DNA from: a virus
Taxonomy: Duplodnaviria > Heunggongvirae > Uroviricota > Caudoviricetes
Direction: 5' to 3' (one strand)
Virus record (IMG/VR): IMGVR_UViG_3300005264_000029
Location: 1-64,000 of that record
DNA: 64,000 nucleotides
The notes below the pieces were generated by a model, which saw only the letters and a program-made list of their open reading frames with translations, had not been told where the DNA came from and searched no databases. Positions 1 through 64,000 of this stretch are shown one piece after another (positions within the stretch are counted from its first letter, which is position 1; each line of letters begins with the position of its first letter). The translations under genes were made by a program, and so were the position numbers.

Positions 1-108
1 ATGAAACTGAGGTTGTTGAAGAAACAAATGAAACTGAGGTTGTTGAAGAAACAAATGAAACTGAGGTTGTTGAAGAAACAAATGAAACTGAGGTTGTTGA
101 AGAAGAAG
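1..108. repeat. 27-bp tandem direct repeat x4 ('GAAACTGAGGTTGTTGAAGAAACAAAT'), in-frame inside partial CDS
   Basis: four consecutive identical 27-mers visible at window start. Confidence 0.9.
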
Positions 109-221
109 TAGTTGAAGAAGAAGTAGTTGAAGAAGAAAAGGAAACAAGTACATTAACGATTGTGGCATATACTATTGGTATAGCTATAGGTGGATTAGTA
201 TTATGGGCATTCTTTGCATAA
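3..221 (+). CDS. C-terminal part of a repeat-rich acidic protein (ETEVVEETN x4, then EEVVEEE) with C-terminal TM anchor; 5' end outside window
   Basis: open frame from window edge to TAA at 219-221; hydrophobic tail TLTIVAYTIGIAIGGLVLWAFFA. Confidence 0.55.
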   Translation, partial: ETEVVEETNETEVVEETNETEVVEETNETEVVEEEVVEEEVVEEEKETSTLTIVAYTIGIAIGGLVLWAFFA

Positions 222-228
222 ATAACAA

Positions 229-534
229 ATGGTAGATAATAAATTAAAAACAAAGAAGATATCTAATAAATATTTATTAGATCAAGAAGTATATGTTCTA
301 ACACATAATAAGTTAGTGAATACAGAAGTTGTAGGATTTAAAAAAAATGATAGAAACGGTATTGATTATACATTAAAAGGTTTTGGTGGAATAACTAAAG
401 AATCAAATATATTTGAAACACCAAAAGATTGTTTCAATTATTTAGAAGAAAATATTACAAATCCAGATTCTTTAGGAAATAAGGTAAAAAGTAAATTAGA
501 TTCTGTAAAGAGTATGTTTAGAAATAAATTATAA
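229..534 (+). CDS. hypothetical protein (101 aa)
   Basis: ORF track; compact spacing with neighbours. Confidence 0.5.
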   Translation: MVDNKLKTKKISNKYLLDQEVYVLTHNKLVNTEVVGFKKNDRNGIDYTLKGFGGITKESNIFETPKDCFNYLEENITNPDSLGNKVKSKLDSVKSMFRNKL

Positions 535-535
535 G

Positions 536-790
536 ATGACGTTCGGGGTTTTAGAGATAGCAATGATTGGAATTATTGCTGCAGTATGGTTTGGATATAT
601 CTCTAAAGAACAATGGAATAAAGGAAGGGATAAAATAAAAAATGTTGTTGGTGAAGTTAAAGAATTAGAACATGATTTTCGCAGTGATGTTGAAGATGTT
701 GATAATAAATTAAAAGAAAAAAGAACAAAAAATGAACAAAAAGAAATTAGTGACAAGACTATTGTTGATAATGATAATTTACATAGCTAA
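536..790 (+). CDS. hypothetical small protein with N-terminal TM helix and charged tail
   Basis: ORF track; starts 2 nt after previous stop. Confidence 0.45.
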   Translation: MTFGVLEIAMIGIIAAVWFGYISKEQWNKGRDKIKNVVGEVKELEHDFRSDVEDVDNKLKEKRTKNEQKEISDKTIVDNDNLHS

Positions 791-821
791 TTTTGTATTT
801 GCTAAAGGAGTAGTACAAAAA

Positions 822-1436
822 ATGTTTGAATCTCTTAAAGGTGAATCATATAAAATAGTATCTCTTGAAATAGGCGCAGCTTTTTTTGCTGTGGCACTTT
901 TAGCACTTTATTTTTTGTTCTTACAAACAATACCATATTTTATATATTTATATTTTAAACATTCTGATATATTTTATTCTGAAGAAAAAGAAATAATTAG
1001 GTGGACATTACTAACTATCCCTATGGGAATAGTTGGCTCTACATTTAGTTTTACAATTGTAAAGGATATGATAATTCCATTCTTCTTAGCATTCTCATCA
1101 TTTCTAGGAGTAGAAGAATATATTGGTATTATACAAATAATAAATCTTACAATAACTATGGCAGTGACATTTTTTATTATTTTTCAATTACCTTTAATAA
1201 TAAAGTTTCTAACATCAATTAGAATAATATCAAAGGATAATTTAAAAATGAAAAGTGTTAGATTATCTATGTTATTAATAATAAGTGTAGTTGCTGCATG
1301 GATAACACCAAGTGATATAGTTAGTATGTTATTAGTAGCCGTGCCAATATATACAACATATGAAATAGGTATAATGATTAGTTCGGATAATTCTAATTTT
1401 GTAGAGTGTTCTCTAGATGAAATAATAACTTATTAA
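822..1436 (+). CDS. multi-pass integral membrane protein (about 6 predicted TM segments)
   Basis: ORF 732..1436; start moved to ATG 822 preceded by AGGAG at 805-809; very hydrophobic. Confidence 0.5.
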   Translation: MFESLKGESYKIVSLEIGAAFFAVALLALYFLFLQTIPYFIYLYFKHSDIFYSEEKEIIRWTLLTIPMGIVGSTFSFTIVKDMIIPFFLAFSSFLGVEEYIGIIQIINLTITMAVTFFIIFQLPLIIKFLTSIRIISKDNLKMKSVRLSMLLIISVVAAWITPSDIVSMLLVAVPIYTTYEIGIMISSDNSNFVECSLDEIITY

Positions 1437-1496
1437 AAACTCTTCCTACGCGCAAAGCACTGCGGTCGTAACTTACACACTAAAATCTGTAAAAAC

Positions 1497-1955
1497 ATGG
1501 TTAAACAAAAATTAGAAGGAATATTTACAAAATCAGTAAAGACAAGAGAAGATCTATGGTATATTAAATTACAAGTGCATCCAATGGCTCATACTGTAAG
1601 TCCAGGGGATTTCTTAGTACTTGGAAAAAATAAAAGATATTTAATTGAATGTAAGCAAGTAGACATGCGTAGAAATACAAAGAACACATGGCCGATGAAA
1701 CGTCTTACACAAGAGGAGGATATGAATAAGTTTGATATTAAGTTTAAAGACAACACAGCATACTTACTTATATTGTTCCTGCGTAGCAGACTTGATAAAT
1801 CAGACTTTTATTTAGTTCCTATATCAAAGTATAAAAAACAATTAAAGACCTGGCCTAAGAAGTCTATAAGGTTAGAAGAGTTTCAAGAGTTATTTTATGA
1901 TTGCAGAATACTTTCAGGCAAGAAAGGAATACTTGATTTGAGGACTTTAGAATAA
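1497..1955 (+). CDS. Holliday-junction resolvase (Hjc)-like PD-(D/E)xK nuclease
   Basis: motif 'SPGDFLVLGKNKRYLIECKQV' resembles Hjc 'VDLVAGNGKKYLCIEVK' (D...E-x-K); recognised by eye only. Confidence 0.45.
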   Translation: MVKQKLEGIFTKSVKTREDLWYIKLQVHPMAHTVSPGDFLVLGKNKRYLIECKQVDMRRNTKNTWPMKRLTQEEDMNKFDIKFKDNTAYLLILFLRSRLDKSDFYLVPISKYKKQLKTWPKKSIRLEEFQELFYDCRILSGKKGILDLRTLE

Positions 1956-1966
1956 ATTCACGTCAA

Positions 1967-1995
1967 TAGGTTTATAAACACTTAATCATTTATAT
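1967..1995 (+). promoter_or_regulatory. class-A archaeal-type promoter (BRE/TATA) 'AGGTTTATAAACACTTAA'
   Basis: same motif recurs upstream of genes at 4730, 14045, 15381, 21099, 26676, 32315, 36095. Confidence 0.5.
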
Positions 1996-2023
1996 TATTT
2001 ATAACACCAAATATAGTTATAAA

Positions 2024-2245
2024 ATGAGCGAGATAAAAAATATTAAAATTAATAATAAGATAGGATCTAGTGAGAAGTCATTAGTCTTTGATAGTAAGGA
2101 AGACTTACTAGAAGTATATGACATGTTAGAAAATAATAAAAATTTTGTTTTAACATATAATAATAAATCAACATTAATTATTGCAGATAATTATTACGCA
2201 CAAGTTAAAAATGGAGACATTGTATTGGAGGCAAACGAAAAATGA
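2024..2245 (+). CDS. hypothetical protein (73 aa)
   Basis: ORF track; ATGA overlap with next gene. Confidence 0.45.
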   Translation: MSEIKNIKINNKIGSSEKSLVFDSKEDLLEVYDMLENNKNFVLTYNNKSTLIIADNYYAQVKNGDIVLEANEK

Positions 2246-3621
2246 TAGGATGGATTATTTTAGCAGGATTTATTGGATTGATGGTTATTGTATTAATGTC
2301 ATTACATAGAATTGTTAGACCAAGCGAAGCACATTTAATTGTTAGAGCTTCAGGAGTAACAGGAGTATATTCTGCAACTAAAAAATTTAGAACAGATAAT
2401 GCCGGAACATCATATTTTCTAATTCCTGAATTTATTCCACACTTTGGAATGACTATTACACACCTAGATGTAACAATTAAGGAATTAAACTTTGAACAAA
2501 ACACTGTTGAACAAGACCAAGCAGAATATATTATTTCATCTTCTACTAAATATAGAACTGTTGATGCACAAAAAAATGCAGAGTCAATTCTTAGTGGTGA
2601 GGATTTAGCAGGACAATTAAAAGATATTGTACAAGCAGCTGTTAGACAAGTTACAGGTAAATATGATATTGTAAAAGCGAGATCGGAAAGAGAAGAAATT
2701 GCTACAAAAATTCAAACAGCTATTGGAAAAGATTTTGAAAGTTGGGGAGTGGAATTGGTTAATTTTGTACTTATCGATTTTAAAGATGTTGAAAATAAAA
2801 CAGTTATTCAAGATATTTCTAAGAGAAGAGAAATGGAAATTCATTCTACTACAAGAATTCAAAATGCTGCAAAGGATCAAGCTGCAAGAATGAAAGAAGC
2901 TGAAGCGGATGAAAAAGCTAAAGAGAGAGAAATTGAAAGGGACAAAGTTGTTGAAGAAAGAAAGCAAGAGATGGCCCAAGCAATTGCAGAAAAAGAAAAA
3001 GTAGCTCAAGAGAAAGCATTTGAAGTGATTAAAGTACAAACAATTAAACAAGCAGAGATTACAAAAGATGCTGCAATTGTAAAAGCCGAAGAGGATAAAA
3101 AAGTAGCTATTGTAAAAGCTCAACAACAAAAGGAAGCTGAAACTATTCTTAAAGAACAAAAGAGATTAGAGGGAGAAGGTGATAAACTTAAAGCTGAAGC
3201 TATTGCTAAAGGAGAAGCTGCACCTATTAGAGAAATGGGTAATGCTGAGGCAGAAATCATTTTAAAGAAATTAGTTGCTGAAGCTAAAGGTAAAGAAGAT
3301 TTACAAAAAGCACTTAATAAATTTACACCATCGGCAATCAATGCACTTACAGCAGAGTTACAAATTGAAGCTAATAAAGATGTAGGAATTGCAGGAGCTA
3401 AAGCGTTAGAACAATCAGAGATGAAAGTATTTTCAGGAAGTGATAATGGTGGAGGATTCGATACAGGAAAAGTATTAGCACAAATTGGAGTATCTAATTC
3501 AGGATTAGAAAATGCCATGCTTAATAAAACTGCAAGACCACAAGATTTAGGATTTACAGCACTTCAATTAAAGGATATGTATGATGAACAACAAAAAGTT
3601 GAACAATCATCCAATAAATAA
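2242..3621 (+). CDS. SPFH/band-7 (flotillin-like) membrane protein with long E/K/A-rich coiled coil
   Basis: N-terminal TM helix, SPFH-like core (...IVRASGVTGVYSA...FEQNTVEQDQAEYIISS...), then about 200 aa EA/KE-rich heptads typical of flotillins. Confidence 0.6.
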   Translation: MIGWIILAGFIGLMVIVLMSLHRIVRPSEAHLIVRASGVTGVYSATKKFRTDNAGTSYFLIPEFIPHFGMTITHLDVTIKELNFEQNTVEQDQAEYIISSSTKYRTVDAQKNAESILSGEDLAGQLKDIVQAAVRQVTGKYDIVKARSEREEIATKIQTAIGKDFESWGVELVNFVLIDFKDVENKTVIQDISKRREMEIHSTTRIQNAAKDQAARMKEAEADEKAKEREIERDKVVEERKQEMAQAIAEKEKVAQEKAFEVIKVQTIKQAEITKDAAIVKAEEDKKVAIVKAQQQKEAETILKEQKRLEGEGDKLKAEAIAKGEAAPIREMGNAEAEIILKKLVAEAKGKEDLQKALNKFTPSAINALTAELQIEANKDVGIAGAKALEQSEMKVFSGSDNGGGFDTGKVLAQIGVSNSGLENAMLNKTARPQDLGFTALQLKDMYDEQQKVEQSSNK

Positions 3622-3624
3622 AAG

Positions 3625-3681
3625 ATGAAAATCGAGAACAAAGTTCAAGTTATGAACGGAGCGAAGAGAAGTGAATATTAG
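3625..3681 (+). CDS. 18-aa leader mini-ORF (MKIENKVQVMNGAKRSEY) overlapping GTG start of next gene
   Basis: paralogous to 19176..19232 (MVMKIENEVRVLNGVVAK); conserved at nt level. Confidence 0.25.
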   Translation: MKIENKVQVMNGAKRSEY

Positions 3682-4360
3682 TAAGGTAATATTAATTTAC
3701 TTACTATTATTCTTCGGAGTTGTTGGTGCATTTTATTTTCCATATGATATATTTGAAAGTGACGAATCTACATTGGTTATTGATGATATAAAAATATATG
3801 ATAGAGCATTAACTCCTGAGGAAATTCAAGAAGAATTATATACTACAAATACATCACATAACGATGGAACATTGAACGATAAAGAATTTAATGATGGTTT
3901 AGTATATCATGAATCATTCGAAGAACAATTATTACCAAGTAATTTAACAGGTAGTGAAATATCTATATTATCTGAAGAAGCACGAATAGTGTCGATTATA
4001 AATAGTTGGTTTCCTATATTGTTTGGAATGATGTTCCTTATAGTTTTTGTAAATGCATTGACTAGAACAATTTCACCTAGTGCCAATAGGGATTCAGAAG
4101 ATGATGATAATGAAGAAGATTCCGATGAAGACGAAATTGAATGTTTAGAATGTTTAGAGTGTGGTATAGAGTATGAAAAGGAAGATAGTAATGCTACAAG
4201 ATCTGATAGATTCTGTTCAAGAACTTGCGAGAATGAATCTGAGATAGATCCAGATTATTATAATTGTGAAAGTTGTGATAGAGAGTATTATGTAAATGAT
4301 TCTAATGCAAATGATAAAATATCTTATTGTTGTAGAACTTGTGAGAAAAATGACGAATAA
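3671..4360 (+). CDS. membrane-anchored acidic protein with LamG C-terminal-motif fragment and two FCS-like zinc ribbons
   Basis: GTG start; 'IDDIKIYDRALTPEEIQEELY' matches the LamG repeat end-motif of the giant proteins; 'CLECLECG...FCSRTC' and 'CESC...YCCRTC'. Confidence 0.5.
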   Translation: MNISKVILIYLLLFFGVVGAFYFPYDIFESDESTLVIDDIKIYDRALTPEEIQEELYTTNTSHNDGTLNDKEFNDGLVYHESFEEQLLPSNLTGSEISILSEEARIVSIINSWFPILFGMMFLIVFVNALTRTISPSANRDSEDDDNEEDSDEDEIECLECLECGIEYEKEDSNATRSDRFCSRTCENESEIDPDYYNCESCDREYYVNDSNANDKISYCCRTCEKNDE

Positions 4361-4483
4361 AAGTAGTGAAGAGGTAATACAAGTAAGTACATGTAATCTA
4401 TCGAGTTGGAGAAAAAAAGAACTTATTAAGTTCTTACATCAACATAGATATTCTTGGGAAGAAGTAATAATTGATTAATAAAA

Positions 4484-4723
4484 ATGGCACATAAAACAAC
4501 GATACAATATATAGAAAAGATATCTAAAGATTTTCCTAATGGGCAATATTTTAAAGTTAAAGTTAATCCTCAGACAACTGGAGGATTTTGGAGTATTGAA
4601 ATTGATTGTTCTGAAAGGACACATGTGATAAAAGAAATAGAGCATTTTAGTAGATTTGTCGGACATATGTTTGGGGAGAATGTATGTATGGATGTTAAAA
4701 ATAATATATTAAAAATTTGGTAA
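4484..4723 (+). CDS. hypothetical protein (79 aa)
   Basis: ORF track. Confidence 0.4.
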   Translation: MAHKTTIQYIEKISKDFPNGQYFKVKVNPQTTGGFWSIEIDCSERTHVIKEIEHFSRFVGHMFGENVCMDVKNNILKIW

Positions 4724-4729
4724 AAACAA

Positions 4730-4749
4730 TAAGTTTATAAATACTTAAG
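4730..4749 (+). promoter_or_regulatory. class-A promoter 'AAGTTTATAAATACTTAAGT'
   Basis: 28 nt upstream of ligase ATG; 'GGGTGAAACGAAATG' SD region follows. Confidence 0.5.
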
Positions 4750-4777
4750 TATTAATATAATTAATGGGTGAAACGAA

Positions 4778-6157
4778 ATGGATACTGAGCTATTAGAAAA
4801 AATAAAGAATACTCCTGGAACAAATGATAAGATCTTTTTATCAGTAACAGGATTTAAAGATGATGAACATTTGTACATGACTGAATGTTTTAGTAAGAAA
4901 ATATATGGAATAGCAAAAACAAGTATTGCAAAAGCTATTGGATATGATAAAGAACATTATGGAACATTTGAAGATCTAGGAGAATTCTTAATTACAAGAC
5001 CACTTGGAGGATATGATGTTTTATCTTCTGAAGATTCTGATTATAGCTTAACTGATTTAAATAAGTTCTTAGATGGTCTAGAAAATATATCAGGTGATGA
5101 TCAAATTAATGAATTACAGAATAGATTAATTAAAGTAGACCCTTTATATAGACCTTATTTTGTAAGAGTGTTACTTAAGGATCCTAGGATGGGAATATCA
5201 TTAAAGACATATAATTCTATTAGGATTAAATCTAAGTTGAAACCTATTAAAGTACATATTGTAAAATTAGCTGAGTTACTTGAAACATCTATTCCACCAA
5301 AACCTGATGATTTTGCTAAATTAAGTTTTCCTGTATATGAAGAAAATAAAGAGGATGGAATCAGAATTTTGGTTGAATACAAGAATAAAACCGTTAAGTT
5401 AACTTCAAGAGACGGTAATGATATTACAGTGCAATATCCTGAGATAGTTAAATATACTAAAGGATTATTTGATTATTATAATGATGTAGATTCTATTACT
5501 CTTGATGGTGAAATCGTGTCATCTAGTTTCAATGCTTTACAAAAAAGAATGAACCGACTTGAGGGAAATTTAAATATAGATTTTGATCTTAAATTAGTAA
5601 CATACGATATTACTGAGATCAATGGAAAGGATTTAATTGATTTTCCATTAGCTGATAGAAGGTTACAATTAGAGACAATCAATAAATTAATGCCCGAGTT
5701 TATATTAAGTGAAATGATTGTTTGTAATACTAAGGAAGAAATATATGAACTTTTTAAAAAAGCAATTGATAATAAGGAAGAAGGTATAATGCTTAAATCA
5801 CCAAAATCTAAATGGGCAAAGAAAAAAGATGATAGAAAGGATTGGTGGAAGGTAAAGGATATTCGTGAAAATACATTTGAAATTGTTGATTTAGATTATG
5901 GTAATGGTAAGAACAAAGATGTTTTCACAATTGTATATGTAAAGGATAAAACAGGTAATATTAATTCAAAGGTTAGTGGTGGGTTATCAGATGCTGATAA
6001 AAAAACATTAACCGAAAAAGGAAAAGAATATTGGATTGGTAAATGTGTTGATATTCAATATAATCAAATAACATCTAAGAACTCTCTTAGACATCCTAGA
6101 ATAATTAAATTCCGGTTTGATAAAACTGTTGCAGATACTATAGAAAATGATGATTAG
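4778..6157 (+). CDS. ATP-dependent DNA ligase
   Basis: motif I 'KEDGIRIL' (KxDGxR), III 'LDGEIV', IV 'EGIMLK', V 'WWKVK'. Confidence 0.85.
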   Translation: MDTELLEKIKNTPGTNDKIFLSVTGFKDDEHLYMTECFSKKIYGIAKTSIAKAIGYDKEHYGTFEDLGEFLITRPLGGYDVLSSEDSDYSLTDLNKFLDGLENISGDDQINELQNRLIKVDPLYRPYFVRVLLKDPRMGISLKTYNSIRIKSKLKPIKVHIVKLAELLETSIPPKPDDFAKLSFPVYEENKEDGIRILVEYKNKTVKLTSRDGNDITVQYPEIVKYTKGLFDYYNDVDSITLDGEIVSSSFNALQKRMNRLEGNLNIDFDLKLVTYDITEINGKDLIDFPLADRRLQLETINKLMPEFILSEMIVCNTKEEIYELFKKAIDNKEEGIMLKSPKSKWAKKKDDRKDWWKVKDIRENTFEIVDLDYGNGKNKDVFTIVYVKDKTGNINSKVSGGLSDADKKTLTEKGKEYWIGKCVDIQYNQITSKNSLRHPRIIKFRFDKTVADTIENDD

Positions 6158-6497
6158 TAAAAAGACCAGAAAATATTTAATGTTAGATACTTGGCAGAAT
6201 AAATTATTATTTATTCCAAGAGTTATTTTATATTCATTAGTATTTATAGGTGGAGCTGTAATAGTTTTATGGTTTTGGATAATGAATAAATTATTAGGCG
6301 AAGAATGATGAAATATACAATAAAAATACAAAGGGTTAATTTGAACATACAAAGTAGAATTACTATACACTTGGAGTATAGCAGAGGAATAATCAAACGT
6401 TGTGTTAACATCAACAATACGATAATTAAGCAAGTATTTAGATACTTGAATAGTGAGATAGTACATTATACAAAGAATTAGACTAAGTTAAATAAAA

Positions 6498-6734
6498 ATG
6501 AAAATAGATAAAAAAATTATTGAAAAATCAAAAGAATTTAAAGTTTATTTAAAACAAAAAGAATATTTTATAAACAAATTTAATAATAAAGAATTAACTA
6601 ATTTAGATTTAATTAATTTAATAATTGAAGAAAGAATAATGAGATTCGAAACTTATAGAAAATATGTAGAACAAAGAAAAAAGAGAATAAATTTAAGTAA
6701 AAAATTAAATAAAATTAATGCGACAATTAATTAG
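6498..6734 (+). CDS. mini-gene array member (78 aa)
   Basis: ORF track; ends ...TIN* inside junction motif AATTAGATTAAGACAAATG. Confidence 0.45.
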   Translation: MKIDKKIIEKSKEFKVYLKQKEYFINKFNNKELTNLDLINLIIEERIMRFETYRKYVEQRKKRINLSKKLNKINATIN

Positions 6735-6744
6735 ATTAAGACAA

Positions 6745-6972
6745 ATGGAAAAAATAAATAAATATGAAATAACAAATAATACTAATAATTATGCTCTAGG
6801 TTATGAAGAATCAGAAAATGGAAAATGGTTAAAAGTTGAAGATGTTGAAAAAAGATTATTAGAAATAAAATCAAGAGTTTGTACTTGTGAATTTCCTGAA
6901 TCTATTTGGAATTGTCATGGGTGTAGGATAATTGAAGAATTATTTGGAAAAATCGAAGATACAATCAATTGA
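6745..6972 (+). CDS. array member, CxxC...CxxC zinc ribbon (75 aa)
   Basis: ATG inside junction motif; 'CTCEFPESIWNCHGC'. Confidence 0.45.
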   Translation: MEKINKYEITNNTNNYALGYEESENGKWLKVEDVEKRLLEIKSRVCTCEFPESIWNCHGCRIIEELFGKIEDTIN

Positions 6973-6988
6973 ATTAAGACAAATAAAA

Positions 6989-7195
6989 ATGGTAAAAATA
7001 AATAAAAGAGAATGTGATAAGTGCGAAACATTAGAAAATGTATCAACCTATAGTAAAGATTCAGAGAGTTATGATTTATGTGCTAATTGTTTAAAAGAAA
7101 ATATTTTTTATCAATTAGGAGCTAAAAAAATACTTGAAGATATAAAATATGATTTAAATGAATTAGTTGAAGACTATGAGGATACTTACAATTAG
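6989..7195 (+). CDS. array member, zinc ribbon (68 aa)
   Basis: 'CDKCETL...CANC'; ends ...TYN*. Confidence 0.45.
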   Translation: MVKINKRECDKCETLENVSTYSKDSESYDLCANCLKENIFYQLGAKKILEDIKYDLNELVEDYEDTYN

Positions 7196-7207
7196 ATTAA
7201 GTTAAAT

Positions 7208-7405
7208 ATGGCAGAAAAATATACTAAAACTTGGTGTTGTGTTTGTGGTAAAGAAACAATTCATACATATAAAATAAGGCATGGGCATAATCAACAAGAA
7301 ATGAAAAAAGCTCAAAAAGAATTACTTGAGGAATACTTTAAATTTGAAAGAAAAGATAGAAATTCTTTTATGATTTCAGAATTAAACAAACTTTCAAACA
7401 ATTAG
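7208..7405 (+). CDS. array member, zinc ribbon, C-term ...KLSNN (65 aa)
   Basis: 'CCVCGKE'; 5' 104 bp duplicated at 7794-7897. Confidence 0.45.
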   Translation: MAEKYTKTWCCVCGKETIHTYKIRHGHNQQEMKKAQKELLEEYFKFERKDRNSFMISELNKLSNN

Positions 7406-7408
7406 AAA

Positions 7409-7513
7409 ATGACAAAAGGAAAAAAAGTATATTTAACAGAAGAACAAGCACTTGAATTAATTGAATTAAGGCAAAAATTAAATTTAGAAAAAAATTTAAG
7501 TGGAATAGAATAA
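7409..7513 (+). CDS. array member (34 aa); duplicated at 10644
   Basis: 102 bp identical to 10644-10745. Confidence 0.35.
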   Translation: MTKGKKVYLTEEQALELIELRQKLNLEKNLSGIE

Positions 7514-7663
7514 ATCCTGAAAAGATACAAATATATAATTTAATATATACTAGAGCTCAAAAAGAATTACTTATGTCAATACTTTTACATAAAAAAAACA
7601 ACACTCTTGATAAATTTATAAATAAAAAAATAAAAGAATTAGAGTTAGACAATTAATTAGAAG

Positions 7664-7786
7664 ATGACACAAGAAGAAAAACAACATTTAATAACATTAT
7701 ACGAGGGAGATGCAATTAAAATAAATTGTGAAAAAGAAATTAAAAACTTCTTAGTTCTTAATGGGAGATTAAGAGAAACAAATTAG
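7664..7786 (+). CDS. array member (40 aa)
   Basis: ATG after 'AATTAATTAGAAG'; ends ...ETN*. Confidence 0.3.
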   Translation: MTQEEKQHLITLYEGDAIKINCEKEIKNFLVLNGRLRETN

Positions 7787-7812
7787 TTTCAATCAATTAG
7801 ATTAAGTTAAAT

Positions 7813-7914
7813 ATGGCAGAAAAATATACTAAAACTTGGTGTTGTGTTTGTGGTAAAGAAACAATTCATACATATAAAATAAGGCATGGGCATAATCACA
7901 ATCAATTAGATTAA
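7813..7914 (+). pseudogene. truncated duplicate of gene 7208..7405 (first 28 codons identical)
   Basis: 7794-7897 identical to 7189-7292, then diverges into junction motif. Confidence 0.5.
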
Positions 7915-7925
7915 GTTAAATAAAA

Positions 7926-8156
7926 ATGACAAAAGATAGAGATATAAGTTGGAATAAAGATATGGGAAATACAATGTTAAATTTAGCAGATAATGAATGG
8001 ATAACTTTCACAGTAAAAGGAAAAAATATGATTATAATGAACAATTCCAAATTTAATACTATGAAAGAAGAATTGCCAAATAAAAATAAATTGAAATCAA
8101 GAATTCAAAAACTAGAAAGGGAAATAGTAAGAAAAAAACAAGACGATGTGAGTTAA
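7926..8156 (+). CDS. array member (76 aa)
   Basis: ORF track. Confidence 0.4.
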   Translation: MTKDRDISWNKDMGNTMLNLADNEWITFTVKGKNMIIMNNSKFNTMKEELPNKNKLKSRIQKLEREIVRKKQDDVS

Positions 8157-8183
8157 AAAACTCAGAATACAATTAATTAGACA

Positions 8184-8363
8184 ATGAAAATTAGTAATAC
8201 ATTTAGAAAAAGTATTCAAGAAAGATGTTATGAAAATGAATCTGGAAGAATTATAGTTCCTACAGATATTTTAAATAAGTTCATTAAAGAAACAAACCAA
8301 GAAAATGAACTTAGAGGTCTGGTGAGAGGTCAAATAATAGATATTGCTAGAGGAGACAAATAA
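8184..8363 (+). CDS. array member (59 aa)
   Basis: ATG in 'AATTAGACAATG'; stop in junction motif. Confidence 0.35.
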   Translation: MKISNTFRKSIQERCYENESGRIIVPTDILNKFIKETNQENELRGLVRGQIIDIARGDK

Positions 8364-8377
8364 TTAGATTAAGACAA

Positions 8378-8527
8378 ATGATAGAAACAATAGATACGGT
8401 TGAAACAATAACAACAGACAAAGGAACTTATAAAGTTCATACTGATTGTTATAATCAAATTAGAAAAGAAGCTCAAAAAGAATTACTTGAAGAATTAAAA
8501 AATGGAAAAAGAAATAAAAATAAATAA
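8378..8527 (+). CDS. array member (49 aa), contains 'AQKELLEE' box shared with 7208 gene
   Basis: ATG inside junction motif. Confidence 0.35.
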   Translation: MIETIDTVETITTDKGTYKVHTDCYNQIRKEAQKELLEELKNGKRNKNK

Positions 8528-8615
8528 ATTAAGAGATAAAGGATTCTGTTATTTTGAGATTGCAGGAATTTTAGAATTAACATTAGAAGAAGTTAAAAAA
8601 CTTTCAAACAATTAG
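8502..8615 (+). CDS. array member (37 aa) ending ...VKKLSNN
   Basis: overlaps previous in another frame; conserved C-terminal 'AACTTTCAAACAATTAG'. Confidence 0.3.
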   Translation: MEKEIKINKLRDKGFCYFEIAGILELTLEEVKKLSNN

Positions 8616-8625
8616 ATTAAGACAA

Positions 8626-8802
8626 ATGAAAAATATAAAACTAAATAATCAAGAAATAAAAGATTTAATTTATGCAATAGATAATCAAGATTATTTAATT
8701 AATGATGAATTAGAATTAAATTTTTATTCAGAAAAAGAGGGTACGAGATTAAGTGATAGTTTATTAAATATTCGTACAAAAATCAATGCGACAGATAATT
8801 AG
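8626..8802 (+). CDS. array member (58 aa)
   Basis: ATG inside junction motif; ends ...TDN*. Confidence 0.35.
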   Translation: MKNIKLNNQEIKDLIYAIDNQDYLINDELELNFYSEKEGTRLSDSLLNIRTKINATDN

Positions 8803-8810
8803 ATTAAGAA

Positions 8811-9014
8811 ATGGTAATGAAAGAATATAAACAAAGTGTGGTTGTAATGAATTTTATTTCAGACCAATCAAATGAAGATATTGAAACAATGATTCAAGAG
8901 TTTTATATAAAACATCAAAAAAAAAAAATGATTGGAATGAATGTATTAAATTTAAAAGATAATATAAATAAATTTCCACAAATTAAAAGAATTTGTGAAG
9001 ATACAAGCAATTAG
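8811..9014 (+). CDS. array member (67 aa)
   Basis: ORF track; ends ...TSN*. Confidence 0.4.
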   Translation: MVMKEYKQSVVVMNFISDQSNEDIETMIQEFYIKHQKKKMIGMNVLNLKDNINKFPQIKRICEDTSN

Positions 9015-9215
9015 ATGATGAAACCAAAAAATAAAATATTAAAACATTTGAAAGAATTAACATTATGTTATTGTCCATCTAAAAAAGATAAATGTTATAA
9101 TTGTGGTTCTGAAAATTGTATATTATATAGGAAAGATATGAGAGATAATCCAAGTGTAACTCAATGGTATTTTTGTAATGATTGTACTATTGAATATTTG
9201 GATACTTATAATTAG
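9015..9215 (+). CDS. array member, Cys-rich zinc ribbon (66 aa)
   Basis: 'CYCPSKKDKCYNCGSENC...CNDC'. Confidence 0.4.
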   Translation: MMKPKNKILKHLKELTLCYCPSKKDKCYNCGSENCILYRKDMRDNPSVTQWYFCNDCTIEYLDTYN

Positions 9216-9307
9216 AAAATGGATACAGAAAAAAAAAAGAAAAAATAGATATATTAAAAGGATATATAAACATTGCAAAACTTGATTCTAAATATTATCA
9301 AAAGAAA

Positions 9308-9373
9308 ATGGAATACTGTTTAGAAGAACAAAAAATTTATGAATCTGAATTAAACGAACTTTCAAACAATTAA
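9308..9373 (+). CDS. array member (21 aa) ending ...ELSNN
   Basis: shares C-terminal box; may be remnant. Confidence 0.2.
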   Translation: MEYCLEEQKIYESELNELSNN

Positions 9374-9376
9374 AAA

Positions 9377-9511
9377 GTGGATAGATTAGAAGAAATTATG
9401 TGTATCATTTGTATGTTTAGAAATGATAGAGATTTAAGTAACGAGCAATTCGCAATTAAAATTGATGAATTTGAAAAAGAAATTAGAAAATTAAAACTTT
9501 CAAACAATTAG
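9377..9511 (+). CDS. array member ending ...KLKLSNN (GTG start; alt ATG 9398)
   Basis: 'CIICMF'; conserved C-terminal box. Confidence 0.3.
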   Translation: MDRLEEIMCIICMFRNDRDLSNEQFAIKIDEFEKEIRKLKLSNN

Positions 9512-9514
9512 ACG

Positions 9515-9676
9515 ATGAAACAAGAAATTAAAGGTATATTGAAAACAATAGATATTTTAGATTTAAATTTAAAAAATTTAGAATTAAATCATCGACAAGA
9601 AAGTTATGCTTATTACTACTTTGAAAATTGTAAAGAAGAATGTTTAAATGAAGTAAAAAAATTAGAGGACAATTAA
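9515..9676 (+). CDS. array member (53 aa)
   Basis: ATG in 'ATTAGACGATG'; ends ...EDN*. Confidence 0.35.
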   Translation: MKQEIKGILKTIDILDLNLKNLELNHRQESYAYYYFENCKEECLNEVKKLEDN

Positions 9677-9683
9677 TTAGAAA

Positions 9684-9860
9684 ATGGATAAAAAAGAAAC
9701 GACAACTAAAGAAAAAGAATTATTGGACCACTTAGAATTAGCATGGGGAATTATTGCTAATGCAAATAATGGAAACTGGGAAGAGTTACCTAAAGATTGG
9801 GTAAACGCGGCTGAAAACTGGAGAGATAAATATTATAAAGATATTCTTTCAGATAATTAG
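9684..9860 (+). CDS. array member (58 aa)
   Basis: ATG in 'ATTAGAAAATG'; ends ...SDN*. Confidence 0.35.
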   Translation: MDKKETTTKEKELLDHLELAWGIIANANNGNWEELPKDWVNAAENWRDKYYKDILSDN

Positions 9861-9870
9861 AATTTGACAA

Positions 9871-10020
9871 ATGGAAATAGATAAAGAAGAATTACAATAT
9901 ATGATGATGGAAAATTGGGCATTAGAAAATAATGAAGATTGTCATTTAGCAACAGTACAATTCTGCGATAAATGGGGAATTAATTTAGATGAAATTAATA
10001 TGCGTAGAGAATACATTTAA
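9871..10020 (+). CDS. array member (49 aa)
   Basis: ATG in 'TTGACAAATG'. Confidence 0.35.
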   Translation: MEIDKEELQYMMMENWALENNEDCHLATVQFCDKWGINLDEINMRREYI

Positions 10021-10034
10021 TTAGATTAAGACAA

Positions 10035-10262
10035 ATGATAGATGAAGAAAAAATAAAAATGTATGAATCTGAATTATTCCGAATGTCTGGGATATTTTTT
10101 ATTCAAGGAATATTATGTGCAATTAGTATGTTTGGATTATGTTTAACATTATTAAAAAATATTACTTATTGGTATATTTTTATAATTCCAATATTTATTA
10201 TATTTTTAATATTACAAAATTTAGAAAAAATAATACTAAAAAATGAGAATGCAAATAATTAG
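10035..10262 (+). CDS. array member, two-TM membrane protein (75 aa)
   Basis: ORF track; ends ...ANN*. Confidence 0.4.
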   Translation: MIDEEKIKMYESELFRMSGIFFIQGILCAISMFGLCLTLLKNITYWYIFIIPIFIIFLILQNLEKIILKNENANN

Positions 10263-10265
10263 AAA

Positions 10266-10481
10266 ATGGATTTAGCAAACAAATTAACAGAATTATTTGA
10301 AACAGACCTAGAGAAATTTATTGAATTACATGATAAAAATAAATTGAAATTTATTAAAAATAATGATAAATTAAGAAATGACTATAAACAATTAAAAAGA
10401 AATTTCACTCCTGATATGAATTTAAAGTTTTTAATAAACTTACAAAAACATATTGCAAAAATCAAGACGACAAACAATTAG
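10266..10481 (+). CDS. array member (71 aa)
   Basis: ORF track; ends ...TNN*. Confidence 0.4.
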   Translation: MDLANKLTELFETDLEKFIELHDKNKLKFIKNNDKLRNDYKQLKRNFTPDMNLKFLINLQKHIAKIKTTNN

Positions 10482-10484
10482 AAA

Positions 10485-10631
10485 ATGACAGAATATGAAA
10501 TAAAAATAGAAATAAAAGAAAATGAAATATTTTCAAGAAGTATTGAAGGTACAATTATAATCAATTCAGCATTAGCTAGAAAAGAAGTTGGAAATGTAAT
10601 AGTTGATAGAATTAAAAAAACTTTCAAATAA
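10485..10631 (+). CDS. array member (48 aa)
   Basis: ends ...KKTFK* with 'AACTTTCAAATAATTAA' box variant. Confidence 0.3.
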   Translation: MTEYEIKIEIKENEIFSRSIEGTIIINSALARKEVGNVIVDRIKKTFK

Positions 10632-10643
10632 TTAAATAGAGAA

Positions 10644-10772
10644 ATGACAAAAGGAAAAAAAGTATATTTAACAGAAGAACAAGCACTTGAATTAATTGAA
10701 TTAAGGCAAAAATTAAATTTAGAAAAAAATTTAAGTGGAATAGAAATTATTATCTTCTTGAGGATAAATTAA
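10644..10772 (+). CDS. array member (42 aa), duplicate of 7409 gene with different tail
   Basis: 102-bp identity to 7409-7510. Confidence 0.3.
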   Translation: MTKGKKVYLTEEQALELIELRQKLNLEKNLSGIEIIIFLRIN

Positions 10773-10785
10773 ATGGAATTTAAAA

Positions 10786-10965
10786 ATGCCTGATTTAATA
10801 ATTGAGAAAGCAATGTCGTATCCAATTGATGATGTATTTCATTATGATTTAGAATTAAAATGTAATTTCAAAAAAGATAAGATGACAACAAAAGAGTGGG
10901 ATAAATTTGATGAAATAAGATGGAAAATAATGGAGATCAATAATCTATTTAGGGAGTTAAAATAA
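10786..10965 (+). CDS. hypothetical protein (59 aa)
   Basis: ATG-to-stop frame; adjacent to next gene. Confidence 0.35.
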   Translation: MPDLIIEKAMSYPIDDVFHYDLELKCNFKKDKMTTKEWDKFDEIRWKIMEINNLFRELK

Positions 10966-10966
10966 A

Positions 10967-11092
10967 ATGCCAGTGTTAATATGTAGTAATTGTAGTAGAC
11001 AAGTAAGAGATAGTTTTCATGAAGAACCTATCAAGCACCCTAGATTAAAGGATGGATGGTGTAACTGTAGCGATAAGTTTATAAAGACTTAA
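10967..11092 (+). CDS. small zinc-ribbon protein (41 aa)
   Basis: 'CSNCSRQ...CNCSDKF'. Confidence 0.35.
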   Translation: MPVLICSNCSRQVRDSFHEEPIKHPRLKDGWCNCSDKFIKT

Positions 11093-11113
11093 CTGTTTAT
11101 ATATATTATCAAG

Positions 11114-11314
11114 ATGGAAAAAGAAGTAAGAGAGAAAATTAAAAGTTTTATAGAAACATATCCAGAGGATATGCGATACAATGTTAAATTAGGGAACTGT
11201 GTCGCACTAATGGAATGGTCCTGGTCACAATCACAAAAGGAAATTCTAAAAACGAGTGAAAAATTTGGGTACATTACTTCTGAACAAATCGAGAAGATCA
11301 TAGCTAATAAATGA
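11114..11314 (+). CDS. hypothetical protein (66 aa)
   Basis: ORF track. Confidence 0.4.
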   Translation: MEKEVREKIKSFIETYPEDMRYNVKLGNCVALMEWSWSQSQKEILKTSEKFGYITSEQIEKIIANK

Positions 11315-11469
11315 AAAATAAATTTTATTATTTGAAAGATAAAGATAACAATATAAAAATCTCACCTGTTACAAAAGAGTATCCAATGTTTTGGAATACT
11401 AAAGGTCGTGCTGAAAATTATGCAAAAAAACATGCTAAAGATTATACAGTATTTGAAATACAATTGTGA
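11311..11469 (+). CDS. hypothetical protein (52 aa)
   Basis: ATGA overlap with previous. Confidence 0.35.
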   Translation: MKNKFYYLKDKDNNIKISPVTKEYPMFWNTKGRAENYAKKHAKDYTVFEIQL

Positions 11470-11472
11470 AAA

Positions 11473-11619
11473 ATGGGAATTAAAAATGAATTAAGTATTT
11501 GTGTTATGTGTAAGGAACTTAAGAATCTACCAGTAGGTAGAGTTACATGTGGATCAATGTGTGCTAAGAAATATAGATTATTAAACACAATCGAAAAAAG
11601 AGAATTATTATATAAATAA
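11473..11619 (+). CDS. FCS-like zinc-finger mini-protein (48 aa)
   Basis: 'CVMCKEL...TCGSMCAKKYR' matches family at 23851/27232. Confidence 0.4.
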   Translation: MGIKNELSICVMCKELKNLPVGRVTCGSMCAKKYRLLNTIEKRELLYK

Positions 11620-11621
11620 AC

Positions 11622-11933
11622 ATGGAGCTAAATAAAAAAGATTTACTATCGAACGATTTCAAAGAATATAAGGATAACCATTTCCAAAAAAGAGTATGGG
11701 AAGGGTCTAATACAAAATATTTTATAAATGTTGAATATTATGAGTTCGATGCATCAGGCATTACGTATAAATCGTTCGAGTGTAAGGTACAATTCATGCA
11801 CGCAGTATATAATAAGAAAGACATCTGTTACAATTATGATTTTAACTGTTCTGAATTTACCATTAAAGAAATTGAAGGTATCGTTGAAAAATTATTTATA
11901 GATGCAAATAAACCATATTACAATAAGGAGTGA
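11622..11933 (+). CDS. hypothetical protein (103 aa)
   Basis: ORF track. Confidence 0.45.
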   Translation: MELNKKDLLSNDFKEYKDNHFQKRVWEGSNTKYFINVEYYEFDASGITYKSFECKVQFMHAVYNKKDICYNYDFNCSEFTIKEIEGIVEKLFIDANKPYYNKE

Positions 11934-12172
11934 ATAAAAAAATGAAACAAGAAAAAGATAATGATTATATATCAGAAGCAAAAAGATTAAGATCGCAAAT
12001 AGCGCAGGGACAACTATCAGTTAATGATTTAGTTGGAATGATAGTTGATTCAAAAAAACAAATAGATTTTTATAAAGTTAGATGTGTAGAAATTAAAAAA
12101 GAATTAAATGAATTAGAATGTGATTATCAAGAAATGGTAGATCATCATGATACGGAAAAAAATGAAAGCTAA
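11930..12172 (+). CDS. hypothetical protein (80 aa), coiled-coil
   Basis: ORF track; ATGA coupling. Confidence 0.45.
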   Translation: MNKKMKQEKDNDYISEAKRLRSQIAQGQLSVNDLVGMIVDSKKQIDFYKVRCVEIKKELNELECDYQEMVDHHDTEKNES

Positions 12173-12389
12173 AACAATACTTGATTGTTCAGACCAAAAA
12201 AAGAAGGTCAGGTTTTTAAATTCGTTTAGTAATTTGATATTTAAATATCAGGATGAATTAGGATGTTCATATCGAGATATGCTTGAGTTTACAAAAAAGA
12301 AAATAGAAGCGGATTTATTATTTGCTACAAAAGATGGATCTATTAATTATAATTTGGAAGAAAAAAGAAATGCATGTAAAATGAAATAG
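12162..12389 (+). CDS. hypothetical protein
   Basis: ORF 12147..12389; internal ATG 12162 chosen to reduce overlap. Confidence 0.4.
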   Translation: MKAKTILDCSDQKKKVRFLNSFSNLIFKYQDELGCSYRDMLEFTKKKIEADLLFATKDGSINYNLEEKRNACKMK

Positions 12390-12390
12390 A

Positions 12391-12678
12391 ATGATATTTA
12401 ATAAGAAAGCTGGAATAGTAGGAGATATAACAATTGTAATATTAATATTATTCATTGTAGGATATATATTATTGCCAACTGTAATGTATGAAGATGATGA
12501 TTCTGGATTTACTAAATATGGATGTATTTTTATAAAACCGCAATACAATGAATCGGGGCCGGCTAGAAGTTGCTTTACAAAACATTGGAATTCATACTGT
12601 AGAGAAATAGCGCCAAGTGATTGCCCTGATTATAATGCAAATCAAAGTAAATCATATAATCAATATAATAAAAAATGA
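12391..12678 (+). CDS. membrane-anchored Cys-containing protein (95 aa)
   Basis: ORF track; N-terminal TM helix. Confidence 0.4.
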   Translation: MIFNKKAGIVGDITIVILILFIVGYILLPTVMYEDDDSGFTKYGCIFIKPQYNESGPARSCFTKHWNSYCREIAPSDCPDYNANQSKSYNQYNKK

Positions 12679-12749
12679 ATGTCCGAAAGCAAAGCTTGAG
12701 GTTATGAATGAAGTCCAAATGAAACAACGTGTAGAGAGGAACGAACGAA

Positions 12750-13124
12750 ATGAATGTAACTGATACAATAACAATGCAAGTGTACGATGATGTAAAATCG
12801 TTTTTAGTGGATGCTGGACAAATAGCAGCAGATGGAGCAACTCAGGGATTTGAGATAATGGTCATGAAACATTTCTGGGTTGATGGTGTAGTTACACTAA
12901 TATTATCTATTATAGGAATGATAGCATGGATATTCTTTTTTATTAAATGGATTAAAATATTAAAAGAATCGAGGGAAGATGTATTTATAAGTGCAGCAAT
13001 GTTTGGTGGAATGATATTAGTAATGTCACTTATAGGATTAATATCTGCCTTATATAGTGGAGCAGCAAATGTATTTATTCCTGAGTATTATGCTATCATG
13101 GATATAATTGAAGTTGTCAAATGA
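12750..13124 (+). CDS. two/three-TM membrane protein (124 aa)
   Basis: ORF track; hydrophobic segments. Confidence 0.45.
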   Translation: MNVTDTITMQVYDDVKSFLVDAGQIAADGATQGFEIMVMKHFWVDGVVTLILSIIGMIAWIFFFIKWIKILKESREDVFISAAMFGGMILVMSLIGLISALYSGAANVFIPEYYAIMDIIEVVK

Positions 13125-13318
13125 GACACACTGGAAAGAAACCGGTAATTGATTATATCGAACATGCTATCTATGCTATCTCTAGAGATATGTTAAAAAT
13201 TAAAAAAGGAGTTAGAATAATTGATGGTATTAATGATAGTAAGAAATTGTTTAATATTAAAATGCAATTAAAAAACTGTCGTGATGATTATAATCGAAGT
13301 CGAGAAAAAAAGATTTAA
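13121..13318 (+). CDS. hypothetical basic protein (65 aa)
   Basis: ORF track. Confidence 0.4.
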   Translation: MRHTGKKPVIDYIEHAIYAISRDMLKIKKGVRIIDGINDSKKLFNIKMQLKNCRDDYNRSREKKI

Positions 13319-13334
13319 AAGATTTAAAAAGTAT

Positions 13335-13628
13335 TTATTTAAAAATACTTATAAGTCCAAATGCTGCAAGTACAATAATTCCTACTGCAATTAAAGCAAA
13401 TCCTGCGAACACAGTTGTTTGAGTACTTGCTACTCCGTCAACATATCCTGTATCATCCATTGTTAAGGATGTATTATCTACACATGGAGCAACTACTGGT
13501 CCTCCTAAACATGCATTATCTATTTGTGGAGTTGGTAATGCGTCTTTTACTTTAGCTATAACTAAATATCCGATCATAATTACTATTCCGATTCCTATTG
13601 CCGCGATGGCTATTTCCATAAATACCAT
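13335..13628 (-). CDS. small hydrophobic two-helix protein; candidate spindle-virus-type major capsid protein (VP1/VP3-like), paralog A
   Basis: N-term 'MVFMEIAIAAIGIGIVIMIGYLVIA' and C-term 'FAGFALIAVGIIVLAAFGLISIFK' are nearly identical to 13788..14015; fold class inferred. Confidence 0.45.
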   Translation of the reverse strand: MVFMEIAIAAIGIGIVIMIGYLVIAKVKDALPTPQIDNACLGGPVVAPCVDNTSLTMDDTGYVDGVASTQTTVFAGFALIAVGIIVLAAFGLISIFK

Positions 13629-13662
13629 TTTTATATGATATTAATATTATAGCACTTACTCT

Positions 13663-13710
13663 TTATATATGTAATTATTTATGACCACTAGATAATAATT
13701 ACATATATAA
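13663..13710. promoter_or_regulatory. bidirectional class-B promoter: perfect 18-bp inverted repeat TTTATATATGTAATTATT / AATAATTACATATATAAA
   Basis: lies between divergent paralogs; same motif upstream of minus-strand structural genes at 59940, 60556. Confidence 0.55.
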
Positions 13711-13787
13711 ACCTCCAGCGATATAACTTACTATCCTGAGAGAGGAGATGTAAAAATCTTCGCACTCTATAACGGTATTAAATTAAA

Positions 13788-14015
13788 ATGGTATTCATGG
13801 AAATCGCAATCGCAGCTATTGGAATCGGAGTGGTTCTAATGGTAGGTTACTTAGTTGTAGCTCAAGTTAAAGCAGCATTACCAACAGAAAGTTTGGATAA
13901 TGAAACAATTGATGGAATTAATTCCGCGCAAACAACTGTTTTCGCAGGTTTTGCATTAATCGCAGTTGGAATTATTGTTCTAGCAGCATTCGGTCTAATC
14001 AGTATTTTTAAATAA
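13788..14015 (+). CDS. small hydrophobic two-helix protein; candidate major capsid protein, paralog B
   Basis: 75 aa; shares N- and C-terminal helices with 13335..13628. Confidence 0.45.
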   Translation: MVFMEIAIAAIGIGVVLMVGYLVVAQVKAALPTESLDNETIDGINSAQTTVFAGFALIAVGIIVLAAFGLISIFK

Positions 14016-14029
14016 ATACTCTTTTGGCT

Positions 14030-15400
14030 TTTCACAATTCAAACTAAAGGTTTATAAACACTTAATTATTAATATTTCTTAATGACAAAAACTTCTTTAA
14101 AAGTTAGATTGCGAATCAACAAATATAAATACAATATTCTAAAAACATTATGTTTACATTCTAAAAATCTTTATAATCAAGCGAATTATTTAATACAACA
14201 ATATTATAAATATACTGGAAAATATTTAACTTATTATGATATGTATTATATTATGCGAAATCGTGAAAATTTAGAACATGAAATTAATTTTAAAAAATTA
14301 AAATCTGGTGTATCGCAACAAGTACTAATGATACTAGATACAAATTGGAAAGCATATTTTAGAAGTGTTAACGATTGGAAAAAAAATAAATCAAAATATA
14401 ATGGGTTACCAAAACCGCCTGGATATATAAAAGAATATAATAATTTAGTGTATACATATGTGGTATTTCAAAATAAAAATAAATATATTCAGTTGGAAAA
14501 AAAATTAGGAATAAACATAGATATACCAAAACAATTAATAAATAAAAATATAAAACAAATAGAAATAATTTCACGACGAGAATGTTTTGAAGCTGTGTTT
14601 GTGTATGATGACGCAGTAAAGTATAAACAAATTGAAAAGAATGATAATGTATTAGGAATTGATTTAGGATTAAATAATATAGCTACTTGTGTCAGTAATA
14701 ATATAAAACCGTTTGTAATTAATGGTAAACCGTTAAAATCAATAAATCAATATTCTAATAAAAAAATAGCAAAAACTAAAAGTTGCTTGGAACATAGGAA
14801 TACCGTTAAGACAAGTAAGAAGATTATACAATTATATTATAAACGTAATAATAAAATTAGTGATTATTTGCATAAGGCTAGTAGACTAATAGTTAATAAG
14901 TGCGTGGAGAATAATATCTCCAAAGTAATCGTTGGTGATATAAGTAAATCACTTACCAAGATTAATCTTGGTAAAAGAAACAATCAAAATTTCATAAATA
15001 TCTCATTAGGCCAGTTTGTTGATAAAATAAAATACAAACTTGAGAAGCACAATATTAAAACAATTATAACTAATGAGAGTTATACATCAAAGTGTTCATT
15101 CATTGATAATGATACACTTCCACAGAAATTAGATACCAGTAAGAAATTTGTATTTAGTGGTAAAAGAATTAAACGTGGAATGTATAGAACTAAGAATAAT
15201 ATCTTAATAAATGCTGATGTGAATGGTGCTTATAATATAATTAGAAAAGTAATACCAAAGTTTGATATTAATTTATTAAAGGATGGTATAGAGGGAGACA
15301 CTATGTGTCGTTGGTTACACCCACATAAATTAACTGTATAAGTTTACAGTCTTTATGGTATTCAAATATTATTTAAAACTAAAGGTTTATAAATAATTAA
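14030..15400 (+). mobile_element. IS200/IS605-family TnpB-only (IS1341-like) element or domesticated derivative
   Basis: TnpB ORF flanked by 'AAACTAAAGGTTTATAAA' at 14036 and 15374; no tnpA. Confidence 0.5.
14082..15341 (+). CDS. tnpB: TnpB/OrfB-like RuvC-fold protein; RuvC-II and zinc finger appear degenerate
   Basis: 'GIDLGLNNIATCV' (RuvC-I), 'NFINISLGQFVDKIKYKLEKHNIKTIITNESYTSKCS', 'NADVNGAYNIIRK' (RuvC-III); expected 'xEDL' reads 'VIVGDI' and only one Cys remains in the CxxC...CxxC region. Confidence 0.75.
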   Translation: MTKTSLKVRLRINKYKYNILKTLCLHSKNLYNQANYLIQQYYKYTGKYLTYYDMYYIMRNRENLEHEINFKKLKSGVSQQVLMILDTNWKAYFRSVNDWKKNKSKYNGLPKPPGYIKEYNNLVYTYVVFQNKNKYIQLEKKLGINIDIPKQLINKNIKQIEIISRRECFEAVFVYDDAVKYKQIEKNDNVLGIDLGLNNIATCVSNNIKPFVINGKPLKSINQYSNKKIAKTKSCLEHRNTVKTSKKIIQLYYKRNNKISDYLHKASRLIVNKCVENNISKVIVGDISKSLTKINLGKRNNQNFINISLGQFVDKIKYKLEKHNIKTIITNESYTSKCSFIDNDTLPQKLDTSKKFVFSGKRIKRGMYRTKNNILINADVNGAYNIIRKVIPKFDINLLKDGIEGDTMCRWLHPHKLTV

Positions 15401-15430
15401 CTTCATATATATGTATGGAGGTTAAGTAAC

Positions 15431-15736
15431 TTGATAATAGAAATTTTTATTCTGCTACAGTGTTTTACAATAGTTCTATTTTTACTAGCTTGGTATAGGC
15501 AAGAACCGATGATGTGGGTCTTGGGGTTTATTTTCTCTGCAATAAATATATTTGCATCGTACAATGTTGAATATGTTGTTATGACTTTTAGTAAAGGAGT
15601 TCTCGAACAAAATATGATATCGATGAGCTACCCAGTAGTTTCGTATATAAATATGATTTTTCTCGCAATAAGTATGTTAATGTTTTTTTGGGATATATTT
15701 GATCCTAGGAACGAGCCTCTTCAAAGAAGCGATTAA
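15431..15736 (+). CDS. membrane protein (101 aa)
   Basis: ORF track; three hydrophobic segments. Confidence 0.45.
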   Translation: MIIEIFILLQCFTIVLFLLAWYRQEPMMWVLGFIFSAINIFASYNVEYVVMTFSKGVLEQNMISMSYPVVSYINMIFLAISMLMFFWDIFDPRNEPLQRSD

Positions 15737-15761
15737 ATAATAACATTATAATAAAATAAAT

Positions 15762-16313
15762 ATGGTAGAAAATAACGAAAATAATATAACAGGAGCTAAT
15801 TCTCAAGTAGTTGAAGCTGAGCAACCGCAACAACAATCAGTGTTTCCATCTAATGTACAAAACACTGGATATAATATGTATAGTGGAATGTCTAATGAAA
15901 ACTATCCAGTAGCCGAAGGAGATCAAATGATGAACTCATTGATGTCTGATAAAAATATTCCTAAATCAGTATTGAATAAATATTGGTGGGTATTTGCAAA
16001 AGATGTTGTTTTAACTTTCTTAGATAAAGATAGAAAGAAAGCTAAATTATTAGCATTTGATATTTCTAGAATTAATTATTTACTAACACTTCCTTATTAT
16101 CAATACGATTGGAAGATCGAACAGGAGTTAGATAATATTAGAAATATATACGATATTAAATTAGACAGAGCGTTAGGGACAGATAAGTCTACACAGATTA
16201 ACGAGAGAATAGCACAACGTTCACAGTTTAGTGAACAAAGACAAACAATGTCCGAAGGGGGATCTGGAACCGTTAGAGATGGTTTTTTATCCAGGATGCT
16301 TAGAAGGAAATAA
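15762..16313 (+). CDS. hypothetical protein (183 aa), Q/N-rich N-terminus
   Basis: ORF track. Confidence 0.5.
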   Translation: MVENNENNITGANSQVVEAEQPQQQSVFPSNVQNTGYNMYSGMSNENYPVAEGDQMMNSLMSDKNIPKSVLNKYWWVFAKDVVLTFLDKDRKKAKLLAFDISRINYLLTLPYYQYDWKIEQELDNIRNIYDIKLDRALGTDKSTQINERIAQRSQFSEQRQTMSEGGSGTVRDGFLSRMLRRK

Positions 16314-16353
16314 ATTAAAATAAGCATCACATTAATATAATATAAATATAACA

Positions 16354-18042
16354 ATGGTATTCAAGAAAAAAGTAAAAGAAGAAGTTATTGTAGATCCTAT
16401 GTCAAGTAGTCCATTTGATAATATGAAGGAACCAAATGTTCCAAAGATTAATACTGAGTCTGTAGAAAAACCTATAGAAGAGATTAAAATAAAAGACCCT
16501 GTTGAAACACCAATTGAAAAACCTATAACTATTAAAAAATCTGATGAAGTTATAGAACCAAAAATAACAATTAATTCTGCAGCAAATATTGAGGAATCTC
16601 TTGAAGAGGTTGATGGTGATGAAACTGTCGAGATGTCTGAGGAGGAATTCGAAAAATTGAAAGCCTCAGGTGAACTAGGTGAGATAGAAGAAGATAATGT
16701 TGTTGATGCTTTACAACAAGGAGAGGAAAATATTGAGGAACTTAAAGGTAAATTGGAAAGACAAAAATTAGCAGATGATGTTAATGAAGGAACCTTTAAA
16801 CCTGATAAAATTATTGAACCTAAAACTACTCCTAATGTAGAATCTAATATTCCATCACAAGAAGAACTGATTGATATTATTAAAAAACAAGAAGCGCATA
16901 ATATTCAAATGCAAGAAGCCATGGTTCAGCAACAGCAATCGATGCAAACTATGAGGGCAAAAGAAGTTGGAAAGGTACAACCAGTAAATAATACATACAA
17001 CGGTAGAAATATGCCATCAGCTCCAGATAGAATCGATGATAGTAATGGACCAATGCCAGGAGCTAAACCAAAATCTAAATGGAATATTTTATCCAAATTA
17101 AAAAATGATGGTACTCAAATTCCGAAAGTTATACCTCAAGGACAAAATATAAATAGTTCTGATTTAGTTGGTGGTGGACAAGAGAAAGCAATTAAAGCAA
17201 AGAAAGACTTTGATATTATTTGGAAAATAACTACAGGAGTATTTGGATTTTCCACAGTTGGATTACTTGGTGGAATGTTTATGTTTAATGGATCTATGGT
17301 ATGGATTGGTGGAACATTCACATTTTTTATATTGTTCTTATTGATGTTTGGATTTATTATGTATCTTGGAAAAAAGACTCATGCTATGCTTGAGTTTAAG
17401 GCTATGGTTACAGGTAAACCTATTTCATTATTCTTTACCGACCATAAAAGAATTGATTGGAAAGTTATTGAACCCGAGGGAAACATTTTAGTTGATGAAC
17501 AATATGGAGCTTTCTTAGTAAATGAAAAAGGTGCTTATGTAGATCAGAAAACTAAAAATGTATTCTTAGCATTCAATCCGGCAATTGGATCTAATGCAGC
17601 AGTTGAGTGTTTTAAAATTACTGATGTATTATCGAAAGTACTTAGAGATGAAAAATATCTTGCAGAGATTAGAGAAGCTTTATTACATGGTGAATTAGCT
17701 GGAGAAGATATCGTATTTCAAATTAATGGTAAGGAAGAAAGATTAAAGAGATTTGATAAGCTTAAAGAGAATGTTGATTTCTCACATTTAAAATCAATAC
17801 TTAATACATTAATTCCACATGCAATTAATTCAAAAATTGAAATGACTGTGCAGCAAAGAATGGGTGGAGCTTCAAAAATAAATACAGCACAAATTATACT
17901 TGTGGCGCTATCTATAATTATGGCTGGAGGATTTGTTATCATGATGCTTAACATGTATGGTGGAGGTGGAGGTACAACAACTATAGTTAAAGAAGTTGCA
18001 GCACCAGTAGCAGCTCAAGCAGCATCAACAATAGCAGGATAA
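16354..18042 (+). CDS. large membrane protein: acidic N-terminal region, central TM cluster, C-terminal TM and Gly-rich tail
   Basis: ORF track 562 aa; hydrophobic 'GVFGFSTVGLLGGMFMF...FILFLLMFGFIMYLG'. Confidence 0.55.
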   Translation: MVFKKKVKEEVIVDPMSSSPFDNMKEPNVPKINTESVEKPIEEIKIKDPVETPIEKPITIKKSDEVIEPKITINSAANIEESLEEVDGDETVEMSEEEFEKLKASGELGEIEEDNVVDALQQGEENIEELKGKLERQKLADDVNEGTFKPDKIIEPKTTPNVESNIPSQEELIDIIKKQEAHNIQMQEAMVQQQQSMQTMRAKEVGKVQPVNNTYNGRNMPSAPDRIDDSNGPMPGAKPKSKWNILSKLKNDGTQIPKVIPQGQNINSSDLVGGGQEKAIKAKKDFDIIWKITTGVFGFSTVGLLGGMFMFNGSMVWIGGTFTFFILFLLMFGFIMYLGKKTHAMLEFKAMVTGKPISLFFTDHKRIDWKVIEPEGNILVDEQYGAFLVNEKGAYVDQKTKNVFLAFNPAIGSNAAVECFKITDVLSKVLRDEKYLAEIREALLHGELAGEDIVFQINGKEERLKRFDKLKENVDFSHLKSILNTLIPHAINSKIEMTVQQRMGGASKINTAQIILVALSIIMAGGFVIMMLNMYGGGGGTTTIVKEVAAPVAAQAASTIAG

Positions 18043-18104
18043 ATAAAATGAACGAAGAGAATTTTAATTTACCGACTGAAGTGCAACGAAAGGAGGATAA
18101 ATAA

Positions 18105-18797
18105 ATGGCAGCAACAGGAAATAATAGTTGGAAAAATTACTCGGCAAATTATGCATCGACAGGTCAAGAGATTAAATCTCATTCATCTGTTTTATTTAAT
18201 GAAAGACTTAATGCTTTATTTATGATGTATGATACCGAGGTTATTGATTTAGATATTAAACCAGACGTTAAAAAGATACTTAGAGCTAGATCATTACTTT
18301 CAACCATTTGGAGAAATGTTAGACCTATCATATCTAATAATCCAAAGGCTAGACATATTATGAGTATGAATACTAAACACGATGGAGTGTATACTCCTGA
18401 TATGGGGTTTAGTCATATACAAGAATGTATAGCTGAAATGGTAATTCAAAATGATTATGCATATCCAAAATTAATGTATACTATACAACAGATACAAAAT
18501 ATTGAAACAATAATCAGAGAGGTTATGCAGTTTTTCAGTTACTTCATTAGACAAGACTCATCACAGAAACCTGATATTAATGTGGCATCACAGAAATACC
18601 AGAAGATGGCAGACGAGAAAACGGTTGAAGAATTTAGAGATACACTTGGTGATAGAACACAAATCGCCGATGAATCTCATGAGAAGCCTGTAGGTGATGA
18701 GTTTTTTGATGATATGTCAGATTACTTATTATCTGACAAATCGCAGGATGAAGACGATATAAAATTTGCAAATGATACACACGGTGAAACAAAATGA
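18105..18797 (+). CDS. hypothetical protein (230 aa), acidic C-terminus
   Basis: ORF track; 'AGGAGGATAAATAAATGG' SD. Confidence 0.55.
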   Translation: MAATGNNSWKNYSANYASTGQEIKSHSSVLFNERLNALFMMYDTEVIDLDIKPDVKKILRARSLLSTIWRNVRPIISNNPKARHIMSMNTKHDGVYTPDMGFSHIQECIAEMVIQNDYAYPKLMYTIQQIQNIETIIREVMQFFSYFIRQDSSQKPDINVASQKYQKMADEKTVEEFRDTLGDRTQIADESHEKPVGDEFFDDMSDYLLSDKSQDEDDIKFANDTHGETK

Positions 18798-19174
18798 ATA
18801 ACTCAATATATATTAGTAAGCTTTCAGGCATAACTATACCTGAGAAACAATGGAAACTTATGACAAGTGAAGAGAAAATAGAATATGAAACTAGATATAG
18901 TTTTAATCTGGGAGTTAATCTTGGAATAATAAGTAATTTTATTTTAACAACTGCTGTCGTAATGATGTCGTACGCTGTATTAATATTACAACAACCTGAG
19001 AACTTACAGGATTTAGCAACGATAGGGAACTCTCTTGCCTTATTAATAAAGGCTATTTGGATAGTAGTTTTATCTATGATATCAATTGAATTAGTTACAA
19101 CACTTTGGAGATTTTATAAGTTATTGAATTGGAAAAAGACTCTTAATTTGAAAGATAGAGAGGATGATAAATAA
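18794..19174 (+). CDS. membrane protein (126 aa)
   Basis: ORF track; ATGA overlap. Confidence 0.5.
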   Translation: MNNSIYISKLSGITIPEKQWKLMTSEEKIEYETRYSFNLGVNLGIISNFILTTAVVMMSYAVLILQQPENLQDLATIGNSLALLIKAIWIVVLSMISIELVTTLWRFYKLLNWKKTLNLKDREDDK

Positions 19175-19175
19175 A

Positions 19176-19232
19176 ATGGTAATGAAGATCGAGAATGAAG
19201 TTCGAGTTCTGAATGGAGTGGTAGCGAAATGA
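19176..19232 (+). CDS. 18-aa leader mini-ORF (MVMKIENEVRVLNGVVAK) overlapping next gene start by ATGA
   Basis: paralog of 3625..3681. Confidence 0.25.
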   Translation: MVMKIENEVRVLNGVVAK

Positions 19233-19471
19233 AGACAAAAACAATAACAATTAGAAAAATTAAAAGGTCGTCAAAGCCAGTTAATGTTAATCCTGGAATA
19301 GTAACTATGAAAGCTGAGAAGTCTCCTAAATTACTGCGTAAGAGTAATGCAAAGCCTATAAAGAAAACAACTAAGTTGAAAGTAAAGAAATGTAAGCCGG
19401 CAAAGAAACTTAAAAAATCATTAGTATCTGCAGGTAATAAATTTAAAAAGGCTATACTTTCAAAAATTTAA
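19229..19471 (+). CDS. highly basic Lys-rich small protein (80 aa), probable DNA-binding protein
   Basis: about 35% K/R: 'KPIKKTTKLKVKKCKPAKKLKK'. Confidence 0.5.
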   Translation: MKTKTITIRKIKRSSKPVNVNPGIVTMKAEKSPKLLRKSNAKPIKKTTKLKVKKCKPAKKLKKSLVSAGNKFKKAILSKI

Positions 19472-19473
19472 AA

Positions 19474-19716
19474 ATGGAATCTATAAAAAAATCAAAATCT
19501 GATATGTTAGAAATATCTGTACCAAAGGAATGGATACAATCATTTATTACTGCAGGACAAAACTATCAGAACAGAATTGAGTATTTAGAAAGAGAAGAAA
19601 AAATATCAGCATATAAATTGCAACGTATTAGGGACACTACAATGTACGACCTTGAAGCTGGAATGGAATATTTTAGAACTTTATTAGGAGTTACAAAACA
19701 AGAGGATACCGAATAG
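19474..19716 (+). CDS. hypothetical protein (80 aa)
   Basis: ORF track; abuts integrase start. Confidence 0.45.
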   Translation: MESIKKSKSDMLEISVPKEWIQSFITAGQNYQNRIEYLEREEKISAYKLQRIRDTTMYDLEAGMEYFRTLLGVTKQEDTE

Positions 19717-20661
19717 ATGTCTGCATTTGGAGAGATAGGAGAAGTATCTGTACTTATTGATTATGAGGAATATATGAAACGTCTTGGTCACAAACCATCA
19801 TATATATATCCTTCAATGGTGGCACTGCGATGTTTCGTAAAGGAAGGATATAATTGGGAGAAGTATGAAGACTATAATAGATTCTTAATAAAACACACCG
19901 TTAATAAAAGATCTACTGCTTACTTTGATGTATTAAAGAAATTTGTTAAATGGAAATTTAAGGAAGATAGAGAATTAAAAAATATAGTACTTGAATCTAT
20001 TCAGATGACAGGTAAAAAAGCTAGAGATCCTAAACCAAGAAACTCTATAATTACCGAAGCTGAACAAATGAGAATAATTCAAAACATAAAAACACCAAAA
20101 CATCAATTAATAGCATGGCTTCAAAAAGAATCAGGTGTTCGTGCCGGTGATGTACTTCGTACTTTAAAAGATAATTTTAAAATGGGAATGTATACTGATG
20201 ATGATGGCAGTGTGAGAAAAGTAATGGATATTGTATTTGTTAAGAAAGGTGACAGAGTTGCAAAGATTCCTATTTTTAATCCACATTTAATTCAATACTT
20301 AAAAGTACATTTAGAAAATTTAGATGGTGATGAAGATCTAGCGTTTATTAATAGAGATGTTGTTAGTAAAAAAAATAAAGATAATGAATATGCACTTATT
20401 CGTAGAAACTATAATTTATATCATGCTGATCTGAAACAAGCTTGTGATGATCTTGGATATGACTCAGGACAATTCTCAACTCACGATTGGAGAAGAAATT
20501 TTGCAAATAGAATTTGGGTTGATGTTCTTAAGAAAAATGATATCGTGGCACTCCAACGTGCGATGGGTCATTCACAAGTTGAAACAACGGCAATCTATTT
20601 AAGACAATCAGGATTACAAAGTAGAGATATATACAAACAGTCATATGATTTATCTAAATAA
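19717..20661 (+). CDS. int: tyrosine recombinase/integrase (XerC/D-like)
   Basis: 'GVRAGDVLRTL' (Arg-I), 'THDWRRNFA' (H-x-x-R), 'GHSQVETTAIYLR' (catalytic Tyr). Confidence 0.8.
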   Translation: MSAFGEIGEVSVLIDYEEYMKRLGHKPSYIYPSMVALRCFVKEGYNWEKYEDYNRFLIKHTVNKRSTAYFDVLKKFVKWKFKEDRELKNIVLESIQMTGKKARDPKPRNSIITEAEQMRIIQNIKTPKHQLIAWLQKESGVRAGDVLRTLKDNFKMGMYTDDDGSVRKVMDIVFVKKGDRVAKIPIFNPHLIQYLKVHLENLDGDEDLAFINRDVVSKKNKDNEYALIRRNYNLYHADLKQACDDLGYDSGQFSTHDWRRNFANRIWVDVLKKNDIVALQRAMGHSQVETTAIYLRQSGLQSRDIYKQSYDLSK

Positions 20662-20679
20662 TTATAATTATTTAGATAA
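20650..20679. repeat. 30-bp perfect palindrome TTATCTAAATAATTA|TAATTATTTAGATAA overlapping integrase stop codon
   Basis: checked base by base; 'GATTTATCTAAATAATTA' repeated at 20706-20723. Confidence 0.85.
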
Positions 20680-20746
20680 TCCAAACGAAGTGTTAGCGAA
20701 GTGCAGATTTATCTAAATAATTAATGTAATTAGTACATAATAAAAA

Positions 20747-20929
20747 ATGGGATATAAAAAAGGACATAAAGGATTTACAGGAACAAAGATAAAATCACCT
20801 ATGCAAAAATTGGTTGATGAATTTAATAGCTTGAAACAAAAAAATTCAAGAAAACATGAAATATATTTAGAGATTATGAAACTTGATGCTGAATTACAAA
20901 ATAATAAAAAAACAGTGGCAGCTAATTAA
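20747..20929 (+). CDS. hypothetical protein (60 aa)
   Basis: ORF track. Confidence 0.35.
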   Translation: MGYKKGHKGFTGTKIKSPMQKLVDEFNSLKQKNSRKHEIYLEIMKLDAELQNNKKTVAAN

Positions 20930-21098
20930 TATTTTAGGGTCTTATGATATAACTTTTTAAAAAAGTCTTCTAATATAGGCTCTAATTAATTCTATATATG
21001 TGAATATATTATCATACATTTCTAAACCATTAAATTCGAGTAGTACAAAGGTTTTAGTATAATCTAAATATATTACATTACACCAACAATAGATAACA

Positions 21099-21120
21099 AA
21101 AGGTTTATAAAGTATTAAGT
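21099..21120 (+). promoter_or_regulatory. class-A promoter 'AAAGGTTTATAAAGTATTAAGT'
   Basis: motif match. Confidence 0.45.
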
Positions 21121-21409
21121 GTTTATAATATATAACATGGTAAATACTGTTATAGAAGAAAAGAAAGATTTAATTAAATTTAATAGCGAGAATAAAAAAG
21201 ATCTAATGAGATTTGGATTAGATATGTTTATTGAGAAACAAAAAATTATGAAAGAGAACACTGCATATTTATGGGACCTAAAAAATAAATTTCAAGATAA
21301 GGTACAAAGAGATCAAACTCAAAAAATGCATTTAGCATATCAATTAAAATATGGTAACAAAGATATGATTGGAAGTGAACGTAGTGTTGGAAGACCTAAG
21401 AAGAAATAA
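21119..21409 (+). CDS. hypothetical protein with AT-hook-like C-terminus 'SVGRPKKK'
   Basis: ORF track; GRP core. Confidence 0.45.
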   Translation: MFIIYNMVNTVIEEKKDLIKFNSENKKDLMRFGLDMFIEKQKIMKENTAYLWDLKNKFQDKVQRDQTQKMHLAYQLKYGNKDMIGSERSVGRPKKK

Positions 21410-21415
21410 TTATAA

Positions 21416-21589
21416 ATGGCTCTAGTCAAATGTGATTTATGTAAAGTCAAGCAATCATTTGCTTTCTGTTATATTTTTAAATGTATTAAATGCGAACACC
21501 ACAAATTCGAATACGAAGGAGAAATTTATAGAAGTGGTCATGATGGTGGTAAGCATTATTCAAAAGAATGTGAAAAAGATGAAATTTGA
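21416..21589 (+). CDS. small Cys/His-rich zinc-finger protein (58 aa)
   Basis: 'CDLCKVKQSFAFCYIFKCIKCEHH'; frame differs from track ORF 21432. Confidence 0.3.
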   Translation: MALVKCDLCKVKQSFAFCYIFKCIKCEHHKFEYEGEIYRSGHDGGKHYSKECEKDEI

Positions 21590-21923
21590 TATAACTAAAC
21601 TATTTAGAAAATCTGAATATGAAAAGGAAATCGAAATAGAAAAAAGAATTAAACGTGAGTACTTAAATGTTGCATATAATATTTTAGATAATGATGATTT
21701 TAGAAAAATATACAAACATATTCGAGGGAGTGATGAAATAGAAATTGATAATTTATTATCCACCTCTATAAAAACAATAACTAATAAAGAATTAAGATAT
21801 TGGTATTTTTATATATTATATAATTTAAATGATTTTCAACTTGATGAATTATATGATGCCACAAAATATATAGTTAAAGAGAATAATATAAAAGTCGAAG
21901 ATTCTAATAAGGAAATTAAATAA
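21577..21923 (+). CDS. hypothetical protein starting 'MKFD...' (115 aa)
   Basis: 3' part of track ORF 21432..21923; MKFD start shared with 22877 and 23173 genes. Confidence 0.4.
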
Positions 21924-21930
21924 TATAAAA

Positions 21931-22161
21931 ATGGGAAAAGAAATGATAATTGTAACTCCAGAATTTCTAGAAGAAATATCGATGCATATGACACATGGAA
22001 TATTATGTGATAAAAAAGTACGTAAACCTAATGGAAGTATTGATGGTGAATTAGTTAATAAATATATTTTAGAAAAACTAAAGAAAGTTTATATTTTGAA
22101 AGTTTATATTTTAGGAGCTAAAGATAAGAACATTTCAATTAATAAAAATGAAATCAAATAA
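21931..22161 (+). CDS. hypothetical protein (76 aa)
   Basis: ORF track. Confidence 0.4.
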   Translation: MGKEMIIVTPEFLEEISMHMTHGILCDKKVRKPNGSIDGELVNKYILEKLKKVYILKVYILGAKDKNISINKNEIK

Positions 22162-22531
22162 GATACTAACAATAAAAGATCAGATTGGATATGTAGCAAG
22201 TATATATGGATCTGATGATCATGCTGAGCTAGCAGACATATGTAAATCAAAAGATTGCGAACCTATGACTGTAGTAGAACTTGAGGATCTTCAGGATACA
22301 CTTAATAATTTTCTTATCGATTACTGGAGAGAAAGTCATGAAGGTGATAAGTATAAACAATATATTAGCTGTGATGATTTAGATTACTTGGTTAATAAAC
22401 ATTTTGGAGCAATCATAGATATTAAGACTCTCCAGGAACTTGAAAACCCTTTTCCAGTCCCTGCTGAATGTGATTATAGTAATTTAGATGGTAAATGTAA
22501 AAATTGCCATGATAAAAAAGAAAATGAATAA
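22148..22531 (+). CDS. hypothetical acidic protein (127 aa)
   Basis: ORF track. Confidence 0.45.
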   Translation: MKSNKILTIKDQIGYVASIYGSDDHAELADICKSKDCEPMTVVELEDLQDTLNNFLIDYWRESHEGDKYKQYISCDDLDYLVNKHFGAIIDIKTLQELENPFPVPAECDYSNLDGKCKNCHDKKENE

Positions 22532-22844
22532 TACAAAAGAAGAATTTATAGAAGATACTAAAGGTCTAAAAGTACTATGTGCTCGAATCGTTAAAGGTGA
22601 TAGTACATATCAAGATGAAGACGAATGTAAGACATATATTCTAAAACAAGGGTACACTAAAGAAGAATATAATATCTTTTTAGAATCGCTAAATTTTACA
22701 TATGATGATGGTTATGGTGGACAAGAGCTGTTTGGAATTATATGGTGTGAAGACAGTACTTGGTTATCAAGAGGAGAATACGATGGCTCTGAATGGTGGG
22801 AAGTAAATAAATATCCTGAAATTAGTAATGATATGAAAAGATGA
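22521..22844 (+). CDS. hypothetical protein (107 aa)
   Basis: track ORF 22488; ATG 22521 gives ATGA-style junction. Confidence 0.4.
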   Translation, partial: KMNNTKEEFIEDTKGLKVLCARIVKGDSTYQDEDECKTYILKQGYTKEEYNIFLESLNFTYDDGYGGQELFGIIWCEDSTWLSRGEYDGSEWWEVNKYPEISNDMKR

Positions 22845-22876
22845 AAATGACTTACAACCTAAAGGATATAAGATAA

Positions 22877-23146
22877 ATGAAATTCGATATAAAAAAATTA
22901 AAAAAAGAATACGATAATACAGGTAAGGAATCTATAAATGATGTTATTAATAAAAATGCCAAGCAAATCTTAGAAGATTATGATGAGTATTATGACGATG
23001 TAAAATATGCAATATTAGTTAGAGCTATTCAGATCATGCAAGAGAGCAATACAAGATATGCTGTTTATGATAAGGTAGATAAAGTCTTTAAAGATAATAG
23101 TGAGAATAACTTGAAAAAGGTTTTAGAAATACTTTCAGATAAATGA
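22877..23146 (+). CDS. hypothetical protein (89 aa), paralog pair with next
   Basis: 44-bp leader identical to that of 23173 gene. Confidence 0.45.
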   Translation: MKFDIKKLKKEYDNTGKESINDVINKNAKQILEDYDEYYDDVKYAILVRAIQIMQESNTRYAVYDKVDKVFKDNSENNLKKVLEILSDK

Positions 23147-23172
23147 CTTACAACCTAAAGGATATAAGATAA

Positions 23173-23394
23173 ATGAAATTCGATAAATTACCAATAGAAA
23201 ATCTAGTAGAGATCGATGTATCAGATATGAAAGATAAACTGCTTCATAGTGATAGCTGGGATAAAATAGTATCTATTCGAGATTACTGTGATGAGTTACT
23301 AGAACACTCAGACGATGAATATCCGAGACCTAAAACTATGAACCAGACTATTAACTATATCATAAATAAGCTAGAGGATATGAGAGACGAATGA
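23173..23394 (+). CDS. hypothetical protein (73 aa)
   Basis: duplicated leader 23141-23185. Confidence 0.45.
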   Translation: MKFDKLPIENLVEIDVSDMKDKLLHSDSWDKIVSIRDYCDELLEHSDDEYPRPKTMNQTINYIINKLEDMRDE

Positions 23395-23397
23395 AAT

Positions 23398-23835
23398 ATG
23401 AAGTGTCTAAATTATAAGTGTAATATTGAATTTGAAAAGGAACATAAGAATCATAACTTCTGCTGTATTGGATGTAGACGTAGACAATACTATCAGGATA
23501 ATATAGTTGCTATGAAGGCCCAGCATAAGGCGGATCGTATTAAACATTTAGATAGATTCATGGCTCGTGATAAAAGATATAGAGAATCTAATCGAGAGAA
23601 ACTGCGTCTTAGAAGTCTTGTATATGAAATTGAGAATAGAGAGAAACGAAGATTGAAATCGAAGAAGTATCATAAGACTCATAAAGAGCATGGGAAAGCT
23701 TACGCAGTAGAATACTATCAGAATAATAAAAAGACTCTATGTTTACAGTCTAAACTATTTTCTAGATATAATCTATCTGTACCTATGAAAGAGATAGAAT
23801 CAGATTATTCTAAGTATGAAGCGATGTGTTTATGA
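23398..23835 (+). CDS. FCS-type zinc-finger protein, basic (145 aa)
   Basis: 'CLNYKCN...FCCIGCRRRQYY'. Confidence 0.5.
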   Translation: MKCLNYKCNIEFEKEHKNHNFCCIGCRRRQYYQDNIVAMKAQHKADRIKHLDRFMARDKRYRESNREKLRLRSLVYEIENREKRRLKSKKYHKTHKEHGKAYAVEYYQNNKKTLCLQSKLFSRYNLSVPMKEIESDYSKYEAMCL

Positions 23836-23850
23836 ATTTAGTAATTAAAA

Positions 23851-24588
23851 ATGTATGTTAAGAAAATTAAAAAAAATAAAGTATGTATAGTATGTAATGA
23901 GAAATTCATAGCTGCTAGAAGTGACACAAAAGCATGTTCTAAAAAATGTAGATCTAAAAAATATGTTGATAGTAATAAAGATAAGATTAAACAATATAAT
24001 GCCGATCATAGTATGAAACATAGAAAATATATGAAACAATATAGGATAGATAATCGTGATAAGATTAAACAATATAATATAGATAATTCTGAACATATTA
24101 AAGTATATAGAAAACAATATAGAGCAGATCATATAGAACAAACAAAAGCGTATAAAAAACAATATAATATAGATAATGCCGAGAGTATTAAAGAATATAG
24201 AAAACAATATAGAGCCGAATACGGTGAGTGGCTCAAGGCGCAAAGTAAAATATATTATAGAGAAAACATAGAACAGTTCAAACAGTATGCTATAGATAAT
24301 TCTGAGGGTATTAAAGAATATCAAAAACAATATTATATCAAATATAAATGTATTATTAATAGTAATAGAAATCTATATTATAACTTAAATTCTGATCGTG
24401 AAAGGTTTTATAGTTCATTATATAATAAGACTCATAAACAGGAACGCACTATATATAATAAAAAATGGAATACATTAAATAAAAAATATATATCATTATA
24501 TAATAAGATAAAAAATAAAACAGGTGTATCATTACCTATAGTGATGATTCGTGAAGGATATGAAGAACTATCTTCAATACATATATAA
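23851..24588 (+). CDS. FCS-type zinc-finger protein with about 10 tandem 'K(Q/E)YxxDNxExIK' repeats
   Basis: 'CIVCNEKF...ACSKKCRSKKY' then KQY-repeats; C-term 'LPIVMIREGYEELS' shared with 24591 gene. Confidence 0.55.
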   Translation: MYVKKIKKNKVCIVCNEKFIAARSDTKACSKKCRSKKYVDSNKDKIKQYNADHSMKHRKYMKQYRIDNRDKIKQYNIDNSEHIKVYRKQYRADHIEQTKAYKKQYNIDNAESIKEYRKQYRAEYGEWLKAQSKIYYRENIEQFKQYAIDNSEGIKEYQKQYYIKYKCIINSNRNLYYNLNSDRERFYSSLYNKTHKQERTIYNKKWNTLNKKYISLYNKIKNKTGVSLPIVMIREGYEELSSIHI

Positions 24589-24590
24589 AG

Positions 24591-25112
24591 ATGGAATATA
24601 AAAAGATCGAGAAACACAGCGTAGTAAAGATCTGTGAAATATGTGGTAAAGACTTTATAGATGAAACTAAAAGTCACTGTCAGAGAATCTGTGGATCGAG
24701 AACTGAAAGTTCGAGTTCCGATGGAAGCGAAGTGAAAGGAGGGAATAAAGAATGTCAATTAGAAAGAGATAGAAGACGACAGAGAGCATATTATAAATCT
24801 AATGATTCATATGCTGCAAAAGCTAAAAGAGCTACTAAAATCTATTATAAGAATAATACTAAAAAATGTTTAGCATACCAGCAGCTATATAGAATAGAGA
24901 ATCCAGAGGTTATTAAATATCATAATACGAACTGGAATAAAGATAATAGGTCAGAGTATAGTAGAAAATATAATAGATCCTGGAGATTAAAGAATTTAAA
25001 ATATGAACAGTTAAGTGATAAAATAAAATGGAGAATAAAAACTACTATTCCTATAGAAATTATACGTGAGAAATATTCAGAATTATCAGATACATTTATA
25101 AAATCCGCATAA
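24591..25112 (+). CDS. FCS-type zinc-finger protein paralog (173 aa)
   Basis: 'CEICGKDF...HCQRICGS'; C-term 'IPIEIIREKYSELS'. Confidence 0.5.
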   Translation: MEYKKIEKHSVVKICEICGKDFIDETKSHCQRICGSRTESSSSDGSEVKGGNKECQLERDRRRQRAYYKSNDSYAAKAKRATKIYYKNNTKKCLAYQQLYRIENPEVIKYHNTNWNKDNRSEYSRKYNRSWRLKNLKYEQLSDKIKWRIKTTIPIEIIREKYSELSDTFIKSA

Positions 25113-25134
25113 TACAGTAGCATTATGCGGATTT
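25101..25134 (+). terminator. 13-bp perfect stem-loop followed by T-run
   Basis: AAATCCGCATAAT-acagtagc-ATTATGCGGATTT then TTTT; unusually GC-rich. Confidence 0.5.
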
Positions 25135-25148
25135 TATAATATATAAAG

Positions 25149-25310
25149 ATGGAAACTATAACACTAACTGAACACGAAATATGTGAAAAATTAATAGAAT
25201 ATATAGAGGATATGCTTAATGAAAAGAAAAATGACTTTAAGGTAATGAATAAAAATGATAGAGTTATACTTACTGAAGTATGGGAACTTATGAAAAAAAA
25301 AATAAAATAA
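25149..25310 (+). CDS. hypothetical protein (53 aa)
   Basis: ATG-to-stop frame. Confidence 0.3.
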   Translation: METITLTEHEICEKLIEYIEDMLNEKKNDFKVMNKNDRVILTEVWELMKKKIK

Positions 25311-25313
25311 AAG

Positions 25314-25694
25314 ATGGAAGATAATCACGATAACATAATGTATCCGAAAGCATCGAAGACCGAAGGTCTGAGTTGCGATCGAAACGAAGTGAAGAGAGCA
25401 GTTAATAAAAAAGACTGGAAATTAGGTGATAAATTTATTAATGCTAGAAAATATAAATCTGGAGAGGATACATTTATTTACACTATATATCAGTTTCATA
25501 GTGACTGCACTAACTTTATATGTGCTAGATCAGAAGATGATTCATGTGGAATTTTATTTGAACCTGGAGAGATTATACCTATAAATGGAAAAATGTATAT
25601 AGAACTCATGGATACTAGAATAGCTAGAAAGGAACAGGAAGTAGCTGATCTACGAGCTGAGAGAAATGATATATTATATGGATTTAAAAAATGA
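25314..25694 (+). CDS. hypothetical protein (126 aa)
   Basis: ORF track; contains left arm of 58-bp inverted repeat. Confidence 0.45.
   Translation: MEDNHDNIMYPKASKTEGLSCDRNEVKRAVNKKDWKLGDKFINARKYKSGEDTFIYTIYQFHSDCTNFICARSEDDSCGILFEPGEIIPINGKMYIELMDTRIARKEQEVADLRAERNDILYGFKK
25343..25399. repeat. left arm of about 58-bp inverted repeat (partner 26594-26652)
   Basis: reverse complement matches partner with one indel. Confidence 0.8.
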
Positions 25695-25960
25695 TGAAAA
25701 AAATATCATATACGCAGCAGGAATTAAAAAATCATAAGAAAGCATACATATCCATAGCTCTACTTTTCGGTGGGGGAATATTAATAGTCTTTGAAAGTAT
25801 GTGGACATTTACTATCGGATGGTTCTCTATATGTCTAAGTTGGTTTCTTATTGCAGCTACAGCATACTCGCATGGATGGGAATTAAAAAGAATATCCGAG
25901 CACGAAGTGCGAGATTATGACCGTAGCGAAGTGGAGAGAATAAGTATGGATGATGACTAA
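25691..25960 (+). CDS. membrane protein (89 aa)
   Basis: ORF track; two TM helices. Confidence 0.45.
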   Translation: MMKKISYTQQELKNHKKAYISIALLFGGGILIVFESMWTFTIGWFSICLSWFLIAATAYSHGWELKRISEHEVRDYDRSEVERISMDDD

Positions 25961-26072
25961 TATCTTAATTACATATACTTCTTTCATTTCGCTACGTTGC
26001 ACTACACTCGTGAATATTATTAAAGCTAACGCTTTAATTACATATATAAATTATTAACCATATATAATATAT

Positions 26073-26552
26073 ATGAATGAATTTCTAAAGACATTAATAG
26101 AAGGTCTAGTATTTACATTATTAATTATGATCATTGTGTTCTCAGGGATTTATGGAATGTTATTCGTGTTAGATACTAAATATAACACGCACGTCCTTAC
26201 AGAACCTCTACCAGTTTTTAAACATAATAATATACAGAATTCTCATAGTGAATATAGATCAGGCCTATTACATCATATGGCTAGGGAATTAAACTATACA
26301 GTGAATGTAGTCGCTGGAGCAAGTATGGAGCCTACTATTTTCGACGGTGATAATTTTATATGCGATCCTAAATTAACTCCTCAGATAGGAGATATAGTTC
26401 TAGTTAATAGAATTAATAATACCGAGTATGTACATAGAATACGCGCTATTTATTCAGATCATGTAGTTACTCAAGGTGATGATAATAACTATATAGATCC
26501 AGATATTAATATGTCTGATATAGAATGTGTGGTCGTAGGTGTATACTACTGA
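26073..26552 (+). CDS. type I signal peptidase (S26/Sec11-like; SF clan)
   Basis: N-terminal TM anchor; 'VVAGASMEPTIFDGD' (Ser box), 'GDIVLVNRINNTEYVHRIRA' (His where S24 has Lys), 'GDDNNYIDPD' (GDNN box). Confidence 0.6.
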   Translation: MNEFLKTLIEGLVFTLLIMIIVFSGIYGMLFVLDTKYNTHVLTEPLPVFKHNNIQNSHSEYRSGLLHHMARELNYTVNVVAGASMEPTIFDGDNFICDPKLTPQIGDIVLVNRINNTEYVHRIRAIYSDHVVTQGDDNNYIDPDINMSDIECVVVGVYY

Positions 26553-26593
26553 TACCTCATTACACTTCACTATCAATCGTAACCTCAAGCTTC

Positions 26594-26652
26594 GCTCTCT
26601 TCACTTCGTTTCGATCGTAACCTCAGACCTTCGGTCTTCGATGCTTTCGGAT
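26594..26652. repeat. right arm of about 58-bp inverted repeat
   Basis: see 25343-25399. Confidence 0.8.
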
Positions 26653-26675
26653 TTTCGGATACTACTAAATAGAAA

Positions 26676-26703
26676 CATTTATAAATACTTAAGTACTTAT
26701 ATA
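26676..26703 (+). promoter_or_regulatory. class-A promoter 'CATTTATAAATACTTAAGTACTTATATA'
   Basis: motif match upstream of ATG 26713. Confidence 0.45.
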
Positions 26704-26712
26704 TTTAACAAG

Positions 26713-26976
26713 ATGATGAATGGTAAATTAACAGATAGATTAAAACATTTAGATACATTAAAAGCTAATGATCTAAAGGAGATGGAGGACCATTATCAGC
26801 GATGGTCTCGTAAATGTGGTGAATGTGACTGCTGCGATTTTAATTATTCCTTAGTTCAAATATATAGATTCGAATCAGAATATCACATACAGGATAGGCG
26901 TAAAGGAGATATTCATGATAGAGTAGAATCATATTTAAATAAATTAAATATACATCCAACTGTATATAAGAAATAA
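26713..26976 (+). CDS. hypothetical Cys-containing protein (87 aa)
   Basis: 3' part of track ORF 26539; start after promoter. Confidence 0.4.
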   Translation: MMNGKLTDRLKHLDTLKANDLKEMEDHYQRWSRKCGECDCCDFNYSLVQIYRFESEYHIQDRRKGDIHDRVESYLNKLNIHPTVYKK

Positions 26977-26979
26977 AAA

Positions 26980-27228
26980 ATGCAAAGACAATTACTAAAC
27001 GATACCAAAAGATTAATAGGTAAATACAGAAGAAATTACTGTAATAGAAAATACGAAGCTGAAGATCTAATATGTGATATTCAGAACAGGCAAACTGCGT
27101 GCGCTGTAACTTTCGAAAAACAGATAGCTGATCCTAAGGTACTTAAAATCTTTAGAGAAGTTTATGGTAACTATAGTAAGGAAGGTCTCGCTAGGCCTAT
27201 ACAGCGAGTTATAGGAATAAGTAAATAA
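26980..27228 (+). CDS. hypothetical protein (82 aa)
   Basis: ORF track. Confidence 0.45.
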   Translation: MQRQLLNDTKRLIGKYRRNYCNRKYEAEDLICDIQNRQTACAVTFEKQIADPKVLKIFREVYGNYSKEGLARPIQRVIGISK

Positions 27229-27231
27229 AAG

Positions 27232-27594
27232 ATGGCAAAAGAAATAAAAGTGTGCGCCGCATGCGATAGAGATTTTAAAGTAAATAAAGATAGTCATATA
27301 ATTAGATGTCCTATATGTAGACAAGCTAATAATAATTATAAATATAATTATAGAACTAGGCGTTCAGATTTCATTAAAAAATATAATACTTACTTCGATT
27401 TAAATCGAATTAATAGTACAACCGGATTCTTTAATCTAGGACTTAATAAATGCTCATTAGAATTAGGAACTAAAATAGATAACATACAGGATTATGATAA
27501 ACATATAGAACATATAAGATCGATAATTTCAAGACTGCAAAGTGATATCTTAAAACTTAAAGTATTAAGTCATGAACGGAACGAAGAGAAGTGA
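27232..27594 (+). CDS. FCS-type zinc-finger protein (120 aa)
   Basis: 'CAACDRDF...RCPICRQANNNYKY'. Confidence 0.5.
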   Translation: MAKEIKVCAACDRDFKVNKDSHIIRCPICRQANNNYKYNYRTRRSDFIKKYNTYFDLNRINSTTGFFNLGLNKCSLELGTKIDNIQDYDKHIEHIRSIISRLQSDILKLKVLSHERNEEK

Positions 27595-27627
27595 ATATTA
27601 CTAAACTAGAATCACTAAAAAATAAAA

Positions 27628-28191
27628 ATGAATGAAATCATTATGAATAATATAGTAAAAGAAAATATAGAACTCAATAATAAAATAGAGATTTTATCAA
27701 ATACAATAGAGACTTTAAGGATAAAGATTAAAAATCAAGCAGATCATATTACTAGAGAAAATAAAATTAGGTCAAATGAAAGGCCTAAGATTATAAAGAT
27801 AGTATCTCCTACTAAGGAATCTGAAGGTCATGAGATTAAAAGATTACATAAACTCATACATAACTTAACTGAGAAACATTTAAAATTACAAGAGAAATCT
27901 GTAAAATATATAGCAAGGAATATGCAACTACAAGATGAACTTAAGCGCGCATCTTATTTAGATATTACAGGTAAATTCATATTCGCTAAATGTAAATTAA
28001 AATCCTATACAGGCTATGTACTTAAAGAAACTCTAAGACATATAATTATCGAAACAACAGCAGAAGATCCATATCAATATATATTTCATAAGAATGAAAT
28101 AAGAGGCGTGAAGATCTTTCATGATTTATATACTGAGGATCGAGAGACAAAAACTGAGTTTCGAACGAAACTCCGTGAAGTGAGGAACTAA
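27628..28191 (+). CDS. coiled-coil protein (187 aa)
   Basis: ORF track. Confidence 0.5.
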   Translation: MNEIIMNNIVKENIELNNKIEILSNTIETLRIKIKNQADHITRENKIRSNERPKIIKIVSPTKESEGHEIKRLHKLIHNLTEKHLKLQEKSVKYIARNMQLQDELKRASYLDITGKFIFAKCKLKSYTGYVLKETLRHIIIETTAEDPYQYIFHKNEIRGVKIFHDLYTEDRETKTEFRTKLREVRN

Positions 28192-28196
28192 CAAAT

Positions 28197-28469
28197 ATGA
28201 CAATAGAAAAGAAATTAGAATCATTACTGCATGTGGGAGATCTATGTACTAAGTTACAAGAAAATATGTATTATAAAATACAAGACCATTATAATTTATC
28301 TGATAAAGATATGAAACATAAATGGCTTATGTACCAATTCAAATCAATGCAAGAGGATTCAAGTATTAAATTAAATAAATGTTTAAGCGATATCGAAAAT
28401 ACTGCCATAGATAATTATAACAAAGATCCTAATGCTATGGGATACGTATATAAATTTGACAAGAGGTAA
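28197..28469 (+). CDS. hypothetical protein (90 aa)
   Basis: ORF track. Confidence 0.45.
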   Translation: MTIEKKLESLLHVGDLCTKLQENMYYKIQDHYNLSDKDMKHKWLMYQFKSMQEDSSIKLNKCLSDIENTAIDNYNKDPNAMGYVYKFDKR

Positions 28470-28474
28470 AGATA

Positions 28475-28636
28475 ATGGAAATAAAACAACTAAGAGAAAT
28501 AATTAATAAGAAAGCATTCGATAATATGAATGTAAGAGTTATGGTTGATGGGCATAAAGTAAATGAATTACATATAGGAGTAATTAATAACGAAGAAGGA
28601 TTCTGTAATATCATTCTCAGTTTCTCAGAACTTTAA
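28475..28636 (+). CDS. hypothetical protein (53 aa)
   Basis: ATG-to-stop frame. Confidence 0.3.
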   Translation: MEIKQLREIINKKAFDNMNVRVMVDGHKVNELHIGVINNEEGFCNIILSFSEL

Positions 28637-28645
28637 TATAAAAGC

Positions 28646-29434
28646 ATGGAAGAACTAAAAATAACTAATAAACATGAAAGAGATAGTAGGATAGTTTTCG
28701 ATGAGGAACCTCATATATACTATATAGATAAAGTAGCTTATGATATTTCTGTTACAGGATTTATTCATAAGTTCTTTTCAGAATTTAACCCAAAAGAAAT
28801 CATAGATAAGTATTATGATAAATGGCAACTAGATCAGTCGAGTAAATATAAAGGTATGAGTAAAGAAGATATAGAAAAGTCCTGGACAGATAATGGTAAG
28901 CTGCAGAGCGAACTAGGAACTAAGATGCATCTAGACATCGAGAACTTTTATAATGGAAAAGAAATCGATAATGATTCGATTGAATTCGAATTCTTTTTAC
29001 AATACTTTAGAAAGCATATATACTTAGAAGCATACAGAACCGAGTGGGAAGTTTTCGATGAGAAGCTTAAACTTGCAGGATCTATAGATATGTTATATAA
29101 AAATACTAAGACCAATAAATATGTTATATGTGATTGGAAAAGATCTAAAGAAATAAAGATGCGTAATAACTTTCAGAAGGGATCGAGTCCAGTTAGTCAT
29201 TTAGACGATTGCAATTTCAATCATTACTCATTACAATTAAATGTATATAAACGATTACTAAAAATCAATTATGATATAGATGTAGAAGAAATGTTTCTAG
29301 TAAGATGCCATCCAAACGCTTCAGACTATGAAAAAATTATAGTAAGTAATATGGATAAAGAAGTAGATCTACTTTTCACTTTTAGAGAAATGCAACTGAA
29401 TAAAGAAATTGATTTCAAATTTGATTGTATTTGA
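28646..29434 (+). CDS. RecB-family PD-(D/E)xK nuclease (YqaJ/lambda-exo/Cas4-like, no Cys cluster)
   Basis: 'GSIDMLY' (motif II), 'YVICDWKRSK' (hhDxK), 'YSLQLNVYKRLL' (QxxxY). Confidence 0.55.
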   Translation: MEELKITNKHERDSRIVFDEEPHIYYIDKVAYDISVTGFIHKFFSEFNPKEIIDKYYDKWQLDQSSKYKGMSKEDIEKSWTDNGKLQSELGTKMHLDIENFYNGKEIDNDSIEFEFFLQYFRKHIYLEAYRTEWEVFDEKLKLAGSIDMLYKNTKTNKYVICDWKRSKEIKMRNNFQKGSSPVSHLDDCNFNHYSLQLNVYKRLLKINYDIDVEEMFLVRCHPNASDYEKIIVSNMDKEVDLLFTFREMQLNKEIDFKFDCI

Positions 29435-29473
29435 AATTGAAATCAAAAACATTTTAATTCAAAATAATTTTTA

Positions 29474-29487
29474 CTAGGCATGCCTAG
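29474..29487. promoter_or_regulatory. perfect 14-bp palindrome CTAGGCATGCCTAG; first TGCCTAGA cluster (29474-29545)
   Basis: motif about 20 times in window vs about 6 expected, in four clusters. Confidence 0.5.
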
Positions 29488-29802
29488 ACCAGCACTAGAA
29501 AATCTAGGCATGATCTTGTTCTCTAATTTTTCCTAGGCATGATCTTGATCTCGATTTTTTCAAATTCTTATAAAATCAATTTCGTATTTAATATCAATCG
29601 ATTTCGAATTCAATTAAAATCAATTTCGAATTCAATCGAAATAATAAAACACCCATACGAAATCGATATAATACACTATTGAATAAAACACGAAATAAAC
29701 ATATTTTTCTAAGTAGTAAAAAAGTTTTTATTTTTCACTTTTTAGTTATAAAAATATACTCAAAAAATAAACTTATACTTTACTCTTTTATAGTGGTTAT
29801 AA

Positions 29803-29880
29803 AATGTTATAAACATTTAAGTAGTTATTTTATTATTAAGTGAAAAGATAAAACTTTTTATTTAAACTTTAAAAAATAAA
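29803..29880 (+). promoter_or_regulatory. promoter-leader copy 1 of hyper-AT island
   Basis: 'GGTTATAAAATGTTATAAACATTTAAGTA...AAGTGAAAAGATAAAACTTTTTATTTAAACTTTAAAAAATAAAAATG' similar to 32315-32396 and 36095-36180. Confidence 0.45.
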
Positions 29881-29881
29881 A

Positions 29882-30070
29882 ATGAATAATATAAAAATAA
29901 TAAAAAGTTTTGATTCATATAAAACTTATATTTTAGGAGTTAAAACAAAAATGAATATAAAGCAATTAAGGAGCTTAAAAAAGTTTTTTAATATGAGTAT
30001 TATAAAAAGTAATAATCTTTATAATATGGACTTACTAAGGACTATAAAAAGGAGTTATAAAAATGAATAA
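29882..30070 (+). CDS. hypothetical K/N-rich protein (62 aa)
   Basis: ORF track. Confidence 0.35.
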   Translation: MNNIKIIKSFDSYKTYILGVKTKMNIKQLRSLKKFFNMSIIKSNNLYNMDLLRTIKRSYKNE

Positions 30071-30359
30071 AGAAATAAAAAAATATGAAGTAAGAGAAAT
30101 AAACACAAGTGAAGTAATGTATAAACATTGCTTTAATAATGAAATTATTTATTTAGGTAATGATTTATATTTATTAGATATTGACAGTTTAGGCGATAGA
30201 GATTTTATATTATATGAATTTGAAGAAGATTTTATATTAGAAAATTCTACAAAAATAAATGATTCAGATTTAACAACAGAAGATATAAAAAACGAAATTA
30301 AATATTTAAAAACTAGTTTAGAAAATGATTTAGCAATTATAAAAAGTTTAGAAAAATGA
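30063..30359 (+). CDS. hypothetical protein (98 aa)
   Basis: ORF track. Confidence 0.4.
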   Translation: MNKEIKKYEVREINTSEVMYKHCFNNEIIYLGNDLYLLDIDSLGDRDFILYEFEEDFILENSTKINDSDLTTEDIKNEIKYLKTSLENDLAIIKSLEK

Positions 30360-30535
30360 ATAATTCAAAAATATATAAAGGTTATAAAATTATTTTCGAA
30401 CCAAAATTTAAAGGTTTTAAAGTAAATGTAAGTAAAAATAATTCTTTAGAAAGTGGACAAGAGTTTTTAAGTAGTAATATTGATACTGCTTTTAAACTTT
30501 CTAAAGAGTGGATAAATTTGGAGTTAAAAAAATGA
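30356..30535 (+). CDS. hypothetical protein (59 aa) with 'PKFKGFK' box
   Basis: ATGA overlaps; box shared with 30840 gene. Confidence 0.3.
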   Translation: MNNSKIYKGYKIIFEPKFKGFKVNVSKNNSLESGQEFLSSNIDTAFKLSKEWINLELKK

Positions 30536-30843
30536 ATAAAAAATATTATAGTATTGAAGAGTTTAAAGAATTAAAGGAATACTCAAAAGAGTATAATAAT
30601 ATTAAAAATGATTTAAAGGATTTTAAAAAATCTTATTGTTTTTATATTATAAAAATTAATAAAGAAAATATTGCTTTATTTGTATTTGATAAATATGAAT
30701 ATAATATAAATTTATACTATCAAAACGAAATTATAATTTATAATAATTTTGATAGTTTTGATTATTCAAGTATTGAAAAAAATTTAATAGATGAATATTA
30801 TTTAAAAGATTATATAACTAAAAAACTTGAGGTTTTAAAATGA
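30532..30843 (+). CDS. hypothetical protein (103 aa)
   Basis: track ORF 30508; start at ATGA junction. Confidence 0.4.
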   Translation: MNKKYYSIEEFKELKEYSKEYNNIKNDLKDFKKSYCFYIIKINKENIALFVFDKYEYNINLYYQNEIIIYNNFDSFDYSSIEKNLIDEYYLKDYITKKLEVLK

Positions 30844-31067
30844 ATAACCTATTCAAAAAAGATTTATTAAAACCTAAATTTAAAGGTTTTAAATTGTCTA
30901 ATAAAACAAAAGTTAAATTAAAATTTATTATTAAACATATTATATTTAATAAATTTTTTAATCATTTATTTAGTAGAAAAGAAAATTTAAATTTATATAA
31001 TGTTTTAACAAGTAAATTAAACCACAGAAAAATAAATATAAAAAAACATTATATTATTATAAACTAA
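30840..31067 (+). CDS. hypothetical basic protein (75 aa)
   Basis: ORF track. Confidence 0.35.
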   Translation: MNNLFKKDLLKPKFKGFKLSNKTKVKLKFIIKHIIFNKFFNHLFSRKENLNLYNVLTSKLNHRKINIKKHYIIIN

Positions 31068-31071
31068 AAAA

Positions 31072-31167
31072 ATGAATATACCAAATATATTAAAAAATAA
31101 AAGAAACGGCGACTTTATAGAAATTGAGTATAAAGAAAATTTAAATAATATGGAGTTAAGAAAATGA
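31072..31167 (+). CDS. hypothetical peptide (31 aa)
   Basis: ATGA coupling into RadC gene. Confidence 0.2.
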   Translation: MNIPNILKNKRNGDFIEIEYKENLNNMELRK

Positions 31168-31544
31168 AAAAAATAAAAATTTCAAATAGTGACGCAGTTT
31201 TTAAGAATATTAAAAAACATTTTGATTTATACCAAGAAAATTTTATATTAATTGGTATAAATTCAAATAGTGAAATATTATTAAATGAAGTAATTTTTAA
31301 AGGGGGTGTAAATAATTGTAACATTGATTTAAAGATTATATTTAAAAAATTATTATTAAATAATTGTACTAGTTTTTTTATTGCACACAATCACCCAAGT
31401 AAAAATTTAAATCCAAGTCAATCAGATTTAACAATAAATAATAAAATAAAAAAAGCTAGTGAAATATTAGATTTAAAATTATTAGATAGTTTAATATTTA
31501 GTGATAATAATTTTTATTCGTGTTTTGATAATGAGGTTTTATAA
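31164..31544 (+). CDS. radC: RadC-like JAB/MPN domain protein
   Basis: 'FIAHNHPSKNLNPSQSDL' matches JAB H-x-H-x(7)-S-x(2)-D. Confidence 0.65.
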   Translation: MKKIKISNSDAVFKNIKKHFDLYQENFILIGINSNSEILLNEVIFKGGVNNCNIDLKIIFKKLLLNNCTSFFIAHNHPSKNLNPSQSDLTINNKIKKASEILDLKLLDSLIFSDNNFYSCFDNEVL

Positions 31545-31968
31545 AGTGGTTAAATCAAAAATTATATTTATCAAAACTAAAGAAAATTGTTTTAAACAAA
31601 TTGGGAGTTTAAAATCTTTACATTTGGTTAAATGTAAAGTCATAAATGAATATATTACTTTAAATAATATTGTAAATAGACATAATCAAATTAAAGAAAA
31701 TACTACTTTAATAATTTTACATAATAAAAAAGAAGTGGAATTTAAATATAAAAAATCTAAGGAATTTAAATATATAAATTATGATAAATTACAAAACTTT
31801 TATTTTAATTTTTTACACGGATTTTTAAACAACTTTGAAAATATTTATATTATATATTTGAAGAGAAATAAACAATATTTAAAAGTTACACCTTTTAGTA
31901 ATATAAATAAAAATAGAGATAATTTTAAAGACATAATCACACCACTTTTAAAATTATATAATGATTAA
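31531..31968 (+). CDS. hypothetical protein (145 aa)
   Basis: track ORF 31501; ATG 31531 follows 'GAGGTTTTA' SD. Confidence 0.4.
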   Translation: MRFYKVVKSKIIFIKTKENCFKQIGSLKSLHLVKCKVINEYITLNNIVNRHNQIKENTTLIILHNKKEVEFKYKKSKEFKYINYDKLQNFYFNFLHGFLNNFENIYIIYLKRNKQYLKVTPFSNINKNRDNFKDIITPLLKLYND

Positions 31969-32047
31969 AAATAAAGAACGATATTAAAAATTTAATTTAA
32001 ATTAAAATATCTATTTGAATTAAAACGAAATTAAAGAACACAAACCG

Positions 32048-32110
32048 TGCCTAGATCTCGATGCCTAGATTTTAAAGAACAAACTGTGCCTAGATTTTTT
32101 TCTAGGCATT
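32048..32110. promoter_or_regulatory. second TGCCTAGA motif cluster (4 copies)
   Basis: GTGCCTAGATCTCGATGCCTAGATT...TGTGCCTAGATTTTTTTCTAGGCA. Confidence 0.45.
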
Positions 32111-32314
32111 TAGATAATCATTATTTTTTAACTATCTTAAAACATACCTTAAACTATAATATACTTATACTTAGAATATATAAAAGCATATAAGAAGACT
32201 TTTTTAAAAAGTAATGTTATGACATAACTTAAAACCTTTATACTTAAAATTTAAAATAAATATTATAGTGTCACTTGTCATTATATAAAAGTGTGTGTAA
32301 AATACACCACCTTA

Positions 32315-32396
32315 ACGAAAGGTTTATAAATACTTAAGTACTTATATAATTATCAAGTGAAGAGATAAAAACTTTTTACTTAAACCTTAAAAAATG
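32315..32396 (+). promoter_or_regulatory. promoter-leader copy 2; 32270-32347 near-identical to 36050-36127
   Basis: 'CGAAAGGTTTATAAATACTTAAGTACTTATATA' plus leader. Confidence 0.5.
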
Positions 32397-33368
32397 AAAA
32401 AAGAAATAAATAAAAAAACTTATGATTTAAAAAAATCACAAGATAATAAAAATAGTGAAGAAGTTATAAAAGCTAATATAAAAAATGTTAGTAAATTTAA
32501 TTTTAAAAAAAGTAATGAAATAATTAAAACTAATAATAATAAATTAACAACTTCAAGAGTTGCAATAAATAAAAAAGTTGAAGAGTTTAAATTTAATTTG
32601 GAACAAAAGACAAAAGAAGAAAATAAAAAACTAAGAGAAGAAACAAAAGAAGAAGAAGAAAACCAAGAGATTATAAACAAAACTAGAAGAGAGTTAAATT
32701 ATAGATTTAATTCTTTTTATAATTTTAAACCAAGTGTTTTAAACAATATGGATAAAATTAAAAACTTTGAATTTTATGAAAAAGGCGAAATTTTAAAAAC
32801 TTTTAAAGACGATAAAAAAGAGGGTTTAGTTTATTATCAAACTAATAATAATAATGTTAATTGTTATAGTTTAGGTTTTAGCTTTTGGAGTATTTACGAC
32901 ACTTTAAATTTATTAAATAATAGGTCAAGTGTTTTTTATCAAAATAAAATATACTTTTCAAATAGAGTTAGATTTAATTATAAAAATGAAAAAGATTCTT
33001 TTAATTTTCATACCGATTATTTAATAAAAAACTTTTCAAGTATTACAGAATTAAAAGAATATTACGAAAAGAACAAAAATAAAATCGAAAACAATATAAA
33101 TAAAAAACTTGAAATTGTAGAAAAAGAATTAAACCTTTATAATAAATTGTTTAAATCAAATTCAGATTTTAAAAAACATTTCCAAGAAGAAAAACTATAT
33201 TATATTATAAATAATTTTGGTTCAAGTATAAGAGATAACACTTTAAAAGATTGGGATAAAAAAAATAAATCAAATTACAATAATGAATTAATCGAAATAC
33301 TAAAAGATTTAAATTTAAAATTAGACTTTTCAAATAGATTTGATATTAAAGTTAAAGAGGTTTTATAA
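32394..33368 (+). CDS. large K/N/E-rich hypothetical protein (324 aa)
   Basis: ORF track; ends ...KEVL*. Confidence 0.5.
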   Translation: MKKEINKKTYDLKKSQDNKNSEEVIKANIKNVSKFNFKKSNEIIKTNNNKLTTSRVAINKKVEEFKFNLEQKTKEENKKLREETKEEEENQEIINKTRRELNYRFNSFYNFKPSVLNNMDKIKNFEFYEKGEILKTFKDDKKEGLVYYQTNNNNVNCYSLGFSFWSIYDTLNLLNNRSSVFYQNKIYFSNRVRFNYKNEKDSFNFHTDYLIKNFSSITELKEYYEKNKNKIENNINKKLEIVEKELNLYNKLFKSNSDFKKHFQEEKLYYIINNFGSSIRDNTLKDWDKKNKSNYNNELIEILKDLNLKLDFSNRFDIKVKEVL

Positions 33369-33369
33369 A

Positions 33370-33594
33370 ATGGTTTCTATGCAATATATAAAAGAATTAG
33401 AATTACAAGACGGAATAAGTTTAAACGCTTATTTTGAATATATTTATTTATCTTTAATTAATGGACAACGAACACAAGTAAAAGAATTAATTAATAAATT
33501 AAATAAACCACAGAAATTAAATTTTCACGATTATTTAAATATGGTTTATCAAAACACAGAATATAAAAACGAATTAATAAGAGGTTTAATTTAA
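33370..33594 (+). CDS. hypothetical protein (74 aa)
   Basis: ATG after 'GAGGTTTTATAAA'. Confidence 0.4.
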   Translation: MVSMQYIKELELQDGISLNAYFEYIYLSLINGQRTQVKELINKLNKPQKLNFHDYLNMVYQNTEYKNELIRGLI

Positions 33595-33595
33595 A

Positions 33596-33997
33596 ATGGA
33601 AAATATAGAAAAATTAAAAAACAAAGTTAAAGAATTAAACAATATTATTTATAATATGGAACAAGAAAAATTTTTAACTAAGGTTGAATGTGTAAAATTT
33701 AAAAATAATAATAATGGTGATGTTATTAATTTATTAAGAATATTAGATAAAGAATTAAAAAATAAATTAGAAATTAGAAATTTATATAGTTGTAAATTAA
33801 AAACTAAAAACTTTCTAGTGTCTTTTAATTATTGTAATAGAAAAAATAAAATATTATTTACTTTTGAAAAAGGTTATTTTTCTCATTGTGAATATATAGA
33901 CATAACAACAATAATTAAAAGATTTAAAACTTTAAGATTTGAATTATATTATAATATAGAATATAAAGAAATTAGCTTAAATATAAATATTAAATAA
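33596..33997 (+). CDS. hypothetical protein (133 aa)
   Basis: ORF track. Confidence 0.45.
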   Translation: MENIEKLKNKVKELNNIIYNMEQEKFLTKVECVKFKNNNNGDVINLLRILDKELKNKLEIRNLYSCKLKTKNFLVSFNYCNRKNKILFTFEKGYFSHCEYIDITTIIKRFKTLRFELYYNIEYKEISLNINIK

Positions 33998-33999
33998 AA

Positions 34000-34161
34000 A
34001 TGGAACGAAAAGAATATTTATTAAAAATAAAACAAACTAAAGAAGATATAAAAAACGCAGAAACTAAATATAAAGATTATTCAAATAAAAACGATATTAT
34101 ACATAATCTTAAAATAAGTTTAGATATACAAGAATTTAATTTAAAAGAGGGCAGATTTTAA
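34000..34161 (+). CDS. hypothetical protein (53 aa)
   Basis: ATG-to-stop frame. Confidence 0.3.
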   Translation: MERKEYLLKIKQTKEDIKNAETKYKDYSNKNDIIHNLKISLDIQEFNLKEGRF

Positions 34162-34163
34162 AA

Positions 34164-34409
34164 ATGGAATATTTGAAAACTAAAGATAATTTAAATTTAA
34201 TAGGAAAGAGAGCAAGAATAAAAAACAATGTTTTAGGATATTGTAGTTTTTTATATAATTGTGAAGGAATTATAAAAAATGTTAATGATAAAATTTATCT
34301 CGAATTTAATAAAATTGCATATAGAGATGAAACAGACAAAATAAATAAATCTCCTTTTGGTATGAATGGGGTTTATATTTGTTATGGAGTTATAGAGGTT
34401 TTAAATTAA
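34164..34409 (+). CDS. hypothetical protein (81 aa)
   Basis: ORF track; ends ...IEVLN*. Confidence 0.4.
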   Translation: MEYLKTKDNLNLIGKRARIKNNVLGYCSFLYNCEGIIKNVNDKIYLEFNKIAYRDETDKINKSPFGMNGVYICYGVIEVLN

Positions 34410-34410
34410 A

Positions 34411-34650
34411 ATGAGTCAATATAAAAAAGATTTAATAAAAGAAATGAAAAGTTTTAATATTGAAATTAATAAAAAAGGTATTATGAGCAAAGCACATATA
34501 TTATTAATATTAAATACTATTGATTCAATAAACGATTTAAATACTTTATATATTATAGGTCATAGCTTTTTTGAACAATTAGTATTTTTAAAAATTGATT
34601 CAAGAGATTATTTAAAAGTTTTACAAAGTAGATACAATATTAAAAAATGA
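34411..34650 (+). CDS. hypothetical protein (79 aa)
   Basis: ORF track. Confidence 0.4.
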   Translation: MSQYKKDLIKEMKSFNIEINKKGIMSKAHILLILNTIDSINDLNTLYIIGHSFFEQLVFLKIDSRDYLKVLQSRYNIKK

Positions 34651-34859
34651 AACAGAAAACAGAAATTAAAATAAAAACTAAAAGAGAAAATAAAGACTTT
34701 TCAAATAAGGATATAAAAGAAATAAGAAAAGAAATAAGAAAGAGCGTTAATAATTCACAGACTACCGAAGAAGATTTAAATTTAAAGCTTAATGAAATTG
34801 ATAATGTTTTAAAGAACAAGAAGAAAACACATAATAAATATTATATGAGAGAATTATAA
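34647..34859 (+). CDS. hypothetical basic protein (70 aa)
   Basis: ORF track. Confidence 0.4.
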   Translation: MKQKTEIKIKTKRENKDFSNKDIKEIRKEIRKSVNNSQTTEEDLNLKLNEIDNVLKNKKKTHNKYYMREL

Positions 34860-34912
34860 AACCTATTGGTTTTATATATCGACTAAATAAAATGAAAGGA
34901 GAATTATAAAAA

Positions 34913-35149
34913 ATGAATGAGGAACAAAGCGAAGAATTAATAAAAGTTTTAATTGATGTAAAAGAAGAATTAAAAAATATTGTAAAGGTCTTAAAACCTA
35001 AGCAAGAAATAAAAACCGAAATAGTTAAAAAACATTTATTATCTATGCAAGAGCAAAGACTTATAAGATTTAAAAATTATGTTACTTCAAATAATTTTTA
35101 TAATACATTAACAGAAAAACAAAAAGAAGAGTTATTAAATTTAAAATGA
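34913..35149 (+). CDS. hypothetical protein (78 aa)
   Basis: ORF track. Confidence 0.4.
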   Translation: MNEEQSEELIKVLIDVKEELKNIVKVLKPKQEIKTEIVKKHLLSMQEQRLIRFKNYVTSNNFYNTLTEKQKEELLNLK

Positions 35150-35418
35150 TGAAACAATATAAATATAAAATACAATGGTTAATTGATGTTAATAAGGACT
35201 ATAAATTTAATAATGAAATTAAACAATTATTAAATATTATAGGAGTAAGAAGTTTAGATAAAATTGTTTTAAGAGATAATGATTATAAAATTATTGATAC
35301 ATATAATAGTTTTATTTGTTTTCCTTATGGCTTAGCAGAAAAAGAAACTTTAAAATATATTAAAAAACAAGTTAAGAAAAATAATAAAATTGTTTATGTT
35401 GATTTTGTGAGGACTTAA
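35146..35418 (+). CDS. hypothetical protein (90 aa)
   Basis: ORF track. Confidence 0.4.
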   Translation: MMKQYKYKIQWLIDVNKDYKFNNEIKQLLNIIGVRSLDKIVLRDNDYKIIDTYNSFICFPYGLAEKETLKYIKKQVKKNNKIVYVDFVRT

Positions 35419-35422
35419 AAAA

Positions 35423-35593
35423 ATGAGTTGTAAATATAAATTAAAATCTAATAAACATAATTTAAATTGTTTATCTTTATTTGAAGTTGTAGAATATATA
35501 AAACTTTATGATAAGGATAATACTATAAATAAAATTGAAATAACAAAAGACACAATAAACAAAGAACAAATAAAACAATACTATAATATTTAA
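35423..35593 (+). CDS. hypothetical protein (56 aa)
   Basis: ATG-to-stop frame. Confidence 0.3.
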   Translation: MSCKYKLKSNKHNLNCLSLFEVVEYIKLYDKDNTINKIEITKDTINKEQIKQYYNI

Positions 35594-35767
35594 ACTTATT
35601 ATTACTTTTATATATTGTTTATTAAAGTCTTATTAGCTTTGATAAACTCATTTTTTAAAAGTTTAAGTATTAGTACAATTTTAAAATAAAGGTCTTAAAT
35701 AAACCTTTATATAATTCTATTAAATAAAACAAATTAGATATATAATAAAAAATATTTTTATACAGAT

Positions 35768-35935
35768 CATGCCTAGATTGAAAGTATGCCTAGATTTTTA
35801 AACTTACTTAGATGCCTAGAGTGAAATAATATTCACTACTTTAATATATTATATTGTTCTTAAAATAATTAAAAAATTAATGAAATTATATTATAATTTA
35901 AATTTAAATCAAGTGACATAAGTCTAGGCATCTAC
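35768..35935. promoter_or_regulatory. third TGCCTAGA motif cluster (4 copies)
   Basis: CATGCCTAGATTG...TATGCCTAGATTT...GATGCCTAGAGTG...GTCTAGGCATC. Confidence 0.45.
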
Positions 35936-36094
35936 TTTAAAGTTGTGTATAGAGTGTTTTAATACTTGTTAGTATCTTATATTAAATATTAGAAGAGATA
36001 ATAAAAAAGTAATGTTATGACACCCTAAAAATTAAAATACTCTATACACTCATATATTTAATTATATAAAGTGTGTGTAAAATACACCACCTTA

Positions 36095-36180
36095 ACGAAA
36101 GGTTTATAAATACTTAAGTACTTATATATTTATCAAGTGAGAGAGTCACAACATAGACACTTTTACTTAAACTAAAAATG
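36095..36180 (+). promoter_or_regulatory. promoter-leader copy 3
   Basis: near-identical to 32315-32396. Confidence 0.5.
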
Positions 36181-36324
36181 GATAACGAAAATAATAAACA
36201 AAACAAAAAAACAGAATTTAAGGATTTAACAATTATGTTAAAAGTTGGTTGTGTTGGTGGAGTAATTACAATTATAAGTTTTACTATTAATTTCTTTATA
36301 GGATTCTTTGGAGCTTTAATTTAA
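36178..36324 (+). CDS. small membrane protein (48 aa)
   Basis: ATG after leader; C-terminal TM. Confidence 0.35.
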   Translation: MDNENNKQNKKTEFKDLTIMLKVGCVGGVITIISFTINFFIGFFGALI

Positions 36325-36325
36325 A

Positions 36326-37120
36326 ATGAAAAATATAAAAGAAACTACTATTAAGAAATATATATGGAACTATATTAGAGATAACTATTCTAGTGAAATT
36401 GAAGAGTATAAAAAACACCTTAAAGAATTTGAAATTAAATTGAATTTGAAAGAAGAAATAATTGAAACTGTTTTACAAGGATATGATGAAAACCATTATG
36501 GAACAGAATTATTAAATGGTAGTGATGAAAACGATATGGATATGTGGGATAGAGTAACTAGATTTAGAGATGAAGTTGAAGACCAAGATTTAGATGACTT
36601 AATTAAGTATATGGATAAAGAAGAAGAAATATTTTGGGATAGGCAGTATATAGATAGCGATTGGATTATGGAAGATATTATGCATGAATTCAAATGGGAT
36701 AAAAAAGATTATGATAAATATACTAATTATTGTGATAGTTATCAAGGTAGTTTACATTTAACAAATAAATACTTCGAGGGTATTAATTCATTTAATCAAG
36801 AGTATAGAAATAAAAATGATATTGAAGAACACTTAGCTTATAATTTCGATTTAATAGAAACTATGAATATGATTTTAATTGAAAACTATAAAGGGTATGA
36901 TGTAGATTATAAAGAATTTAGAAAAGAAATATCAAATACAAAAACTAAAGTTAAAGAGGAATTAGAAAAAAGATTAAAAGAATTTAATAAAGAGAAAAAT
37001 ACAATTCTAAAAGAATTAAAATTAGTTGATTGTAATAATATTTATTTAGTTGGATTAATTGAAAGTGATTTAGCAAGTAAAAATATAGAGATTAAAAGTA
37101 TTATAGAGGTTTTAAAATAA
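36326..37120 (+). CDS. acidic D/E-rich protein (264 aa)
   Basis: ORF track; ends ...IIEVLK*. Confidence 0.5.
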   Translation: MKNIKETTIKKYIWNYIRDNYSSEIEEYKKHLKEFEIKLNLKEEIIETVLQGYDENHYGTELLNGSDENDMDMWDRVTRFRDEVEDQDLDDLIKYMDKEEEIFWDRQYIDSDWIMEDIMHEFKWDKKDYDKYTNYCDSYQGSLHLTNKYFEGINSFNQEYRNKNDIEEHLAYNFDLIETMNMILIENYKGYDVDYKEFRKEISNTKTKVKEELEKRLKEFNKEKNTILKELKLVDCNNIYLVGLIESDLASKNIEIKSIIEVLK

Positions 37121-37268
37121 AAATGGTAAAAATTAATGAAGAATATATTATAGAACAAGGTCAAGAAGTTTATGGGGATATTAGAAATACAATAGATGAA
37201 GTTTTATTTAATGAGGATTATTAAAATGAGTGTAACGAATTTTAATAAACTGAACGAAACGAAGTGTA

Positions 37269-37451
37269 GTGAGGAATACTAAAATGAATGTAAAAGAATT
37301 AAAACAATTACTTACTAAGTTTGATGATAATATTGAAGTGTTAATATCTATGGATAGTGAGGGAAATATGTATCATAATTTAGATGATATTTATCATAAT
37401 AAAACTCAATTGGTTTTATATCCAAATGATGAAGATATAGAGGTAGATTAA
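37269..37451 (+). CDS. hypothetical 'MNVKEL' protein (60 aa); paralog of 41404 gene
   Basis: ORF track; CGAAACGAAGTG leader upstream. Confidence 0.4.
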   Translation: MRNTKMNVKELKQLLTKFDDNIEVLISMDSEGNMYHNLDDIYHNKTQLVLYPNDEDIEVD

Positions 37452-37453
37452 AA

Positions 37454-37633
37454 ATGGAAATTAATACAAGACTTGAAATGAGCGAATTAATACTTGATTT
37501 AATTGTAAAGAAAAGAAACACAGATTTAACACCAATTGAAAATAGAAGTTTAGAAATATTACAAAGAGTAAGAGAAGAGGATTTGAGCGATAGTGAAATA
37601 CCGAATGAAGTAAAACGAAATGATGATAATTAA
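37454..37633 (+). CDS. hypothetical protein (59 aa) ending 'LSDSEIPNEVK...'
   Basis: C-terminal box repeated at end of 37779 gene. Confidence 0.35.
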   Translation: MEINTRLEMSELILDLIVKKRNTDLTPIENRSLEILQRVREEDLSDSEIPNEVKRNDDN

Positions 37634-37635
37634 AA

Positions 37636-37776
37636 ATGGAAAAAGAATTAAAAGAATATTATGTAGATTTTGAAAGTATTATTGTTATGGCTAGAGATAT
37701 AGAACACGCTAGGGAATTAGGATTTGAGCATATAAATAAATGTGATGTAGAAGTTACAAATATAGAATTAAATTAA
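37636..37776 (+). CDS. hypothetical protein (46 aa)
   Basis: tight spacing. Confidence 0.3.
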   Translation: MEKELKEYYVDFESIIVMARDIEHARELGFEHINKCDVEVTNIELN

Positions 37777-37778
37777 AA

Positions 37779-38351
37779 ATGGAAAATAGATATAATTTAA
37801 GAATTGGAAACGATAGTAAGATTTACATTAATGGTGAAGTTATTAATGATGAAATATTCACACAAGAAAAATGTGGGTATGTTGTTGAAGAAAGAGATGA
37901 AACTATTAATAATCTAATTAATTGGATTAGTGAAAATTCAAGTAATCACGAAAGAGAATTAATGAAAGATGATTTAAAATATTTAATGAGTTGTACCGAT
38001 AAATATTTATTTAGTGATGTATCTACAAATAGTTATATTTTAGAAGAAACTGATATTTGTGTATTTGATAATATTTGTGAGGACATTTTAAATTTAAATC
38101 GAAATGGTAATAAAGTTATGAAAAGATATAATGTATCTTTTTTAGTATATGAAAGAGTTTGTCAATACATTGAAACTGATGAAACTGATGAAGATAAAAT
38201 ATTTGAAATGGCAGTAGATAAAGCGACAAAAGAACAAGAAAAAGTATATTGGCAAGTTGATAATCATATGATTGGAACTGATGTAGAAATTGAGAATTTG
38301 AGCGATAGCGAAATACCGAATGAAACGAAGTGTAATAAGGGGTTAGATTAA
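37779..38351 (+). CDS. acidic hypothetical protein (190 aa)
   Basis: ORF track. Confidence 0.5.
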   Translation: MENRYNLRIGNDSKIYINGEVINDEIFTQEKCGYVVEERDETINNLINWISENSSNHERELMKDDLKYLMSCTDKYLFSDVSTNSYILEETDICVFDNICEDILNLNRNGNKVMKRYNVSFLVYERVCQYIETDETDEDKIFEMAVDKATKEQEKVYWQVDNHMIGTDVEIENLSDSEIPNETKCNKGLD

Positions 38352-38352
38352 A

Positions 38353-38739
38353 ATGGGAAGATTCGTGACAGGAGAAGGCTTTGAATGGAAATTTGCTTTT
38401 GGAACTCAAGATAGTAGTTTTGGAGAAGTACTTGAAGAGATATTAAATGATGATGATGATAATTATGTAAATAGATTTGTTGGAACACAAAATCAAGGAG
38501 AACAATTAGAATTGTATATTGATGATATTAAAGATTTAATCAATATAATTAAATCCTATATTGGAGAAGACTTTAAAATTATTGAGTGGGATAAAAAAGA
38601 CACTTATTCAAGTGAAGAAGAAACACGAAAAGGAGCAGATAAAAAATATTGGGATAAATTAATGATGTTAAAATTTCAAAAATATTTAGAAAAAGAAAAC
38701 TTTTGTGAAGAATATTTAAACTTTTATGTGGAGTATTAA
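38353..38739 (+). CDS. acidic hypothetical protein (128 aa)
   Basis: ORF track. Confidence 0.5.
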   Translation: MGRFVTGEGFEWKFAFGTQDSSFGEVLEEILNDDDDNYVNRFVGTQNQGEQLELYIDDIKDLINIIKSYIGEDFKIIEWDKKDTYSSEEETRKGADKKYWDKLMMLKFQKYLEKENFCEEYLNFYVEY

Positions 38740-38742
38740 AAA

Positions 38743-39054
38743 ATGGTAAGAGATGTAAATACAAATATATATTTAAGAGCTTATTATAATAAGTTTAACT
38801 ATTATAATACTCGAAAAGAAATTGAAAGCTTATCAAGATTTTCAGATAATGATTTAAAATATGGTTTGAAAGTAATGCAAGATAATTCATTTATTAAACT
38901 TAAAAGTGATAGACTCCTTTATATTTTTAGTGAAATTGTTGATGTACTTGAAAACCTTAATACTTACAAATGTGAGAAATGCAATACAATATATTATACT
39001 AAAGAAGATTTAAAAGAATGTGAATGTTTTATATATGAGGAATTAGAAAAATGA
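38743..39054 (+). CDS. hypothetical protein with C-terminal CxxC...CxC (103 aa)
   Basis: ORF track. Confidence 0.45.
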   Translation: MVRDVNTNIYLRAYYNKFNYYNTRKEIESLSRFSDNDLKYGLKVMQDNSFIKLKSDRLLYIFSEIVDVLENLNTYKCEKCNTIYYTKEDLKECECFIYEELEK

Positions 39055-39254
39055 AACAGATTAAAAAACAATTATTATATATAGAAAATTATGATACCGA
39101 AAATGAAAAAGATATCATAAAGGAATTTGATACTTTAAAAGAAGTGTTTGAATTTATTGATAAAGAACAATTAGAAATATATACTATTTATGTTGAAATT
39201 GATAACAAGTGTTATAATATATGTACCGAAGAAGAGGGGTTAGAATTTAATTAA
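39051..39254 (+). CDS. hypothetical protein (67 aa)
   Basis: ORF track. Confidence 0.4.
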   Translation: MKQIKKQLLYIENYDTENEKDIIKEFDTLKEVFEFIDKEQLEIYTIYVEIDNKCYNICTEEEGLEFN

Positions 39255-39256
39255 AA

Positions 39257-39706
39257 ATGAGCTTTGAACATAACGAAATAATTGAGAAAAAAGATTTTTA
39301 TTGTAGAACTTGTAGTGAATGTGGGAAAGGAATGAATGAGGGTTTTTTAGTTGGTGGTGGAATGGAATACTATTGTACTGATGAATGCTTACATAAACAT
39401 TACACTAAAGAAGAATGGGAAAATGAAATGTATAGTGATGATAGTGATGAAAATTATTGGACAGAATGGGATATTGATGAAGAGTATGAACAATATTTAG
39501 AAGATAATAATTTCGAATTAAAACAGAATTACATTACAAATAATCAAGATATTAGAATGATAGAAAAACATATTTATAATCGTGATTATGATGACCTAAG
39601 CGATTATGGAAAAGGTATAAGAGATTTACTTAACTATCTAAATAAGAGTGAAGAAATAGAACAAAAAGATTTAATATATTGTGAACTAAAAGCGAGGAAT
39701 AAATAA
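39257..39706 (+). CDS. zinc-ribbon acidic protein (149 aa)
   Basis: 'CRTCSECG...YYCTDEC'. Confidence 0.5.
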   Translation: MSFEHNEIIEKKDFYCRTCSECGKGMNEGFLVGGGMEYYCTDECLHKHYTKEEWENEMYSDDSDENYWTEWDIDEEYEQYLEDNNFELKQNYITNNQDIRMIEKHIYNRDYDDLSDYGKGIRDLLNYLNKSEEIEQKDLIYCELKARNK

Positions 39707-39709
39707 GAA

Positions 39710-40009
39710 ATGGTAAATAAAAAATTAAAAAATTATAGAGTTTTTATGGTTAGAGTTTTTAGAAATGTAAAGTCATATGAAGTAAAAGCAACAAGTGAAA
39801 AAGAAGCTGAAAAATTGGCTGAAAAGGTAGCATACAAAACTAATAATCAATATGAATTATTATACAATAGTGTAGATAATGGATTTTGTGAAATAAATTC
39901 AGTAGAAATTAAAAAACTAGGATATCATATTAGCGATGAAACAAAACCTTTTAAAGTTAAAAAAATATTTGAAAACGATATTGGGAAAGTATATATTAGC
40001 AATGAATAA
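39710..40009 (+). CDS. hypothetical protein (99 aa)
   Basis: ORF track. Confidence 0.45.
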   Translation: MVNKKLKNYRVFMVRVFRNVKSYEVKATSEKEAEKLAEKVAYKTNNQYELLYNSVDNGFCEINSVEIKKLGYHISDETKPFKVKKIFENDIGKVYISNE

Positions 40010-40023
40010 AAAATGAATAAAAA

Positions 40024-40206
40024 ATGAATAAAGAAAATGTACTTGTAAAACCAATGAGTGATATAGATTATTTACAATTTAGAATTACTGATTTAATCAA
40101 TTCTAAATATAATATAGAAACAACAATTATTAATGTAAATAGATTATTTGAAGATTATAAAACTAAAGAGAGTACCGATAAAAAACTAAGAGGAATTGGA
40201 TTATAA
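40024..40206 (+). CDS. hypothetical protein (60 aa)
   Basis: ORF track. Confidence 0.35.
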   Translation: MNKENVLVKPMSDIDYLQFRITDLINSKYNIETTIINVNRLFEDYKTKESTDKKLRGIGL

Positions 40207-40210
40207 AAAA

Positions 40211-40477
40211 ATGGTGAAATTAATAAATATAGATAATTGTGTAAGTGCGTGGAGTGTTTTTGAAATTTCAAAAGAATTAGGATTGACTAATGAATTTGAA
40301 GAATGGAAAAATCAATTAGATAACACCTTTGAATGTTATGGAACTTATGAAGATGAAACATTTAATTGTGAGGATACAGAACTACTACATAACTTCTTAG
40401 TATTTTGTGGTGGTAATTATCAAATGATTATAGGTAAGGTATTCGATGATGATTTATTTAGAGTGATGAGGGTATAA
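40211..40477 (+). CDS. hypothetical protein (88 aa)
   Basis: track ORF 40196; internal ATG 40211 avoids overlap. Confidence 0.4.
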   Translation: MVKLINIDNCVSAWSVFEISKELGLTNEFEEWKNQLDNTFECYGTYEDETFNCEDTELLHNFLVFCGGNYQMIIGKVFDDDLFRVMRV

Positions 40478-40483
40478 ATAAAA

Positions 40484-40648
40484 ATGGTTAGATGTATAAA
40501 AGTTATTCAAGAATATACTATTGGTATATTTGAAAGAGAAGTTAATAAGGTTAATAATGAAATTACTAAACTATATGGGATAAAATATAATACTATAGTA
40601 TTACAAGATAATAGAATTGTGTATATTGCATATATAGATTATGAATAA
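40484..40648 (+). CDS. hypothetical protein (54 aa)
   Basis: ATG-to-stop frame. Confidence 0.3.
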   Translation: MVRCIKVIQEYTIGIFEREVNKVNNEITKLYGIKYNTIVLQDNRIVYIAYIDYE

Positions 40649-40658
40649 AAAAAAGAAA

Positions 40659-41195
40659 ATGGTAGAAATGATAGAATTAAAATTAGATGAAATTGAACAG
40701 ATGTTTTGTGAAGATGAGGGAATACTCTCTAAGTATAGTGAAGTAACAAAAGATACTATACTTGATTGGTTAGTTGAAAAAGGATATTATCACGATATAC
40801 AAAAATTATATATGGTAGAATATTATTCAGATGAAACCGATTTATCACATACAACTTTTGAATTATTTAAATCGTATGAAAATGCTAAAGGATTTACTAA
40901 AGGATTAGGAGAAAATGCTATACATATTGCTAGTGCAGATTTTGATATGAGATGTGTTTGGATAGAAGATAATCATTTACAATATAATGATGTTAGTGAA
41001 TTATATGATTTAAATTCTATGGAAATCTTAAAAGAATTTAAATTAAAAATCATTTCTGATAGAGAAGATTTTATAGAAGAATTACTAGGAACATTTAGAG
41101 AAGATGTTGTAAGAGAATATGCTACTGAACATTTTGAAAACTTATTATCAATAGAAGAGAATATAGATAAATTTCAGGAGTGGATTGTAAAATGA
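40659..41195 (+). CDS. acidic hypothetical protein (about 178 aa)
   Basis: track ORF 40641; start trimmed. Confidence 0.45.
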   Translation: MVEMIELKLDEIEQMFCEDEGILSKYSEVTKDTILDWLVEKGYYHDIQKLYMVEYYSDETDLSHTTFELFKSYENAKGFTKGLGENAIHIASADFDMRCVWIEDNHLQYNDVSELYDLNSMEILKEFKLKIISDREDFIEELLGTFREDVVREYATEHFENLLSIEENIDKFQEWIVK

Positions 41196-41401
41196 AAATT
41201 ACAGAAAAAACTATTAGAAAACAAATTGTAGAACAAGTTGATTTTTTGTTTAATACCTATTGTGATTATATAGAAAAAGAAAACTATTCACAAGAAGAAA
41301 ATGATGAAATTGAAAGTATATTTATGTCTTACAGAAATGTAATTGCAGGTACAGAGTGGATAGGAGAAAAACAAGAATATGAAAAATATGAGGTTCGATA
41401 A
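41192..41401 (+). CDS. hypothetical protein (69 aa)
   Basis: track ORF 41180; ATGA junction. Confidence 0.4.
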   Translation: MKITEKTIRKQIVEQVDFLFNTYCDYIEKENYSQEENDEIESIFMSYRNVIAGTEWIGEKQEYEKYEVR

Positions 41402-41403
41402 AA

Positions 41404-41553
41404 ATGAATGTAAAAGAATTAATTAAAGAATTAGAAAAAGTGGATAATAAGGAAAAAGAAGTATATGTTTATGATGATTGTGAAATATTTGAAATTGCTT
41501 TAGTTGATTTATCTATTAGTGATAGAGTCGATATTAATATAGGTGGATTGTAA
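41404..41553 (+). CDS. hypothetical 'MNVKEL' protein (49 aa)
   Basis: N-terminus matches 37269 gene. Confidence 0.35.
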   Translation: MNVKELIKELEKVDNKEKEVYVYDDCEIFEIALVDLSISDRVDINIGGL

Positions 41554-41554
41554 A

Positions 41555-41677
41555 ATGAGTTATTATATAGTTAAAGTAAAAGGAAACAGCGAAGAGTTTA
41601 TAGTTAATGGAAATAGTGCAGAACATAGTATTGAACTATTTAATAAGGCTTATGTAAATGTGGAGTTTGTAAAATGA
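41555..41677 (+). CDS. hypothetical protein (40 aa)
   Basis: ATGA coupling. Confidence 0.25.
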   Translation: MSYYIVKVKGNSEEFIVNGNSAEHSIELFNKAYVNVEFVK

Positions 41678-41874
41678 GCTATAATTGGAATGGTATGATA
41701 AAAATAAACTATGAAGATTGTTTAACTTTGTTTGATAATGAAATTGAAACATTTTTACTTTATGATGATAATACGGAAGCCGTAACAACTTCAAGACAAG
41801 AAATTTATAAACACTATAATTTAAGTGGAGAATTTGGAATCGAAAATGTAGAAGACATTGAAGTAGAACAATGA
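41674..41874 (+). CDS. hypothetical acidic protein (66 aa)
   Basis: ORF track. Confidence 0.4.
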   Translation: MSYNWNGMIKINYEDCLTLFDNEIETFLLYDDNTEAVTTSRQEIYKHYNLSGEFGIENVEDIEVEQ

Positions 41875-42212
41875 TTGAAGATTTAGATATAAAAACAATT
41901 ATACCATATTATGAAGTAAAGGGGTGTTTTGGATATGAAACAAAATCTAGTATGAGATTACTTAAACCTATTATTAATTTCTCTTCTAGGTTTGAAGAAG
42001 TTACAACTCATATTAGTAAAGTACTCAAAGCTTATGATATTAAACATAACATAATGTTTAGAGGTAATGCTTATCATTTAAGAATGTCACATATAACAAA
42101 TTGTCATAGATTTACTAAGTTGCTTGTAGATGGTGGAATGAGAGTGAGATTAAAAGAAGTTGAAGAAATGTATAACTATTGTAATAAAAATGATAAACGA
42201 AATAAAACTTAA
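41871..42212 (+). CDS. hypothetical protein (113 aa)
   Basis: ORF track. Confidence 0.45.
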   Translation: MIEDLDIKTIIPYYEVKGCFGYETKSSMRLLKPIINFSSRFEEVTTHISKVLKAYDIKHNIMFRGNAYHLRMSHITNCHRFTKLLVDGGMRVRLKEVEEMYNYCNKNDKRNKT

Positions 42213-42498
42213 ATTCAGAACAGAAGAAACTACAACAACTATAAATGCTAATATTAAACCTATGAGTCTTGAAGAGTATAAACAATATTTAACCAATAAT
42301 AAATATTATCTTTTCTATTTGATGTATAAAGGATATACAGACCAAGTTAATAAATACTCAAAGTTGCACGATACATTTATGATTTTGTTTGAAACTGAAA
42401 ACCAAAAGATATTTATTAATCATACTGATACTTGTATCACCGAAATATTTGAAATGTGGTATAAAGAAGAAACTAAATTAATTAATATTTTTGATTGA
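42190..42498 (+). CDS. hypothetical protein (102 aa)
   Basis: track ORF 42160 trimmed to ATG 42190. Confidence 0.4.
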   Translation: MINEIKLKFRTEETTTTINANIKPMSLEEYKQYLTNNKYYLFYLMYKGYTDQVNKYSKLHDTFMILFETENQKIFINHTDTCITEIFEMWYKEETKLINIFD

Positions 42499-42611
42499 TT
42501 ATGAAAGTACTTTGTGATGTTTATATATTTCATCATTAAATAAAATATAGTATCCTTAAAACTTAGTTTTTAGGTCACGACCGAAACGAAGTGCAGGGAA
42601 TAAAATTAAAA

Positions 42612-42737
42612 ATGAGCGAAGAATATTACGAAGAAGAAAATAGACAAAGTTGGTATGATAGATATAACTCTAGGACTTCAAATTCATTAGAAGAAAAAAG
42701 ACTTAATGTTATTGATGTAATTAATGGATATAATTAA
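42612..42737 (+). CDS. hypothetical acidic peptide (41 aa)
   Basis: preceded by CGAAACGAAGTGCAGGGAATA leader. Confidence 0.3.
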   Translation: MSEEYYEEENRQSWYDRYNSRTSNSLEEKRLNVIDVINGYN

Positions 42738-42738
42738 A

Positions 42739-42996
42739 ATGAAACATAAAACCTTTTTAATTATATTTTTATCTTTAATAATTATTCTATGTTTTGTATA
42801 TTTAGGATTTATAATATATGAATCTAATAATGATAATAATAATAATAATGATACAGAAAAGGAAATTACTGATTGTTATGATAGATATGGAAATAAAATT
42901 ATAGGACAACAATGTGAAGTATCTGATAGAAACTTTCCTATACATTTAGTATTTTTAGCAATGATTATTATATTTATAGGATTTATGCATATTTAA
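42739..42996 (+). CDS. two-TM membrane protein (85 aa)
   Basis: track ORF 42724 trimmed. Confidence 0.4.
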   Translation: MKHKTFLIIFLSLIIILCFVYLGFIIYESNNDNNNNNDTEKEITDCYDRYGNKIIGQQCEVSDRNFPIHLVFLAMIIIFIGFMHI

Positions 42997-42997
42997 A

Positions 42998-43222
42998 ATG
43001 AATTTAGAAAATAATACAGACGGAAAAAGTACAATGACAATTCAATTGAGTAATATCATTGAAGAATTACATAAAGATAATAAATCAATTATCTTCGATG
43101 AGGCTATGAGTTCTATGGTTAAATTTGATAGAACAAAAGAAGACGAATTATTTAATATTGAACTTGAAAGAATATTACATAGAACAGAAAAAATAATTGA
43201 TAAACTAAATAATCGATTATAA
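42998..43222 (+). CDS. hypothetical protein (74 aa); last plus-strand gene
   Basis: ORF track. Confidence 0.4.
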   Translation: MNLENNTDGKSTMTIQLSNIIEELHKDNKSIIFDEAMSSMVKFDRTKEDELFNIELERILHRTEKIIDKLNNRL

Positions 43223-43367
43223 GCATACTTTTTATTTAATTTGATTTATGTATAATAAAACATATAATCTCTTTAAGATACTCGTTTCGTTACACTTCAA
43301 TCGTGACTTAATGTTCATTAAGATCAAGTGCCTAGACTTATACAAATTTATATTAATTCTTCCCACA

Positions 43368-43471
43368 CATATAACTTATATTCTTATTACATTCGAGAAT
43401 AAGTTTATTTCATATAACTTATATTCTTATTACATTCGAGAATAAGTTTATTTCATATAACTTATATTCTT
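43368..43471. repeat. 43-bp tandem repeat x2.4 with internal short hairpin, at convergent strand switch
   Basis: CATATAACTTATATTCTTATTACATTCGAGAATAAGTTTATTT twice plus partial. Confidence 0.85.
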
Positions 43472-43695
43472 TTAATATAAATATTATATCCTACAATGCA
43501 TTCATCATTAATATATTCTTCTGATTTGTTTAATACAGATTTATTAACTAATGATTTTATGCAACATATTAATCCTTTTTCTTTTGATAATATATCTAAA
43601 AAATCTGTTCCACTATTACCTAGATAATCTCGTGAATCATTATTCGCTTCTTTAATTTCTGTTCTCGGATAAACTTCAATTAATTTAGAATCCAT
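43462..43695 (-). CDS. hypothetical protein (77 aa), last gene of minus-strand block
   Basis: ORF track. Confidence 0.4.
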   Translation of the reverse strand: MDSKLIEVYPRTEIKEANNDSRDYLGNSGTDFLDILSKEKGLICCIKSLVNKSVLNKSEEYINDECIVGYNIYIKRI

Positions 43696-43803
43696 TATGC
43701 CTAGTTATGAATTTCAAAATTTATAAACCTTTGTTTATATATCTACTATAAATTTATACTTGCCTAGAATGTGAATTGTTTTCGATTGAATTCGAAATTA
43801 AAA

Positions 43804-43983
43804 ACGATTTTAATTATTAAGGCATGCCTATGCCTAGATGCCTATGCCTAGATAACATTTAATGAAGAATTCAATTGAAAATAAAAACTATTTTAATTAT
43901 TAAGGCATGCCTATGCCTAGATAACATTTAATGAAGAATTCAATTGAAAATAAAAACTATTTTAATTATTAAGGCATGTCTTA
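43804..43983. repeat. about 69-bp tandem repeat x2.5 containing GGCATGCCTATGCCTAGA iterons; fourth TGCCTAGA cluster 43690-43990
   Basis: copies at 43804-43887 (with 14-bp internal duplication), 43888-43956, partial 43957-43983. Confidence 0.85.
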
Positions 43984-43992
43984 ATAGAAGAA

Positions 43993-44232
43993 TTATTTAA
44001 TTTTTGTAAAATAGATGTTAAAATCAAAAGGTTTTTTCTTTGTAATCACAAGTGTATTATTAGGACCATTTAGAATCATTACATTATCAGTGTATCGATT
44101 TAAATTGTTTATGATTCTAGTAATATACGTTTCATTAATAGTCTTTTTGTCAAAGACTATTTGATTTTGTACTTTTAAATTACTGAACTTATTATATACA
44201 TCGAATTTTTGTGTTATTATTTTTATAGCCAT
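43993..44232 (-). CDS. hypothetical protein (79 aa)
   Basis: ORF track. Confidence 0.4.
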   Translation of the reverse strand: MAIKIITQKFDVYNKFSNLKVQNQIVFDKKTINETYITRIINNLNRYTDNVMILNGPNNTLVITKKKPFDFNIYFTKIK

Positions 44233-44234
44233 AT

Positions 44235-44528
44235 TTATTTTTTGAATGATATCTTATATAGTATTGCTGCCATTTCTAATACAAGTACTGAAACTAATGT
44301 ATATCTAAGTATTGGATCTACTTCATCTATAAATACTGATGCGAAAAACAATGTTGTCGTAAATGACAAATTCAAAGATTTTGTACCCATATAAAGCATT
44401 GTTTTAAATGCGAAAAATATCAATGTGATAAACCAGCCTTCAAACGATCCATTAAACATTATTGTGGCTGCACTAAAAATACTCCCATTAATTAATTCAT
44501 TCCATCCTGTTACGTTACCTATTACCAT
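44235..44528 (-). CDS. membrane protein (97 aa)
   Basis: ORF track; hydrophobic. Confidence 0.45.
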   Translation of the reverse strand: MVIGNVTGWNELINGSIFSAATIMFNGSFEGWFITLIFFAFKTMLYMGTKSLNLSFTTTLFFASVFIDEVDPILRYTLVSVLVLEMAAILYKISFKK

Positions 44529-44563
44529 TTTATTTTTAATTATACCCTAAAGGGTATAATATC

Positions 44564-44983
44564 TTAGCCCTCCTTATTTAGTTCTTTACCAGTGAACAAT
44601 GCAAATAGACTTAAACTATACATTATAGATATTAACCCATTTAAATACATTTCAAATGCTTGTGCTTCTGATGGTAGTATTCCAAGTATTATCTTTGGCG
44701 CAGCATATAAATAATCTGTCATAAAATCCATTGCATCAACTATAAATCCAAGTCCTAATAATCCTAATAAATTATCAGCCCAATTAGTTTCTGTTTGAAC
44801 AGGAACTTGATCAAACACTGTTGTATTAGTATTTTGCGAATCATAAATATCCATTTTTGCAAATTGTTCCTCATCAAATGATATTTGTTGTCCTACATAA
44901 TCCATCTCAAGTGCGTTGATTGTTATTCCTGATGCTATATTTATCATCAAAGTATATATTACTAATTTCCAAGCTAAATTCAT
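44564..44983 (-). CDS. membrane protein (139 aa), translationally coupled to giant gene
   Basis: start overlaps stop of 44980..50232 by ATGA. Confidence 0.5.
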   Translation of the reverse strand: MNLAWKLVIYTLMINIASGITINALEMDYVGQQISFDEEQFAKMDIYDSQNTNTTVFDQVPVQTETNWADNLLGLLGLGFIVDAMDFMTDYLYAAPKIILGILPSEAQAFEMYLNGLISIMYSLSLFALFTGKELNKEG

Positions 44984-47900
44984 TGTTTTTCACCCTCTCT
45001 TAACATACTTAGTATCGCAAGCAAAATTGCTGCAGATATTGCTACCCATGATAATGCGAACCATCCAAAGTATACCATCATTGCTGCAACAACGGATAAT
45101 ACCAATGATCCAGCAGTTGCAGATTTTGCTGTAAGTGTTAATGCCAAGAACCCTAAAAAGATTGTGATAATCCAATTCATGTCCATATTGAAGTTAACTA
45201 ACCCTAAACTTATTTCTCCATTTTCTCTCATTGAATCTCTATCAGAAACTATTCCATAATCTGTTATACCTTCAACCAATACATCAAGAGTTCTATTAAT
45301 ATATTCTGCAGGTGTCAAATAAACTAATTCAACACTACTTTGTCCAACCACTGTATTAGTATATACTAACTCACCATGTGGTCCATCTAATCTTACTTCC
45401 ATCTTAACCTCTTGAGTTGTACCTGAAATATCTTCCCACTTACCATACACAGTACCATTTATTTGATCTGAATATACAGACACTTTATCAGATATTACAG
45501 TTTGAGAAACTGAGAATGCAAGATCAAACAATGCTAAAGTTTCTACAACTGATTGTGTTGCTGTATAAAAACCTATACTTCTAATTGGTTGATTAGCAGA
45601 TTCAACTTCTAATATATACTGTTCGTTTTGAATTAAAAATGCAGTAACCTTTCCAGCTGCATCTGTTTTATCCCATGTAATTTCTTGAGATGTACCTTCA
45701 ATATTTCTCTTAAACGATAATGACAAATCGTCATAATCATTTAATAAATCAAACATATTAAACACTGCTGTAACTGCACTTGTTGTAAGTACATCAATTA
45801 AATATACTTTTTGATTAAGTACATCTTCATCAACTCTTACAGTTCTAAAGTAACTTGAATCTGAATATTGTAAATCAAATTTAAGTTTCTCCACTTCACA
45901 ATTAATCGGTACTACGAAATTGTCTTCAGTAATTGTTATTTGTGATACAGATGAATCTTCACAAATTGTTTGAAGTGTAATTATTATAGCACCTGATATA
46001 TTAAATGCTCCGAAATCTTTTTCATCAAGTAATGAAAAATTAAATACTGGCCCAAGTGTAATAGGTAATGTTTCAAACACTGTCGAATTTGATTTATTAA
46101 ACAATGTATATTTTGAACCATATTGTGATTTGGACGATCCAAAGTTATAATTACCAGGATTGATATATGTTAAATAATATGAAGTGTTTCCTGTACTTCC
46201 AATGTTACCTATTGTAGATTCATTAATAGTTACATAATCAATATCATTACCTGTCATTGCTGATGAATATGTAAAGTTAATTCTATACAAATCAACATTT
46301 ACGGTATTGTTATCTTCTACATTATTACTAACACTATCATAAATTGAAATATCTACTGTAGCATTACCTAAATTACTAAATATAAAACTTGCATTATAAC
46401 AACTTCCTAGATTCTGTACTACTTGTCCGTCTTCTGTAATCTGAGCGTTACATGTAACAGGAGTTAAATCTGTAATTGATATATAATCTGTTAAGTTAAG
46501 CGTTCTATCATTTAAATTAATAGTATCTGGAAATGATATATTTAATGTAGGTGCTGTATTATCTACATAAAATACATGGTTATTCTTATTGCTCGAAGTT
46601 CCATCTAAATACCAATTAGTATAAATACCCTCACTGAAATTCTGTACATAAAATCTAGGAGTAACTAATTCATGTCTTTGGTTATCGATTACATCAAGTA
46701 CTTCAGTATTTGAATGTTTATTAAAATCGTAATTAGCAACTAAGTTATCAGTTGAAACTTTGAAATATTCTTCATTATACAAATCAGTAACTTCTTGTTG
46801 CGATAAAGATTTATTATAGATTCTAATTTCATCAAGGTCTCCATTATATAACGCGTCACCCATTGAAATTGTAAAATCATTATCAGTTAGTACACTTCCA
46901 GATGCTATACTATTTATAGTAGTTACTAATTCGTTATTTACATACAAATGCATAGCTGTATCATTTCTAATAGCTACTATGTGATTCCATGTATTTAAAT
47001 TTGTAGCAGGACCTGAGACACTATGTTGTGTACCACTATACCAATCGTAAAATTCTGCTCTATTGTTTGCACCACATCTTATTAGCATCTTATTACTTGT
47101 ACTTCTCTGTTTAATAAGAGTGTCTATATTACATGCTGATTCAGGATTATACCATAATGAAATAGCATATTCATTAGTTAAAGATAAATCTAACCCTTCT
47201 GCACTACCAACACTAATATAATCATCTACACCATCGAAATGTACTCCTCTATCTTCTCTTTCAAATATAGGTTCCCCTGTAATAAATTCAAGATCTGGGT
47301 TTTCTAAATCAACTGTTGTTCCCCTGTAATCATATAGGTTCTCATAATCTAAAGTACCAGTTTCATATAATTCTAAAACTTCTGTTGCATTAAGTGCTTG
47401 ATTAAGTATTACTATATCATCAAGTTTACCCTGATACCAATAATTGATCTTATCATAATATGTTCCTATAACTGTATGTGAATCAGCTTCACTAATTTCA
47501 CCAGAGCAATATCCTGTATGGGCCGAATCTAAAACACCGTCAACATAAATATATACATTTGTATCTGATCTTGTAATAGTTACAGTATGTTCATTATTAT
47601 CATTATATAATCCAGTTGAATATTTTGATAATGCTGTACCATCTGAATTACAAAATGCTCTAATTTTACCATTTTGTATACCAATCATATTTCTATCAGT
47701 ATATCCTTGACTTCCACCGTATTTATCCATTACTACAGTATCAGCATTTTGTGTTGTAATAAATTTAAATCCTATTGTAAAATCATTTCCTGGCATTGGA
47801 ATATCGAGATCTACATAATCATCAACTCCATCGAATCCAAGAACCTCTTTTGGCTCGTAATTATTAATAGCTTCTCCAAGAGTCATAATGTTATCCCCTT

Positions 47901-50232
47901 CAAAGTTAAACTCGTATCCATTAGCTAGTTCATCATATTCAATATGTTTGTCATTATATAGATCTGTAATTTCTGTTTGATTTAAAGCATAATCTAGGAT
48001 TACTACATTATCCATTTGACCTTTAAAATACGATGTTGATCCAATAGTTGATCCTAATTTATTAAAATATCTAGGTTCTCCTAAAGTCGCATCACCAGAA
48101 TAATCTAAAACACCATTTAAATAATATTTTACTGCTATATCATCTAATGTATAACATAAATGATTCCAATCCCCATCAAACACTGTTGAAGAAGATATTG
48201 CGAAATCTACGGCATTTAATGAATCATATAATATCAAATACATTTTATTGTTTGCTAATTGAATTCTAGTTTTTGGTGTAACAGTTCCTTCAATTAACAT
48301 ATTACTCGGTGATACTTCTGTACTTACCCATACACATGCCGTAAAATCATCTACTGCCATTGGGTCAAATAGAACATAATCATCTACACCATCAAACACT
48401 AATGACTTACCTAATACTCCAGATACTCCTTTACCTAATGTTGATGTACCTGCTCCTTCATCCATCTTGAATTCATATCCTTGCACATGATCTATAGCTG
48501 TATAATCTATTTCTCCTGTACTATATAGACTTGAAACCTCAGCAGGTGTAAGGGCGTGATCTAATATTATTACATCATCGATTTGTCCATTAAACCAAGA
48601 TTCAGGTCCACTTCTATATTTACCAATTAAGTATGAATGTACTGCATCTGGGTCGTATGTACCATCAGTTGTAGCACCAGCACCATCAGCTGCACCGTTA
48701 ATATAAGTTTTCATTGAATTATCGGTTGCATCATAAGTTGCAACTACATGTGTCCATCCTGATGCCGCAAGAATTGTACTTGTACTAGATGCTGTTACGG
48801 TTGTTCCTACAACTGTATATGTCAACTTGAATGTATTATCAGAAGACATATATATACCTGGATGAAGGAAATCTTTTGTAACAATAGCCATTGTAGTTCC
48901 GTCCACATCTTTATTTACCCATGCGGCTAATGTAAATGATTTATCAGCTTGTTCTTCATAAATACCTGTGTCAATATAATCTGCTGTACCATCGAAGTCT
49001 ATACCTCTAGTCGCATCCCATAGAGGACCATTAACTAAAGTACCTATTGTATCAGTTGCATATTGCTCGGCTCCACCATTAATAGTTGCAGGAAGATCTT
49101 CTGTACCACTTACAATATAGTTATCATCAACAACTGTTACATTATCATATCCCTCAAAAGAATATGATGCTTTCAGATTTGCCGATCTTACAGGTTTAGC
49201 TGAATGCATTTCTTTAAATATTTCATCTTGAGTAAGTGCAGCATCCCAAACTCTAAATTCATCAAATGATCCTTCAATAGTTCCATAAGAATTTGTTTGT
49301 ACTGGTCTATCAAAATTTAACCATAATGCTTGTGATGTTGGTGGAGATATTTGATATAATACACCAACTTCTGTTTGTTCTACACCGTTAATATATAGAG
49401 TTTTAACACCTGCAGTAGATACTGCAGCTATATGCACTTGTTCTCCTTTATCAAAATATCCAAGTTTTCCATTATACACACCATTATAACTTTGATATGC
49501 TACCTTCCATTGATCACCATAATCATTAATCAGTAATGCATTCCTATTATTTCCACCATTACCATTAACCCAAACATTTCCATATGCAGATCCAGGTCCT
49601 AAATTTTCTACATCAATCCATATAGATGTTGTATATGTTCCGGCCTCTGTAACAAACTCAAGTACATCATTTTCTATAGCTACATAATCATCCATTCCAT
49701 CAAATTCTAAATATTTCCCGAATTTACCACCAACAGCCTTACCTGTTGTTTCTACTCCTAGATCCTCGAAGTCGAAATCATATCCCTTAACGAACTTTTC
49801 AGTATTATATGTACTAGTTTCATAAAGTGTTCTGATCTCGTTTGCATCAAGTGCATGATCTAGGATTAATACGTCATCAATTTGTCCTTCCCAATAACTA
49901 TCTGCTGTAGTATCTCTTCTACCTAAAACATAACTTCTATCTGTACTTGCAATACTACCATTAGCATCTATATTATTTGATACTGAAAAACCATTATCAC
50001 CATTGTAATATCCTTTTAATTTTTCACCATCATACACCATTGTAATAAATAACCATTCATCATTAGAAAATAAATTGGAATCTAATTGAATAATAAATGA
50101 CCCTTCTGTTGTAGTTATATATCCTCTAATATCTCCACCACTTGATCCTCTTTGATGAAATACTATATCTCTATTATCATCATAAATATATCCATTACCA
50201 TTAATATCTCCCATCGATAACCACATAGACAA
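44980..50232 (-). CDS. giant secreted/anchored protein of LamG/ConA-like lectin domains with C-terminal TM anchor (1750 aa as called; first domain truncated)
   Basis: at least 8 'FDGVDDYV ... IDDVxILDxALxxxEIxxLY' units; called start is TTG, and the LamG motif 'VDDYVEIDN' continues upstream to 50292. Confidence 0.7.
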   Translation of the reverse strand: MSMWLSMGDINGNGYIYDDNRDIVFHQRGSSGGDIRGYITTTEGSFIIQLDSNLFSNDEWLFITMVYDGEKLKGYYNGDNGFSVSNNIDANGSIASTDRSYVLGRRDTTADSYWEGQIDDVLILDHALDANEIRTLYETSTYNTEKFVKGYDFDFEDLGVETTGKAVGGKFGKYLEFDGMDDYVAIENDVLEFVTEAGTYTTSIWIDVENLGPGSAYGNVWVNGNGGNNRNALLINDYGDQWKVAYQSYNGVYNGKLGYFDKGEQVHIAAVSTAGVKTLYINGVEQTEVGVLYQISPPTSQALWLNFDRPVQTNSYGTIEGSFDEFRVWDAALTQDEIFKEMHSAKPVRSANLKASYSFEGYDNVTVVDDNYIVSGTEDLPATINGGAEQYATDTIGTLVNGPLWDATRGIDFDGTADYIDTGIYEEQADKSFTLAAWVNKDVDGTTMAIVTKDFLHPGIYMSSDNTFKLTYTVVGTTVTASSTSTILAASGWTHVVATYDATDNSMKTYINGAADGAGATTDGTYDPDAVHSYLIGKYRSGPESWFNGQIDDVIILDHALTPAEVSSLYSTGEIDYTAIDHVQGYEFKMDEGAGTSTLGKGVSGVLGKSLVFDGVDDYVLFDPMAVDDFTACVWVSTEVSPSNMLIEGTVTPKTRIQLANNKMYLILYDSLNAVDFAISSSTVFDGDWNHLCYTLDDIAVKYYLNGVLDYSGDATLGEPRYFNKLGSTIGSTSYFKGQMDNVVILDYALNQTEITDLYNDKHIEYDELANGYEFNFEGDNIMTLGEAINNYEPKEVLGFDGVDDYVDLDIPMPGNDFTIGFKFITTQNADTVVMDKYGGSQGYTDRNMIGIQNGKIRAFCNSDGTALSKYSTGLYNDNNEHTVTITRSDTNVYIYVDGVLDSAHTGYCSGEISEADSHTVIGTYYDKINYWYQGKLDDIVILNQALNATEVLELYETGTLDYENLYDYRGTTVDLENPDLEFITGEPIFEREDRGVHFDGVDDYISVGSAEGLDLSLTNEYAISLWYNPESACNIDTLIKQRSTSNKMLIRCGANNRAEFYDWYSGTQHSVSGPATNLNTWNHIVAIRNDTAMHLYVNNELVTTINSIASGSVLTDNDFTISMGDALYNGDLDEIRIYNKSLSQQEVTDLYNEEYFKVSTDNLVANYDFNKHSNTEVLDVIDNQRHELVTPRFYVQNFSEGIYTNWYLDGTSSNKNNHVFYVDNTAPTLNISFPDTINLNDRTLNLTDYISITDLTPVTCNAQITEDGQVVQNLGSCYNASFIFSNLGNATVDISIYDSVSNNVEDNNTVNVDLYRINFTYSSAMTGNDIDYVTINESTIGNIGSTGNTSYYLTYINPGNYNFGSSKSQYGSKYTLFNKSNSTVFETLPITLGPVFNFSLLDEKDFGAFNISGAIIITLQTICEDSSVSQITITEDNFVVPINCEVEKLKFDLQYSDSSYFRTVRVDEDVLNQKVYLIDVLTTSAVTAVFNMFDLLNDYDDLSLSFKRNIEGTSQEITWDKTDAAGKVTAFLIQNEQYILEVESANQPIRSIGFYTATQSVVETLALFDLAFSVSQTVISDKVSVYSDQINGTVYGKWEDISGTTQEVKMEVRLDGPHGELVYTNTVVGQSSVELVYLTPAEYINRTLDVLVEGITDYGIVSDRDSMRENGEISLGLVNFNMDMNWIITIFLGFLALTLTAKSATAGSLVLSVVAAMMVYFGWFALSWVAISAAILLAILSMLREGEKQ

Positions 50233-50288
50233 TGTAAAAGTATCACTTCCAGAAATTTGATGTAAATTATCAATTTCTACATAATCAT

Positions 50289-53200
50289 CTACTCATAGTT
50301 TTCATAGTTTACTTTTCCTGTATTATATAGTTCAGTAATTTCTGCTTGTGTTAAAGCTACATCTAAGATCTTTACATCATCGATTTCTCCATCAAAAAAT
50401 TCACTAGTTCCTCCATAACTTCCAAAATATATTTCGTCAGGAATATTAGGTATATTAATATTTGCAGAAGTTCTTTGATTTTGTAAAACACCATCTAAAT
50501 ATGTTTTAAATCCATTAACAGTGTTTTTTTCCCAAGTTAATGTTATCATATGCCAATTATCATCATAATAATTTCCAAAAGATACTCCACCACCTACTCC
50601 ACCATCGAAAGATAATATTGCTTCATCATTGTATGGTAATACGATATAATCACCAGATTGTATTCTAAATGCACTTCTAGTTGTAGCGTCATCTGTTTTT
50701 ATAAATAAATTAATTGTTAATTTAGATCCAGATAAATCTATATTTTTATTATATTGAACATAATCATCAACACCATCAAAACTTACTCCCCTATCTGTAC
50801 TCCAAGTTACTCCATTTTCTAGACTTCCTTGAACTGCTGAATGAACACCTACTCCATTTGTTAGAGTTCCTGTAATATCTTGATCTCTTGTTATAGATCC
50901 TAGATCATAATTAAAACCATATAATTCATTTCCGGCATCTGCTGTACCTGTAATTAAATATACTTTATCATTATATTCAAATTGTGATGGTGTATTATAT
51001 AATCCTACATCTCCAATAGAATTAATTATTTCTAAATCCATTTGCCATGCTGAATCTTTCCATACATAACCATATACAACACCGTTATATTCACCAGCAA
51101 TTAAATATCTTTCTCCATTAACCTCAAATACATCAGGTGAAGCTCGCTGTCCAATATCTCCAAGTCCAGAAATATATGATGAATCTGATACCCAAGCATT
51201 TGTTACCCATTTAAAAGATTCAAATGTTCCATCTTCCATTCCAGATATTAATATCCAATCAGTACCATCATGATAAACTTCAGGAGAAGAATAAATTAAT
51301 CCTCTAGAATCTCCTGGTTCATCAATTATTCCGTTAGTTATTGCTGTGTTTACCGACCACGCAGATCCAGTCCATTCATATCCTCTATTCTGATCATTCA
51401 TACTTCCCATGATTAAATACCATGTACTATCCTTATAGAATACTGTAGATTGTAAATAATCAATTCCTTCAGTAATTCCAGCCTCTATTGGAGCGTTAGG
51501 TTTCCAAGATACACCATTCCATTCATAACCAGTACATTGCCCAGATGAAATACATTGAATATTGTAAAGATTACCGTCCATTGTAAATACTTCAGGTTGT
51601 ACTCCTGAACTTGATCCTGGTAATCCATTAAGTAAATTTGTATCAGCAAACCATTTCTGATCTGTTTCTAAATTATATCCGTCGAATGTTCCGTCTTGAT
51701 CACCAGTTATAGTGTACCATGTATTTAACATATAAAATGTTGAAGCTGTAGAATAAGTGCCAACATCAGAAAGTCCACTAATCACTTCGGCATTTACACT
51801 CCATGAAGATCCTCCCCATATATACCCATCGAAATCTCCTACAGAATTTCCAATAACTAAATATAAATTCCCATCTTTTTCAAATGTTTTTGGTTTAGAT
51901 CGGCTGCCTACATCTGGAAGTCCACTAATTATACCTGCATCAGATGACCATGAAGATCCTCCCCATATATACCCATTGAAAACACCGTCATGTTCACCAG
52001 ATATTAAATACCAATTATCATTCAGATAAAATATAGTAGGTGCAGAATGCGATCCTACATCTGGAAGTCCACTAATTATACCTGCATCAGATGACCATGA
52101 GGATCCTCCCCATATATACCCATCGAAATCTCCATCGAAATTTCCATTAATTAAATATAAATTTCCATCTTTTTCAAATGTTGTAGGTGAAATGTAAGAT
52201 CCAGAAAGTCCACTAATTATACCTGCATCAGATGACCATGATGATCCTCCCCATATATGACCATTTGCTGAACTTCCAGATATTAAATACCATTCATTAT
52301 CAACTTCGAAAACTACTAAATCAGCATATGATCCAACATCTCCTAAACCTGAAATGATTTGTGTATTTGACAACCATGGGAAATCGTTACCTGTAACAGT
52401 ATCCATTATACTTCCATCATTAGTTGTTTTACCATTTACACTTCCATATAATTCGGCTTGTGTACCTGCAACTTGATTCATATCATAAGCAGTTATACCT
52501 TCTGTTTCTTCGAACGAAAATGATGAAACTAGGTTTTCATTCCTTCTTGGAATAGATGACTCCATTTCAGCCTTAATTTCTTCTTGTGATAAGGCAGCAT
52601 CCCAAATTCTTACTTCATCAAGTGACCCGTTGAAATGTTGTATATCTAATGGGTGCGCTCCTAATGTATCAACTAAAGAATAATCAAGTGCGTGATTGGC
52701 TTCATTTTGTTGATCTATTAATATTCCATCTATATATAACTGTTGAACAGATGTAGCTCCAGTTTCCCAATAATTTCCACAGTAATAATGCCAATCTTTA
52801 TATTCATCATACGTGATTGGTGATTGAATTGTTCGTGCACCTGAATTATCAAACCGCCATACTATATCTGTATATGTTGTAAAATCTCTAAATCCTAAAG
52901 TATGTGTTTCACCTACAACCATATTAAATGATGTTACTGTACCTAACATATCAGAATTGTGTTTAGCCCATGTACAATATGTTAATGCCGTTGCTGTAGC
53001 GTCTGGAGTCATCATATCCATTGATATTTTATCGTCTACACCATCGAATTCTAATGCTTTCCCATATTTACCTGTAGCTGTTTCACCTACTGTAATTGTA
53101 CCTGTCCCTTCTGAGAAATCGAAGAAATATCCTTCCGTTCTATCTATTTCACTTAATGCAGATCTACCATTTTTATATAATTCTTGTACTTCAGTATTTG

Positions 53201-56200
53201 TTAGAGCTCTATCTAGAATTAATACATCATCGATTTGCCCGAATATAAATCTATTAGTATATGCTCTTCCTATACCCTCAATTATAAAATTATCTTGTAA
53301 AACAATATCTACATCAGTTAATACTCCATTAGTATATGTAGATATTAACTGATGTGTTAAATTATAAGTTTCAAAATTTAATGATATATGTCTTAAATCT
53401 GTTCTTAATCCAGAAAGCTCTAATAGATGATTTGTACCTGTTGATCCTAGTTCTAAAGTTATATCTTCTCCTCCAGAAATAATAAAGTTTCTAGTTAGCC
53501 CTATTTCACCCATATATCCTTGATTAATTAATGAATCTGTTTGCACTATAAAATTTATAGAATATTCATCTCCTGCATTAAATGATATAGTTGGTACACT
53601 TACATAATCATCTACTCCATCAAACTCCAGACCACGTGAAGTCCATGTAGGTCCATTAATTAAGCTCCCAACTATATTGTCATTCCTTGTTACGCCACCA
53701 ATCATATTACCATCAGAGAAAGCGTAGTTTTCATATACACCATCATTTACATCTGTGGACTTAAATAATGCTTGCAGATCAAAAACTTTAGAATTAGAAT
53801 CCTTATAGGTTGTACATCCCACACATAATTGTTCATTTCTATCATGAATTACAGAATTCTCTAATTCCTCAAATGAAGCATGATATACAAGATTAGTTGT
53901 ATCAAAATATTCATTATTATATAATTGTTCAATATATTTACTAGGATTACCACATGTTATAGTTTCTATATGTTGCATTTGAGCACTTTCAATTGTCCAA
54001 CTTCCTGAATATTGATATTTTTGATGTCCAAACCCCATACCAGAATCAGTATAACTAACATGTTTTTCATAACCATTTTCTACACAATACTGATCTGCTG
54101 TAGCAGTATCTCTATATAAAGGTAGTCCAGCATGAGTTGGATTATTAATTATAACATCATCAGCTGTATTCATTAAAGATGTATTATAAATTCTTACATC
54201 ATCAAGAGAACCGTTATATCTAGTTGAACTATATCCAATACCTAAATATTGTAAACTTATATTTTTATTAGATGTTCCAGTATGATAAATATACTCACCA
54301 TTTTTATAGAAAGTTATTAAAGCGCTATCATAAACATAACATATATGTTGATAAACATTATAATCTAAAAAACCTACTGGAGAAGCAATAGAAGTTCCAT
54401 CTTTAAATTCCATAAAATATACATTAGTTCCAATATTAAATCCAAGAAAATTATCATTAGATGGAGAAGTATCTCCAATTAGTGATATTCTATTTGTTGA
54501 TGAAGCTTGAATAGAAGAAGGATTAAACCAATTACACACTGCAAACTCTGTTAAGTCCCCTGTATCTGTAAATGATACATAATCATCAACACCATCGAAG
54601 TACATAGCACTTTCTCCAATAATTCCCGAATTTAGATGATTTAGATCTTCAGTTGTTGTCCCACCTGTTTCTTCAAATGAATATGATGCAACTAATCCTT
54701 CTGATTTTATAGGTTTATTAGAATTCATCTCTTTCTGGATTTCTTCAGATGTTAATGTAATATCCCAAATTCTTACTTCATCAATTTGACCATCATAATA
54801 ATTAGATGCACTAGCTACATATAAAGCTCCTAACTCAAAATCTGCCATACTAGTAAGTAATGTATATGTAAAACTTCCAGCATTATAACCATTATTAAAT
54901 ATCTCAGCATTACCATTATCGTATCTTACACATCTATAATTCCATTCATTTAAATTATCTGTTACTGCATAACTTAATGTTTCTCCGTTACCAAATACCC
55001 ATTCAAATCTGTTTGCTGTAGTACCGGCCTGTAAATAAATCCTACTTCCAGAATTATAATGTCCAAATACTTTATCAAATGATGTTGTTGTGGATTCTGA
55101 ATTATGCCATAAGCATATGGTACCTTCTGTAGATGATAGCGCCGTACCACTAATACTTACATAATCATCTACACCATCGAATTCTAATGCTTTTCCGTAT
55201 TTACCATTAATTGTACTTGAAGTTGTTGTAGTATCATCAAGGATATTCTCGAAATTGAATTCATATCCTTCTAGGTGTTCATGTAATCCATATGAAGTAG
55301 ATCCAGTTTCATATAATTCAAGTACTTCCTCTGCTGATAATCTTGTATTTAATATAGTTATATCATCTATTTTACCACCCATTGGATGTCCACTTCCTGC
55401 TGCATAATCAAGACCATATACTTTATCACTAGTAGTTGCTTGATCTCCTCTAATTCTAAAATTTCCTTGATCAAAAAATAAATTCCATTTTGTATTAACT
55501 GTACCTTGAGAAATAACCCAATCATATTCACCTACGCCTATAGCATCTGGTTTAACCCAAAAACACACTGATAAATCTCCTTGTTTTAAATTAGGATTAG
55601 GAACTAGCACATAATCATCACTACCATCAAAGCTCATAGAATGTCCTTTTAGTCCGTTATGGTATTCTCCAGTTATAGTATTATCTAAAAAATGTTCAAA
55701 AACCATAGGTACTGAGTTAGATCCCACACTAGGTAATCCTGAAATTATTCCTCCATCAGATATCCATTGAGATCCATTCCAATTCCAACCATTGAAAGTT
55801 CCACCTATAAGTCCAGATATTAAATAAAGTTCATCATCAATATAGAATATTGTAGGTGAAGAATAATCTCCCACATCTGTTAATCCTGTAACAATAGAAG
55901 AATTAGAAACCCATGTAGATTCTACCCATTTATAACCATCGAATTGTCCATCATTACTTCCAGCTATTAAATAAAACTCTCCATCTTTTTCAAATACTTC
56001 TGAATCAAATGAAACAAAACTTGTTACAAGTCCGTTCATAATTGCCGTATCGGCAACCCATTGAGATCCGTTCCATTTATTTCCTGTAGCTGTTCCAGAA
56101 CCACTTCCACCACTAATTAAATACATACTACCATTCATCTTAAAAACATCAGGTTTAGACCATGTTCCTACTTCACCTATACCAATTACTATATCAGAAT

Positions 56201-57821
56201 CTGTTACCCATGTAACACCATTCCATTGATATCCATTATAACCAGCACCAGATTTTCCAGAAATTAAATAATAACTTCCATCATAAGTAAATGTCGTTGG
56301 TGCTGAATAATCACCTAAATCAGTTAATCCTGAAAATATATCTGTATCATATGTCCATGAACTTCCAGTATTTTCATACCCATAAAATTCACCATTTGCT
56401 GCACCTGATATTAAATATGTAGATGATTCCTTATCTAGATCAAACTCATACGCATTTACATAATCTATTTGATTATAATTAATTTGTTCAGATTCATATA
56501 CTTCCCTTACTTGTGTAGCTGTAAGTGCAATATCTAAGATCTTTACATCATCGATTGATTGATGTGCATAATTAAGATTTTGAAAACTTGATATTAATTT
56601 ATATAATCCATCATCTGTTGTTAAGGTACCTAAAGCATTATTTACACTTGTAGCAACAAGTTCTCCATCAATATATATTTTAGAATTTAATCCATCATAT
56701 GTGGCAGTTAATTCATAATATTTATCTATATTAGGAATCCAAGCATGTGATAAAGACAATACTGTTGCTCCATTACCTATCTGTAAAACTAATTCATTAT
56801 TTGTGGGATAATAATAAAATTGAGTAGCATAATTATATCCCGCTGTACCTCTTTCTTGAATTATTGCAGAATTTACTATAGGAATAGATAAATATTTAAT
56901 ATCTGCACTAATTGTAAATTCAGATATCCCATCAAATAATTGTTTATTATAAGTAGCATAATCATCTACTCCGTCAAATGCTAACCCTCTTTCATCATCA
57001 AGTATTACTCCATTAGTTAGAGTTCCTGTTACATCATTAGGCATAGTGATTCCACCATTAAGAGTACCTGTTAATTCTGAATGTCTTGTTACTCCACCAG
57101 AAGTTGTTCCATCATTAAATGTTTTACCTACTATATTTCCATCATTTCTTACTGGATATGTTTCTTCATCACCAGTAAATAAATATTTTAGAAAAGATGA
57201 CTCGTAATCATAATTTGATACAAACGTAGATGTTAAAGAATTACTAAAATATTGAATTTCATCAACTATTTCTATTGGTTGATATTCTAAAGTATTAATT
57301 TCATAGGAATGTGCAATATTTCCCCCTATAATATTATTTTCTAATTTAAGTCTAATACCTTGAACATTTTTATTTAAAGTATATGTTCCTAAATCTACTG
57401 CACCTCCACCATTAGAATTAGTAATATCACTAAGTGTAGCTTCAAAAGACCATGTACTACCATCATATGTTTCTAAAGATCCCCTTCTTTGTCTACCAGT
57501 ACCGGATGCACCATTAATAATAGTATATCTATATGTTATTGTTGATATATTAGTTTCTTTAAATATTTTTTGAACATATACATAAGTAGAACCAGTAGAA
57601 CCAGTAGAAGCTGATGCATATGTTCCATCATTATGATCGAATGTATTTTCAACATTTGACACTGTTAAAGATCCTCCAGACCCAGATGTTCCAAAAGCTG
57701 ATACATCCTCTCCTACAAAAAATAAATCTAAATCTACCTCTGATGTTGTAGCACTCGCCACACTAACTAATGTTAGACTCATTAAAAAAAATATTAGAAA
57801 TTTTGAAAAAATCTTATTCAT
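50289..57821 (-). CDS. giant secreted protein (2510 aa): signal peptide, multiple LamG/ConA-like domains, about 20 repeats of a roughly 50-aa 'YLISG...GYxWxGSxWxxDxxIxxGLxDVGxxSxPTxF' unit
   Basis: signal peptide 'MNKIFSKFLIFFLMSLTLVSVASA'; near-identical repeats 'GYIWGGSSWSSDAGIISGLPDVGS' x3; LamG boxes throughout. Confidence 0.75.
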   Translation of the reverse strand: MNKIFSKFLIFFLMSLTLVSVASATTSEVDLDLFFVGEDVSAFGTSGSGGSLTVSNVENTFDHNDGTYASASTGSTGSTYVYVQKIFKETNISTITYRYTIINGASGTGRQRRGSLETYDGSTWSFEATLSDITNSNGGGAVDLGTYTLNKNVQGIRLKLENNIIGGNIAHSYEINTLEYQPIEIVDEIQYFSNSLTSTFVSNYDYESSFLKYLFTGDEETYPVRNDGNIVGKTFNDGTTSGGVTRHSELTGTLNGGITMPNDVTGTLTNGVILDDERGLAFDGVDDYATYNKQLFDGISEFTISADIKYLSIPIVNSAIIQERGTAGYNYATQFYYYPTNNELVLQIGNGATVLSLSHAWIPNIDKYYELTATYDGLNSKIYIDGELVATSVNNALGTLTTDDGLYKLISSFQNLNYAHQSIDDVKILDIALTATQVREVYESEQINYNQIDYVNAYEFDLDKESSTYLISGAANGEFYGYENTGSSWTYDTDIFSGLTDLGDYSAPTTFTYDGSYYLISGKSGAGYNGYQWNGVTWVTDSDIVIGIGEVGTWSKPDVFKMNGSMYLISGGSGSGTATGNKWNGSQWVADTAIMNGLVTSFVSFDSEVFEKDGEFYLIAGSNDGQFDGYKWVESTWVSNSSIVTGLTDVGDYSSPTIFYIDDELYLISGLIGGTFNGWNWNGSQWISDGGIISGLPSVGSNSVPMVFEHFLDNTITGEYHNGLKGHSMSFDGSDDYVLVPNPNLKQGDLSVCFWVKPDAIGVGEYDWVISQGTVNTKWNLFFDQGNFRIRGDQATTSDKVYGLDYAAGSGHPMGGKIDDITILNTRLSAEEVLELYETGSTSYGLHEHLEGYEFNFENILDDTTTTSSTINGKYGKALEFDGVDDYVSISGTALSSTEGTICLWHNSESTTTSFDKVFGHYNSGSRIYLQAGTTANRFEWVFGNGETLSYAVTDNLNEWNYRCVRYDNGNAEIFNNGYNAGSFTYTLLTSMADFELGALYVASASNYYDGQIDEVRIWDITLTSEEIQKEMNSNKPIKSEGLVASYSFEETGGTTTEDLNHLNSGIIGESAMYFDGVDDYVSFTDTGDLTEFAVCNWFNPSSIQASSTNRISLIGDTSPSNDNFLGFNIGTNVYFMEFKDGTSIASPVGFLDYNVYQHICYVYDSALITFYKNGEYIYHTGTSNKNISLQYLGIGYSSTRYNGSLDDVRIYNTSLMNTADDVIINNPTHAGLPLYRDTATADQYCVENGYEKHVSYTDSGMGFGHQKYQYSGSWTIESAQMQHIETITCGNPSKYIEQLYNNEYFDTTNLVYHASFEELENSVIHDRNEQLCVGCTTYKDSNSKVFDLQALFKSTDVNDGVYENYAFSDGNMIGGVTRNDNIVGSLINGPTWTSRGLEFDGVDDYVSVPTISFNAGDEYSINFIVQTDSLINQGYMGEIGLTRNFIISGGEDITLELGSTGTNHLLELSGLRTDLRHISLNFETYNLTHQLISTYTNGVLTDVDIVLQDNFIIEGIGRAYTNRFIFGQIDDVLILDRALTNTEVQELYKNGRSALSEIDRTEGYFFDFSEGTGTITVGETATGKYGKALEFDGVDDKISMDMMTPDATATALTYCTWAKHNSDMLGTVTSFNMVVGETHTLGFRDFTTYTDIVWRFDNSGARTIQSPITYDEYKDWHYYCGNYWETGATSVQQLYIDGILIDQQNEANHALDYSLVDTLGAHPLDIQHFNGSLDEVRIWDAALSQEEIKAEMESSIPRRNENLVSSFSFEETEGITAYDMNQVAGTQAELYGSVNGKTTNDGSIMDTVTGNDFPWLSNTQIISGLGDVGSYADLVVFEVDNEWYLISGSSANGHIWGGSSWSSDAGIISGLSGSYISPTTFEKDGNLYLINGNFDGDFDGYIWGGSSWSSDAGIISGLPDVGSHSAPTIFYLNDNWYLISGEHDGVFNGYIWGGSSWSSDAGIISGLPDVGSRSKPKTFEKDGNLYLVIGNSVGDFDGYIWGGSSWSVNAEVISGLSDVGTYSTASTFYMLNTWYTITGDQDGTFDGYNLETDQKWFADTNLLNGLPGSSSGVQPEVFTMDGNLYNIQCISSGQCTGYEWNGVSWKPNAPIEAGITEGIDYLQSTVFYKDSTWYLIMGSMNDQNRGYEWTGSAWSVNTAITNGIIDEPGDSRGLIYSSPEVYHDGTDWILISGMEDGTFESFKWVTNAWVSDSSYISGLGDIGQRASPDVFEVNGERYLIAGEYNGVVYGYVWKDSAWQMDLEIINSIGDVGLYNTPSQFEYNDKVYLITGTADAGNELYGFNYDLGSITRDQDITGTLTNGVGVHSAVQGSLENGVTWSTDRGVSFDGVDDYVQYNKNIDLSGSKLTINLFIKTDDATTRSAFRIQSGDYIVLPYNDEAILSFDGGVGGGVSFGNYYDDNWHMITLTWEKNTVNGFKTYLDGVLQNQRTSANINIPNIPDEIYFGSYGGTSEFFDGEIDDVKILDVALTQAEITELYNTGKVNYENYE

Positions 57822-57840
57822 ATACTATTTAGAATTTTGT

Positions 57841-57866
57841 AGGTTTATATATGTATTTAGAAGAAT
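57841..57866 (-). promoter_or_regulatory. class-B promoter variant upstream of giant gene
   Basis: +strand 'AGGTTTATATATGTATTTAGAAG' = minus-strand TATATAAACCT TATA about 20 nt before start. Confidence 0.4.
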
Positions 57867-57872
57867 ATGTAT

Positions 57873-58364
57873 TTAGAGATTCCGAAGAATTCTATCAGAC
57901 ATTGATAATGGTTGTTGATTAGTATTTTTCTTACATTTCTTTTTTGACTTTGTAGTTGCTTGTGTTGCTTTTTGACCAAGTGCCCTAGAGACATCAAAGT
58001 TCATCCCACCGAATGAAGATTTTGCCCCTTGTCCCATTTGTTTACCTGCAGAATGACCTTGAGTGCCAACTTTTTTAGCCATATTACCTAATTTTTTCAT
58101 ACCGCCTTTAAACTTATCACCTGTTGTTCTTGTATCTCTAAGTTGATCTCTTTGTTTATCATATTTAGCAGATTCTTGAGATACCATTTCCTTTCTTCTT
58201 TCATCGAGAATTATCTTTCTATCTTCAAGGAAATCTGATCTTGCCTGTTTTCTTGCTTCTTCTCTATAAACTCTATCCCTTTCAGCAATATCTCTTTCAA
58301 ATTCTCTTTCTTCTTGTTTCCTATTTTGTCTATCGTGATAAGCTTTTTTTATTCCCTCAAACAT
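57873..58364 (-). CDS. charged R/E/K-rich coiled-coil protein (163 aa)
   Basis: ORF track. Confidence 0.5.
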   Translation of the reverse strand: MFEGIKKAYHDRQNRKQEEREFERDIAERDRVYREEARKQARSDFLEDRKIILDERRKEMVSQESAKYDKQRDQLRDTRTTGDKFKGGMKKLGNMAKKVGTQGHSAGKQMGQGAKSSFGGMNFDVSRALGQKATQATTKSKKKCKKNTNQQPLSMSDRILRNL

Positions 58365-58367
58365 TTT

Positions 58368-59906
58368 TTATAAGAACCTCATAACATCCATTTTCTTCTT
58401 AGGAACTCCTTTAGGTGCTGCAAATTTTCCACCTAATTTAGACATATCAAATCCTCCTGTTTTCTTTCCTCTACCAAGTAATCGCATATCAAATCCTTTA
58501 CTTTGAACTTGACCAGCTCCTGTGAATTGATGAATACTATCTACTCCTCTATTACCTTGACCAGCTCCTGTGAATTGATGAATACTATCTACTCCTCTAT
58601 TACCTTGAGAACCTCCTGTGAATTGCATGATTGACTCAGGTCCACTTCTTTGTTGCGACTGACCTCCTGTGAATTGTAATAATCTATCAGCTCCGCCAGA
58701 TTGTCCACCACCAAGTGCAGACCTTACATCTCCACCACGTCCTCCTGTGAATTGTAATATAGATGCAGCTCCTGCAGTTTGTCCTGCACCTCCTGTAAAA
58801 TCACTAACACTAGATTGAAATCCTAAAGATCCACCAGATTGACTACCGCCCATTGGAGCTTGTCCAGGACTTGCGCCTATCTGAGAGTATGAAACTGGAG
58901 CTTTTCCTTTAGTCATAGCTTCTAATGTCATTAATCTTTTAAATCCTGCTTTAGAACCACCAATCGCTAATAATTTCTTTTCATGAATAACAACTTTTGC
59001 TTTAGTTCTTCCAGCATGTTTCATTTTAATTCTATTACCATCAGCATCTAACACATATTCACCTTGTTTATTTTTCTTATAATAAACCCTTTCAGGTAAA
59101 CCCGGTAAATTATCTATAGAAATTCCTGAACCTTCATTTACAGCCATTGCACCTACTGAACTTACTGCTCCAGTAGTTTGATTTCCACCAAGTGCATTTC
59201 GTACACCATTTGAAGTTCCTCCACTTCCCTTAAGTAATGCTTTTAATCCTTCTTGTCCACTTCCACCAAGTGCTACTTTTTGTTGTACACTTCCTTGTCT
59301 ATACCCTGCAAGAGAATTAAGTACATCATTTTTTCTAATTCCTGTCATATCACCCATAGACGATAATACTCCTGATACTTTCGATTCTTGTTTTGTCTGT
59401 TCTTGTTTAGCTTGTGGTTCAGACTTAGGTGGTTCTTCTATTTTATTTTTTTGTATTTCTATATTATCAGCATCTGTTTTCATTCTAGCAAAGAAATCAT
59501 TTTCTGGTGGATTTGGAGCAGATGATGGAGCTACGTTATTTTGATATTGCATTACTTCTGCATCATTTTTCATTTTATTGAAAAAATTATCAGGTGAATT
59601 AACCCTTTCACCGGCAGATTTCATCTTTTCACTAAAACTATTATCGTTTTTTAATTTGTCAGCTGCAATATCCATTGCATTATTTCCAGATTTCAATTCC
59701 GGTTCTTGAGGAACATCTACATATTGTTCTCCTCTAGAATTCACTTGTGGTGTATTCATCATATTAGTATTACTTGACATACCAATTCCTGGATTACCTG
59801 TACCTGGAGTATTTAATACTGATCTATTAGGTTCATTTAACATAGTTTCCCCACCATATAATATACTAGGTTCTTCTTTAGTTTTAGAAATACTTTCTCT
59901 ATTCAT
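58368..59906 (-). CDS. Gly/Ser/Gln-rich protein with C-terminal tandem 16-aa 'VDSIHQFTGAGQGNRG / LQFTGG' repeats (512 aa)
   Basis: 48-bp nucleotide tandem repeat at 58513-58640 encodes the repeats. Confidence 0.55.
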   Translation of the reverse strand: MNRESISKTKEEPSILYGGETMLNEPNRSVLNTPGTGNPGIGMSSNTNMMNTPQVNSRGEQYVDVPQEPELKSGNNAMDIAADKLKNDNSFSEKMKSAGERVNSPDNFFNKMKNDAEVMQYQNNVAPSSAPNPPENDFFARMKTDADNIEIQKNKIEEPPKSEPQAKQEQTKQESKVSGVLSSMGDMTGIRKNDVLNSLAGYRQGSVQQKVALGGSGQEGLKALLKGSGGTSNGVRNALGGNQTTGAVSSVGAMAVNEGSGISIDNLPGLPERVYYKKNKQGEYVLDADGNRIKMKHAGRTKAKVVIHEKKLLAIGGSKAGFKRLMTLEAMTKGKAPVSYSQIGASPGQAPMGGSQSGGSLGFQSSVSDFTGGAGQTAGAASILQFTGGRGGDVRSALGGGQSGGADRLLQFTGGQSQQRSGPESIMQFTGGSQGNRGVDSIHQFTGAGQGNRGVDSIHQFTGAGQVQSKGFDMRLLGRGKKTGGFDMSKLGGKFAAPKGVPKKKMDVMRFL

Positions 59907-59939
59907 AATTATATCTTGATGACTAAAGTTTATATATGT

Positions 59940-59964
59940 AATTATTATCTAGAATTATATGTGT
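59940..59964 (-). promoter_or_regulatory. class-B promoter (+strand GTTTATATATGTAATTATTATCTAG)
   Basis: identical to 60556-60581 and to arms of 13663-13710. Confidence 0.5.
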
Positions 59965-59984
59965 GTTGTTAAAAAAGGTAAAAA

Positions 59985-60329
59985 TTATTTAATATTTTTA
60001 ATTTGTTCAAGTTTTGAATTAATGAACTGTGTTGATTGAGGACTAACAAATCTATCAGCTGTTATTTCTCTTTTAATGCCATTAACATCTGCAATGATTG
60101 CCATTCTGTTTTTAGCAAATGGTGATGATGCTCCAGAACCTAACATATTATTTAATACATTCGGAAATCTATTTGATCCACCAACAGTTCTACCTTGTAA
60201 TTGATTTAATCCAGCAATAACTTCATTTGAGATTTTCATACATTTAGATGTAGCAGACTGACTATAGTCTGGGGATTTACTTATATCTGATTTTAGTGTA
60301 GTTATTCTACTAATTAATTTTTCTATCAT
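59985..60329 (-). CDS. hypothetical protein (114 aa)
   Basis: ORF track. Confidence 0.45.
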   Translation of the reverse strand: MIEKLISRITTLKSDISKSPDYSQSATSKCMKISNEVIAGLNQLQGRTVGGSNRFPNVLNNMLGSGASSPFAKNRMAIIADVNGIKREITADRFVSPQSTQFINSKLEQIKNIK

Positions 60330-60337
60330 TTTTTTAT

Positions 60338-60532
60338 TTATTGAAAGAAGTTAGCTAGGTTTACTCTCATTACCTTACTTCCAGGATTAGCCTGCTCTAA
60401 TTGTTTACCTTTATGGATTGCTTCAAGTACTGAATTAGCATTTACATACTCTGTTCTATACTTTAAAGCTCCTGGTACTTTTATGTCAACCTTAAAAGGT
60501 CTTTCATGTGGTGTTCCGTGCATTCTTACCAT
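60338..60532 (-). CDS. small basic protein (64 aa), possible DNA-binding
   Basis: ORF track; class-B promoter directly upstream. Confidence 0.4.
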   Translation of the reverse strand: MVRMHGTPHERPFKVDIKVPGALKYRTEYVNANSVLEAIHKGKQLEQANPGSKVMRVNLANFFQ

Positions 60533-60555
60533 AATAATAATATAATCATATCATA

Positions 60556-60581
60556 GGTTTATATATGTAATTATTATCTAG
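60556..60581 (-). promoter_or_regulatory. class-B promoter
   Basis: GGTTTATATATGTAATTATTATCTAG on + strand. Confidence 0.5.
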
Positions 60582-60611
60582 TACTCTACGAATGAAATGA
60601 ATAGATAATAA

Positions 60612-60884
60612 TTACTGTTGCATTATACCAGAAACGAAGAAATATAACATTACGGTAAGTACTAATAGAATAGGTATTATTTCCCAATAGGATATCCATT
60701 CAGAATTCATTTGTTCAATCATTGCTTTATTTGGTGATTCATCATCAATCATTCCTTCAATTGTTGGTTGATAGTCTACTTGTATTACTTGGTTAAATAC
60801 AATATAAAGTATTCCAAGGCCGAATAGAAATCCTAATCCATATATAAAATTAAAGGCTAACGAACCTTTTTTATTAAACGTCAT
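60612..60884 (-). CDS. two-TM small membrane protein (90 aa)
   Basis: paralogous in topology to 60887..61183. Confidence 0.45.
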   Translation of the reverse strand: MTFNKKGSLAFNFIYGLGFLFGLGILYIVFNQVIQVDYQPTIEGMIDDESPNKAMIEQMNSEWISYWEIIPILLVLTVMLYFFVSGIMQQ

Positions 60885-60886
60885 TT

Positions 60887-61183
60887 TTAGAATTGCCTCT
60901 CAATTGGTTCTTTCTTGATTGATATAACAAACAAGAACACCATAATCATACCTAGTATAATATAAGGTAGAAATTTCCAAATATCTAAGAAATTATTAAT
61001 TCCTGCCTCAGCCTGAACTCCTACCTCTCCTTCAGGTAATGCATCAATTAGAACTGGGGCTAAATCTTCAAAGAATACCACGTTAAATGTGAGTACAAGT
61101 ACTGTAAGTCCAAACATTGTTGCTAGTGCGAAAATCCATTCTTGTCCTATTCCACCTTTTTTGTTATTATATAATTGTTTCAT
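60887..61183 (-). CDS. two-TM small membrane protein (98 aa)
   Basis: ORF track. Confidence 0.45.
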   Translation of the reverse strand: MKQLYNNKKGGIGQEWIFALATMFGLTVLVLTFNVVFFEDLAPVLIDALPEGEVGVQAEAGINNFLDIWKFLPYIILGMIMVFLFVISIKKEPIERQF

Positions 61184-62037
61184 CTTGTAAGAAACCTCTG
61201 AAAATTAGTATGTGATGTTGTCTTATGCGGAGTTTCTGCAAATGCTGGTTTAATTCTATTCATAAATGAAACAAATCTATTTTGTTTTTTAGGTTTTGTA
61301 TGATATGGGTTAATATTTGTATTTCCTCTATGTTGAGTTATGTCGCCAACAAATATTCTTTCTGGTGGTATAACATGTTTATCAAAATTATATTTCATCT
61401 TTTTCTTTATTACCGGTTCTGGATATGTTTTATAATTAGTATTTGTAATGGTTGTAAATATTGTATCTGAAAGTACTGGCATTTCTCCAGTATAATCTAA
61501 GTTTTTAAATTTCTTTCTAGGATTAGGAGGCGATAATTTAACACCTGCTTGTACTTTAATATTAGAAAGTGATGACTTTTCTTCTACTTGCATCTTAGCT
61601 ATCATTGCTATAGGAGATACTTTTGTCACCTCTTTAAGAGGTTTTATGATCTTTGTTTCTTTAGGAATTGTTATACTTAATTTAGGAAGTTCTTTTAATT
61701 GTTCAATATCATCTTTTTCAAAATTATTAAGTGTTATTTTTCCATCAAATTCTTTATATTTACAAAAGAACCCACCATCTTTTTCTATTACAAAATTATT
61801 TAATCTATATCTATCCTGAATATCTTTTAACTTTTTCTTAAGTGCTTTTTTCTCTCTTGGATTTGTAAGAAAATTAGTCTCATCCTCAAGATTGTTTATT
61901 TGTTTTAGAATATTATTTTCTTTTAACTTAGTATTTTCAAATTCTATTATGTGTCTTAAAATTACTGCATCTGTATCTTGCTCCTTAATTTCAGGAAATA
62001 CAAAACCATTAGAATTATCATTATTGTCATTAATCAT
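61180..62037 (-). CDS. hypothetical protein (285 aa)
   Basis: ORF track; ATGA coupling. Confidence 0.5.
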   Translation of the reverse strand: MINDNNDNSNGFVFPEIKEQDTDAVILRHIIEFENTKLKENNILKQINNLEDETNFLTNPREKKALKKKLKDIQDRYRLNNFVIEKDGGFFCKYKEFDGKITLNNFEKDDIEQLKELPKLSITIPKETKIIKPLKEVTKVSPIAMIAKMQVEEKSSLSNIKVQAGVKLSPPNPRKKFKNLDYTGEMPVLSDTIFTTITNTNYKTYPEPVIKKKMKYNFDKHVIPPERIFVGDITQHRGNTNINPYHTKPKKQNRFVSFMNRIKPAFAETPHKTTSHTNFQRFLTR

Positions 62038-62087
62038 ATGTATAATTAGAAACTTTGATACTTATATATGTATTTAAAAAATAATTA

Positions 62088-64000
62088 TTATAATTTAGAA
62101 AGAACATTGAATTTCTTTCTATTAACTTTTTTGTTTAATGATTGAATTGGGTTTACCTTAAACCCTCTTTGACTTCTACTACTATTACCCCATCCCATTC
62201 CTGTACCTTTAAATCCTGGAGGCATAACCATTGCTCCACTAAGAGGAGTAAATACAGGAATTGATGTTTGTGCTGCAGTTGAGGATTTTGCTTGCATATC
62301 TGTTAATGTTTGAACTCCTACTACCGGAGATATAGTCTCAGTGATTGTGGGCGTTGATACAATTGTAGGTGTTGTTGCAAATGTTGGTACTCCTGTAATC
62401 GATGGTACATTTGTTCTTGCACCTATAGGTAATTGTGATCTTGTTGATGTTAATGATTTTCTACTAGATGTTAATGCTTGTAGTTTAGACTTCATATTAC
62501 CTATTAATGATTTTTGTCCATTTGTTGTAGTTGATGATTGACCAATTGTTGTAGTTTTAAATCCACTTTTTAATTTTGATACGCCAACAGTTGGTCCTCT
62601 AAACGGTTTTTTTCTTCCTATCTTTTCTAGAATATCTCCTACTCCTTCATATGGGTCTAATACATATCCAGTAACTTCTGCAGTTTTTCTTGTAAGTTGT
62701 TTACCTGATTCCTTAACACCTAAGCCTTTAGTCAATCTATGTTTAGTAACCATTCCACCTAATACCCCAGCAGATATACCTCCTATAGTTCCAGAAGTAA
62801 GCAATTGTTTACCTGATACATCTTCACCACGTGATCCTGCAGTTGTTAATTCCGAAGCCATTCCTTCACTAATTCCAAGAGATGCTGTAGTTCTAGATGC
62901 TTGGCCTGTTAATGCAGTAATTCCTTCTCTTTTAGAACCTTCTTTAAAGACCTGTCCTGCACCAAATTTAGTTTTAAAATATTGAGATCCTATTCTTTCA
63001 GTTGTTGCCGCTCCTGCACCAAGTCCTGCAATCTCTCCATATTGTCTTGTTTTGAATTCTGCATATATTAAGTCTTTAGCTACTTGTCTATCCCTTGGAT
63101 TAGTTATTCCTTTAGAATCTAAATATCTATTAATAGAATCATCACCTAATTCTTTAACTTCACTAAATAATGCAGCTCCACCCATTGGTGATATTCCTGC
63201 AATAAAACCTTTTCCAGTACTATCAGTTGATGCTATACCTCTATTATATGCGGCCTGTCCAGCACTAGCACTAAATCCATATTTATTCTTTAGATTTTGT
63301 TTATTACGTTTATCTTCTTCAGTTGTTGTTACTTTTCTATATCCTTCAGTAACACCTAATTGAGCTGTACCTGATACAGCTGTAACTTTAGGTAATGCTG
63401 AACCTGCAACTTCTACTCTTTTACCAACATAACCAAATCCTGTACCAGCCTTTCCTTTAGTTTGCCATGCCATTTGTTGACCTACCCCTTTAATTCCAGC
63501 ACCAGTTGCTCGCAATCCGACTCCACCAGTTAATCCCATTGCAGTATATGAACCTATTTTTGATATTACTTTTGATGAATCAGCACCAACTCCTGCTTTT
63601 TGAAGTGCCGATGCACCAACATCGATACTTTGTTTTTGACCTGATAAATATCCCCCACCAAGTATTACTGAACCTACGGCAGCTCCACTCATTCTAGCTA
63701 ATACATTTGTATCTGCAGTTTTTGGTGAAACTTTAGTTTGAAGTGCAACTTCTTTTACACCCTTCATAAAATCACTTTTAGGTATTGCTTGACGATGCAT
63801 TGTATCTTTTGAAACAAATGTGTCACTTCCTCTTGTAGCTTCAGTAGTACTATAAAGTGTAGATACAGGTGTCTGAAAAGTATATTGTCCGGAATCACCA
63901 GATACATACGGATTAGATTTAAAACTTTTATCAATTTCTGCTTGTCTTGATTCAAATATATCTATTTTATCCTGTGTTTGATCTTCAGGTTTAGTTAAAT
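62088..64000 (-). CDS. Gly/Ser/Thr-rich large protein (at least 637 aa), N-terminus beyond window edge
   Basis: track ORF 62088..63800; frame stays open upstream of the called Met to position 64000. Confidence 0.55.
   Translation of the reverse strand, partial: LTKPEDQTQDKIDIFESRQAEIDKSFKSNPYVSGDSGQYTFQTPVSTLYSTTEATRGSDTFVSKDTMHRQAIPKSDFMKGVKEVALQTKVSPKTADTNVLARMSGAAVGSVILGGGYLSGQKQSIDVGASALQKAGVGADSSKVISKIGSYTAMGLTGGVGLRATGAGIKGVGQQMAWQTKGKAGTGFGYVGKRVEVAGSALPKVTAVSGTAQLGVTEGYRKVTTTEEDKRNKQNLKNKYGFSASAGQAAYNRGIASTDSTGKGFIAGISPMGGAALFSEVKELGDDSINRYLDSKGITNPRDRQVAKDLIYAEFKTRQYGEIAGLGAGAATTERIGSQYFKTKFGAGQVFKEGSKREGITALTGQASRTTASLGISEGMASELTTAGSRGEDVSGKQLLTSGTIGGISAGVLGGMVTKHRLTKGLGVKESGKQLTRKTAEVTGYVLDPYEGVGDILEKIGRKKPFRGPTVGVSKLKSGFKTTTIGQSSTTTNGQKSLIGNMKSKLQALTSSRKSLTSTRSQLPIGARTNVPSITGVPTFATTPTIVSTPTITETISPVVGVQTLTDMQAKSSTAAQTSIPVFTPLSGAMVMPPGFKGTGMGWGNSSRSQRGFKVNPIQSLNKKVNRKKFNVLSKL

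Follow-up and report, generated by a model that had tools for sequence, protein, structure and literature searches.

A perfect palindrome with an extra half-site copy at the 3' end of an Xer-like recombinase gene, a possible target of the enzyme

The recombinase gene and the repeats at its 3' end

The window, that is, the whole stretch of 64,000 nucleotides that was analysed, belongs to a 126-kb metagenome contig (27% G+C) and showed almost no similarity to known phages. It contains a gene for a tyrosine recombinase, and the following features were found from the ORF directly upstream of this gene to the next canonical promoter motif downstream.

19474..19716, + strand: ORF of 80 aa, which abuts the start codon of the recombinase gene and lies directly upstream of it also in three relatives (L005, L006, and L010)
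19717..20661, + strand: tyrosine recombinase gene (314 aa, Xer/Cre-type), the last gene of a module conserved in relatives
20647..20664, + strand: copy 1 of an 18-nt repeat, GATTTATCTAAATAATTA, which covers the final four codons (D L S K), the stop, and 3 nt beyond
20650..20679, no strand: palindrome (site I), with a 13-4-13 (centre TATA) or 12-6-12 (centre TTATAA) reading
20680..20705, + strand: G+C-richer spacer carrying an 11-nt tandem duplication, CGAAGTGTTAG followed by CGAAGTGCAGA
20706..20723, + strand: copy 2 of the 18-nt repeat, identical to copy 1 at 18 of 18 positions
20709..20741, no strand: decayed second dyad (site II) with an intact left arm, 3 added central bases, and a degenerate right arm, TAATTAGTACATAA
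20747..20929, + strand: basic ORF of 60 aa between the repeats and the terminator-like element X
20936..20990, no strand: element X, a conserved, T-tract terminator-like element, AGGGTnTTA...CTTTTTAAAAAAGTCTTCT..GGCTCTAA
21094..21135, + strand: next canonical promoter motif, AAAAGGTTTATAAAGTATTAAGTGTTTATAATATA, resembling an archaeal BRE and TATA box

An earlier note on this DNA had described a perfect 30-bp palindrome with the recombinase stop codon inside it, and direct reading of the sequence confirmed this description (20650-20679, TTATCTAAATAATTA followed by TAATTATTTAGATAA). The stop codon TAA occupies 20659-20661 in the left arm, and the centre of the palindrome is located 3 nt past it. 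The symmetry stops at 30 bp, where T at 20649 is opposite T at 20680. The stem is almost pure A-U, with a single G-C pair in each arm; the sequence after it is TCCAAACG. The same note had placed a second half-site at 20706-20723, which indeed proved to be an exact repeat; however, the two 18-mers are 59 bp apart from start to start, and the 56 bp given in the note is the distance counted from the start of the palindrome. It had also described two copies of an 8-nt word between the half-sites. This was not the case, as ACGAAGTG occurs once (20685-20692) and the second word reads GCGAAGTG (20696-20703); the word present twice in the spacer is the 7-mer CGAAGTG.

The last 15 nt of copy 2 are a perfect complement of the right arm of the palindrome (20665-20679), at a distance of 29 nt. 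When the 59-bp unit starting at 20706 was aligned to that starting at 20647, it appeared as a decayed copy (TAATTA-GTACATAAT versus TAATTATTTAGATAAT). Since the second unit reads as a decayed form of the first, the repeats are considered to derive from an old duplication, of which only the 18-mer is still exact.

The palindrome with its extra half copy is real and non-random. It is the longest perfect palindrome with zero spacer in the 64-kb window, in which the runners-up have arms of 11 nt, and an arm of 15 nt was reached in none of 200 second-order Markov simulations (the maximum, 14 nt, was obtained once). Folded as a single-stranded DNA hairpin, the palindrome had a z of -5.7. Furthermore, neither the 18-nt direct repeat nor the inverted copy was matched in any of 300 shuffles of the intergenic region. 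The motif occurs three times in the 64 kb, in every case beside the recombinase gene; no further close copy of the 15-mer half-site was found in the window, where matches with two or fewer mismatches were at chance level. A perfect palindrome of 30 bp, half of which is coding, needs either selection or a very recent origin. The feature is probably functional.

The enzyme and the element

The assignment of the gene to the tyrosine recombinases, also made in the earlier note, was borne out. The product passed the gathering cut-off of Pfam PF00589 (31.7 bits; cut-off, 27.1), and the catalytic residues R142, H256, R259, H285, and Y294 (R, H-x-x-R, H, Y) were invariant in 11 homologues. The best NCBIfam match was archaeal XerA (E 7e-14), although the score against the XerA equivalog NF040815 (52.1 bits; cut-off, 220) was below that for membership. 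Residues 8-304 of the family profile were aligned with residues 12-275 of Pyrococcus XerA (PDB 4a8e), and the best full-length fold matches of the AlphaFold (AF2) model (pLDDT 76) were XerA, XerH, IntI, and Cre. The end-to-end alignment and these fold matches indicate a simple two-domain recombinase, with no room for an arm-binding domain of the lambda type. The enzyme is thus of the simple Xer/Cre type, with core-binding and catalytic domains and without an arm-binding domain. Assignment to the integron integrases was rejected, as the score of the IntI model TIGR02249 was 26 bits against a cut-off of 265.

The intergenic regions of the element carry at least 10 copies of the motif AAAGGTTTATAAA-N12-TTATATA at ~31-45 nt before start codons, which looks like an archaeal BRE and TATA box. 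The best matches of the TatC and the signal peptidase of the element were archaeal models, and the tRNA genes of one relative showed the same TATA motif ~30 nt upstream. Based on the promoter motif, the TatC and signal peptidase models, and the TATA motif of the relative's tRNA genes, we conclude with moderate confidence that the element is an archaeal virus or plasmid. A sigma-70 promoter scan gave promoter-like sites that were no commoner than expected from shuffles, and no Rfam match was obtained in the window at the gathering score or in 20300-21300 at E up to 1. Further genes of the element encode two giant lectin-repeat proteins, a flotillin-like protein, an ATP-dependent ligase, and TnpB. 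The tnpB gene, 5 kb off, was the only transposon-related gene found, and no Tn3-type transposase was present among the neighbouring ORFs scanned.

The product of the 80-aa ORF is possibly an accessory protein; it had no Pfam or NCBIfam match, and a word-indexed homologue search returned only the ORF itself. The conserved 230-aa protein encoded upstream had no relatives in IMG/VR, and the 60-aa ORF had no homologues among the genes following the recombinase gene in relatives. Element X is located directly after the recombinase gene in one relative (L014) and after the repeats in another (L005), and a second, inverted copy lies near 32193 of the window. Its candidacy as a host-derived att core was rejected, because the search gave one chance match, in a Lewinella contig of 49% G+C, and five in IMG/VR. 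Element X is a generic T-tract element that is present elsewhere in the window too.

In many integrating elements, attP adjoins the 3' end of the integrase gene, and the 80-aa ORF abuts the recombinase start codon as an excisionase gene would. We nevertheless regard a lambda-type attP, serving integration into a host chromosome, as very improbable. The 314-aa enzyme, which aligns end to end with XerA, is devoid of the arm-binding domain, and its gene sits within a long co-directional gene block without an adjoining lysogeny switch. No tRNA gene was found in the 64-kb window, nor was any tRNA-like or host-like identity block. The recombinase family is tiny, with 11 proteins (single-sequence search) and 28 protein clusters (profile search) in a database of 5.8 billion sequences; no relatives were found in IMG/VR by either search, and neither relatives nor proviruses carrying them were found among the genomes of 185,579 bacterial and archaeal species, one genome each.

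The earlier note had proposed to look for the palindrome at the element/host junctions of related proviruses, and the junction searches gave only chance matches. When an arm together with the spacer was used as the query, 52 matches were obtained in JGI metagenomes and 76 in IMG/VR, collections that do not include the source sample, all of which were single-strand chance matches with no extension into the element. The layout of an integrase recognition or attachment site, as the note had put it, stands with regard to enzyme type, site size, and a design like that of TnpI and its site IRS, whereas the attachment part is unsupported, as relatives, junctions, and a host block were all lacking.

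Dyad symmetry running through the centre, in a site adjoining the gene of its enzyme, is also the hallmark of telomere-resolution sites, at which the recombinase would cut the palindrome and seal it into hairpin ends. This function is extremely improbable here: the enzyme is 314 aa in length with Xer/Cre folds, no protelomerase appeared among the 50 best-listed fold matches, and two independent assemblies run straight through the site.

The same locus in relatives

The genes upstream of the recombinase gene were syntenic in relatives, whereas those downstream differed in every lineage. In 6 of 12 lineages, the stop codon of the recombinase gene was covered by a perfect dyad with arms of at least 9 nt, while dyad coverage in these loci is generally ~1% of positions (0.1-3%). 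The six dyads had the geometries 15-0-15, 13-12-13, 13-8-13, 10-4-10, 9-4-9, and 9-4-9; the geometry of a core site was thus not conserved among the recombinase relatives, the spacers being 0, 4, 8, or 12 bp long and the arms 9-15 bp. Such wide variation in geometry is easier to reconcile with an RNA stem-loop than with a conserved protein-DNA complex. In two lineages (L012 and L013), the dyad behind the recombinase gene belongs to a cassette of ~100-240 bp made up of a dyad, a T-tract, and a promoter, which is also found behind two unrelated genes. Furthermore, 4 of the 21 dyads with arms of at least 9 nt in the window lie on stop codons, one of them being larger than the palindrome, namely a GC-cored 18-8-18 hairpin (25096-25139) followed by TTTTAT. 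These other stop-codon dyads, the L012 cassette, and the alignment with promoter regions of three relatives described below are signs of a possible role in transcription that go beyond the earlier note.

The palindrome may accordingly be RNA punctuation, that is, a stem-loop that ends the recombinase message (3'-end stability, processing, or termination), with the downstream copy as an alternative partner of the right arm. The presence of dyads with freely variable loop sizes on the recombinase stop codon in half of the lineages, the cassette standing behind three different genes, and the stop-codon dyads of the window are all in favour of such a function. Indeed, the predicted minimum-free-energy fold pairs the right arm with copy 2 (-20.4 kcal/mol, z -2.25). 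However, the palindrome is not followed by a T-run, the first T5 tract being 270 nt on in element X (~20950), and its stem is almost pure A-U. The pairing also leaves unexplained both the direct repeat, which runs 3 nt past the complementary part, and the loop-equivalent part, which is kept in all four repeats of L005. In addition, the alignment of relatives after the recombinase gene gave no consensus RNA structure supported by covariation (-0.23 kcal/mol). An intrinsic terminator was rejected, since no terminator-like site was called in 19500-21500 and the palindrome is not a G+C-rich stem with a T-run. Taken together, we consider RNA punctuation doubtful, though it deserves serious weight.

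Alignment of the palindrome region to the canonical promoter and start region of the first unit behind the recombinase gene was also better than that of shuffles in three relatives, L006, L010, and L003 (p 0.002, 0.004, and 0.01, respectively). In L006 and L010, the dyad formed by the right arm and copy 2 is kept as GATAA-N19-TTATC just before the next gene. These alignments point to a promoter or an operator, in which the 18-mer (TTTATCTAAATAATTA) would be a diverged TATA-box-like element or a regulator site controlling the 60-aa ORF and the genes downstream; the regulator could be the recombinase itself, with the palindrome as a dimeric operator, the alternative raised in the earlier note. 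The distance of 39 nt between copy 2 and the ATG is consistent with this function, as canonical promoters here lie at 31-45 nt, and the canonical promoters of the element are themselves near-palindromes. On the other hand, a profile built from 11 canonical promoters misses 20640-20730 (the best nhmmer match in 20600-20770 had an E of ~200), and the TATA-like box is interrupted (TTTATCTAAA versus TTTATAAA). The motif recurs nowhere else in the 64 kb, which argues that it is not a promoter class. In a further relative (L156), a 10-4-10 dyad lies over the recombinase stop codon and the next gene is convergent at a distance of 31 bp; no promoter is therefore needed there. A promoter or operator is unlikely on balance.

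The closest relative with the same layout is L005, which was obtained from the same sample and has a recombinase with 59% identity. In L005, the 3' end of the recombinase gene has its own, different sequence, which is repeated four times, and a perfect 13-12-13 dyad lies over the stop codon. Since L005 repeats its own different 3' end, the repeats co-vary with the 3' end of each gene. The spacer motif AAACGAAGTG is common to the window and L005, and ..AAGTGG.. is found in the equivalent spacer of L006 and L010. A significant repeat of the recombinase 3' end was detected in only 2 of the 10 lineages tested. The L005 repeats consist of near-identical tandem units of 64 bp and 30 bp that look recent, and long perfect palindromes are known hot spots of slippage. 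The gene-end palindrome might thus have no dedicated function and have spurred local slippage and duplication, giving recent repeats that will decay. This neutral origin is improbable: the duplicated unit in the window has already decayed except for the exact 18-mer, and the layout and the spacer motif are common to lineages whose recombinases are only 59% identical.

A possible recombination site and its known counterparts

The natural targets of simple tyrosine recombinases are inverted repeats of ~28-34 bp, which are often located beside the gene. We tentatively favour the possibility that the adjacent Xer-like recombinase uses the palindrome and the extra half-site copy as its DNA target. 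The enzyme is of the two-domain kind that uses such sites and has the full catalytic set. Read as 13-4-13 or 12-6-12, the palindrome conforms to a core site, in which arms of ~11-14 bp surround a centre of 4-8 bp, and the IRS of TnpI provides a precedent for symmetric arms and direct accessory copies forming a working resolution site. Within the 64 kb, the motif is confined to the neighbourhood of the recombinase gene. The 18-mer has remained exact while the rest of the duplicated unit decayed, which suggests selection on the motif itself. In L005, the repeats track the 3' end of their own gene and the spacer is homologous to that of the window. Moreover, the site forms the border between the conserved upstream module and the variable downstream genes.

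Several observations count against a recombinase target. Neither a partner site nor a junction, deletion variant, or provirus was found, and the window, which covers 64 of the 126 kb of the contig, contains no second copy that could serve as a partner. The wide variation in geometry among the stop-codon dyads of relatives, the L012/L013 cassette after two unrelated genes, the other stop-codon dyads of the window including the larger 18-8-18 hairpin, the alignment with promoter and start regions in L006, L010, and L003, and the small fraction of lineages with a significant 3'-end repeat (2 of 10) all weigh on the same side. In addition, a fully symmetric centre is uncommon among natural sites, and the similarity to the Thermococcales dif consensus (18/28) is that expected by chance, as 4.4% of the 28-mers in the window reach it. 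Sequence alone cannot separate a DNA target of the recombinase from an ordinary gene-boundary signal.

From the layout of the sequence, its non-randomness, and the class of the enzyme, all of which were observed, we infer how binding, cleavage, and the biological role of a recombinase target might look. Two recombinase monomers would bind the two identical arms of site I and make cuts spaced by 6 bp about the central TTATAA / TATA, just past the stop codon of their own gene. Crossing over at this centre would not disrupt the gene, whose stop codon ends 3 nt before it. The second 18-mer, which starts 59 bp downstream of the first and was formerly a second dyad, would bind extra monomers as an accessory site and might give the symmetric core a direction, as DR1 and DR2 do for TnpI at the IRS of Tn4430. 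The expected role would be recombination between copies of the element (multimer resolution or circle closure), as in Cre/lox, Xer/dif, and TnpI/IRS. If the palindrome is indeed the target of the recombinase, self-recombination or resolution is more likely than chromosomal integration. A bolder proposal is that the recombinases form an undescribed small Xer-like family on AT-rich, probably archaeal elements, with a recombination site on their own stop codon and half-sites marking the swapping of downstream genes; we consider this proposal improbable.

A recombinase target would mean that a compact pair of enzyme and site is present in mobile elements of an unexplored and probably archaeal group. 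It would provide a natural example of an accessory copy conferring direction on a fully symmetric core, possibly a new tool-like pair, and would help to account for the change in gene content among relatives at precisely this point. If the bolder proposal of a site on the stop codon were true, an archaeal virus or plasmid would carry, at this locus, a self-contained platform resembling an integron or a lox system. If the palindrome is instead transcriptional punctuation, it is an ordinary feature and a caution against taking large stop-codon dyads, which would then be common in these genomes, for att sites.

Among known systems, Cre/loxP of phage P1 and Dre/rox of phage D6 likewise consist of a phage-borne simple recombinase and an inverted-repeat site of 32-34 bp near its gene, and serve to circularise and resolve phage or plasmid genomes. 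Their lox and rox sites have asymmetric spacers and no third repeat, and no sequence relationship beyond the common fold was detectable. Stop-codon stem-loops and terminator-promoter cassettes resemble the palindrome in lying exactly where the last gene of a transcription unit ends, and such dyads follow other genes too, both in this genome and in its relatives; the palindrome differs from them in that it is almost purely A+T, is loopless, is followed by no T-run, and has an exact extra half-copy downstream.

The archaeal XerA/dif system employs a single recombinase on a near-palindromic 11-6-11 site with the inner sequences ..ATAA / TTAT.. and does not need FtsK (PMC2958812, PMC4640148, PMC3646895). 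XerA is the closest relative of the window protein by both sequence and fold, yet the two are only ~20% identical. The cellular dif is not beside xerA and has an asymmetric spacer, and the copy described here is on a mobile element instead of a chromosome.

The core of the TnpI site IRS has a 14-4-14 structure with perfectly symmetric arms and is cut with a stagger of 6 bp, and direction is imposed solely by the direct accessory copies, in whose presence even a fully symmetric core is resolved correctly (PMC2847244). In both TnpI/IRS and the present locus, the site lies beside the gene of a small tyrosine recombinase, which in the case of TnpI acts without helper proteins. The locus in the window follows the IRS design, as far as layout goes, in combining, beside the recombinase gene, a symmetric core with directly repeated copies of the core motif. 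The two differ in that one intact accessory copy instead of two is present here, 29 bp from the core, that the arms are 13-15 bp, and that the context of a Tn3-type transposon is absent. The present candidate site overlaps the 3' end of the gene, whereas the IRS lies upstream. Among the systems compared, TnpI/IRS is the closest analogue in design and XerA/dif is the closest in protein.

Terminator-like elements, dyads and intergenic cassettes

Downstream of the recombinase gene, a conserved T-tract element, here called element X, was found in the window and in relatives that carry homologous recombinase genes.

20936-20990, and about 32193 (-): element X, ..CTTTTTAAAAAAGTCTTCT..GGCT..
L005 5358-5418; L014 6608-6657; L010 2759; L012: element X in the relatives

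This element is conserved between lineages, with no fixed orientation with respect to the recombinase gene, and is probably a two-way T-tract terminator; a search for its host counterpart gave no match. Dyads or palindromes were also observed at other genes, together with a recurrent cassette in L012/L013.

25096-25139: perfect 18-8-18 dyad, TTATAAAATCCGCATAAT..ATTATGCGGATTTTATAA, over the stop codon of ORF 24591..25112
14082-15341: TnpB gene (RNA-guided nuclease family)
L012 2371-2474, 4975-5212 and 6500-6592; L013: intergenic cassette, about 100-240 bp

The 18-8-18 dyad, which is followed by TTTTAT and is larger than the 30-bp palindrome over the stop codon of the recombinase gene, resembles a terminator hairpin. 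A perfect palindrome of 22 bp (14953-14974), the second longest in the window among those with zero spacer, lay within the coding sequence of TnpB, a gene with a canonical promoter motif of its own. The cassette in L012, composed of a dyad, a T-tract, a promoter and a small hairpin, was present behind three different genes. L012 and L013 are one element recovered from two samples; an indel of 790 bp sets them apart, which lies about 840 bp 3' of the recombinase gene and not at the dyads.

Promoter-like motif, repeat clusters and base composition

1972, 4735, 11079, 14052, 15387, 21105, 26679, 29807, 32324 and 36104 (+): conserved intergenic motif, about 35 nt
43726 (-): further copy of the motif
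29400-29700: repeat clusters in a gene-free stretch of 630 bp

In the window, the intergenic motif was strongly conserved as (CG)AAAGGTTTATAAA-yACTTAAgt-TTATATA, with start codons 31-45 nt past it. It resembles an archaeal BRE plus TATA box, and its own sequence is nearly palindromic around ACTTAAGT. A motif of the same kind was found downstream of the recombinase gene in relatives.

The gene-free stretch contained TTTTTnCTAGGCATG three times and AATCAATTTCGAATTCAAT several times, in both orientations, and the same two repeat types were found directly 3' of the recombinase gene in L014 (6700-6910). This stretch may be an origin of replication or a control region of some other type. The G+C content fell to 16-18.5% at 30000-36000, compared with about 23-35% in other parts of the window.

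Genes carried by the element and its relatives

44980-50232 and 50289-57821 (-): giant ORFs of 1750 and 2510 aa
732-1436, 2242-3621 and 26073-26552: genes for TatC, a flotillin / Band 7 protein and a signal-peptidase-like protein
L154 11163-11334: adjacent genes for tRNA-Ser(TGA) and tRNA-Ser(GCT), named by anticodon

The giant ORFs consist of repeated Laminin_G_3 / concanavalin-like lectin domains, have smaller relatives in L154 and L156, and probably encode adhesins or receptor-binding proteins. TatC and the signal-peptidase-like protein, both best matched by archaeal types, form with the flotillin / Band 7 protein a membrane/secretion gene set that is unusual for a mobile element.

The tRNA-Ser pair of L154 is convergent with the recombinase gene, with about 225 bp between the pair and the stop codon of that gene. 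Some 30 nt 5' of tRNA-Ser(GCT), the promoter-proximal gene, there is a TTTATAAATA box. These tRNA genes probably belong to the element's own cargo.

Comparison with the Thermococcales dif site

41882-41909 (-): dif-like sequence, ATATGGTATAA-TTGTTT-TTATATCTAAA, inside ORF 41871..42212

Against the consensus of Thermococcales dif, the site of archaeal XerA, this sequence matched at 24/28 positions as one of three equal top matches in the window, a score no better than the chance range for the A+T-rich DNA here. Its right arm shows no difference from the arm that is common in Thermococcales.

Follow-up and report, generated by a model that had tools for sequence, protein, structure and literature searches.

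Two complementary arms of 58 and 59 nt, at 25342-25399 (+ strand) and 26594-26652 (- strand), bracket a 1.2 kb segment of the 64,000 nt stretch of viral DNA analysed in this work (the window, to which all positions refer). A sequence-only reading had reported a 58 bp imperfect inverted repeat with one indel at this place. The repeat is indeed present, 1 nt wider than claimed, and with a reverse-complement match of 59 columns and 96.6% identity (blastn-short in the 64 kb window, E = 2e-22) it is far beyond chance. Complementarity is complete in the outer part of the arms (31 of 31 nt) and amounts to 96% over the inner 28 nt, where one substitution and a 1 nt indel are found; 57 of the 59 positions of the right arm are identical to the left arm, and the similarity stops sharply at the borders of the repeated element. 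Read from its 5′ end, the left arm comprises a mini-hairpin (AGACC-GAA-GGTCT) followed by GAGTTGCGAT, the box CGAAACGAAGTG and AAGAGAGC. The right arm is intergenic, located 3′ of the stop codon of a peptidase gene (26552) and 5′ of a promoter-like motif. Its outer end carries an 8 nt tandem duplication (TTTCGGAT twice, 26645-26660, + strand) which, if counted, adds 2 nt to the complementarity, while its inner side adjoins a degenerate second unit (26555-26593, - strand), i.e. a partial tandem copy, with a 38 nt period, of the 3′ half of the element (E = 0.14).

Independent read support for the repeat comes from a Logan contig of 1309 bp that coincides exactly with positions 25343-26651. The Logan contig of the left flank stops at 25371, and the k = 31 de Bruijn graph is broken at the perfect 31-mer, as expected, which confirms the repeat and is uninformative on the orientation of the segment. 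The arms had also been described as the most GC-rich sequence nearby. They are among the GC-richest 60 nt intervals (0.43 for the left and 0.50 for the right arm, compared with about 0.27 overall), but other copies of the same element, at 24670-24729 and 25870-25959, have a similar GC content.

The first of the genes concerned (25314-25694, + strand) encodes a protein of 126 aa. As had been noticed, the left arm lies within its coding sequence, where it covers codons 10-29, with the GTG of the box in frame at 25389. Because of this overlap, the repeat encloses two whole genes and only the 3′ three quarters of the third, and not three genes in full as originally described. A single homologue of this gene was found (P0154, 52% identity); residues 31-116 are conserved, the alignment starting from residue 31, and the N-terminal 30 aa, including the arm, are unique to this genome. 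At the DNA level, similarity (75%) to the loci L016 and L017 begins at 25404, 5 nt past the end of the left arm, and neither flank is common. This comparison, a single case, shows the left arm to sit at an apparent mosaic breakpoint, because the only homologue of the gene becomes similar at 25404. The second gene (25691-25960, + strand) encodes a small hydrophobic protein (88-89 aa) whose translation shows two hydrophobic stretches; it has no family match.

The third gene (26073-26552, + strand) encodes a protein of 159 aa that would be a minimal membrane-anchored Ser/His signal peptidase. The S26/S24-clan boxes and the N-terminal transmembrane anchor previously pointed out are all present: S84 is found in GASMEPT, H121 in the HRI of GDIVLV...HRIR and D136 in GDDNN, and a hydrophobic helix extends over approximately residues 3-39, a range for which the AF2 model (pLDDT 83) also predicts a helix. 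The Sec11-type call was borne out by alignment. The best matches of the family profile, and its best solved relatives, are human SEC11C and SEC11A, whose SMEP and IVHRV segments align with S84 and H121, and both catalytic residues are, like G135 and D136, invariant among 18 homologues. A Foldseek search with the AF2 model retrieved LexA, UmuD, SipA, SEC11A and SpsB, all with probability 1.0, in agreement with a clan SF fold. The PF00717 score was 35.8 bits, above the gathering cut-off of 23.3; for the other profiles, the scores were 22.3 for PF10502 (cut-off 22.9), 31.9 for TIGR02228 (51.85) and 28.5 for TIGR02227 (47). The assignment of the ORF as a Ser/His peptidase of the Sec11/SipW type and clan SF, of predicted activity, is supported by these comparisons.

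With the Sec11, SipW and archaeal type I signal peptidases (MEROPS S26B) the viral protein shares the SM-P serine box, the HRI histidine that replaces the bacterial lysine, the GDNN box, the N-terminal membrane anchor and the clan SF fold. The viral family is nevertheless much smaller in size (135-170 aa), falls below the curated NCBIfam cut-offs and has motifs of its own, namely RNDIQ, ICD and a C-terminal CVVVGVxY. It is a small metagenomic family, known only from AT-rich virus-like contigs, and the homologous peptidase loci in other virus-like contigs (L007-L015) contain neither a flanking inverted repeat nor the sequence CGAAGTG.

Downstream of the right arm, the palindromic promoter-like motif TTTATAAATACTTAAGTACTTATATA (26677-26707, + strand), one of four copies in the window, marks the beginning of the following transcription unit (gene 26716-26976). 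A tyrosine recombinase closest to XerA (19717-20661, + strand) is encoded by the only recombinase gene found among the scanned ORFs, which were those of at least 150 aa in the window and the smaller ones at 20.7-29.4 kb; the only transposase-type gene is a TnpB (IS605 OrfB) gene at 14082-15341. The genome also contains a TatC homologue and a 2510 aa Laminin_G_3 protein with a classical signal peptide (N-terminus MNKIFSKFLIFFLMSLTLVSVASA/TT), which is a candidate substrate of the peptidase. The presence together of the TatC homologue, the minimal Sec11-type peptidase and the giant Laminin-G protein with its signal peptide suggests that the virus brings its own parts of an export and processing machinery.

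Searches for relatives covered phage, viral, cellular and metagenomic collections. No match was obtained in INPHARED phages by megablast or tblastn. In IMG/VR, an 18-mer of the arm gave only a chance match, on a contig of 60% GC, and no match was found for the promoter motif TTTATAAATACTTAAGTACTTATATA, for the peptidase or for the alignment of its family; in GTDB genomes the same alignment retrieved only weak Anaeroplasma signal peptidases. Neither a 27-mer of the arm in JGI metagenome contigs nor the gene-25314 family in JGI metagenomes gave a match, and a word-indexed protein search with the peptidase and with the gene after the right arm returned only the queries themselves. No relative carrying the arms, and none closer than L016 and L017, was found in these collections.

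Contrary to the sequence-only reading, which had taken the arms for a unique pair of sites, they are copies, one sense and one antisense, of a dispersed repeat particular to this genome, here called the junction element, of which they are the two most similar members. A covariance model search detected 14 copies at E <= 0.03, and nhmmer agrees. The element is about 47-58 nt long and is composed of a 4-5 bp mini-hairpin with a GAA or AAA triloop, the sequence GAGTTnYGA, the box CGAAACGAAGTG and a purine-rich tail, which is Shine-Dalgarno-like in several copies. A motif had already been recognised as recurrent in the arms, and it does recur, but its nature as the conserved box of a dispersed family had been missed: CGAAACGAAGTG occurs 12 times at up to 2 mismatches (1.5 expected) and its core CGAAGTG occurs 11 times (1.4 expected). 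Both arms are full-length copies (left, 57.7 bits, E = 7e-16; right, 58.4 bits, E = 4e-16), and they are 97% identical to each other, compared with approximately 60-77% for the other copies.

Further full-length copies on the + strand lie at 3630-3676 (63.1 bits), inside an 18 aa mini-ORF, at 12681-12746, upstream of gene 12750, and at 19187-19234. Closer to the segment, + strand copies are located at 24694-24742, inside ORF 24591-25112 (77% identity with the left arm; three hairpin changes are compensatory), at 25891-25945, at the 3′ end of the gene for the small hydrophobic protein (56.4 bits), at 27547-27596, the next downstream, at the 3′ end of ORF 27232-27594 (E = 6e-7), and at 28138-28185, at the 3′ end of ORF 27628-28191 (E = 2.5e-5). 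A degenerate inverted copy (25972-26022, - strand) pairs with 25891-25945, and a partial element consisting of the box (20681-20703) directly follows the stop codon of the tyrosine recombinase gene. ORF 24591 has a paralogue at 23851, and its copy of the element might have been inserted in frame after the two diverged; this was rejected, as the paralogues align through it with a gap of only 1 aa. A recurrent TATA-like promoter motif is likewise followed by the tail AAGTGARAGAG at 32355 and 36139, close to where transcription should start.

Within the + gene block, 12 of 13 copies are on the + strand, and therefore co-oriented with transcription, the sole exception being the right arm. The boxes mark gene junctions: 11 of 15 end no more than 60 nt upstream of the next ORF start, while the random mean is 2.6 and none of 10,000 random sets reached 11. 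Six element copies have a box-to-start spacing of 16-21 nt. The RTG of the box is itself the start codon at 4778 and at 19229 (an ATG in the latter case), and at 3671 the GTG of the box is the called start of the next gene. The mini-hairpin covaries. In the seven full-length copies 100% of the cells are paired, and four of the five pairs change on both sides; the covariation score, obtained from paralogous copies only, is 0.705 compared with 0.32 for shuffles (0 of 500) and collapses when the partners are slid. Individual mini-hairpins are not more stable than shuffled sequence (z from -0.2 to -1.6). A consensus scan revealed no sigma-70-type -35/-10 pair within the arms, and the promoter-like hits in the region were at the shuffled expectation. 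Because the element contains no recognisable promoter, we infer its role in expression from its position alone.

A long-range RNA structure between the arms had been put forward as one possibility, and folding strongly predicts such a stem. The predicted arm duplex has a free energy of -109.8 kcal/mol in the + RNA and -105.3 in the - RNA, and the stem dominates both the MFE and the centroid structure of the 1.4 kb fold. The + RNA has the stronger duplex because the one substituted position still pairs there, as G.U; C-to-T mutation pressure on a G-rich coding strand could give the same bias, and selection is not needed for it. A local hairpin is predicted between 25891-25945, its 5′ arm, and 25972-26022 (sense strand, -39.5 kcal/mol, z = -4.74; antisense, -30.4, z = -2.7). 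Only the left arm and the 25891-25945 copy have inverted partners. Rfam gave nothing at the gathering thresholds, and at E <= 1 only a spurious miRNA-like match on a hairpin at 25096-25139. A bulge-helix-bulge motif was also considered, and is absent from the sequence.

The explanation that we put first, although we hold it tentatively, is that the arms are a pair of junction elements around a gene module, acting as exchange patches and pairing in RNA, and most likely do not delimit a dedicated invertible or transposable DNA element. Starting from the demonstrated family membership, strand bias, junction position and hairpin covariation, the elements would punctuate the long co-directional block of small genes, usually standing 16-21 nt upstream of the next start or supplying the start codon. 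As modules lying between the cistrons of the single-stranded sense transcript, they may serve initiation, processing or stability, and double as homology patches for the exchange of gene modules, like the PeSLs of T4-type phages, whose crossovers have been mapped to composite stem-loop junction motifs, one of them inside the loop (PMC2839356). The 1.2 kb segment, containing the core of gene 25314, the small hydrophobic (probably membrane) protein and the Sec11-type peptidase, would have been joined to its neighbours at junction elements, one of them inverted, and the N-terminal 30 codons of gene 25314 would be a fused, element-bearing leader. If one shared transcript is assumed, the antisense copy at the 3′ end of the unit, before the next promoter, would pair with the left arm over 58 bp, and the nested pair 25891-25945/25972-26022 would give a hairpin of about 50 bp between the hydrophobic-protein and peptidase genes. 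The most likely effect would be a 3′-end or processing barrier, together with sequestration of the start region in the left arm.

It is conceivable, if somewhat unlikely, that the right arm is simply a recent inverted copy of the left one. Template switching could have produced it, or the module could have entered the loop of what was once a local hairpin element; the pair as such would then be functionless, and any RNA stem or occasional homologous inversion incidental. A recent copy would agree with the 97% identity of the arms, as compared with 60-77% for the other copies, with the sharp end of the similarity at the element borders, and with the partial tandem copy and the 8 nt tandem duplication by the right arm, which are signs of slippage. 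The local pair 25891-25945/25972-26022 provides a model of the uninterrupted hairpin element, and the homologous peptidase loci have no such repeat. However, both inverted copies of the + gene block fall in one 1.3 kb module, folding is better for the sense than for the antisense strand, and an unselected, near-perfect inverted repeat of 58 bp should decay or rearrange in a recombining genome. We also regard as rather improbable a programmed device, either a viral 'secretion module' (the hydrophobic protein and the peptidase) that is switched or excised at the junction elements, or a 58 bp stem that directs an excision or processing of the three-gene mRNA in the style of the rRNA operons. In the switch variant, this would be an integron-like or PeSL-like cassette system of an uncultivated, possibly archaeal, virus.

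The suggestion that the segment is invertible was not supported: no adjacent recombinase, target-site duplication or useful flipped product was found, and the homologous loci do not contain the repeat. In such a switch, recombination between the arms, either by the tyrosine recombinase encoded at 19717-20661 or homologous, would flip 25400-26593 and turn the three-gene module off, with gene 25314 truncated and the hydrophobic-protein and peptidase genes antisense. A long near-perfect inverted repeat would suit this purpose, the same gene block holds the tyrosine recombinase gene with an element box right after its stop codon, and T4 homology patches of less than 50 bp have been reported to be enough for phage recombination (PMC2839356). 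In spite of this, we consider a switch very improbable. There is no recombinase family match among the three enclosed genes or their neighbours at 20.7-29.4 kb, the nearest recombinase being 4.7 kb upstream, and site-specific recombination would be risky with at least 14 members of the family present. The fusion products of the flipped form end after 31 or 39 aa, its longest antisense open stretch is 69 codons, and no outward-facing promoter motif is present within the segment. The segment has one and the same orientation in both assemblies of this genome (the window and the ENA scaffold), and the Logan contigs are uninformative in this respect. In the flipped state, the left junction would consist of the left flank, the arm and the reverse complement from 26593 downward (...AAGAGAGCGAAGCTTGAGGTTACG), and the right junction of the reverse complement from 25400 upward (...TTTTTTATTAACT), GCTCTCTTCAC..., the arm and the right flank; an example is GATAACATAATGT + arm + GAAGCTTGAGGTTACG. 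An Xer/dif-like core was considered, and its motif is absent from the sequence; a replication origin was considered as well, and neither such a motif nor a skew switch is present near 25-26 kb. Since the arms are opposite copies of a repeat that marks many gene junctions, they probably represent a recombination and RNA-folding feature around the peptidase module, and not a proven DNA switch.

Equally little credence is given to the possibility that the element is a strand-specific promoter, with the right arm driving an antisense transcript across the peptidase module. The promoters of the phage N4 virion RNA polymerase are recognised as DNA hairpins, and the element might work likewise, given its fixed box-to-ATG spacing (16-21 nt), its covarying hairpin with a 4-5 bp stem and a 3 nt purine loop, and the AAGTGARAGAG tail that follows the TATA-like motif at 32355 and 36139. 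On the other hand, the window shows no RNA polymerase gene, hairpin and box are separated by about 20 nt, which does not match the N4 promoters, and several copies lie within coding sequence. The arms could also be the terminal inverted repeats of a non-autonomous transposable cassette, MITE-like or composite, and the inverted repeats with sharp outer ends, the copies at many sites and the TnpB (IS605 OrfB) gene at 14082-15341 would be in keeping with this. Such a cassette is, however, hardly credible, as the flanks, CATAATGT and TTTCGGAT, are unlike each other and form no target-site duplication, there is no transposase in the segment and no second copy of the 1.3 kb unit in 70 kb of scaffold, and every other copy of the element is single, not paired. 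IS200/IS605 elements are not known to use terminal inverted repeats. Finally, some copies in coding sequences encode similar peptides (..NEVKR.., ..NETKC..), but two observations speak against a role at the peptide level: the box is preserved exactly in copies that are non-coding (20681, 42582 and the right arm), and at 37255 and 38321 it is read in a frame other than that of the arms.

If the reading as a pair of junction elements is right, an AT-rich, uncultivated virus-like element organises a block of small genes with private, hairpin-bearing junction repeats, which would both punctuate expression and mark module swaps. The idea behind PeSL and REP sequences would thereby be extended to a very different lineage, and the pair that surrounds the peptidase module would lend itself to a test of long-range RNA pairing in a viral polycistronic message.

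Several known systems resemble the locus in part. In the Hin, Gin and Cin systems, fimS, the Bacteroides invertons and the shufflons, an inverted repeat likewise brackets a DNA segment; here, in contrast, there is no adjacent invertase, the 58 bp arms come from a multi-copy family, and the flipped state provides no alternative coding end or promoter read-out. Long-range processing stems are formed around the 16S and 23S sequences of rRNA operons, and RNase III sites lie between the early genes of phage T7. The arms are similar to these in being complementary flanks of a kilobase-sized transcribed segment, predicted to form a long duplex, at an intercistronic position or at the end of a unit. 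They differ in enclosing protein-coding genes, in having the 5′ strand in a reading frame, and in containing neither a bulge-helix-bulge motif nor a defined RNase III internal loop.

The REP and BIME sequences of enterobacteria are GC-richer, hairpin-forming dispersed repeats of intercistronic and 3′ transcribed regions, which serve as stabilisers of mRNA 3′ ends or as attenuators; they are cellular, are present in hundreds of copies and usually occur as closely spaced inverted pairs. The junction elements, too, are dispersed hairpin repeats that are found in either orientation, are clustered and can fold in mRNA. Unlike REPs, they are not accompanied by a RAYT-type transposase, and the two arms are 1.2 kb apart, one of them in an annotated coding sequence.

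The PeSLs differ from the junction element in carrying a recognisable sigma-70-type promoter and a G/C-tract terminator stem, in place of which the element has a 4-5 bp mini-hairpin with a GAA loop, and in standing on either side of their cassettes in direct orientation, in contrast to the inverted copy found here. No mini-circle or crossover was observed in the present case, for which a single breakpoint is available. Nonetheless, PeSLs and junction elements are alike in being short composite stem-loop repeats that precede small ORFan genes in a dense co-directional region, in coinciding with breakpoints of insertion or replacement between related genomes (here, apparently, in one case only), and in offering homology for modular shuffling (PMC2839356; PMC4122927).

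The inverted repeat between 25342-25399 and 26594-26652 is real. The two arms are complementary, perfectly so over the outer 31 nt and, over the inner 28 nt, apart from one substitution and an indel of 1 nt, and a search within the window returned their reverse-complement match with E=2e-22. In the independent Logan assembly of run SRR6301447, a 1309-bp contig is identical to window 25343-26651, and the left-flank contig stops at 25371; such breaks are the expected behaviour of a k=31 graph at a perfect 31-mer inverted repeat, and the repeat is confirmed in reads. The left arm lies, as the sequence-only reading had it, inside a coding sequence, where it forms codons 10-29 of ORF 25314-25694. 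The right arm is non-coding, being located between the stop codon of the peptidase gene (26552) and a promoter-like motif (26677-26707) that precedes gene 26716. This motif, (A)GGTTTATAAATACTTAAGTACTTATATA, is TATA-box-like with a palindromic spacer, and was also found upstream of genes at 4729-4757, 32325-32353 and 36105-36133; variants are present ahead of TnpB (~14049) and at 769-803 of L016 (a contig with a homologue of gene 25314). The ATG of gene 26716 is located where a transcript from the motif would start, suggesting a leaderless mRNA.

The recurrent motif noticed earlier in the arms does recur, and is the conserved box of a dispersed junction element that spans ~47 nt, or 58 nt in the arms. 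CGAAGTG is present 11 times in the window (1.4 expected), and CGAAACGAAGTG, allowing up to 2 mismatches, 12 times (1.5 expected). Seven full-length copies (3630, 12681, 19187, 24694, 25351, 25893 and, on the reverse strand, 26643) could be aligned, revealing, in order, ATCGA/TCCGA, a hairpin whose stem of 4-5 bp closes a GAA or AAA loop, then GAGTTnYGA and GRAGCGAAGTG, and lastly a tail rich in purines. With these seven copies as input, a covariance model retrieved 14 copies at a cut-off of E≤0.03. Within the + gene block, 12 of 13 copies are on the + strand, the lone exception being the right arm; the other - strand copy (43280-43325) is found where the + and - gene blocks converge. The stability of single hairpins is not unusual. 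In the alignment, all 31 of 31 hairpin cells are paired, both sides have changed in four of the five pairs, the covariation score is 0.705 vs 0.32 for shuffles (0/500), and pairing collapses if the partners are slid by 1-3 columns; the hairpin is thus maintained by compensatory change. Neighbouring copies resemble each other more than distant ones do. At 37585-37633 and 38296-38351, adjacent genes share a near-identical C-terminal peptide (LSDSEIPNEVKRNDDN, LSDSEIPNETKCNKGLD), encoded by ~32 identical nt followed by the box.

The element is placed non-randomly with respect to genes: 11 of 15 boxes end no more than 60 nt ahead of the following ORF start, vs a random expectation of 2.6; in 10,000 random sets this count of 11 was never attained. 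The box-to-ATG spacing is 16-21 nt in six copies; the RTG of the box coincides with the start ATG at 4778 (ligase) and 19229, and at 3671 the ENA annotation calls the box GTG as start. The purine-rich tail of several copies resembles a Shine-Dalgarno sequence (AAGGAGGA, GTGAGGAA). Four copies lie in mini-ORFs of 18-19 aa (3625-3681, 12704-12763, 18048-18104 and 37226-37282; MKIENKVQVMNGAKRSEY, MNEVQMKQRVERNERNECN, MNEENFNLPTEVQRKEDK and MSVTNFNKLNETKCSEEY), whose ends reach the start codon of the gene behind or overlap it, and which may encode leader peptides or serve translational coupling. A perfect 18-bp stem closing a loop of 8 nt (25096-25139) directly follows the stop of gene 24591-25112, has a tract rich in T/A behind it, and looks like a terminator; a sub-threshold Rfam match of this stem to a miRNA was judged spurious.

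Among 5.8 billion clusters, gene 25314 has a single homologue, P0154 (112 aa), present both on another scaffold of the same sample and in an NCBI metagenome assembly. The two proteins align from residue 31 of the window protein onwards; at the DNA level, similarity to the P0154 locus (75% over 25404-25566) sets in 5 nt past the inner end of the arm, and neither the first 30 residues nor either flank is related to that locus. The left arm thus appears to sit on a mosaic breakpoint. The GTG of the box (25389) lies in frame, 12 nt ahead of the conserved NKKDW. On the simplest reading, gene 25314 would be an imported gene core to which an element-bearing leader has been fused in frame, and the position of the arm inside a coding sequence would follow from this junction.

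The proposed long-range RNA structure is also predicted by modelling, the stem between the arms dominating both the MFE and the centroid of the predicted fold of the 1.4-kb sense RNA. The predicted arm duplex is more stable as sense (-109.8 kcal/mol) than as antisense RNA (-105.3), because in the former the single substitution pairs as G.U. This asymmetry is compatible with use at the RNA level, of which it is weak evidence, because C-to-T pressure on the C-rich inverted copies, with a G-rich coding strand, also yields it. A second inverted pair is found between the arms, where the gene for the small hydrophobic protein carries an element at its 3' end (25891-25945) and a degenerate inverted copy (25972-26022) comes ~30 nt later; this region is predicted to fold at -39.5 kcal/mol as sense RNA (z -4.74, 0/200 shuffles) and at -30.4 kcal/mol (z -2.7) as antisense RNA. 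No inverted partners were found within 400 nt of the other element copies.

The most likely account, which we put forward tentatively, is that sense and antisense copies of the junction element bracket a module acquired by recombination and would fold its transcript into a long stem. The observation itself is confirmed and the interpretation made from sequence alone is supported in part: an RNA stem is predicted, and the invertible segment fares poorly. The main rival, a recent inverted duplication without function, seems to us unlikely, if by no means negligible. A dedicated DNA switch is very improbable. The three enclosed genes and their neighbours (20.7-29.4 kb) match no recombinase family in a scan covering ORFs of at least 150 aa and, from 20.7 to 29.4 kb, smaller ones; the only recombinase in the scanned part, a tyrosine recombinase resembling XerA, lies 4.7 kb upstream, and its stop codon is closely followed by an element box. 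Flipping 25400-26593 would produce mere 31- or 39-aa fusion peptides, and antisense open stretches are all ≤69 codons, so that no shufflon-type alternative coding end is available. Orientation is identical in the window and the ENA scaffold, the Logan contigs being uninformative in this respect; low-frequency homologous inversion between the 58-bp repeats may occur, and is compatible with these results. At 20648-20720, a palindrome with a 15-bp stem (TTATCTAAATAATTA/TAATTATTTAGATAA) directly follows the recombinase stop codon, and is itself followed by two CGAAGTG boxes and then a direct repeat of ATTTATCTAAATAATTA; this could be an att-like or regulatory site. We give as little credit to an antisense promoter, and as little to a transposon, considering that the segment contains no transposase and its flanks no target-site duplication. 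Peptidase homologues in other virus-like contigs have neither flanking inverted repeats nor the motif.

The enclosed peptidase (26073-26552, 159 aa) scores 35.8 bits against Pfam Peptidase_S24, above the gathering score of 23.3, and 22.3 bits against S26, just short of the 22.9 cut-off. NCBIfam ranks archaeal signal peptidase I first (1.1e-7), then bacterial (1.2e-6) and, weaker, UmuD (1.2e-4), every match being under its curated cut-off. HMMER, run exhaustively on 1.84 billion representatives, gave 275 matches at E≤1e-3, 12 of them at E≤1e-10; the closest homologues are 135-170 aa long with the same architecture, and 18 of these show no variation at G82, S84, M85, P87, H121, R122, G135, D136 or the C-terminal Y159. 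The family profile falls on the Sec11 side of the S26/S24 alternative, its best matches being human SEC11C (2.2e-6) and SEC11A (1e-5), followed by bacterial SPase I (8e-5), with UmuD and LexA much weaker (0.24-1). Because of this preference, of the alignment of the family SMeP, ivHRi and GDnn to SEC11 SMEP, IVHRV and GDNN, and of an AlphaFold model (pLDDT 83) that combines an N-terminal helix (residues 3-39) with a beta core of clan SF, the protein is probably, as had been guessed, a minimal, membrane-anchored Ser/His enzyme of the Sec11/SipW/archaeal type. Its relatives are found in other AT-rich virus-like contigs, often beside large Laminin_G_3 genes; in one of these (L012) the peptidase gene is directly upstream of a 1178-aa Laminin_G_3 gene. 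In the window, a 2510-aa Laminin_G_3 protein (50289-57821, - strand) with an N-terminal classical Sec signal peptide (MNKIFSKFLIFFLMSLTLVSVASA/TT) is a candidate substrate, and the peptidase plausibly has a role in processing proteins that are exported or displayed on the virion surface.

The window corresponds, in opposite orientation, to the ENA metagenome scaffold DOMB18-1_SAMN06288063_METAG-scaffold_45 (126,202 bp). Over the 20 kb compared, the sole difference is a 15-nt tandem duplication at ~22083-22112, where GAAAGTTTATATTTT is present twice in the window and once in the scaffold, an in-frame length polymorphism between two assemblies of one population. GC is ~27%, falling to just 16-20% at 30000-36000. 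A + strand block (1-43 kb), largely of small ORFan genes, is followed by a - strand block that encodes two giant Laminin_G_3 proteins. Recognisable genes include a TatC (twin-arginine translocase) homologue (732-1436, +; PF00902, E=1e-22), followed by an SPFH/Band 7 gene (2242-3621), an ATP-dependent DNA ligase, TnpB/IS605 OrfB (14082-15341), the tyrosine recombinase and RadC; TatC and the signal peptidase thus occur on one virus-like element. The parts examined contain no recognisable capsid or terminase gene, and 'virus' is therefore inferred from gene architecture. Searches of the window for tRNAs and Rfam families gave no match, and nothing similar was found among INPHARED phages or in IMG/VR. 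The longest inverted repeat of the window (13326-13421 vs 13929-14024; 96 nt, 88%) is due to two paralogous, divergently oriented genes for small hydrophobic, probably membrane, proteins (13335-13628, -, and 13788-14015, +), just upstream of the TnpB gene.

The repeat family is new, its general kind already known. REP/BIME repeats fold in intercistronic mRNA. In T4-type phages, PeSL junction cassettes carry composite stem-loop motifs ahead of ORFan genes, and crossovers were mapped at these motifs, one of them inside the loop (PMC2839356). The junction element differs from both in sequence and architecture, and is a member of neither family: unlike PeSL it has no sigma-70 promoter, and unlike REP/BIME it is not accompanied by a RAYT transposase. 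The processing stems of rRNA operons resemble the inverted pair spanning 1.2 kb in geometry only. By analogy, the element family would work most like the PeSL junction cassettes and the REP/BIME repeats.

Follow-up and report, generated by a model that had tools for sequence, protein, structure and literature searches.

Among described systems, the closest are the PeSL (promoter-early stem-loop), i.e., mobile regulatory cassettes of T4-type phages, where they populate the hyperplastic regions of the genome (Arbiol et al. 2010, PMC2839356; Comeau et al. 2014, PMC4122927). The locus considered here, within a window of 64,000 nucleotides, resembles them in that small composite cassettes (a strong promoter, and a stem-loop after the upstream stop) are repeated in an AT-rich, plastic region, directly upstream of orphan genes, and in that the gene behind the cassette varies from one relative to another; a subclass of PeSL even has its stem-loop just 3' of the promoter, like the leader hairpin here. 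The two differ, however, in several respects: the promoter here is BRE/TATA-like and not sigma-70-like, the cassettes are much longer (350-450 bp) and head multi-gene operons instead of single orphan genes, their four-copy array of a 9-bp GC-rich site has no PeSL counterpart, and the element does not belong to the T4-like myoviruses. For the present cassettes, recombination is a prediction from sequence.

Two further comparisons can be drawn. As in phage genomic islands and morons, the composition changes in a step, the cargo is accessory and the segment has promoter and terminator signals of its own, but here mobility genes, att-type repeats and tRNAs are lacking, the signals belong to the element itself and the shift is mostly one of amino-acid usage. 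As in archaeal BRE/TATA promoters with leaderless mRNAs, an 8-bp T(T/A)TATAAA box follows a purine-rich (C)GAAAGG-type element, with the ATG mostly 30-36 nt further on; the three cassettes of the AT-rich island are atypical in this respect, exhibiting structured 40-45-nt leaders with no SD sequence.

Organisation of the accessory region

The element is an uncultivated, virus-like one on a 126-kb metagenome scaffold, the host of which is probably archaeal. Its accessory, orphan-gene part extends over 29.44-43.99 kb and comprises three co-directional operons (Table 1). The AT-rich "island" is read here as split by three copies of one boundary-plus-promoter-plus-leader cassette, an arrangement that resembles the shuffling cassettes known from T4-type phages more than a foreign insert. 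The original prediction (29440-36180) closed the island at 36180 and thus left operon 3 outside; the unit system in fact continues, with the operon of cassette 3 and then a fourth ATGCCTAGA cluster at 43.3-43.9 kb closing it, so that the whole spans 29.44-43.99 kb. Where the + strand arm ends and opposite transcription directions converge, each unit of the 43-bp tandem contains an inverted repeat.

Table 1. Features of the accessory region (window coordinates).
Feature	Position	Strand	Description
Boundary cluster R1	29435..29565	.	four (A)TGCCTAG sites: 29474 -, 29481 +, 29503 -, 29532 -
22-bp tandem repeat	29558..29640	.	TAAAATCAATTTCGAATTCAAT, ~3.5 copies
Cassette 1 promoter-leader	29798..29881	+	degenerate class I core GTTATAAA at 29806; leader hairpin 29836-29865
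Operon 1	29882..31968	+	7-8 small K/N/I-rich orphan ORFs and RadC-like JAB gene
RadC-like JAB gene	31164-31544	+	Pfam RadC (PF04002), E=4e-29
Boundary cluster R2	32048..32108	.	TGCCTAGA direct at 32048, 32062, 32087; inverted at 32101
Cassette 2	32288..32393	+	upstream element GTGTGTGTAAAATACACCACC, CGAAAGG-TTTATAAA core (TATA 32323), hairpin 32355-32381; ATG 32394
Operon 2	32394..35593	+	10 orphan ORFs; first gene 324 aa
Boundary cluster R3	35770..35930	.	direct sites 35770, 35787, 35813; inverted 35923
Cassette 3	36068..36177	+	upstream element and core as cassette 2 (TATA 36103); hairpin 36135-36168; ATG 36178
Operon 3	36178..43222	+	~24 small ORFs; acidic products, E+D 20%; GC 23.8%; driven by cassette 3
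+ strand arm end	43329..43471	.	single GTGCCTAGA site at 43329, followed by 2.4 copies of a perfect 43-bp tandem repeat
77-aa orphan gene and promoter	43462..43735	-	ORF 43462-43695; TATA at 43727
Cluster C4 array	43755..43978	.	69/83-bp repeats with ATGCCTATGCCTAGA, GGCATGCC, GAATTCAAT, AAAAAC-N-TTTTAATT blocks

As anticipated, the RadC/JAB protein is the sole recognisable product; none of the 44 other ORFs between 29.9 and 45 kb had a convincing Pfam match, and every PHROG family matched was one of unknown function. The first gene of operon 2 lacks a homologue among 5.8 billion proteins, searches with the 77-aa protein turned up no real homologue, and the AF2 model of the latter is unreliable (pLDDT 55). 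By analogy, the orphan genes probably serve early host-takeover or counter-defence functions.

Base composition and origin

The predicted drop in composition was borne out by computation, GC being 18.0% in 29441-36180 vs 27.7% in 1-29440, 23.8% in 36181-43250 and 31.3% in the - strand arm, with the drop beginning near 29750 and fading past ~36250. So was the K/N/I richness of the island proteins (K 16%, N 12.5%, I 10-12%; G, A and P each <2%). ATGA overlaps, also put forward as a feature of the island, do occur there, at 4 of 15 gene junctions, but are no commoner than elsewhere. In codon usage, GC3 is 0.105-0.112 in the island vs 0.136-0.212 elsewhere, near the floor throughout, while GC1 is 0.22-0.26 vs 0.31-0.44 and GC2 0.16 vs 0.21-0.38. 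The low GC of the island is mainly an amino-acid-composition effect, seated in codon positions 1 and 2 and in the K/N/I-rich orphan proteins.

Import of 29.44-36.18 or 29.44-43.98 kb from a more AT-rich donor, own regulatory signals being retained, is distinctly unlikely. The GC step at ~29.75 kb is sharp, the GC3 of the island (0.11) lies below that of the adjacent 11-29.4 kb block (0.21), and blocks common to R1 and C4 stand in direct orientation at both ends of a 14.5-kb segment to which motif clusters and leader are restricted; the GC deficit is, however, mostly in codon positions 1 and 2, GC3 is similarly low in the - strand arm (0.136), at 6.4-11 kb (0.147) and in operon 3 (0.146), and the R1/C4 likeness is patchy and not of the att type. 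Besides, the RadC cassette of L102, a 1.1-kb metagenome contig and the single relative found, is equally AT-rich (19%), which makes the composition a lineage trait, and the promoter core is the one also present at eight other sites of the + strand arm. Neither integrase, transposase, tRNA nor clean flanking repeats were present in 29.4-44 kb, and phage, plasmid, IMG/VR and metagenome collections yielded no copy of the module. With its own promoter core in use, GC3 near the floor, no mobility gene and no copy in these collections, the region thus does not bear out the initial reading of a laterally acquired module or nested element.

Promoter core and leader

The promoter-leader had been described as triplicated, which holds for the leader (~29803, 32315 and 36095) but not for the promoter core, which occurs genome-wide. 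With the consensus (A)AAGG-TTTATAAA-nACTTAA...TTATAT, a PWM scan, in which shuffles gave ~0 core matches, returned nine strong copies on the + strand (1971, 4734, 11078, 14051, 15386, 21104, 26678, 32323 and 36103), a weak one at 29806 (+) and one at 43727 (- strand). The core of cassette 1 scores 13.9 vs 35-51 for the strong copies, and that of cassette 2 includes the palindrome TACTTAAGTA. In promoter-leader copies 2 and 3, the shared stretch is 73 nt long and includes a single mismatch, in place of the 78 identical bp first counted. The 5' leader hairpin alone is specific to the three cassettes: z-scores range from -3.5 to -4.5 across all four leader copies, and a covariance model built from these four matched, in 103 kb, those four alone. 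The upstream GTGTGT...ACAC stem shows no structural conservation in L102 (z -1.3).

The core is most likely an archaeal BRE/TATA promoter, with predicted transcription starts. In 11 of 18 cases, the conserved 8-bp TATA boxes, of two promoter classes, precede the ATG by 28-36 nt; among the 12 cases with conserved flanks, nine have a TATA-ATG distance of 30-36 nt. Starts behind these boxes lack an SD sequence. The best family matches, namely XerA_Arch, TatC-Arch and an archaeal/ER-type signal peptidase, point the same way, although all archaeal-leaning HMM matches are below curated cut-offs, and the only PDB match of the recombinase is 4a8e.

The ATGCCTAGA clusters

The motif TGCCTAGA occurs 15 times vs 0.99 expected, a count reached in 0 of 100 shuffles, and T-GCCTAG sites (n=18) are found in intergenic clusters, including 29474-29540, 32048-32108 and 35770-35930. 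The motif is confined to four such clusters, and GCCTAG is absent from the 14 kb of flanking scaffold scanned. It had been termed palindromic; the 8-mer itself is not, yet both orientations occur, with the consensus ATGCCTAGA(T). One cluster indeed stands ahead of each promoter-leader, but the fourth (43329-43921) had been missed. R1 holds a palindrome, CTAGGCATGCCTAG, a 9-bp inverted pair spaced 14 nt and T5-T6 runs; in R2, a T7 run lies between the last two sites, which make up an 8-6-8 inverted repeat; the outer pair of R3, AGATGCCTAGA / TCTAGGCATCT, is 11 bp and ~100 nt apart. The sites of C4 are all direct, and its blocks are common to R1, the GAATTCAAT block of the 22-bp tandem reappearing there; at the position equivalent to this tandem, L102 has a TTCGATT-rich stretch.

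The repeated units of motif cluster, promoter-leader and operon are thus real. To our mind there is about an even chance that they are regulatory/boundary cassettes, which define the accessory operons, likely co-regulate them and supply homology for module shuffling, in the manner of PeSL. Such a cassette comprises, in order, (i) a boundary zone where the operon before it ends, containing oligo-T runs and four 9-bp ATGCCTAGA sites, direct plus one inverted, (ii) an AT-rich spacer of 170-270 bp, (iii) the genome-wide promoter of the element itself, and (iv) a cassette-specific 5' UTR with a hairpin at the presumed extreme 5' end of the mRNA. Each cassette would stop upstream transcription and then restart it, so that each module would be an independent, similarly regulated unit; T5+ runs are found within operons too, which weakens the case for terminators. 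The near-identical copies would also provide the recombination homology by which orphan-gene modules may be moved, deleted or swapped, as with PeSL, to judge by a single comparison, namely of the window with L102. As for ATGCCTAGA, most likely a protein-binding site, a sequence-specific DNA-binding protein may occupy it, serving both as a repressor and as a boundary or roadblock. Against this, the clusters, which lie where the preceding operon ends, are 173-266 bp upstream of the TATA box, which is far for a classical operator. Archaeal repressors typically act between TATA box and ATG, over the transcription start, and this is the location of the ATGCCTAG site (43697) of the 77-aa gene, which covers the predicted start behind the only - strand class I promoter; that gene may therefore be under common control and is a candidate autoregulator.

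It is unlikely that the clusters are mainly nucleic-acid structures, be it hairpin terminators, 3'-end stabilisers of upstream operons or REP/BIME-like palindromes, with a shared 9-mer merely reflecting common descent of duplicated cassettes. Consistent with such structures, R1, R2 and R3 have one inverted pair each (9-11 bp, spaced 14, 6 and ~100 nt), nothing else in this 18% GC DNA is GC-rich, the clusters sit immediately 3' of operon ends with T5-T7 runs, and the R2 region folds (z -2.3), its pair around the T7 run being the single terminator-like match. However, the motif copies are mostly direct repeats, at least six in C4 with none inverted and two direct ones in the cluster after the L102 RadC gene. 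Furthermore, R3 folds no better than shuffles (z +0.55), R1 is marginal (z -1.7), and one site lies over a predicted transcription start and not at a 3' end.

There is a slim chance that the clusters serve as iterons of a replication origin or as dispersed centromere (partition) sites, promoter adjacency being secondary. Dispersed centromere sites are a feature of the linear plasmid-prophage N15, and short direct and inverted repeats here surround extremely AT-rich DNA, as in R3 (three direct sites, ~100 bp of AT-rich DNA, one inverted site); R1 and C4 also contain second repeat types (the 22-bp TTCGAATTCAAT tandem, perfect 69-bp and 43-bp tandems), and C4 is at the strand-bias switch, ~43 kb. 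This skew switch coincides with the change of transcription direction and is thus uninformative on replication, four separate arrays, whose sites are irregularly spaced (14-26 bp), are unlike one iteron origin, Rep, Orc/Cdc6 or ParA/ParB genes were not recognised in the 78 kb examined, and the tight link to the cassette-specific leader (3/3) points to transcription.

Very improbable is a role as target sites for the XerA-like tyrosine recombinase (19717-20661), which would make the operons integron- or shufflon-like cassettes that move by site-specific recombination. The element does carry this recombinase gene, L102 has a different gene behind the cassette, and the R2 core, (G)TGCCTAGA-TTTTTT-TCTAGGCA(T), is laid out like a tyrosine-recombinase core site, with arms of 8-9 bp, a 6-bp spacer and additional arm-like direct copies; but a 6-bp-spaced inverted pair exists in one of four clusters, the others having 0, 14 or ~100 nt or no pair, the gene is 9 kb away with no adjoining site, and each cassette has its own promoter, unlike integron cassettes. 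Cassette homology of 73-125 nt suffices for homologous exchange.

The RadC-like gene and its relative

The RadC protein (126 aa) is a stand-alone JAB domain with the E...HxH-x7-S-xx-D motif intact; its gene is the sixth of operon 1 and has no cassette of its own. RadC-type JAB proteins are usual cargo of accessory regions of this kind. Like those of phages and conjugative elements (PF04002), this one is carried among the small accessory genes of a mobile element, and it differs from cellular RadC by the missing N-terminal part.

The RadC of L102 is 75% identical in amino acids and 81% in nucleotides to that of the window (dS ~0.41, dN/dS ~0.4). The absence of motif clusters from homologous modules had been named as evidence against the prediction; L102 has them, with 7 GCCTAG sites in 1.1 kb of 19% GC DNA, together with a homologous promoter-leader, 73-74% identical to those following R2 and R3, directly upstream of RadC. 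Another cluster, with a repeated box of ~80 nt, follows 3' of the gene. From this comparison with one short relative (1.1 kb), the cassette appears conserved while the gene behind it differs. In reference genomes and phages, the relatives of RadC are bacterial throughout, with at most 40% identity, which runs counter to an archaeal host. A homologue more distant than L102, L103 (53%), is preceded, by sequence inspection, by a putative ArdC-like gene.

Base composition and the question of foreign origin

The drop in composition that had been noted by eye in the AT-rich region (Table) holds on computation: GC content is 18.0% there, compared with 27.7% upstream, 23.8% over 36181-43250 and 31.3% for the minus-strand arm. 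The proteins of the region are rich in K, N and I, as noted, as well as in F and Y, and nearly devoid of G, A and P. The RadC-like JAB protein (Pfam, E=4e-29) is likewise the sole recognisable product, the other ORFs having no convincing Pfam match; over the 44 ORFs of 29.9-45 kb, RadC itself excluded, Pfam gave no convincing match and PHROG a few, all to function-less families. The chaining of genes by ATGA overlaps, listed as a further trait of the region, is not special to it.

GC3 is near its floor throughout the element, i.e., 0.105-0.112 in the AT-rich region against 0.136-0.212 elsewhere, and the main gap lies in GC1 and GC2. The GC deficit is mainly a matter of amino-acid content, and the composition is the look of weakly constrained, fast-evolving orphan proteins under strong AT pressure, for which a foreign donor is unnecessary. 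The original prediction had taken the region for a laterally acquired or nested element; such a genomic island or nested mobile element is not supported, since the deficit is mainly amino-acid-driven, the units run on the promoter of the element itself, mobility gene, tRNA and att-like repeat are all absent, the cassette of a relative (L102, a 1.1-kb metagenome contig) is just as AT-rich, and no copy occurs in the collections searched. Neither integrase nor transposase was found with Pfam and PHROG among the 44 ORFs of 29.9-45 kb, the XerA-like gene and TnpB lying at 19.7 and 14.1 kb, respectively; searches of the window for tRNA and Rfam families returned none; and, concerning att-type flanks, the first and fourth site clusters (R1 and C4) have just patchy blocks in common, namely AAAAAC-N-TTTTAATT, GGCATGCC and GAATTCAAT, in the same orientation. 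The region and a 562-aa protein matched nothing among INPHARED phages (megablast, tblastn) or PLSDB plasmids (blastn). When scanning genomes, caution is called for, as a sharp GC drop can come from orphan genes under weak constraint, through the amino acids that they encode, and not from foreign origin.

Coordinates of the features considered, with codon-position GC of the regions compared
Feature	Position	Strand	GC1 / GC2 / GC3
Tandem repeat, 27 bp x 4	1-131		
Left region	1-6.4 kb		0.404 / 0.289 / 0.162
TatC	732-1436	+	
Flotillin/Band 7	2242-3621	+	
Low-GC array of small genes	6400-10800		
Region with this array	6.4-11 kb		0.313 / 0.229 / 0.147
Duplication, 84%	7189-7353 / 7794-7958		
Duplication, 100%	7407-7510 / 10642-10745		
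Middle region	11-29.4 kb		0.389 / 0.273 / 0.212
Class I promoter, strong copies	1971, 4734, 11078, 14051, 15386, 21104, 26678, 32323, 36103	+	
Class I promoter, weak copy	29806	+	
Class I promoter, reverse copy	43727	-	
Class II sites before leaderless starts	57844-57855, 59929-59940, 60558-60569, 62061-62072	-	
Class II site before leaderless start	26039-26050	+	
Class II sites before leaderless starts, scaffold past right end (L172)	near 5960, 6900		
TnpB	14048-15341	+	
Zinc-ribbon ORFs	23398-25112, 27232-27594		
33/45-bp periodicity	23956-24333		
ER/archaeal-type signal peptidase	26073-26552	+	
PD-(D/E)XK exonuclease	28646-29434	+	
AT-rich region	29441-36180		0.22-0.26 / 0.16 / 0.105-0.112
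Site clusters of R1, R2, R3	29474-29540, 32048-32108, 35770-35930		
Promoter-leader copies 1, 2, 3	~29803, 32315, 36095		
RadC	31164-31544	+	
AGAAGA box, R2 and R3	32188-32224, 35986-36022		
Segment matched by L082	32319-36097		
Operon 3	36178-43222	+	0.365 / 0.211 / 0.146
Site cluster of C4	43329-43921		
Tandem repeat, 43 bp x 2.4	43368-43471		
Tandem repeat, 69 bp x 2	43838-43978		
Laminin_G_3 ORFs	44980-57821	-	
Minus-strand arm	43,462-64,000	-	0.435 / 0.384 / 0.136
Intein halves, L172	253-2392		

Motif clusters as predicted protein-binding sites

The three motif clusters originally described were recovered, with 15 copies of TGCCTAGA against about one expected. Sites with a GCCTAG core amount to 18 in the window, share the consensus ATGCCTAGA(T), are all intergenic and fall into four clusters; the fourth, C4, had not been listed and lies beyond the 36.18 kb at which the region had been thought to end. 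No further GCCTAG was found in 6 kb and 8 kb of the scaffold outside the window. Because the third cassette heads an operon of ~24 acidic small proteins, reaching 43,222, and the fourth cluster closes the region, the system spans 29.44-43.99 kb and not 29.44-36.18 kb.

The best-supported reading is that ATGCCTAGA is a predicted protein-binding site acting as both boundary and operator. Protein binding is favoured over a pure hairpin role, as hairpin terminators or REP-like elements, since most copies are direct repeats, C4 is without any inverted copy, R3 folds no more stably than expected by chance and a predicted start site is covered by one of the sites. As to replication origins or centromere sites, the spacing is too irregular for an iteron-type origin (14, 25, 17, 26 nt, over four separate arrays) and no Rep/initiator gene was recognised in the 78 kb examined. 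An array of recombinase sites, as in integron cassettes, finds an echo in a core-site-like 8-6-8 inverted repeat, but this is present in R2 alone, the recombinase gene is 9 kb distant and each unit has its own promoter.

Anatomy of the cassettes

The repeated units foreseen in the original prediction, i.e., motif cluster, promoter-leader and operon, are real and their anatomy was largely right. The order is a boundary zone (T5-T7 runs and four ATGCCTAGA sites), a spacer of 170-270 bp, an upstream element, a class I promoter (the genome-wide core with a TATA box) and a hairpin leader. The three promoter-leader copies exist; what copies 2 and 3 have in common is 73 nt, a single mismatch included, and not 78 identical positions; additional similarity is found upstream of this block, and copy 1 is 70-80% similar. 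The upstream element GTGTGTGTAAAATACACCACC is common to R2 and R3, and L102 has its sequence as GGTGTGTAGAAAATACCAC. A GTGTGT...ACAC hairpin upstream was rejected as a conserved structure, the fold not being significant in L102 and the sequence rather than the pairing being kept.

In R1, R2, R3 and L102, the leader of 40-45 nt directly follows the promoter and carries a hairpin at its extreme 5' end (dG -7.8 to -13.1 kcal/mol, z-scores -3.5 to -4.5). The inner stem is made from different sequence in R3 and L102, covariation being minimal (1 pair in 4 sequences), and a covariance model of the leader finds just these four copies in 103 kb. The ATG lies 71-76 nt after the box in R1, R2 and R3, most genes of the element being leaderless instead.

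R2 and R3 also have in common a box AGAAGA...AAAAAGTAATGTTATGACA, ~100 nt upstream of the TATA box and with a TATA-like sequence ~30 nt ahead of it in both, possibly the mark of a small transcript or of a further binding site. The Logan contig L082 (SRR6301447_70602), an independent assembly from the same sample, ends exactly at the R2/R3 promoter repeats, as expected from the 73-nt repeat; this contig also corresponds precisely to what an R2-R3 recombination event would cut out.

Two promoter classes, probably of archaeal type

The class I core, A(A/G)G-TTTATAAA-nACTTAA-n4-TTATAT, also occurs outside the AT-rich region: a weight-matrix scan of the window gave nine strong plus-strand copies, with a weak one and a reverse one in addition, shuffled sequence giving almost none. 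The nine strong copies and the minus-strand copy have a BRE-like flank, C(G/T/A)AAAGG-TTTATAAA, so that an AT-rich 8-bp TATA box is accompanied by a purine-rich BRE. The class II core, TACA-TATATAAA, occurs in eight exact copies (three on the plus strand), mainly in the minus-strand arm, and in the form (C)TAGATAATAAT-TACATATATAAAC it stands ahead of genes chiefly on that arm; no -10 element is conserved among its copies. Class II sites are found ~30 nt before several leaderless starts (Table). What both classes conserve is the 8-bp T(T/A)TATAAA box, flanked upstream by specific sequence. Taken together, the two classes suggest two temporally or factor-distinct archaeal-type promoter sets.

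Measured from the first T of the box to the ATG of ORFs of at least 40 codons, the distance is 28-36 nt in 11 of 18 cases, and 30-36 nt for 9 of the 12 boxes with conserved flanks. The starts downstream of boxes are without a Shine-Dalgarno sequence. This layout, with the box at a constant ~30 nt from leaderless starts, a (C)GAAAGG-type element directly upstream of it and class II lacking a conserved -10, is that of archaeal BRE/TATA promoters. Leaning the same way, the tyrosine recombinase scores best against archaeal XerA (7e-14, others 5e-6 or worse), below curated cut-offs, and its sole PDB match is 4a8e, Pyrococcus abyssi XerA; archaeal models also fit TatC and the signal peptidase slightly better, all below curated cut-offs. 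Against an archaeal reading, the best PDB matches of the ligase are mixed, and the relatives that RadC has among reference genomes and phages are bacterial without exception, with at most 40% identity. Altogether, the promoters and the element are quite probably of archaeal type. A sigma-70 layout (TTTATA-16-TATAAT) fits just some of the copies, for which a sigma-70 reading is possible.

RadC and its relative on L102

The RadC-like protein matches PF04002 with E=4.3e-29 and 101 bits (cut-off 22.1), covering 117 of the 121 profile positions, and NCBIfam RadC models under their full-length cut-offs, as expected for a stand-alone domain. Its JAMM motif E...HxH-x7-S-xx-D is intact (E42, H75-N-H77, S85, D88) and invariant across a four-sequence alignment. 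RadC alone has relatives, the nearest of which, on L102, is 75% identical in protein and 81% in DNA (crude dS ~0.41, dN/dS ~0.4). In this JGI contig of 1,107 bp and 19% GC, the promoter-leader directly upstream of RadC is 73-74% identical to R2/R3 (E=1.5e-17). GCCTAG sites number seven, against ~0.03 expected as estimated from base composition: five upstream in minus orientation, of which four cluster at 3-115 and one, at 455, adjoins the upstream element, and two downstream in plus orientation, after RadC and past a T10 run. An ~80-nt box appears before the promoter and again past the downstream cluster. The chance that an unconstrained 8-mer survives at this divergence being ~0.05 (estimated from pS), the persistence of the motif clusters argues for function.

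Operon 1 of the window has RadC in sixth place, without a cassette of its own and with one more gene before R2, whereas in L102, the one relative and 1.1 kb long, it stands directly between two cassettes. On the thin evidence of this one short contig, the cassette would appear to be conserved while the genes behind it differ.

The other searches for relatives were negative. Promoter-core scans of IMG/VR (two patterns) gave chance matches only, a scan of IMG/VR for TGCCTAGA occurring three times with spacing brought up nothing but unrelated tandem repeats, and the IMG/VR matches had no protein in common with the window except LamG repeats. A degenerate promoter scan of metagenome contigs returned 60 single-match loci, all unrelated; two contigs (L126, L139) are enriched in GCCTAG with different flanks. 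Among genome contigs, nothing was found with TnpB, and the RadC alignment retrieved bacterial RadC only (at most 40% identity), by which the host was not identified. No relatives of a 264-aa right-flank protein were found in IMG/VR and no homologues of a 324-aa protein were found; a 611-aa 'hit' was rejected as a homologue, being the translation of a tandem repeat.

The fourth cluster and the 77-aa gene

In C4, the last plus-strand gene is followed by one GTGCCTAGA site and a stretch of 43 bp repeated perfectly in tandem; next come an orphan gene of 77 aa, which is on the minus strand, and 69/83-bp repeats with ATGCCTATGCCTAGA. The sole minus-strand class I promoter belongs to this gene, with the ATG 32 nt from the box, and a ATGCCTAG site lies between the two, over the predicted start site. 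Archaeal repressors usually act over the start site, between TATA box and ATG. We suggest the 77-aa protein as a candidate binder of the motif; no homologues were found for it, and its AF2 model (pLDDT 55) is too poor for a structure search. The 43-bp repeat sits where the two arms converge, with an inverted repeat inside each unit, and the 69-bp repeat, likewise perfect, upstream of the gene.

Comparison with the PeSL cassettes of T4-type phages

Promoter-early stem-loop (PeSL) cassettes, described from the hyperplastic regions of these phages, are promoter/stem-loop units that flank orphan genes, end and restart transcription, and mediate indels and mini-circles through recombination (PMC2839356, PMC4122927). 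As in PeSL, a stem-loop is found in or next to the promoter here, namely the stable leader hairpins of R1, R2, R3 and L102, and three cassettes are placed directly ahead of operons of orphan ORFs. A conserved cassette with differing genes behind it, as one short contig may indicate here, would also be PeSL behaviour. Unlike the PeSL sigma-70 early promoter with its -35/-10, the conserved block is GG-TTTATAAA at ~-30 from the ATG.

While the anatomy is directly observed, the parts would act as follows: the cassettes would make each accessory module an independently started and similarly regulated transcription unit, ATGCCTAGA would be bound by a protein and serve as boundary and operator, the 5' hairpin may modulate mRNA stability or translation, and the repeated cassettes could supply homology for module shuffling. 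The system is best filed as regulatory cassettes organising a plastic orphan-gene region, probably in an archaeal virus-like element, with an extra conserved site array. A fuller proposal, i.e., an archaeal-virus counterpart of 'mobile regulatory cassettes' in which an operator array of four ATGCCTAGA sites, a BRE/TATA promoter and a 5' hairpin leader co-regulate and shuffle orphan and counter-defence modules, the arrays being recognised by a DNA-binding protein that the virus encodes and that belongs to a new family (candidate, the 77-aa orphan), is, taken as a whole, unlikely. If the reading as regulatory cassettes that also serve shuffling is right, cassettes would organise and shuffle accessory genes not just in T4-type phages, from which this has been described until now, but also in an unrelated, probably archaeal virus-like element, where the promoter is of another type and an array of protein-binding sites is added. 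The sites, promoter and leader hairpin are short and well defined, hence testable in vitro and usable as search keys for related dark-matter elements and fast-evolving accessory genes, RadC/JAB included, in metagenomes.

Gene content and further observations

The window, treated as part of an uncultivated virus-like element, comes from a metagenome scaffold of 126,202 bp (ENA ERZ23491059, DOMB18-1_SAMN06288063_METAG-scaffold_45), with identical sequence in JGI and Logan assemblies; INPHARED searches found nothing in the element that matches known phages. Plus-strand genes extend over 1-43,222, and minus-strand genes from 64,000 down to 43,462; most are small and densely packed, with GGAG-type ribosome-binding sites at internal genes. 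The standard code suits them; since 83% coding-strand coverage is reached with table 11, and TGA, TAG and TAA are all used as stops, a different code was discarded.

Identifiable products of the plus-strand arm are TatC, flotillin/Band 7, ATP-dependent DNA ligase, TnpB, tyrosine recombinase, ER/archaeal-type signal peptidase and PD-(D/E)XK exonuclease; it is unusual for a virus-like element to carry genes of membrane biogenesis such as those for TatC, flotillin/Band 7 and signal peptidase. The Peptidase_S24 protein at 26073 is assigned to the ER/archaeal-type signal peptidases, and rejected as a CI/LexA-type repressor, because of its N-terminal membrane helix and its SMEP, HR and GDDNN motifs. 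A class I TATA box precedes the start of TnpB by 31 nt, so that the gene, which belongs to the RNA-guided endonuclease family (NCBIfam E=1.5e-50), is apparently leaderless; a search of GTDB species genomes yielded no close relative. The exonuclease just left of the AT-rich region has many homologues, the best (43-46% identity) being giant-virus MAG-labelled and large viral contigs, none with synteny or common neighbours.

A CxxC...CxxC zinc ribbon opens four ORFs, followed in three of them by KQY/R-rich basic repeats, and these may be nucleic-acid-binding paralogues; a 33/45-bp periodicity occurs at 23956-24333. The second low-GC stretch (21-24%) is an array of ~20 very small genes, many of whose products end in ...N, with a conserved gene junction ACAAnTAATTAGATTAAGACAAATG in seven copies and two internal duplications (Table); it may represent a paralogous family with a common stop-restart signal. 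The window opens on a perfect tandem repeat in coding sequence, adjoined by an N run in the ENA scaffold.

Besides G/S/T-rich proteins without family, the minus-strand arm has two giant Laminin_G_3 proteins. The two adjoining Laminin_G_3 ORFs (2510 and 1770 codons) are in different frames and meet at 50289-50292; the ENA gene call gives one 4353-aa product, and a frameshift, either programmed or a sequencing error, could join the two ORFs. Past the right end of the window, two consecutive ORFs carry the halves of an intein splicing domain (Pfam PF14890).
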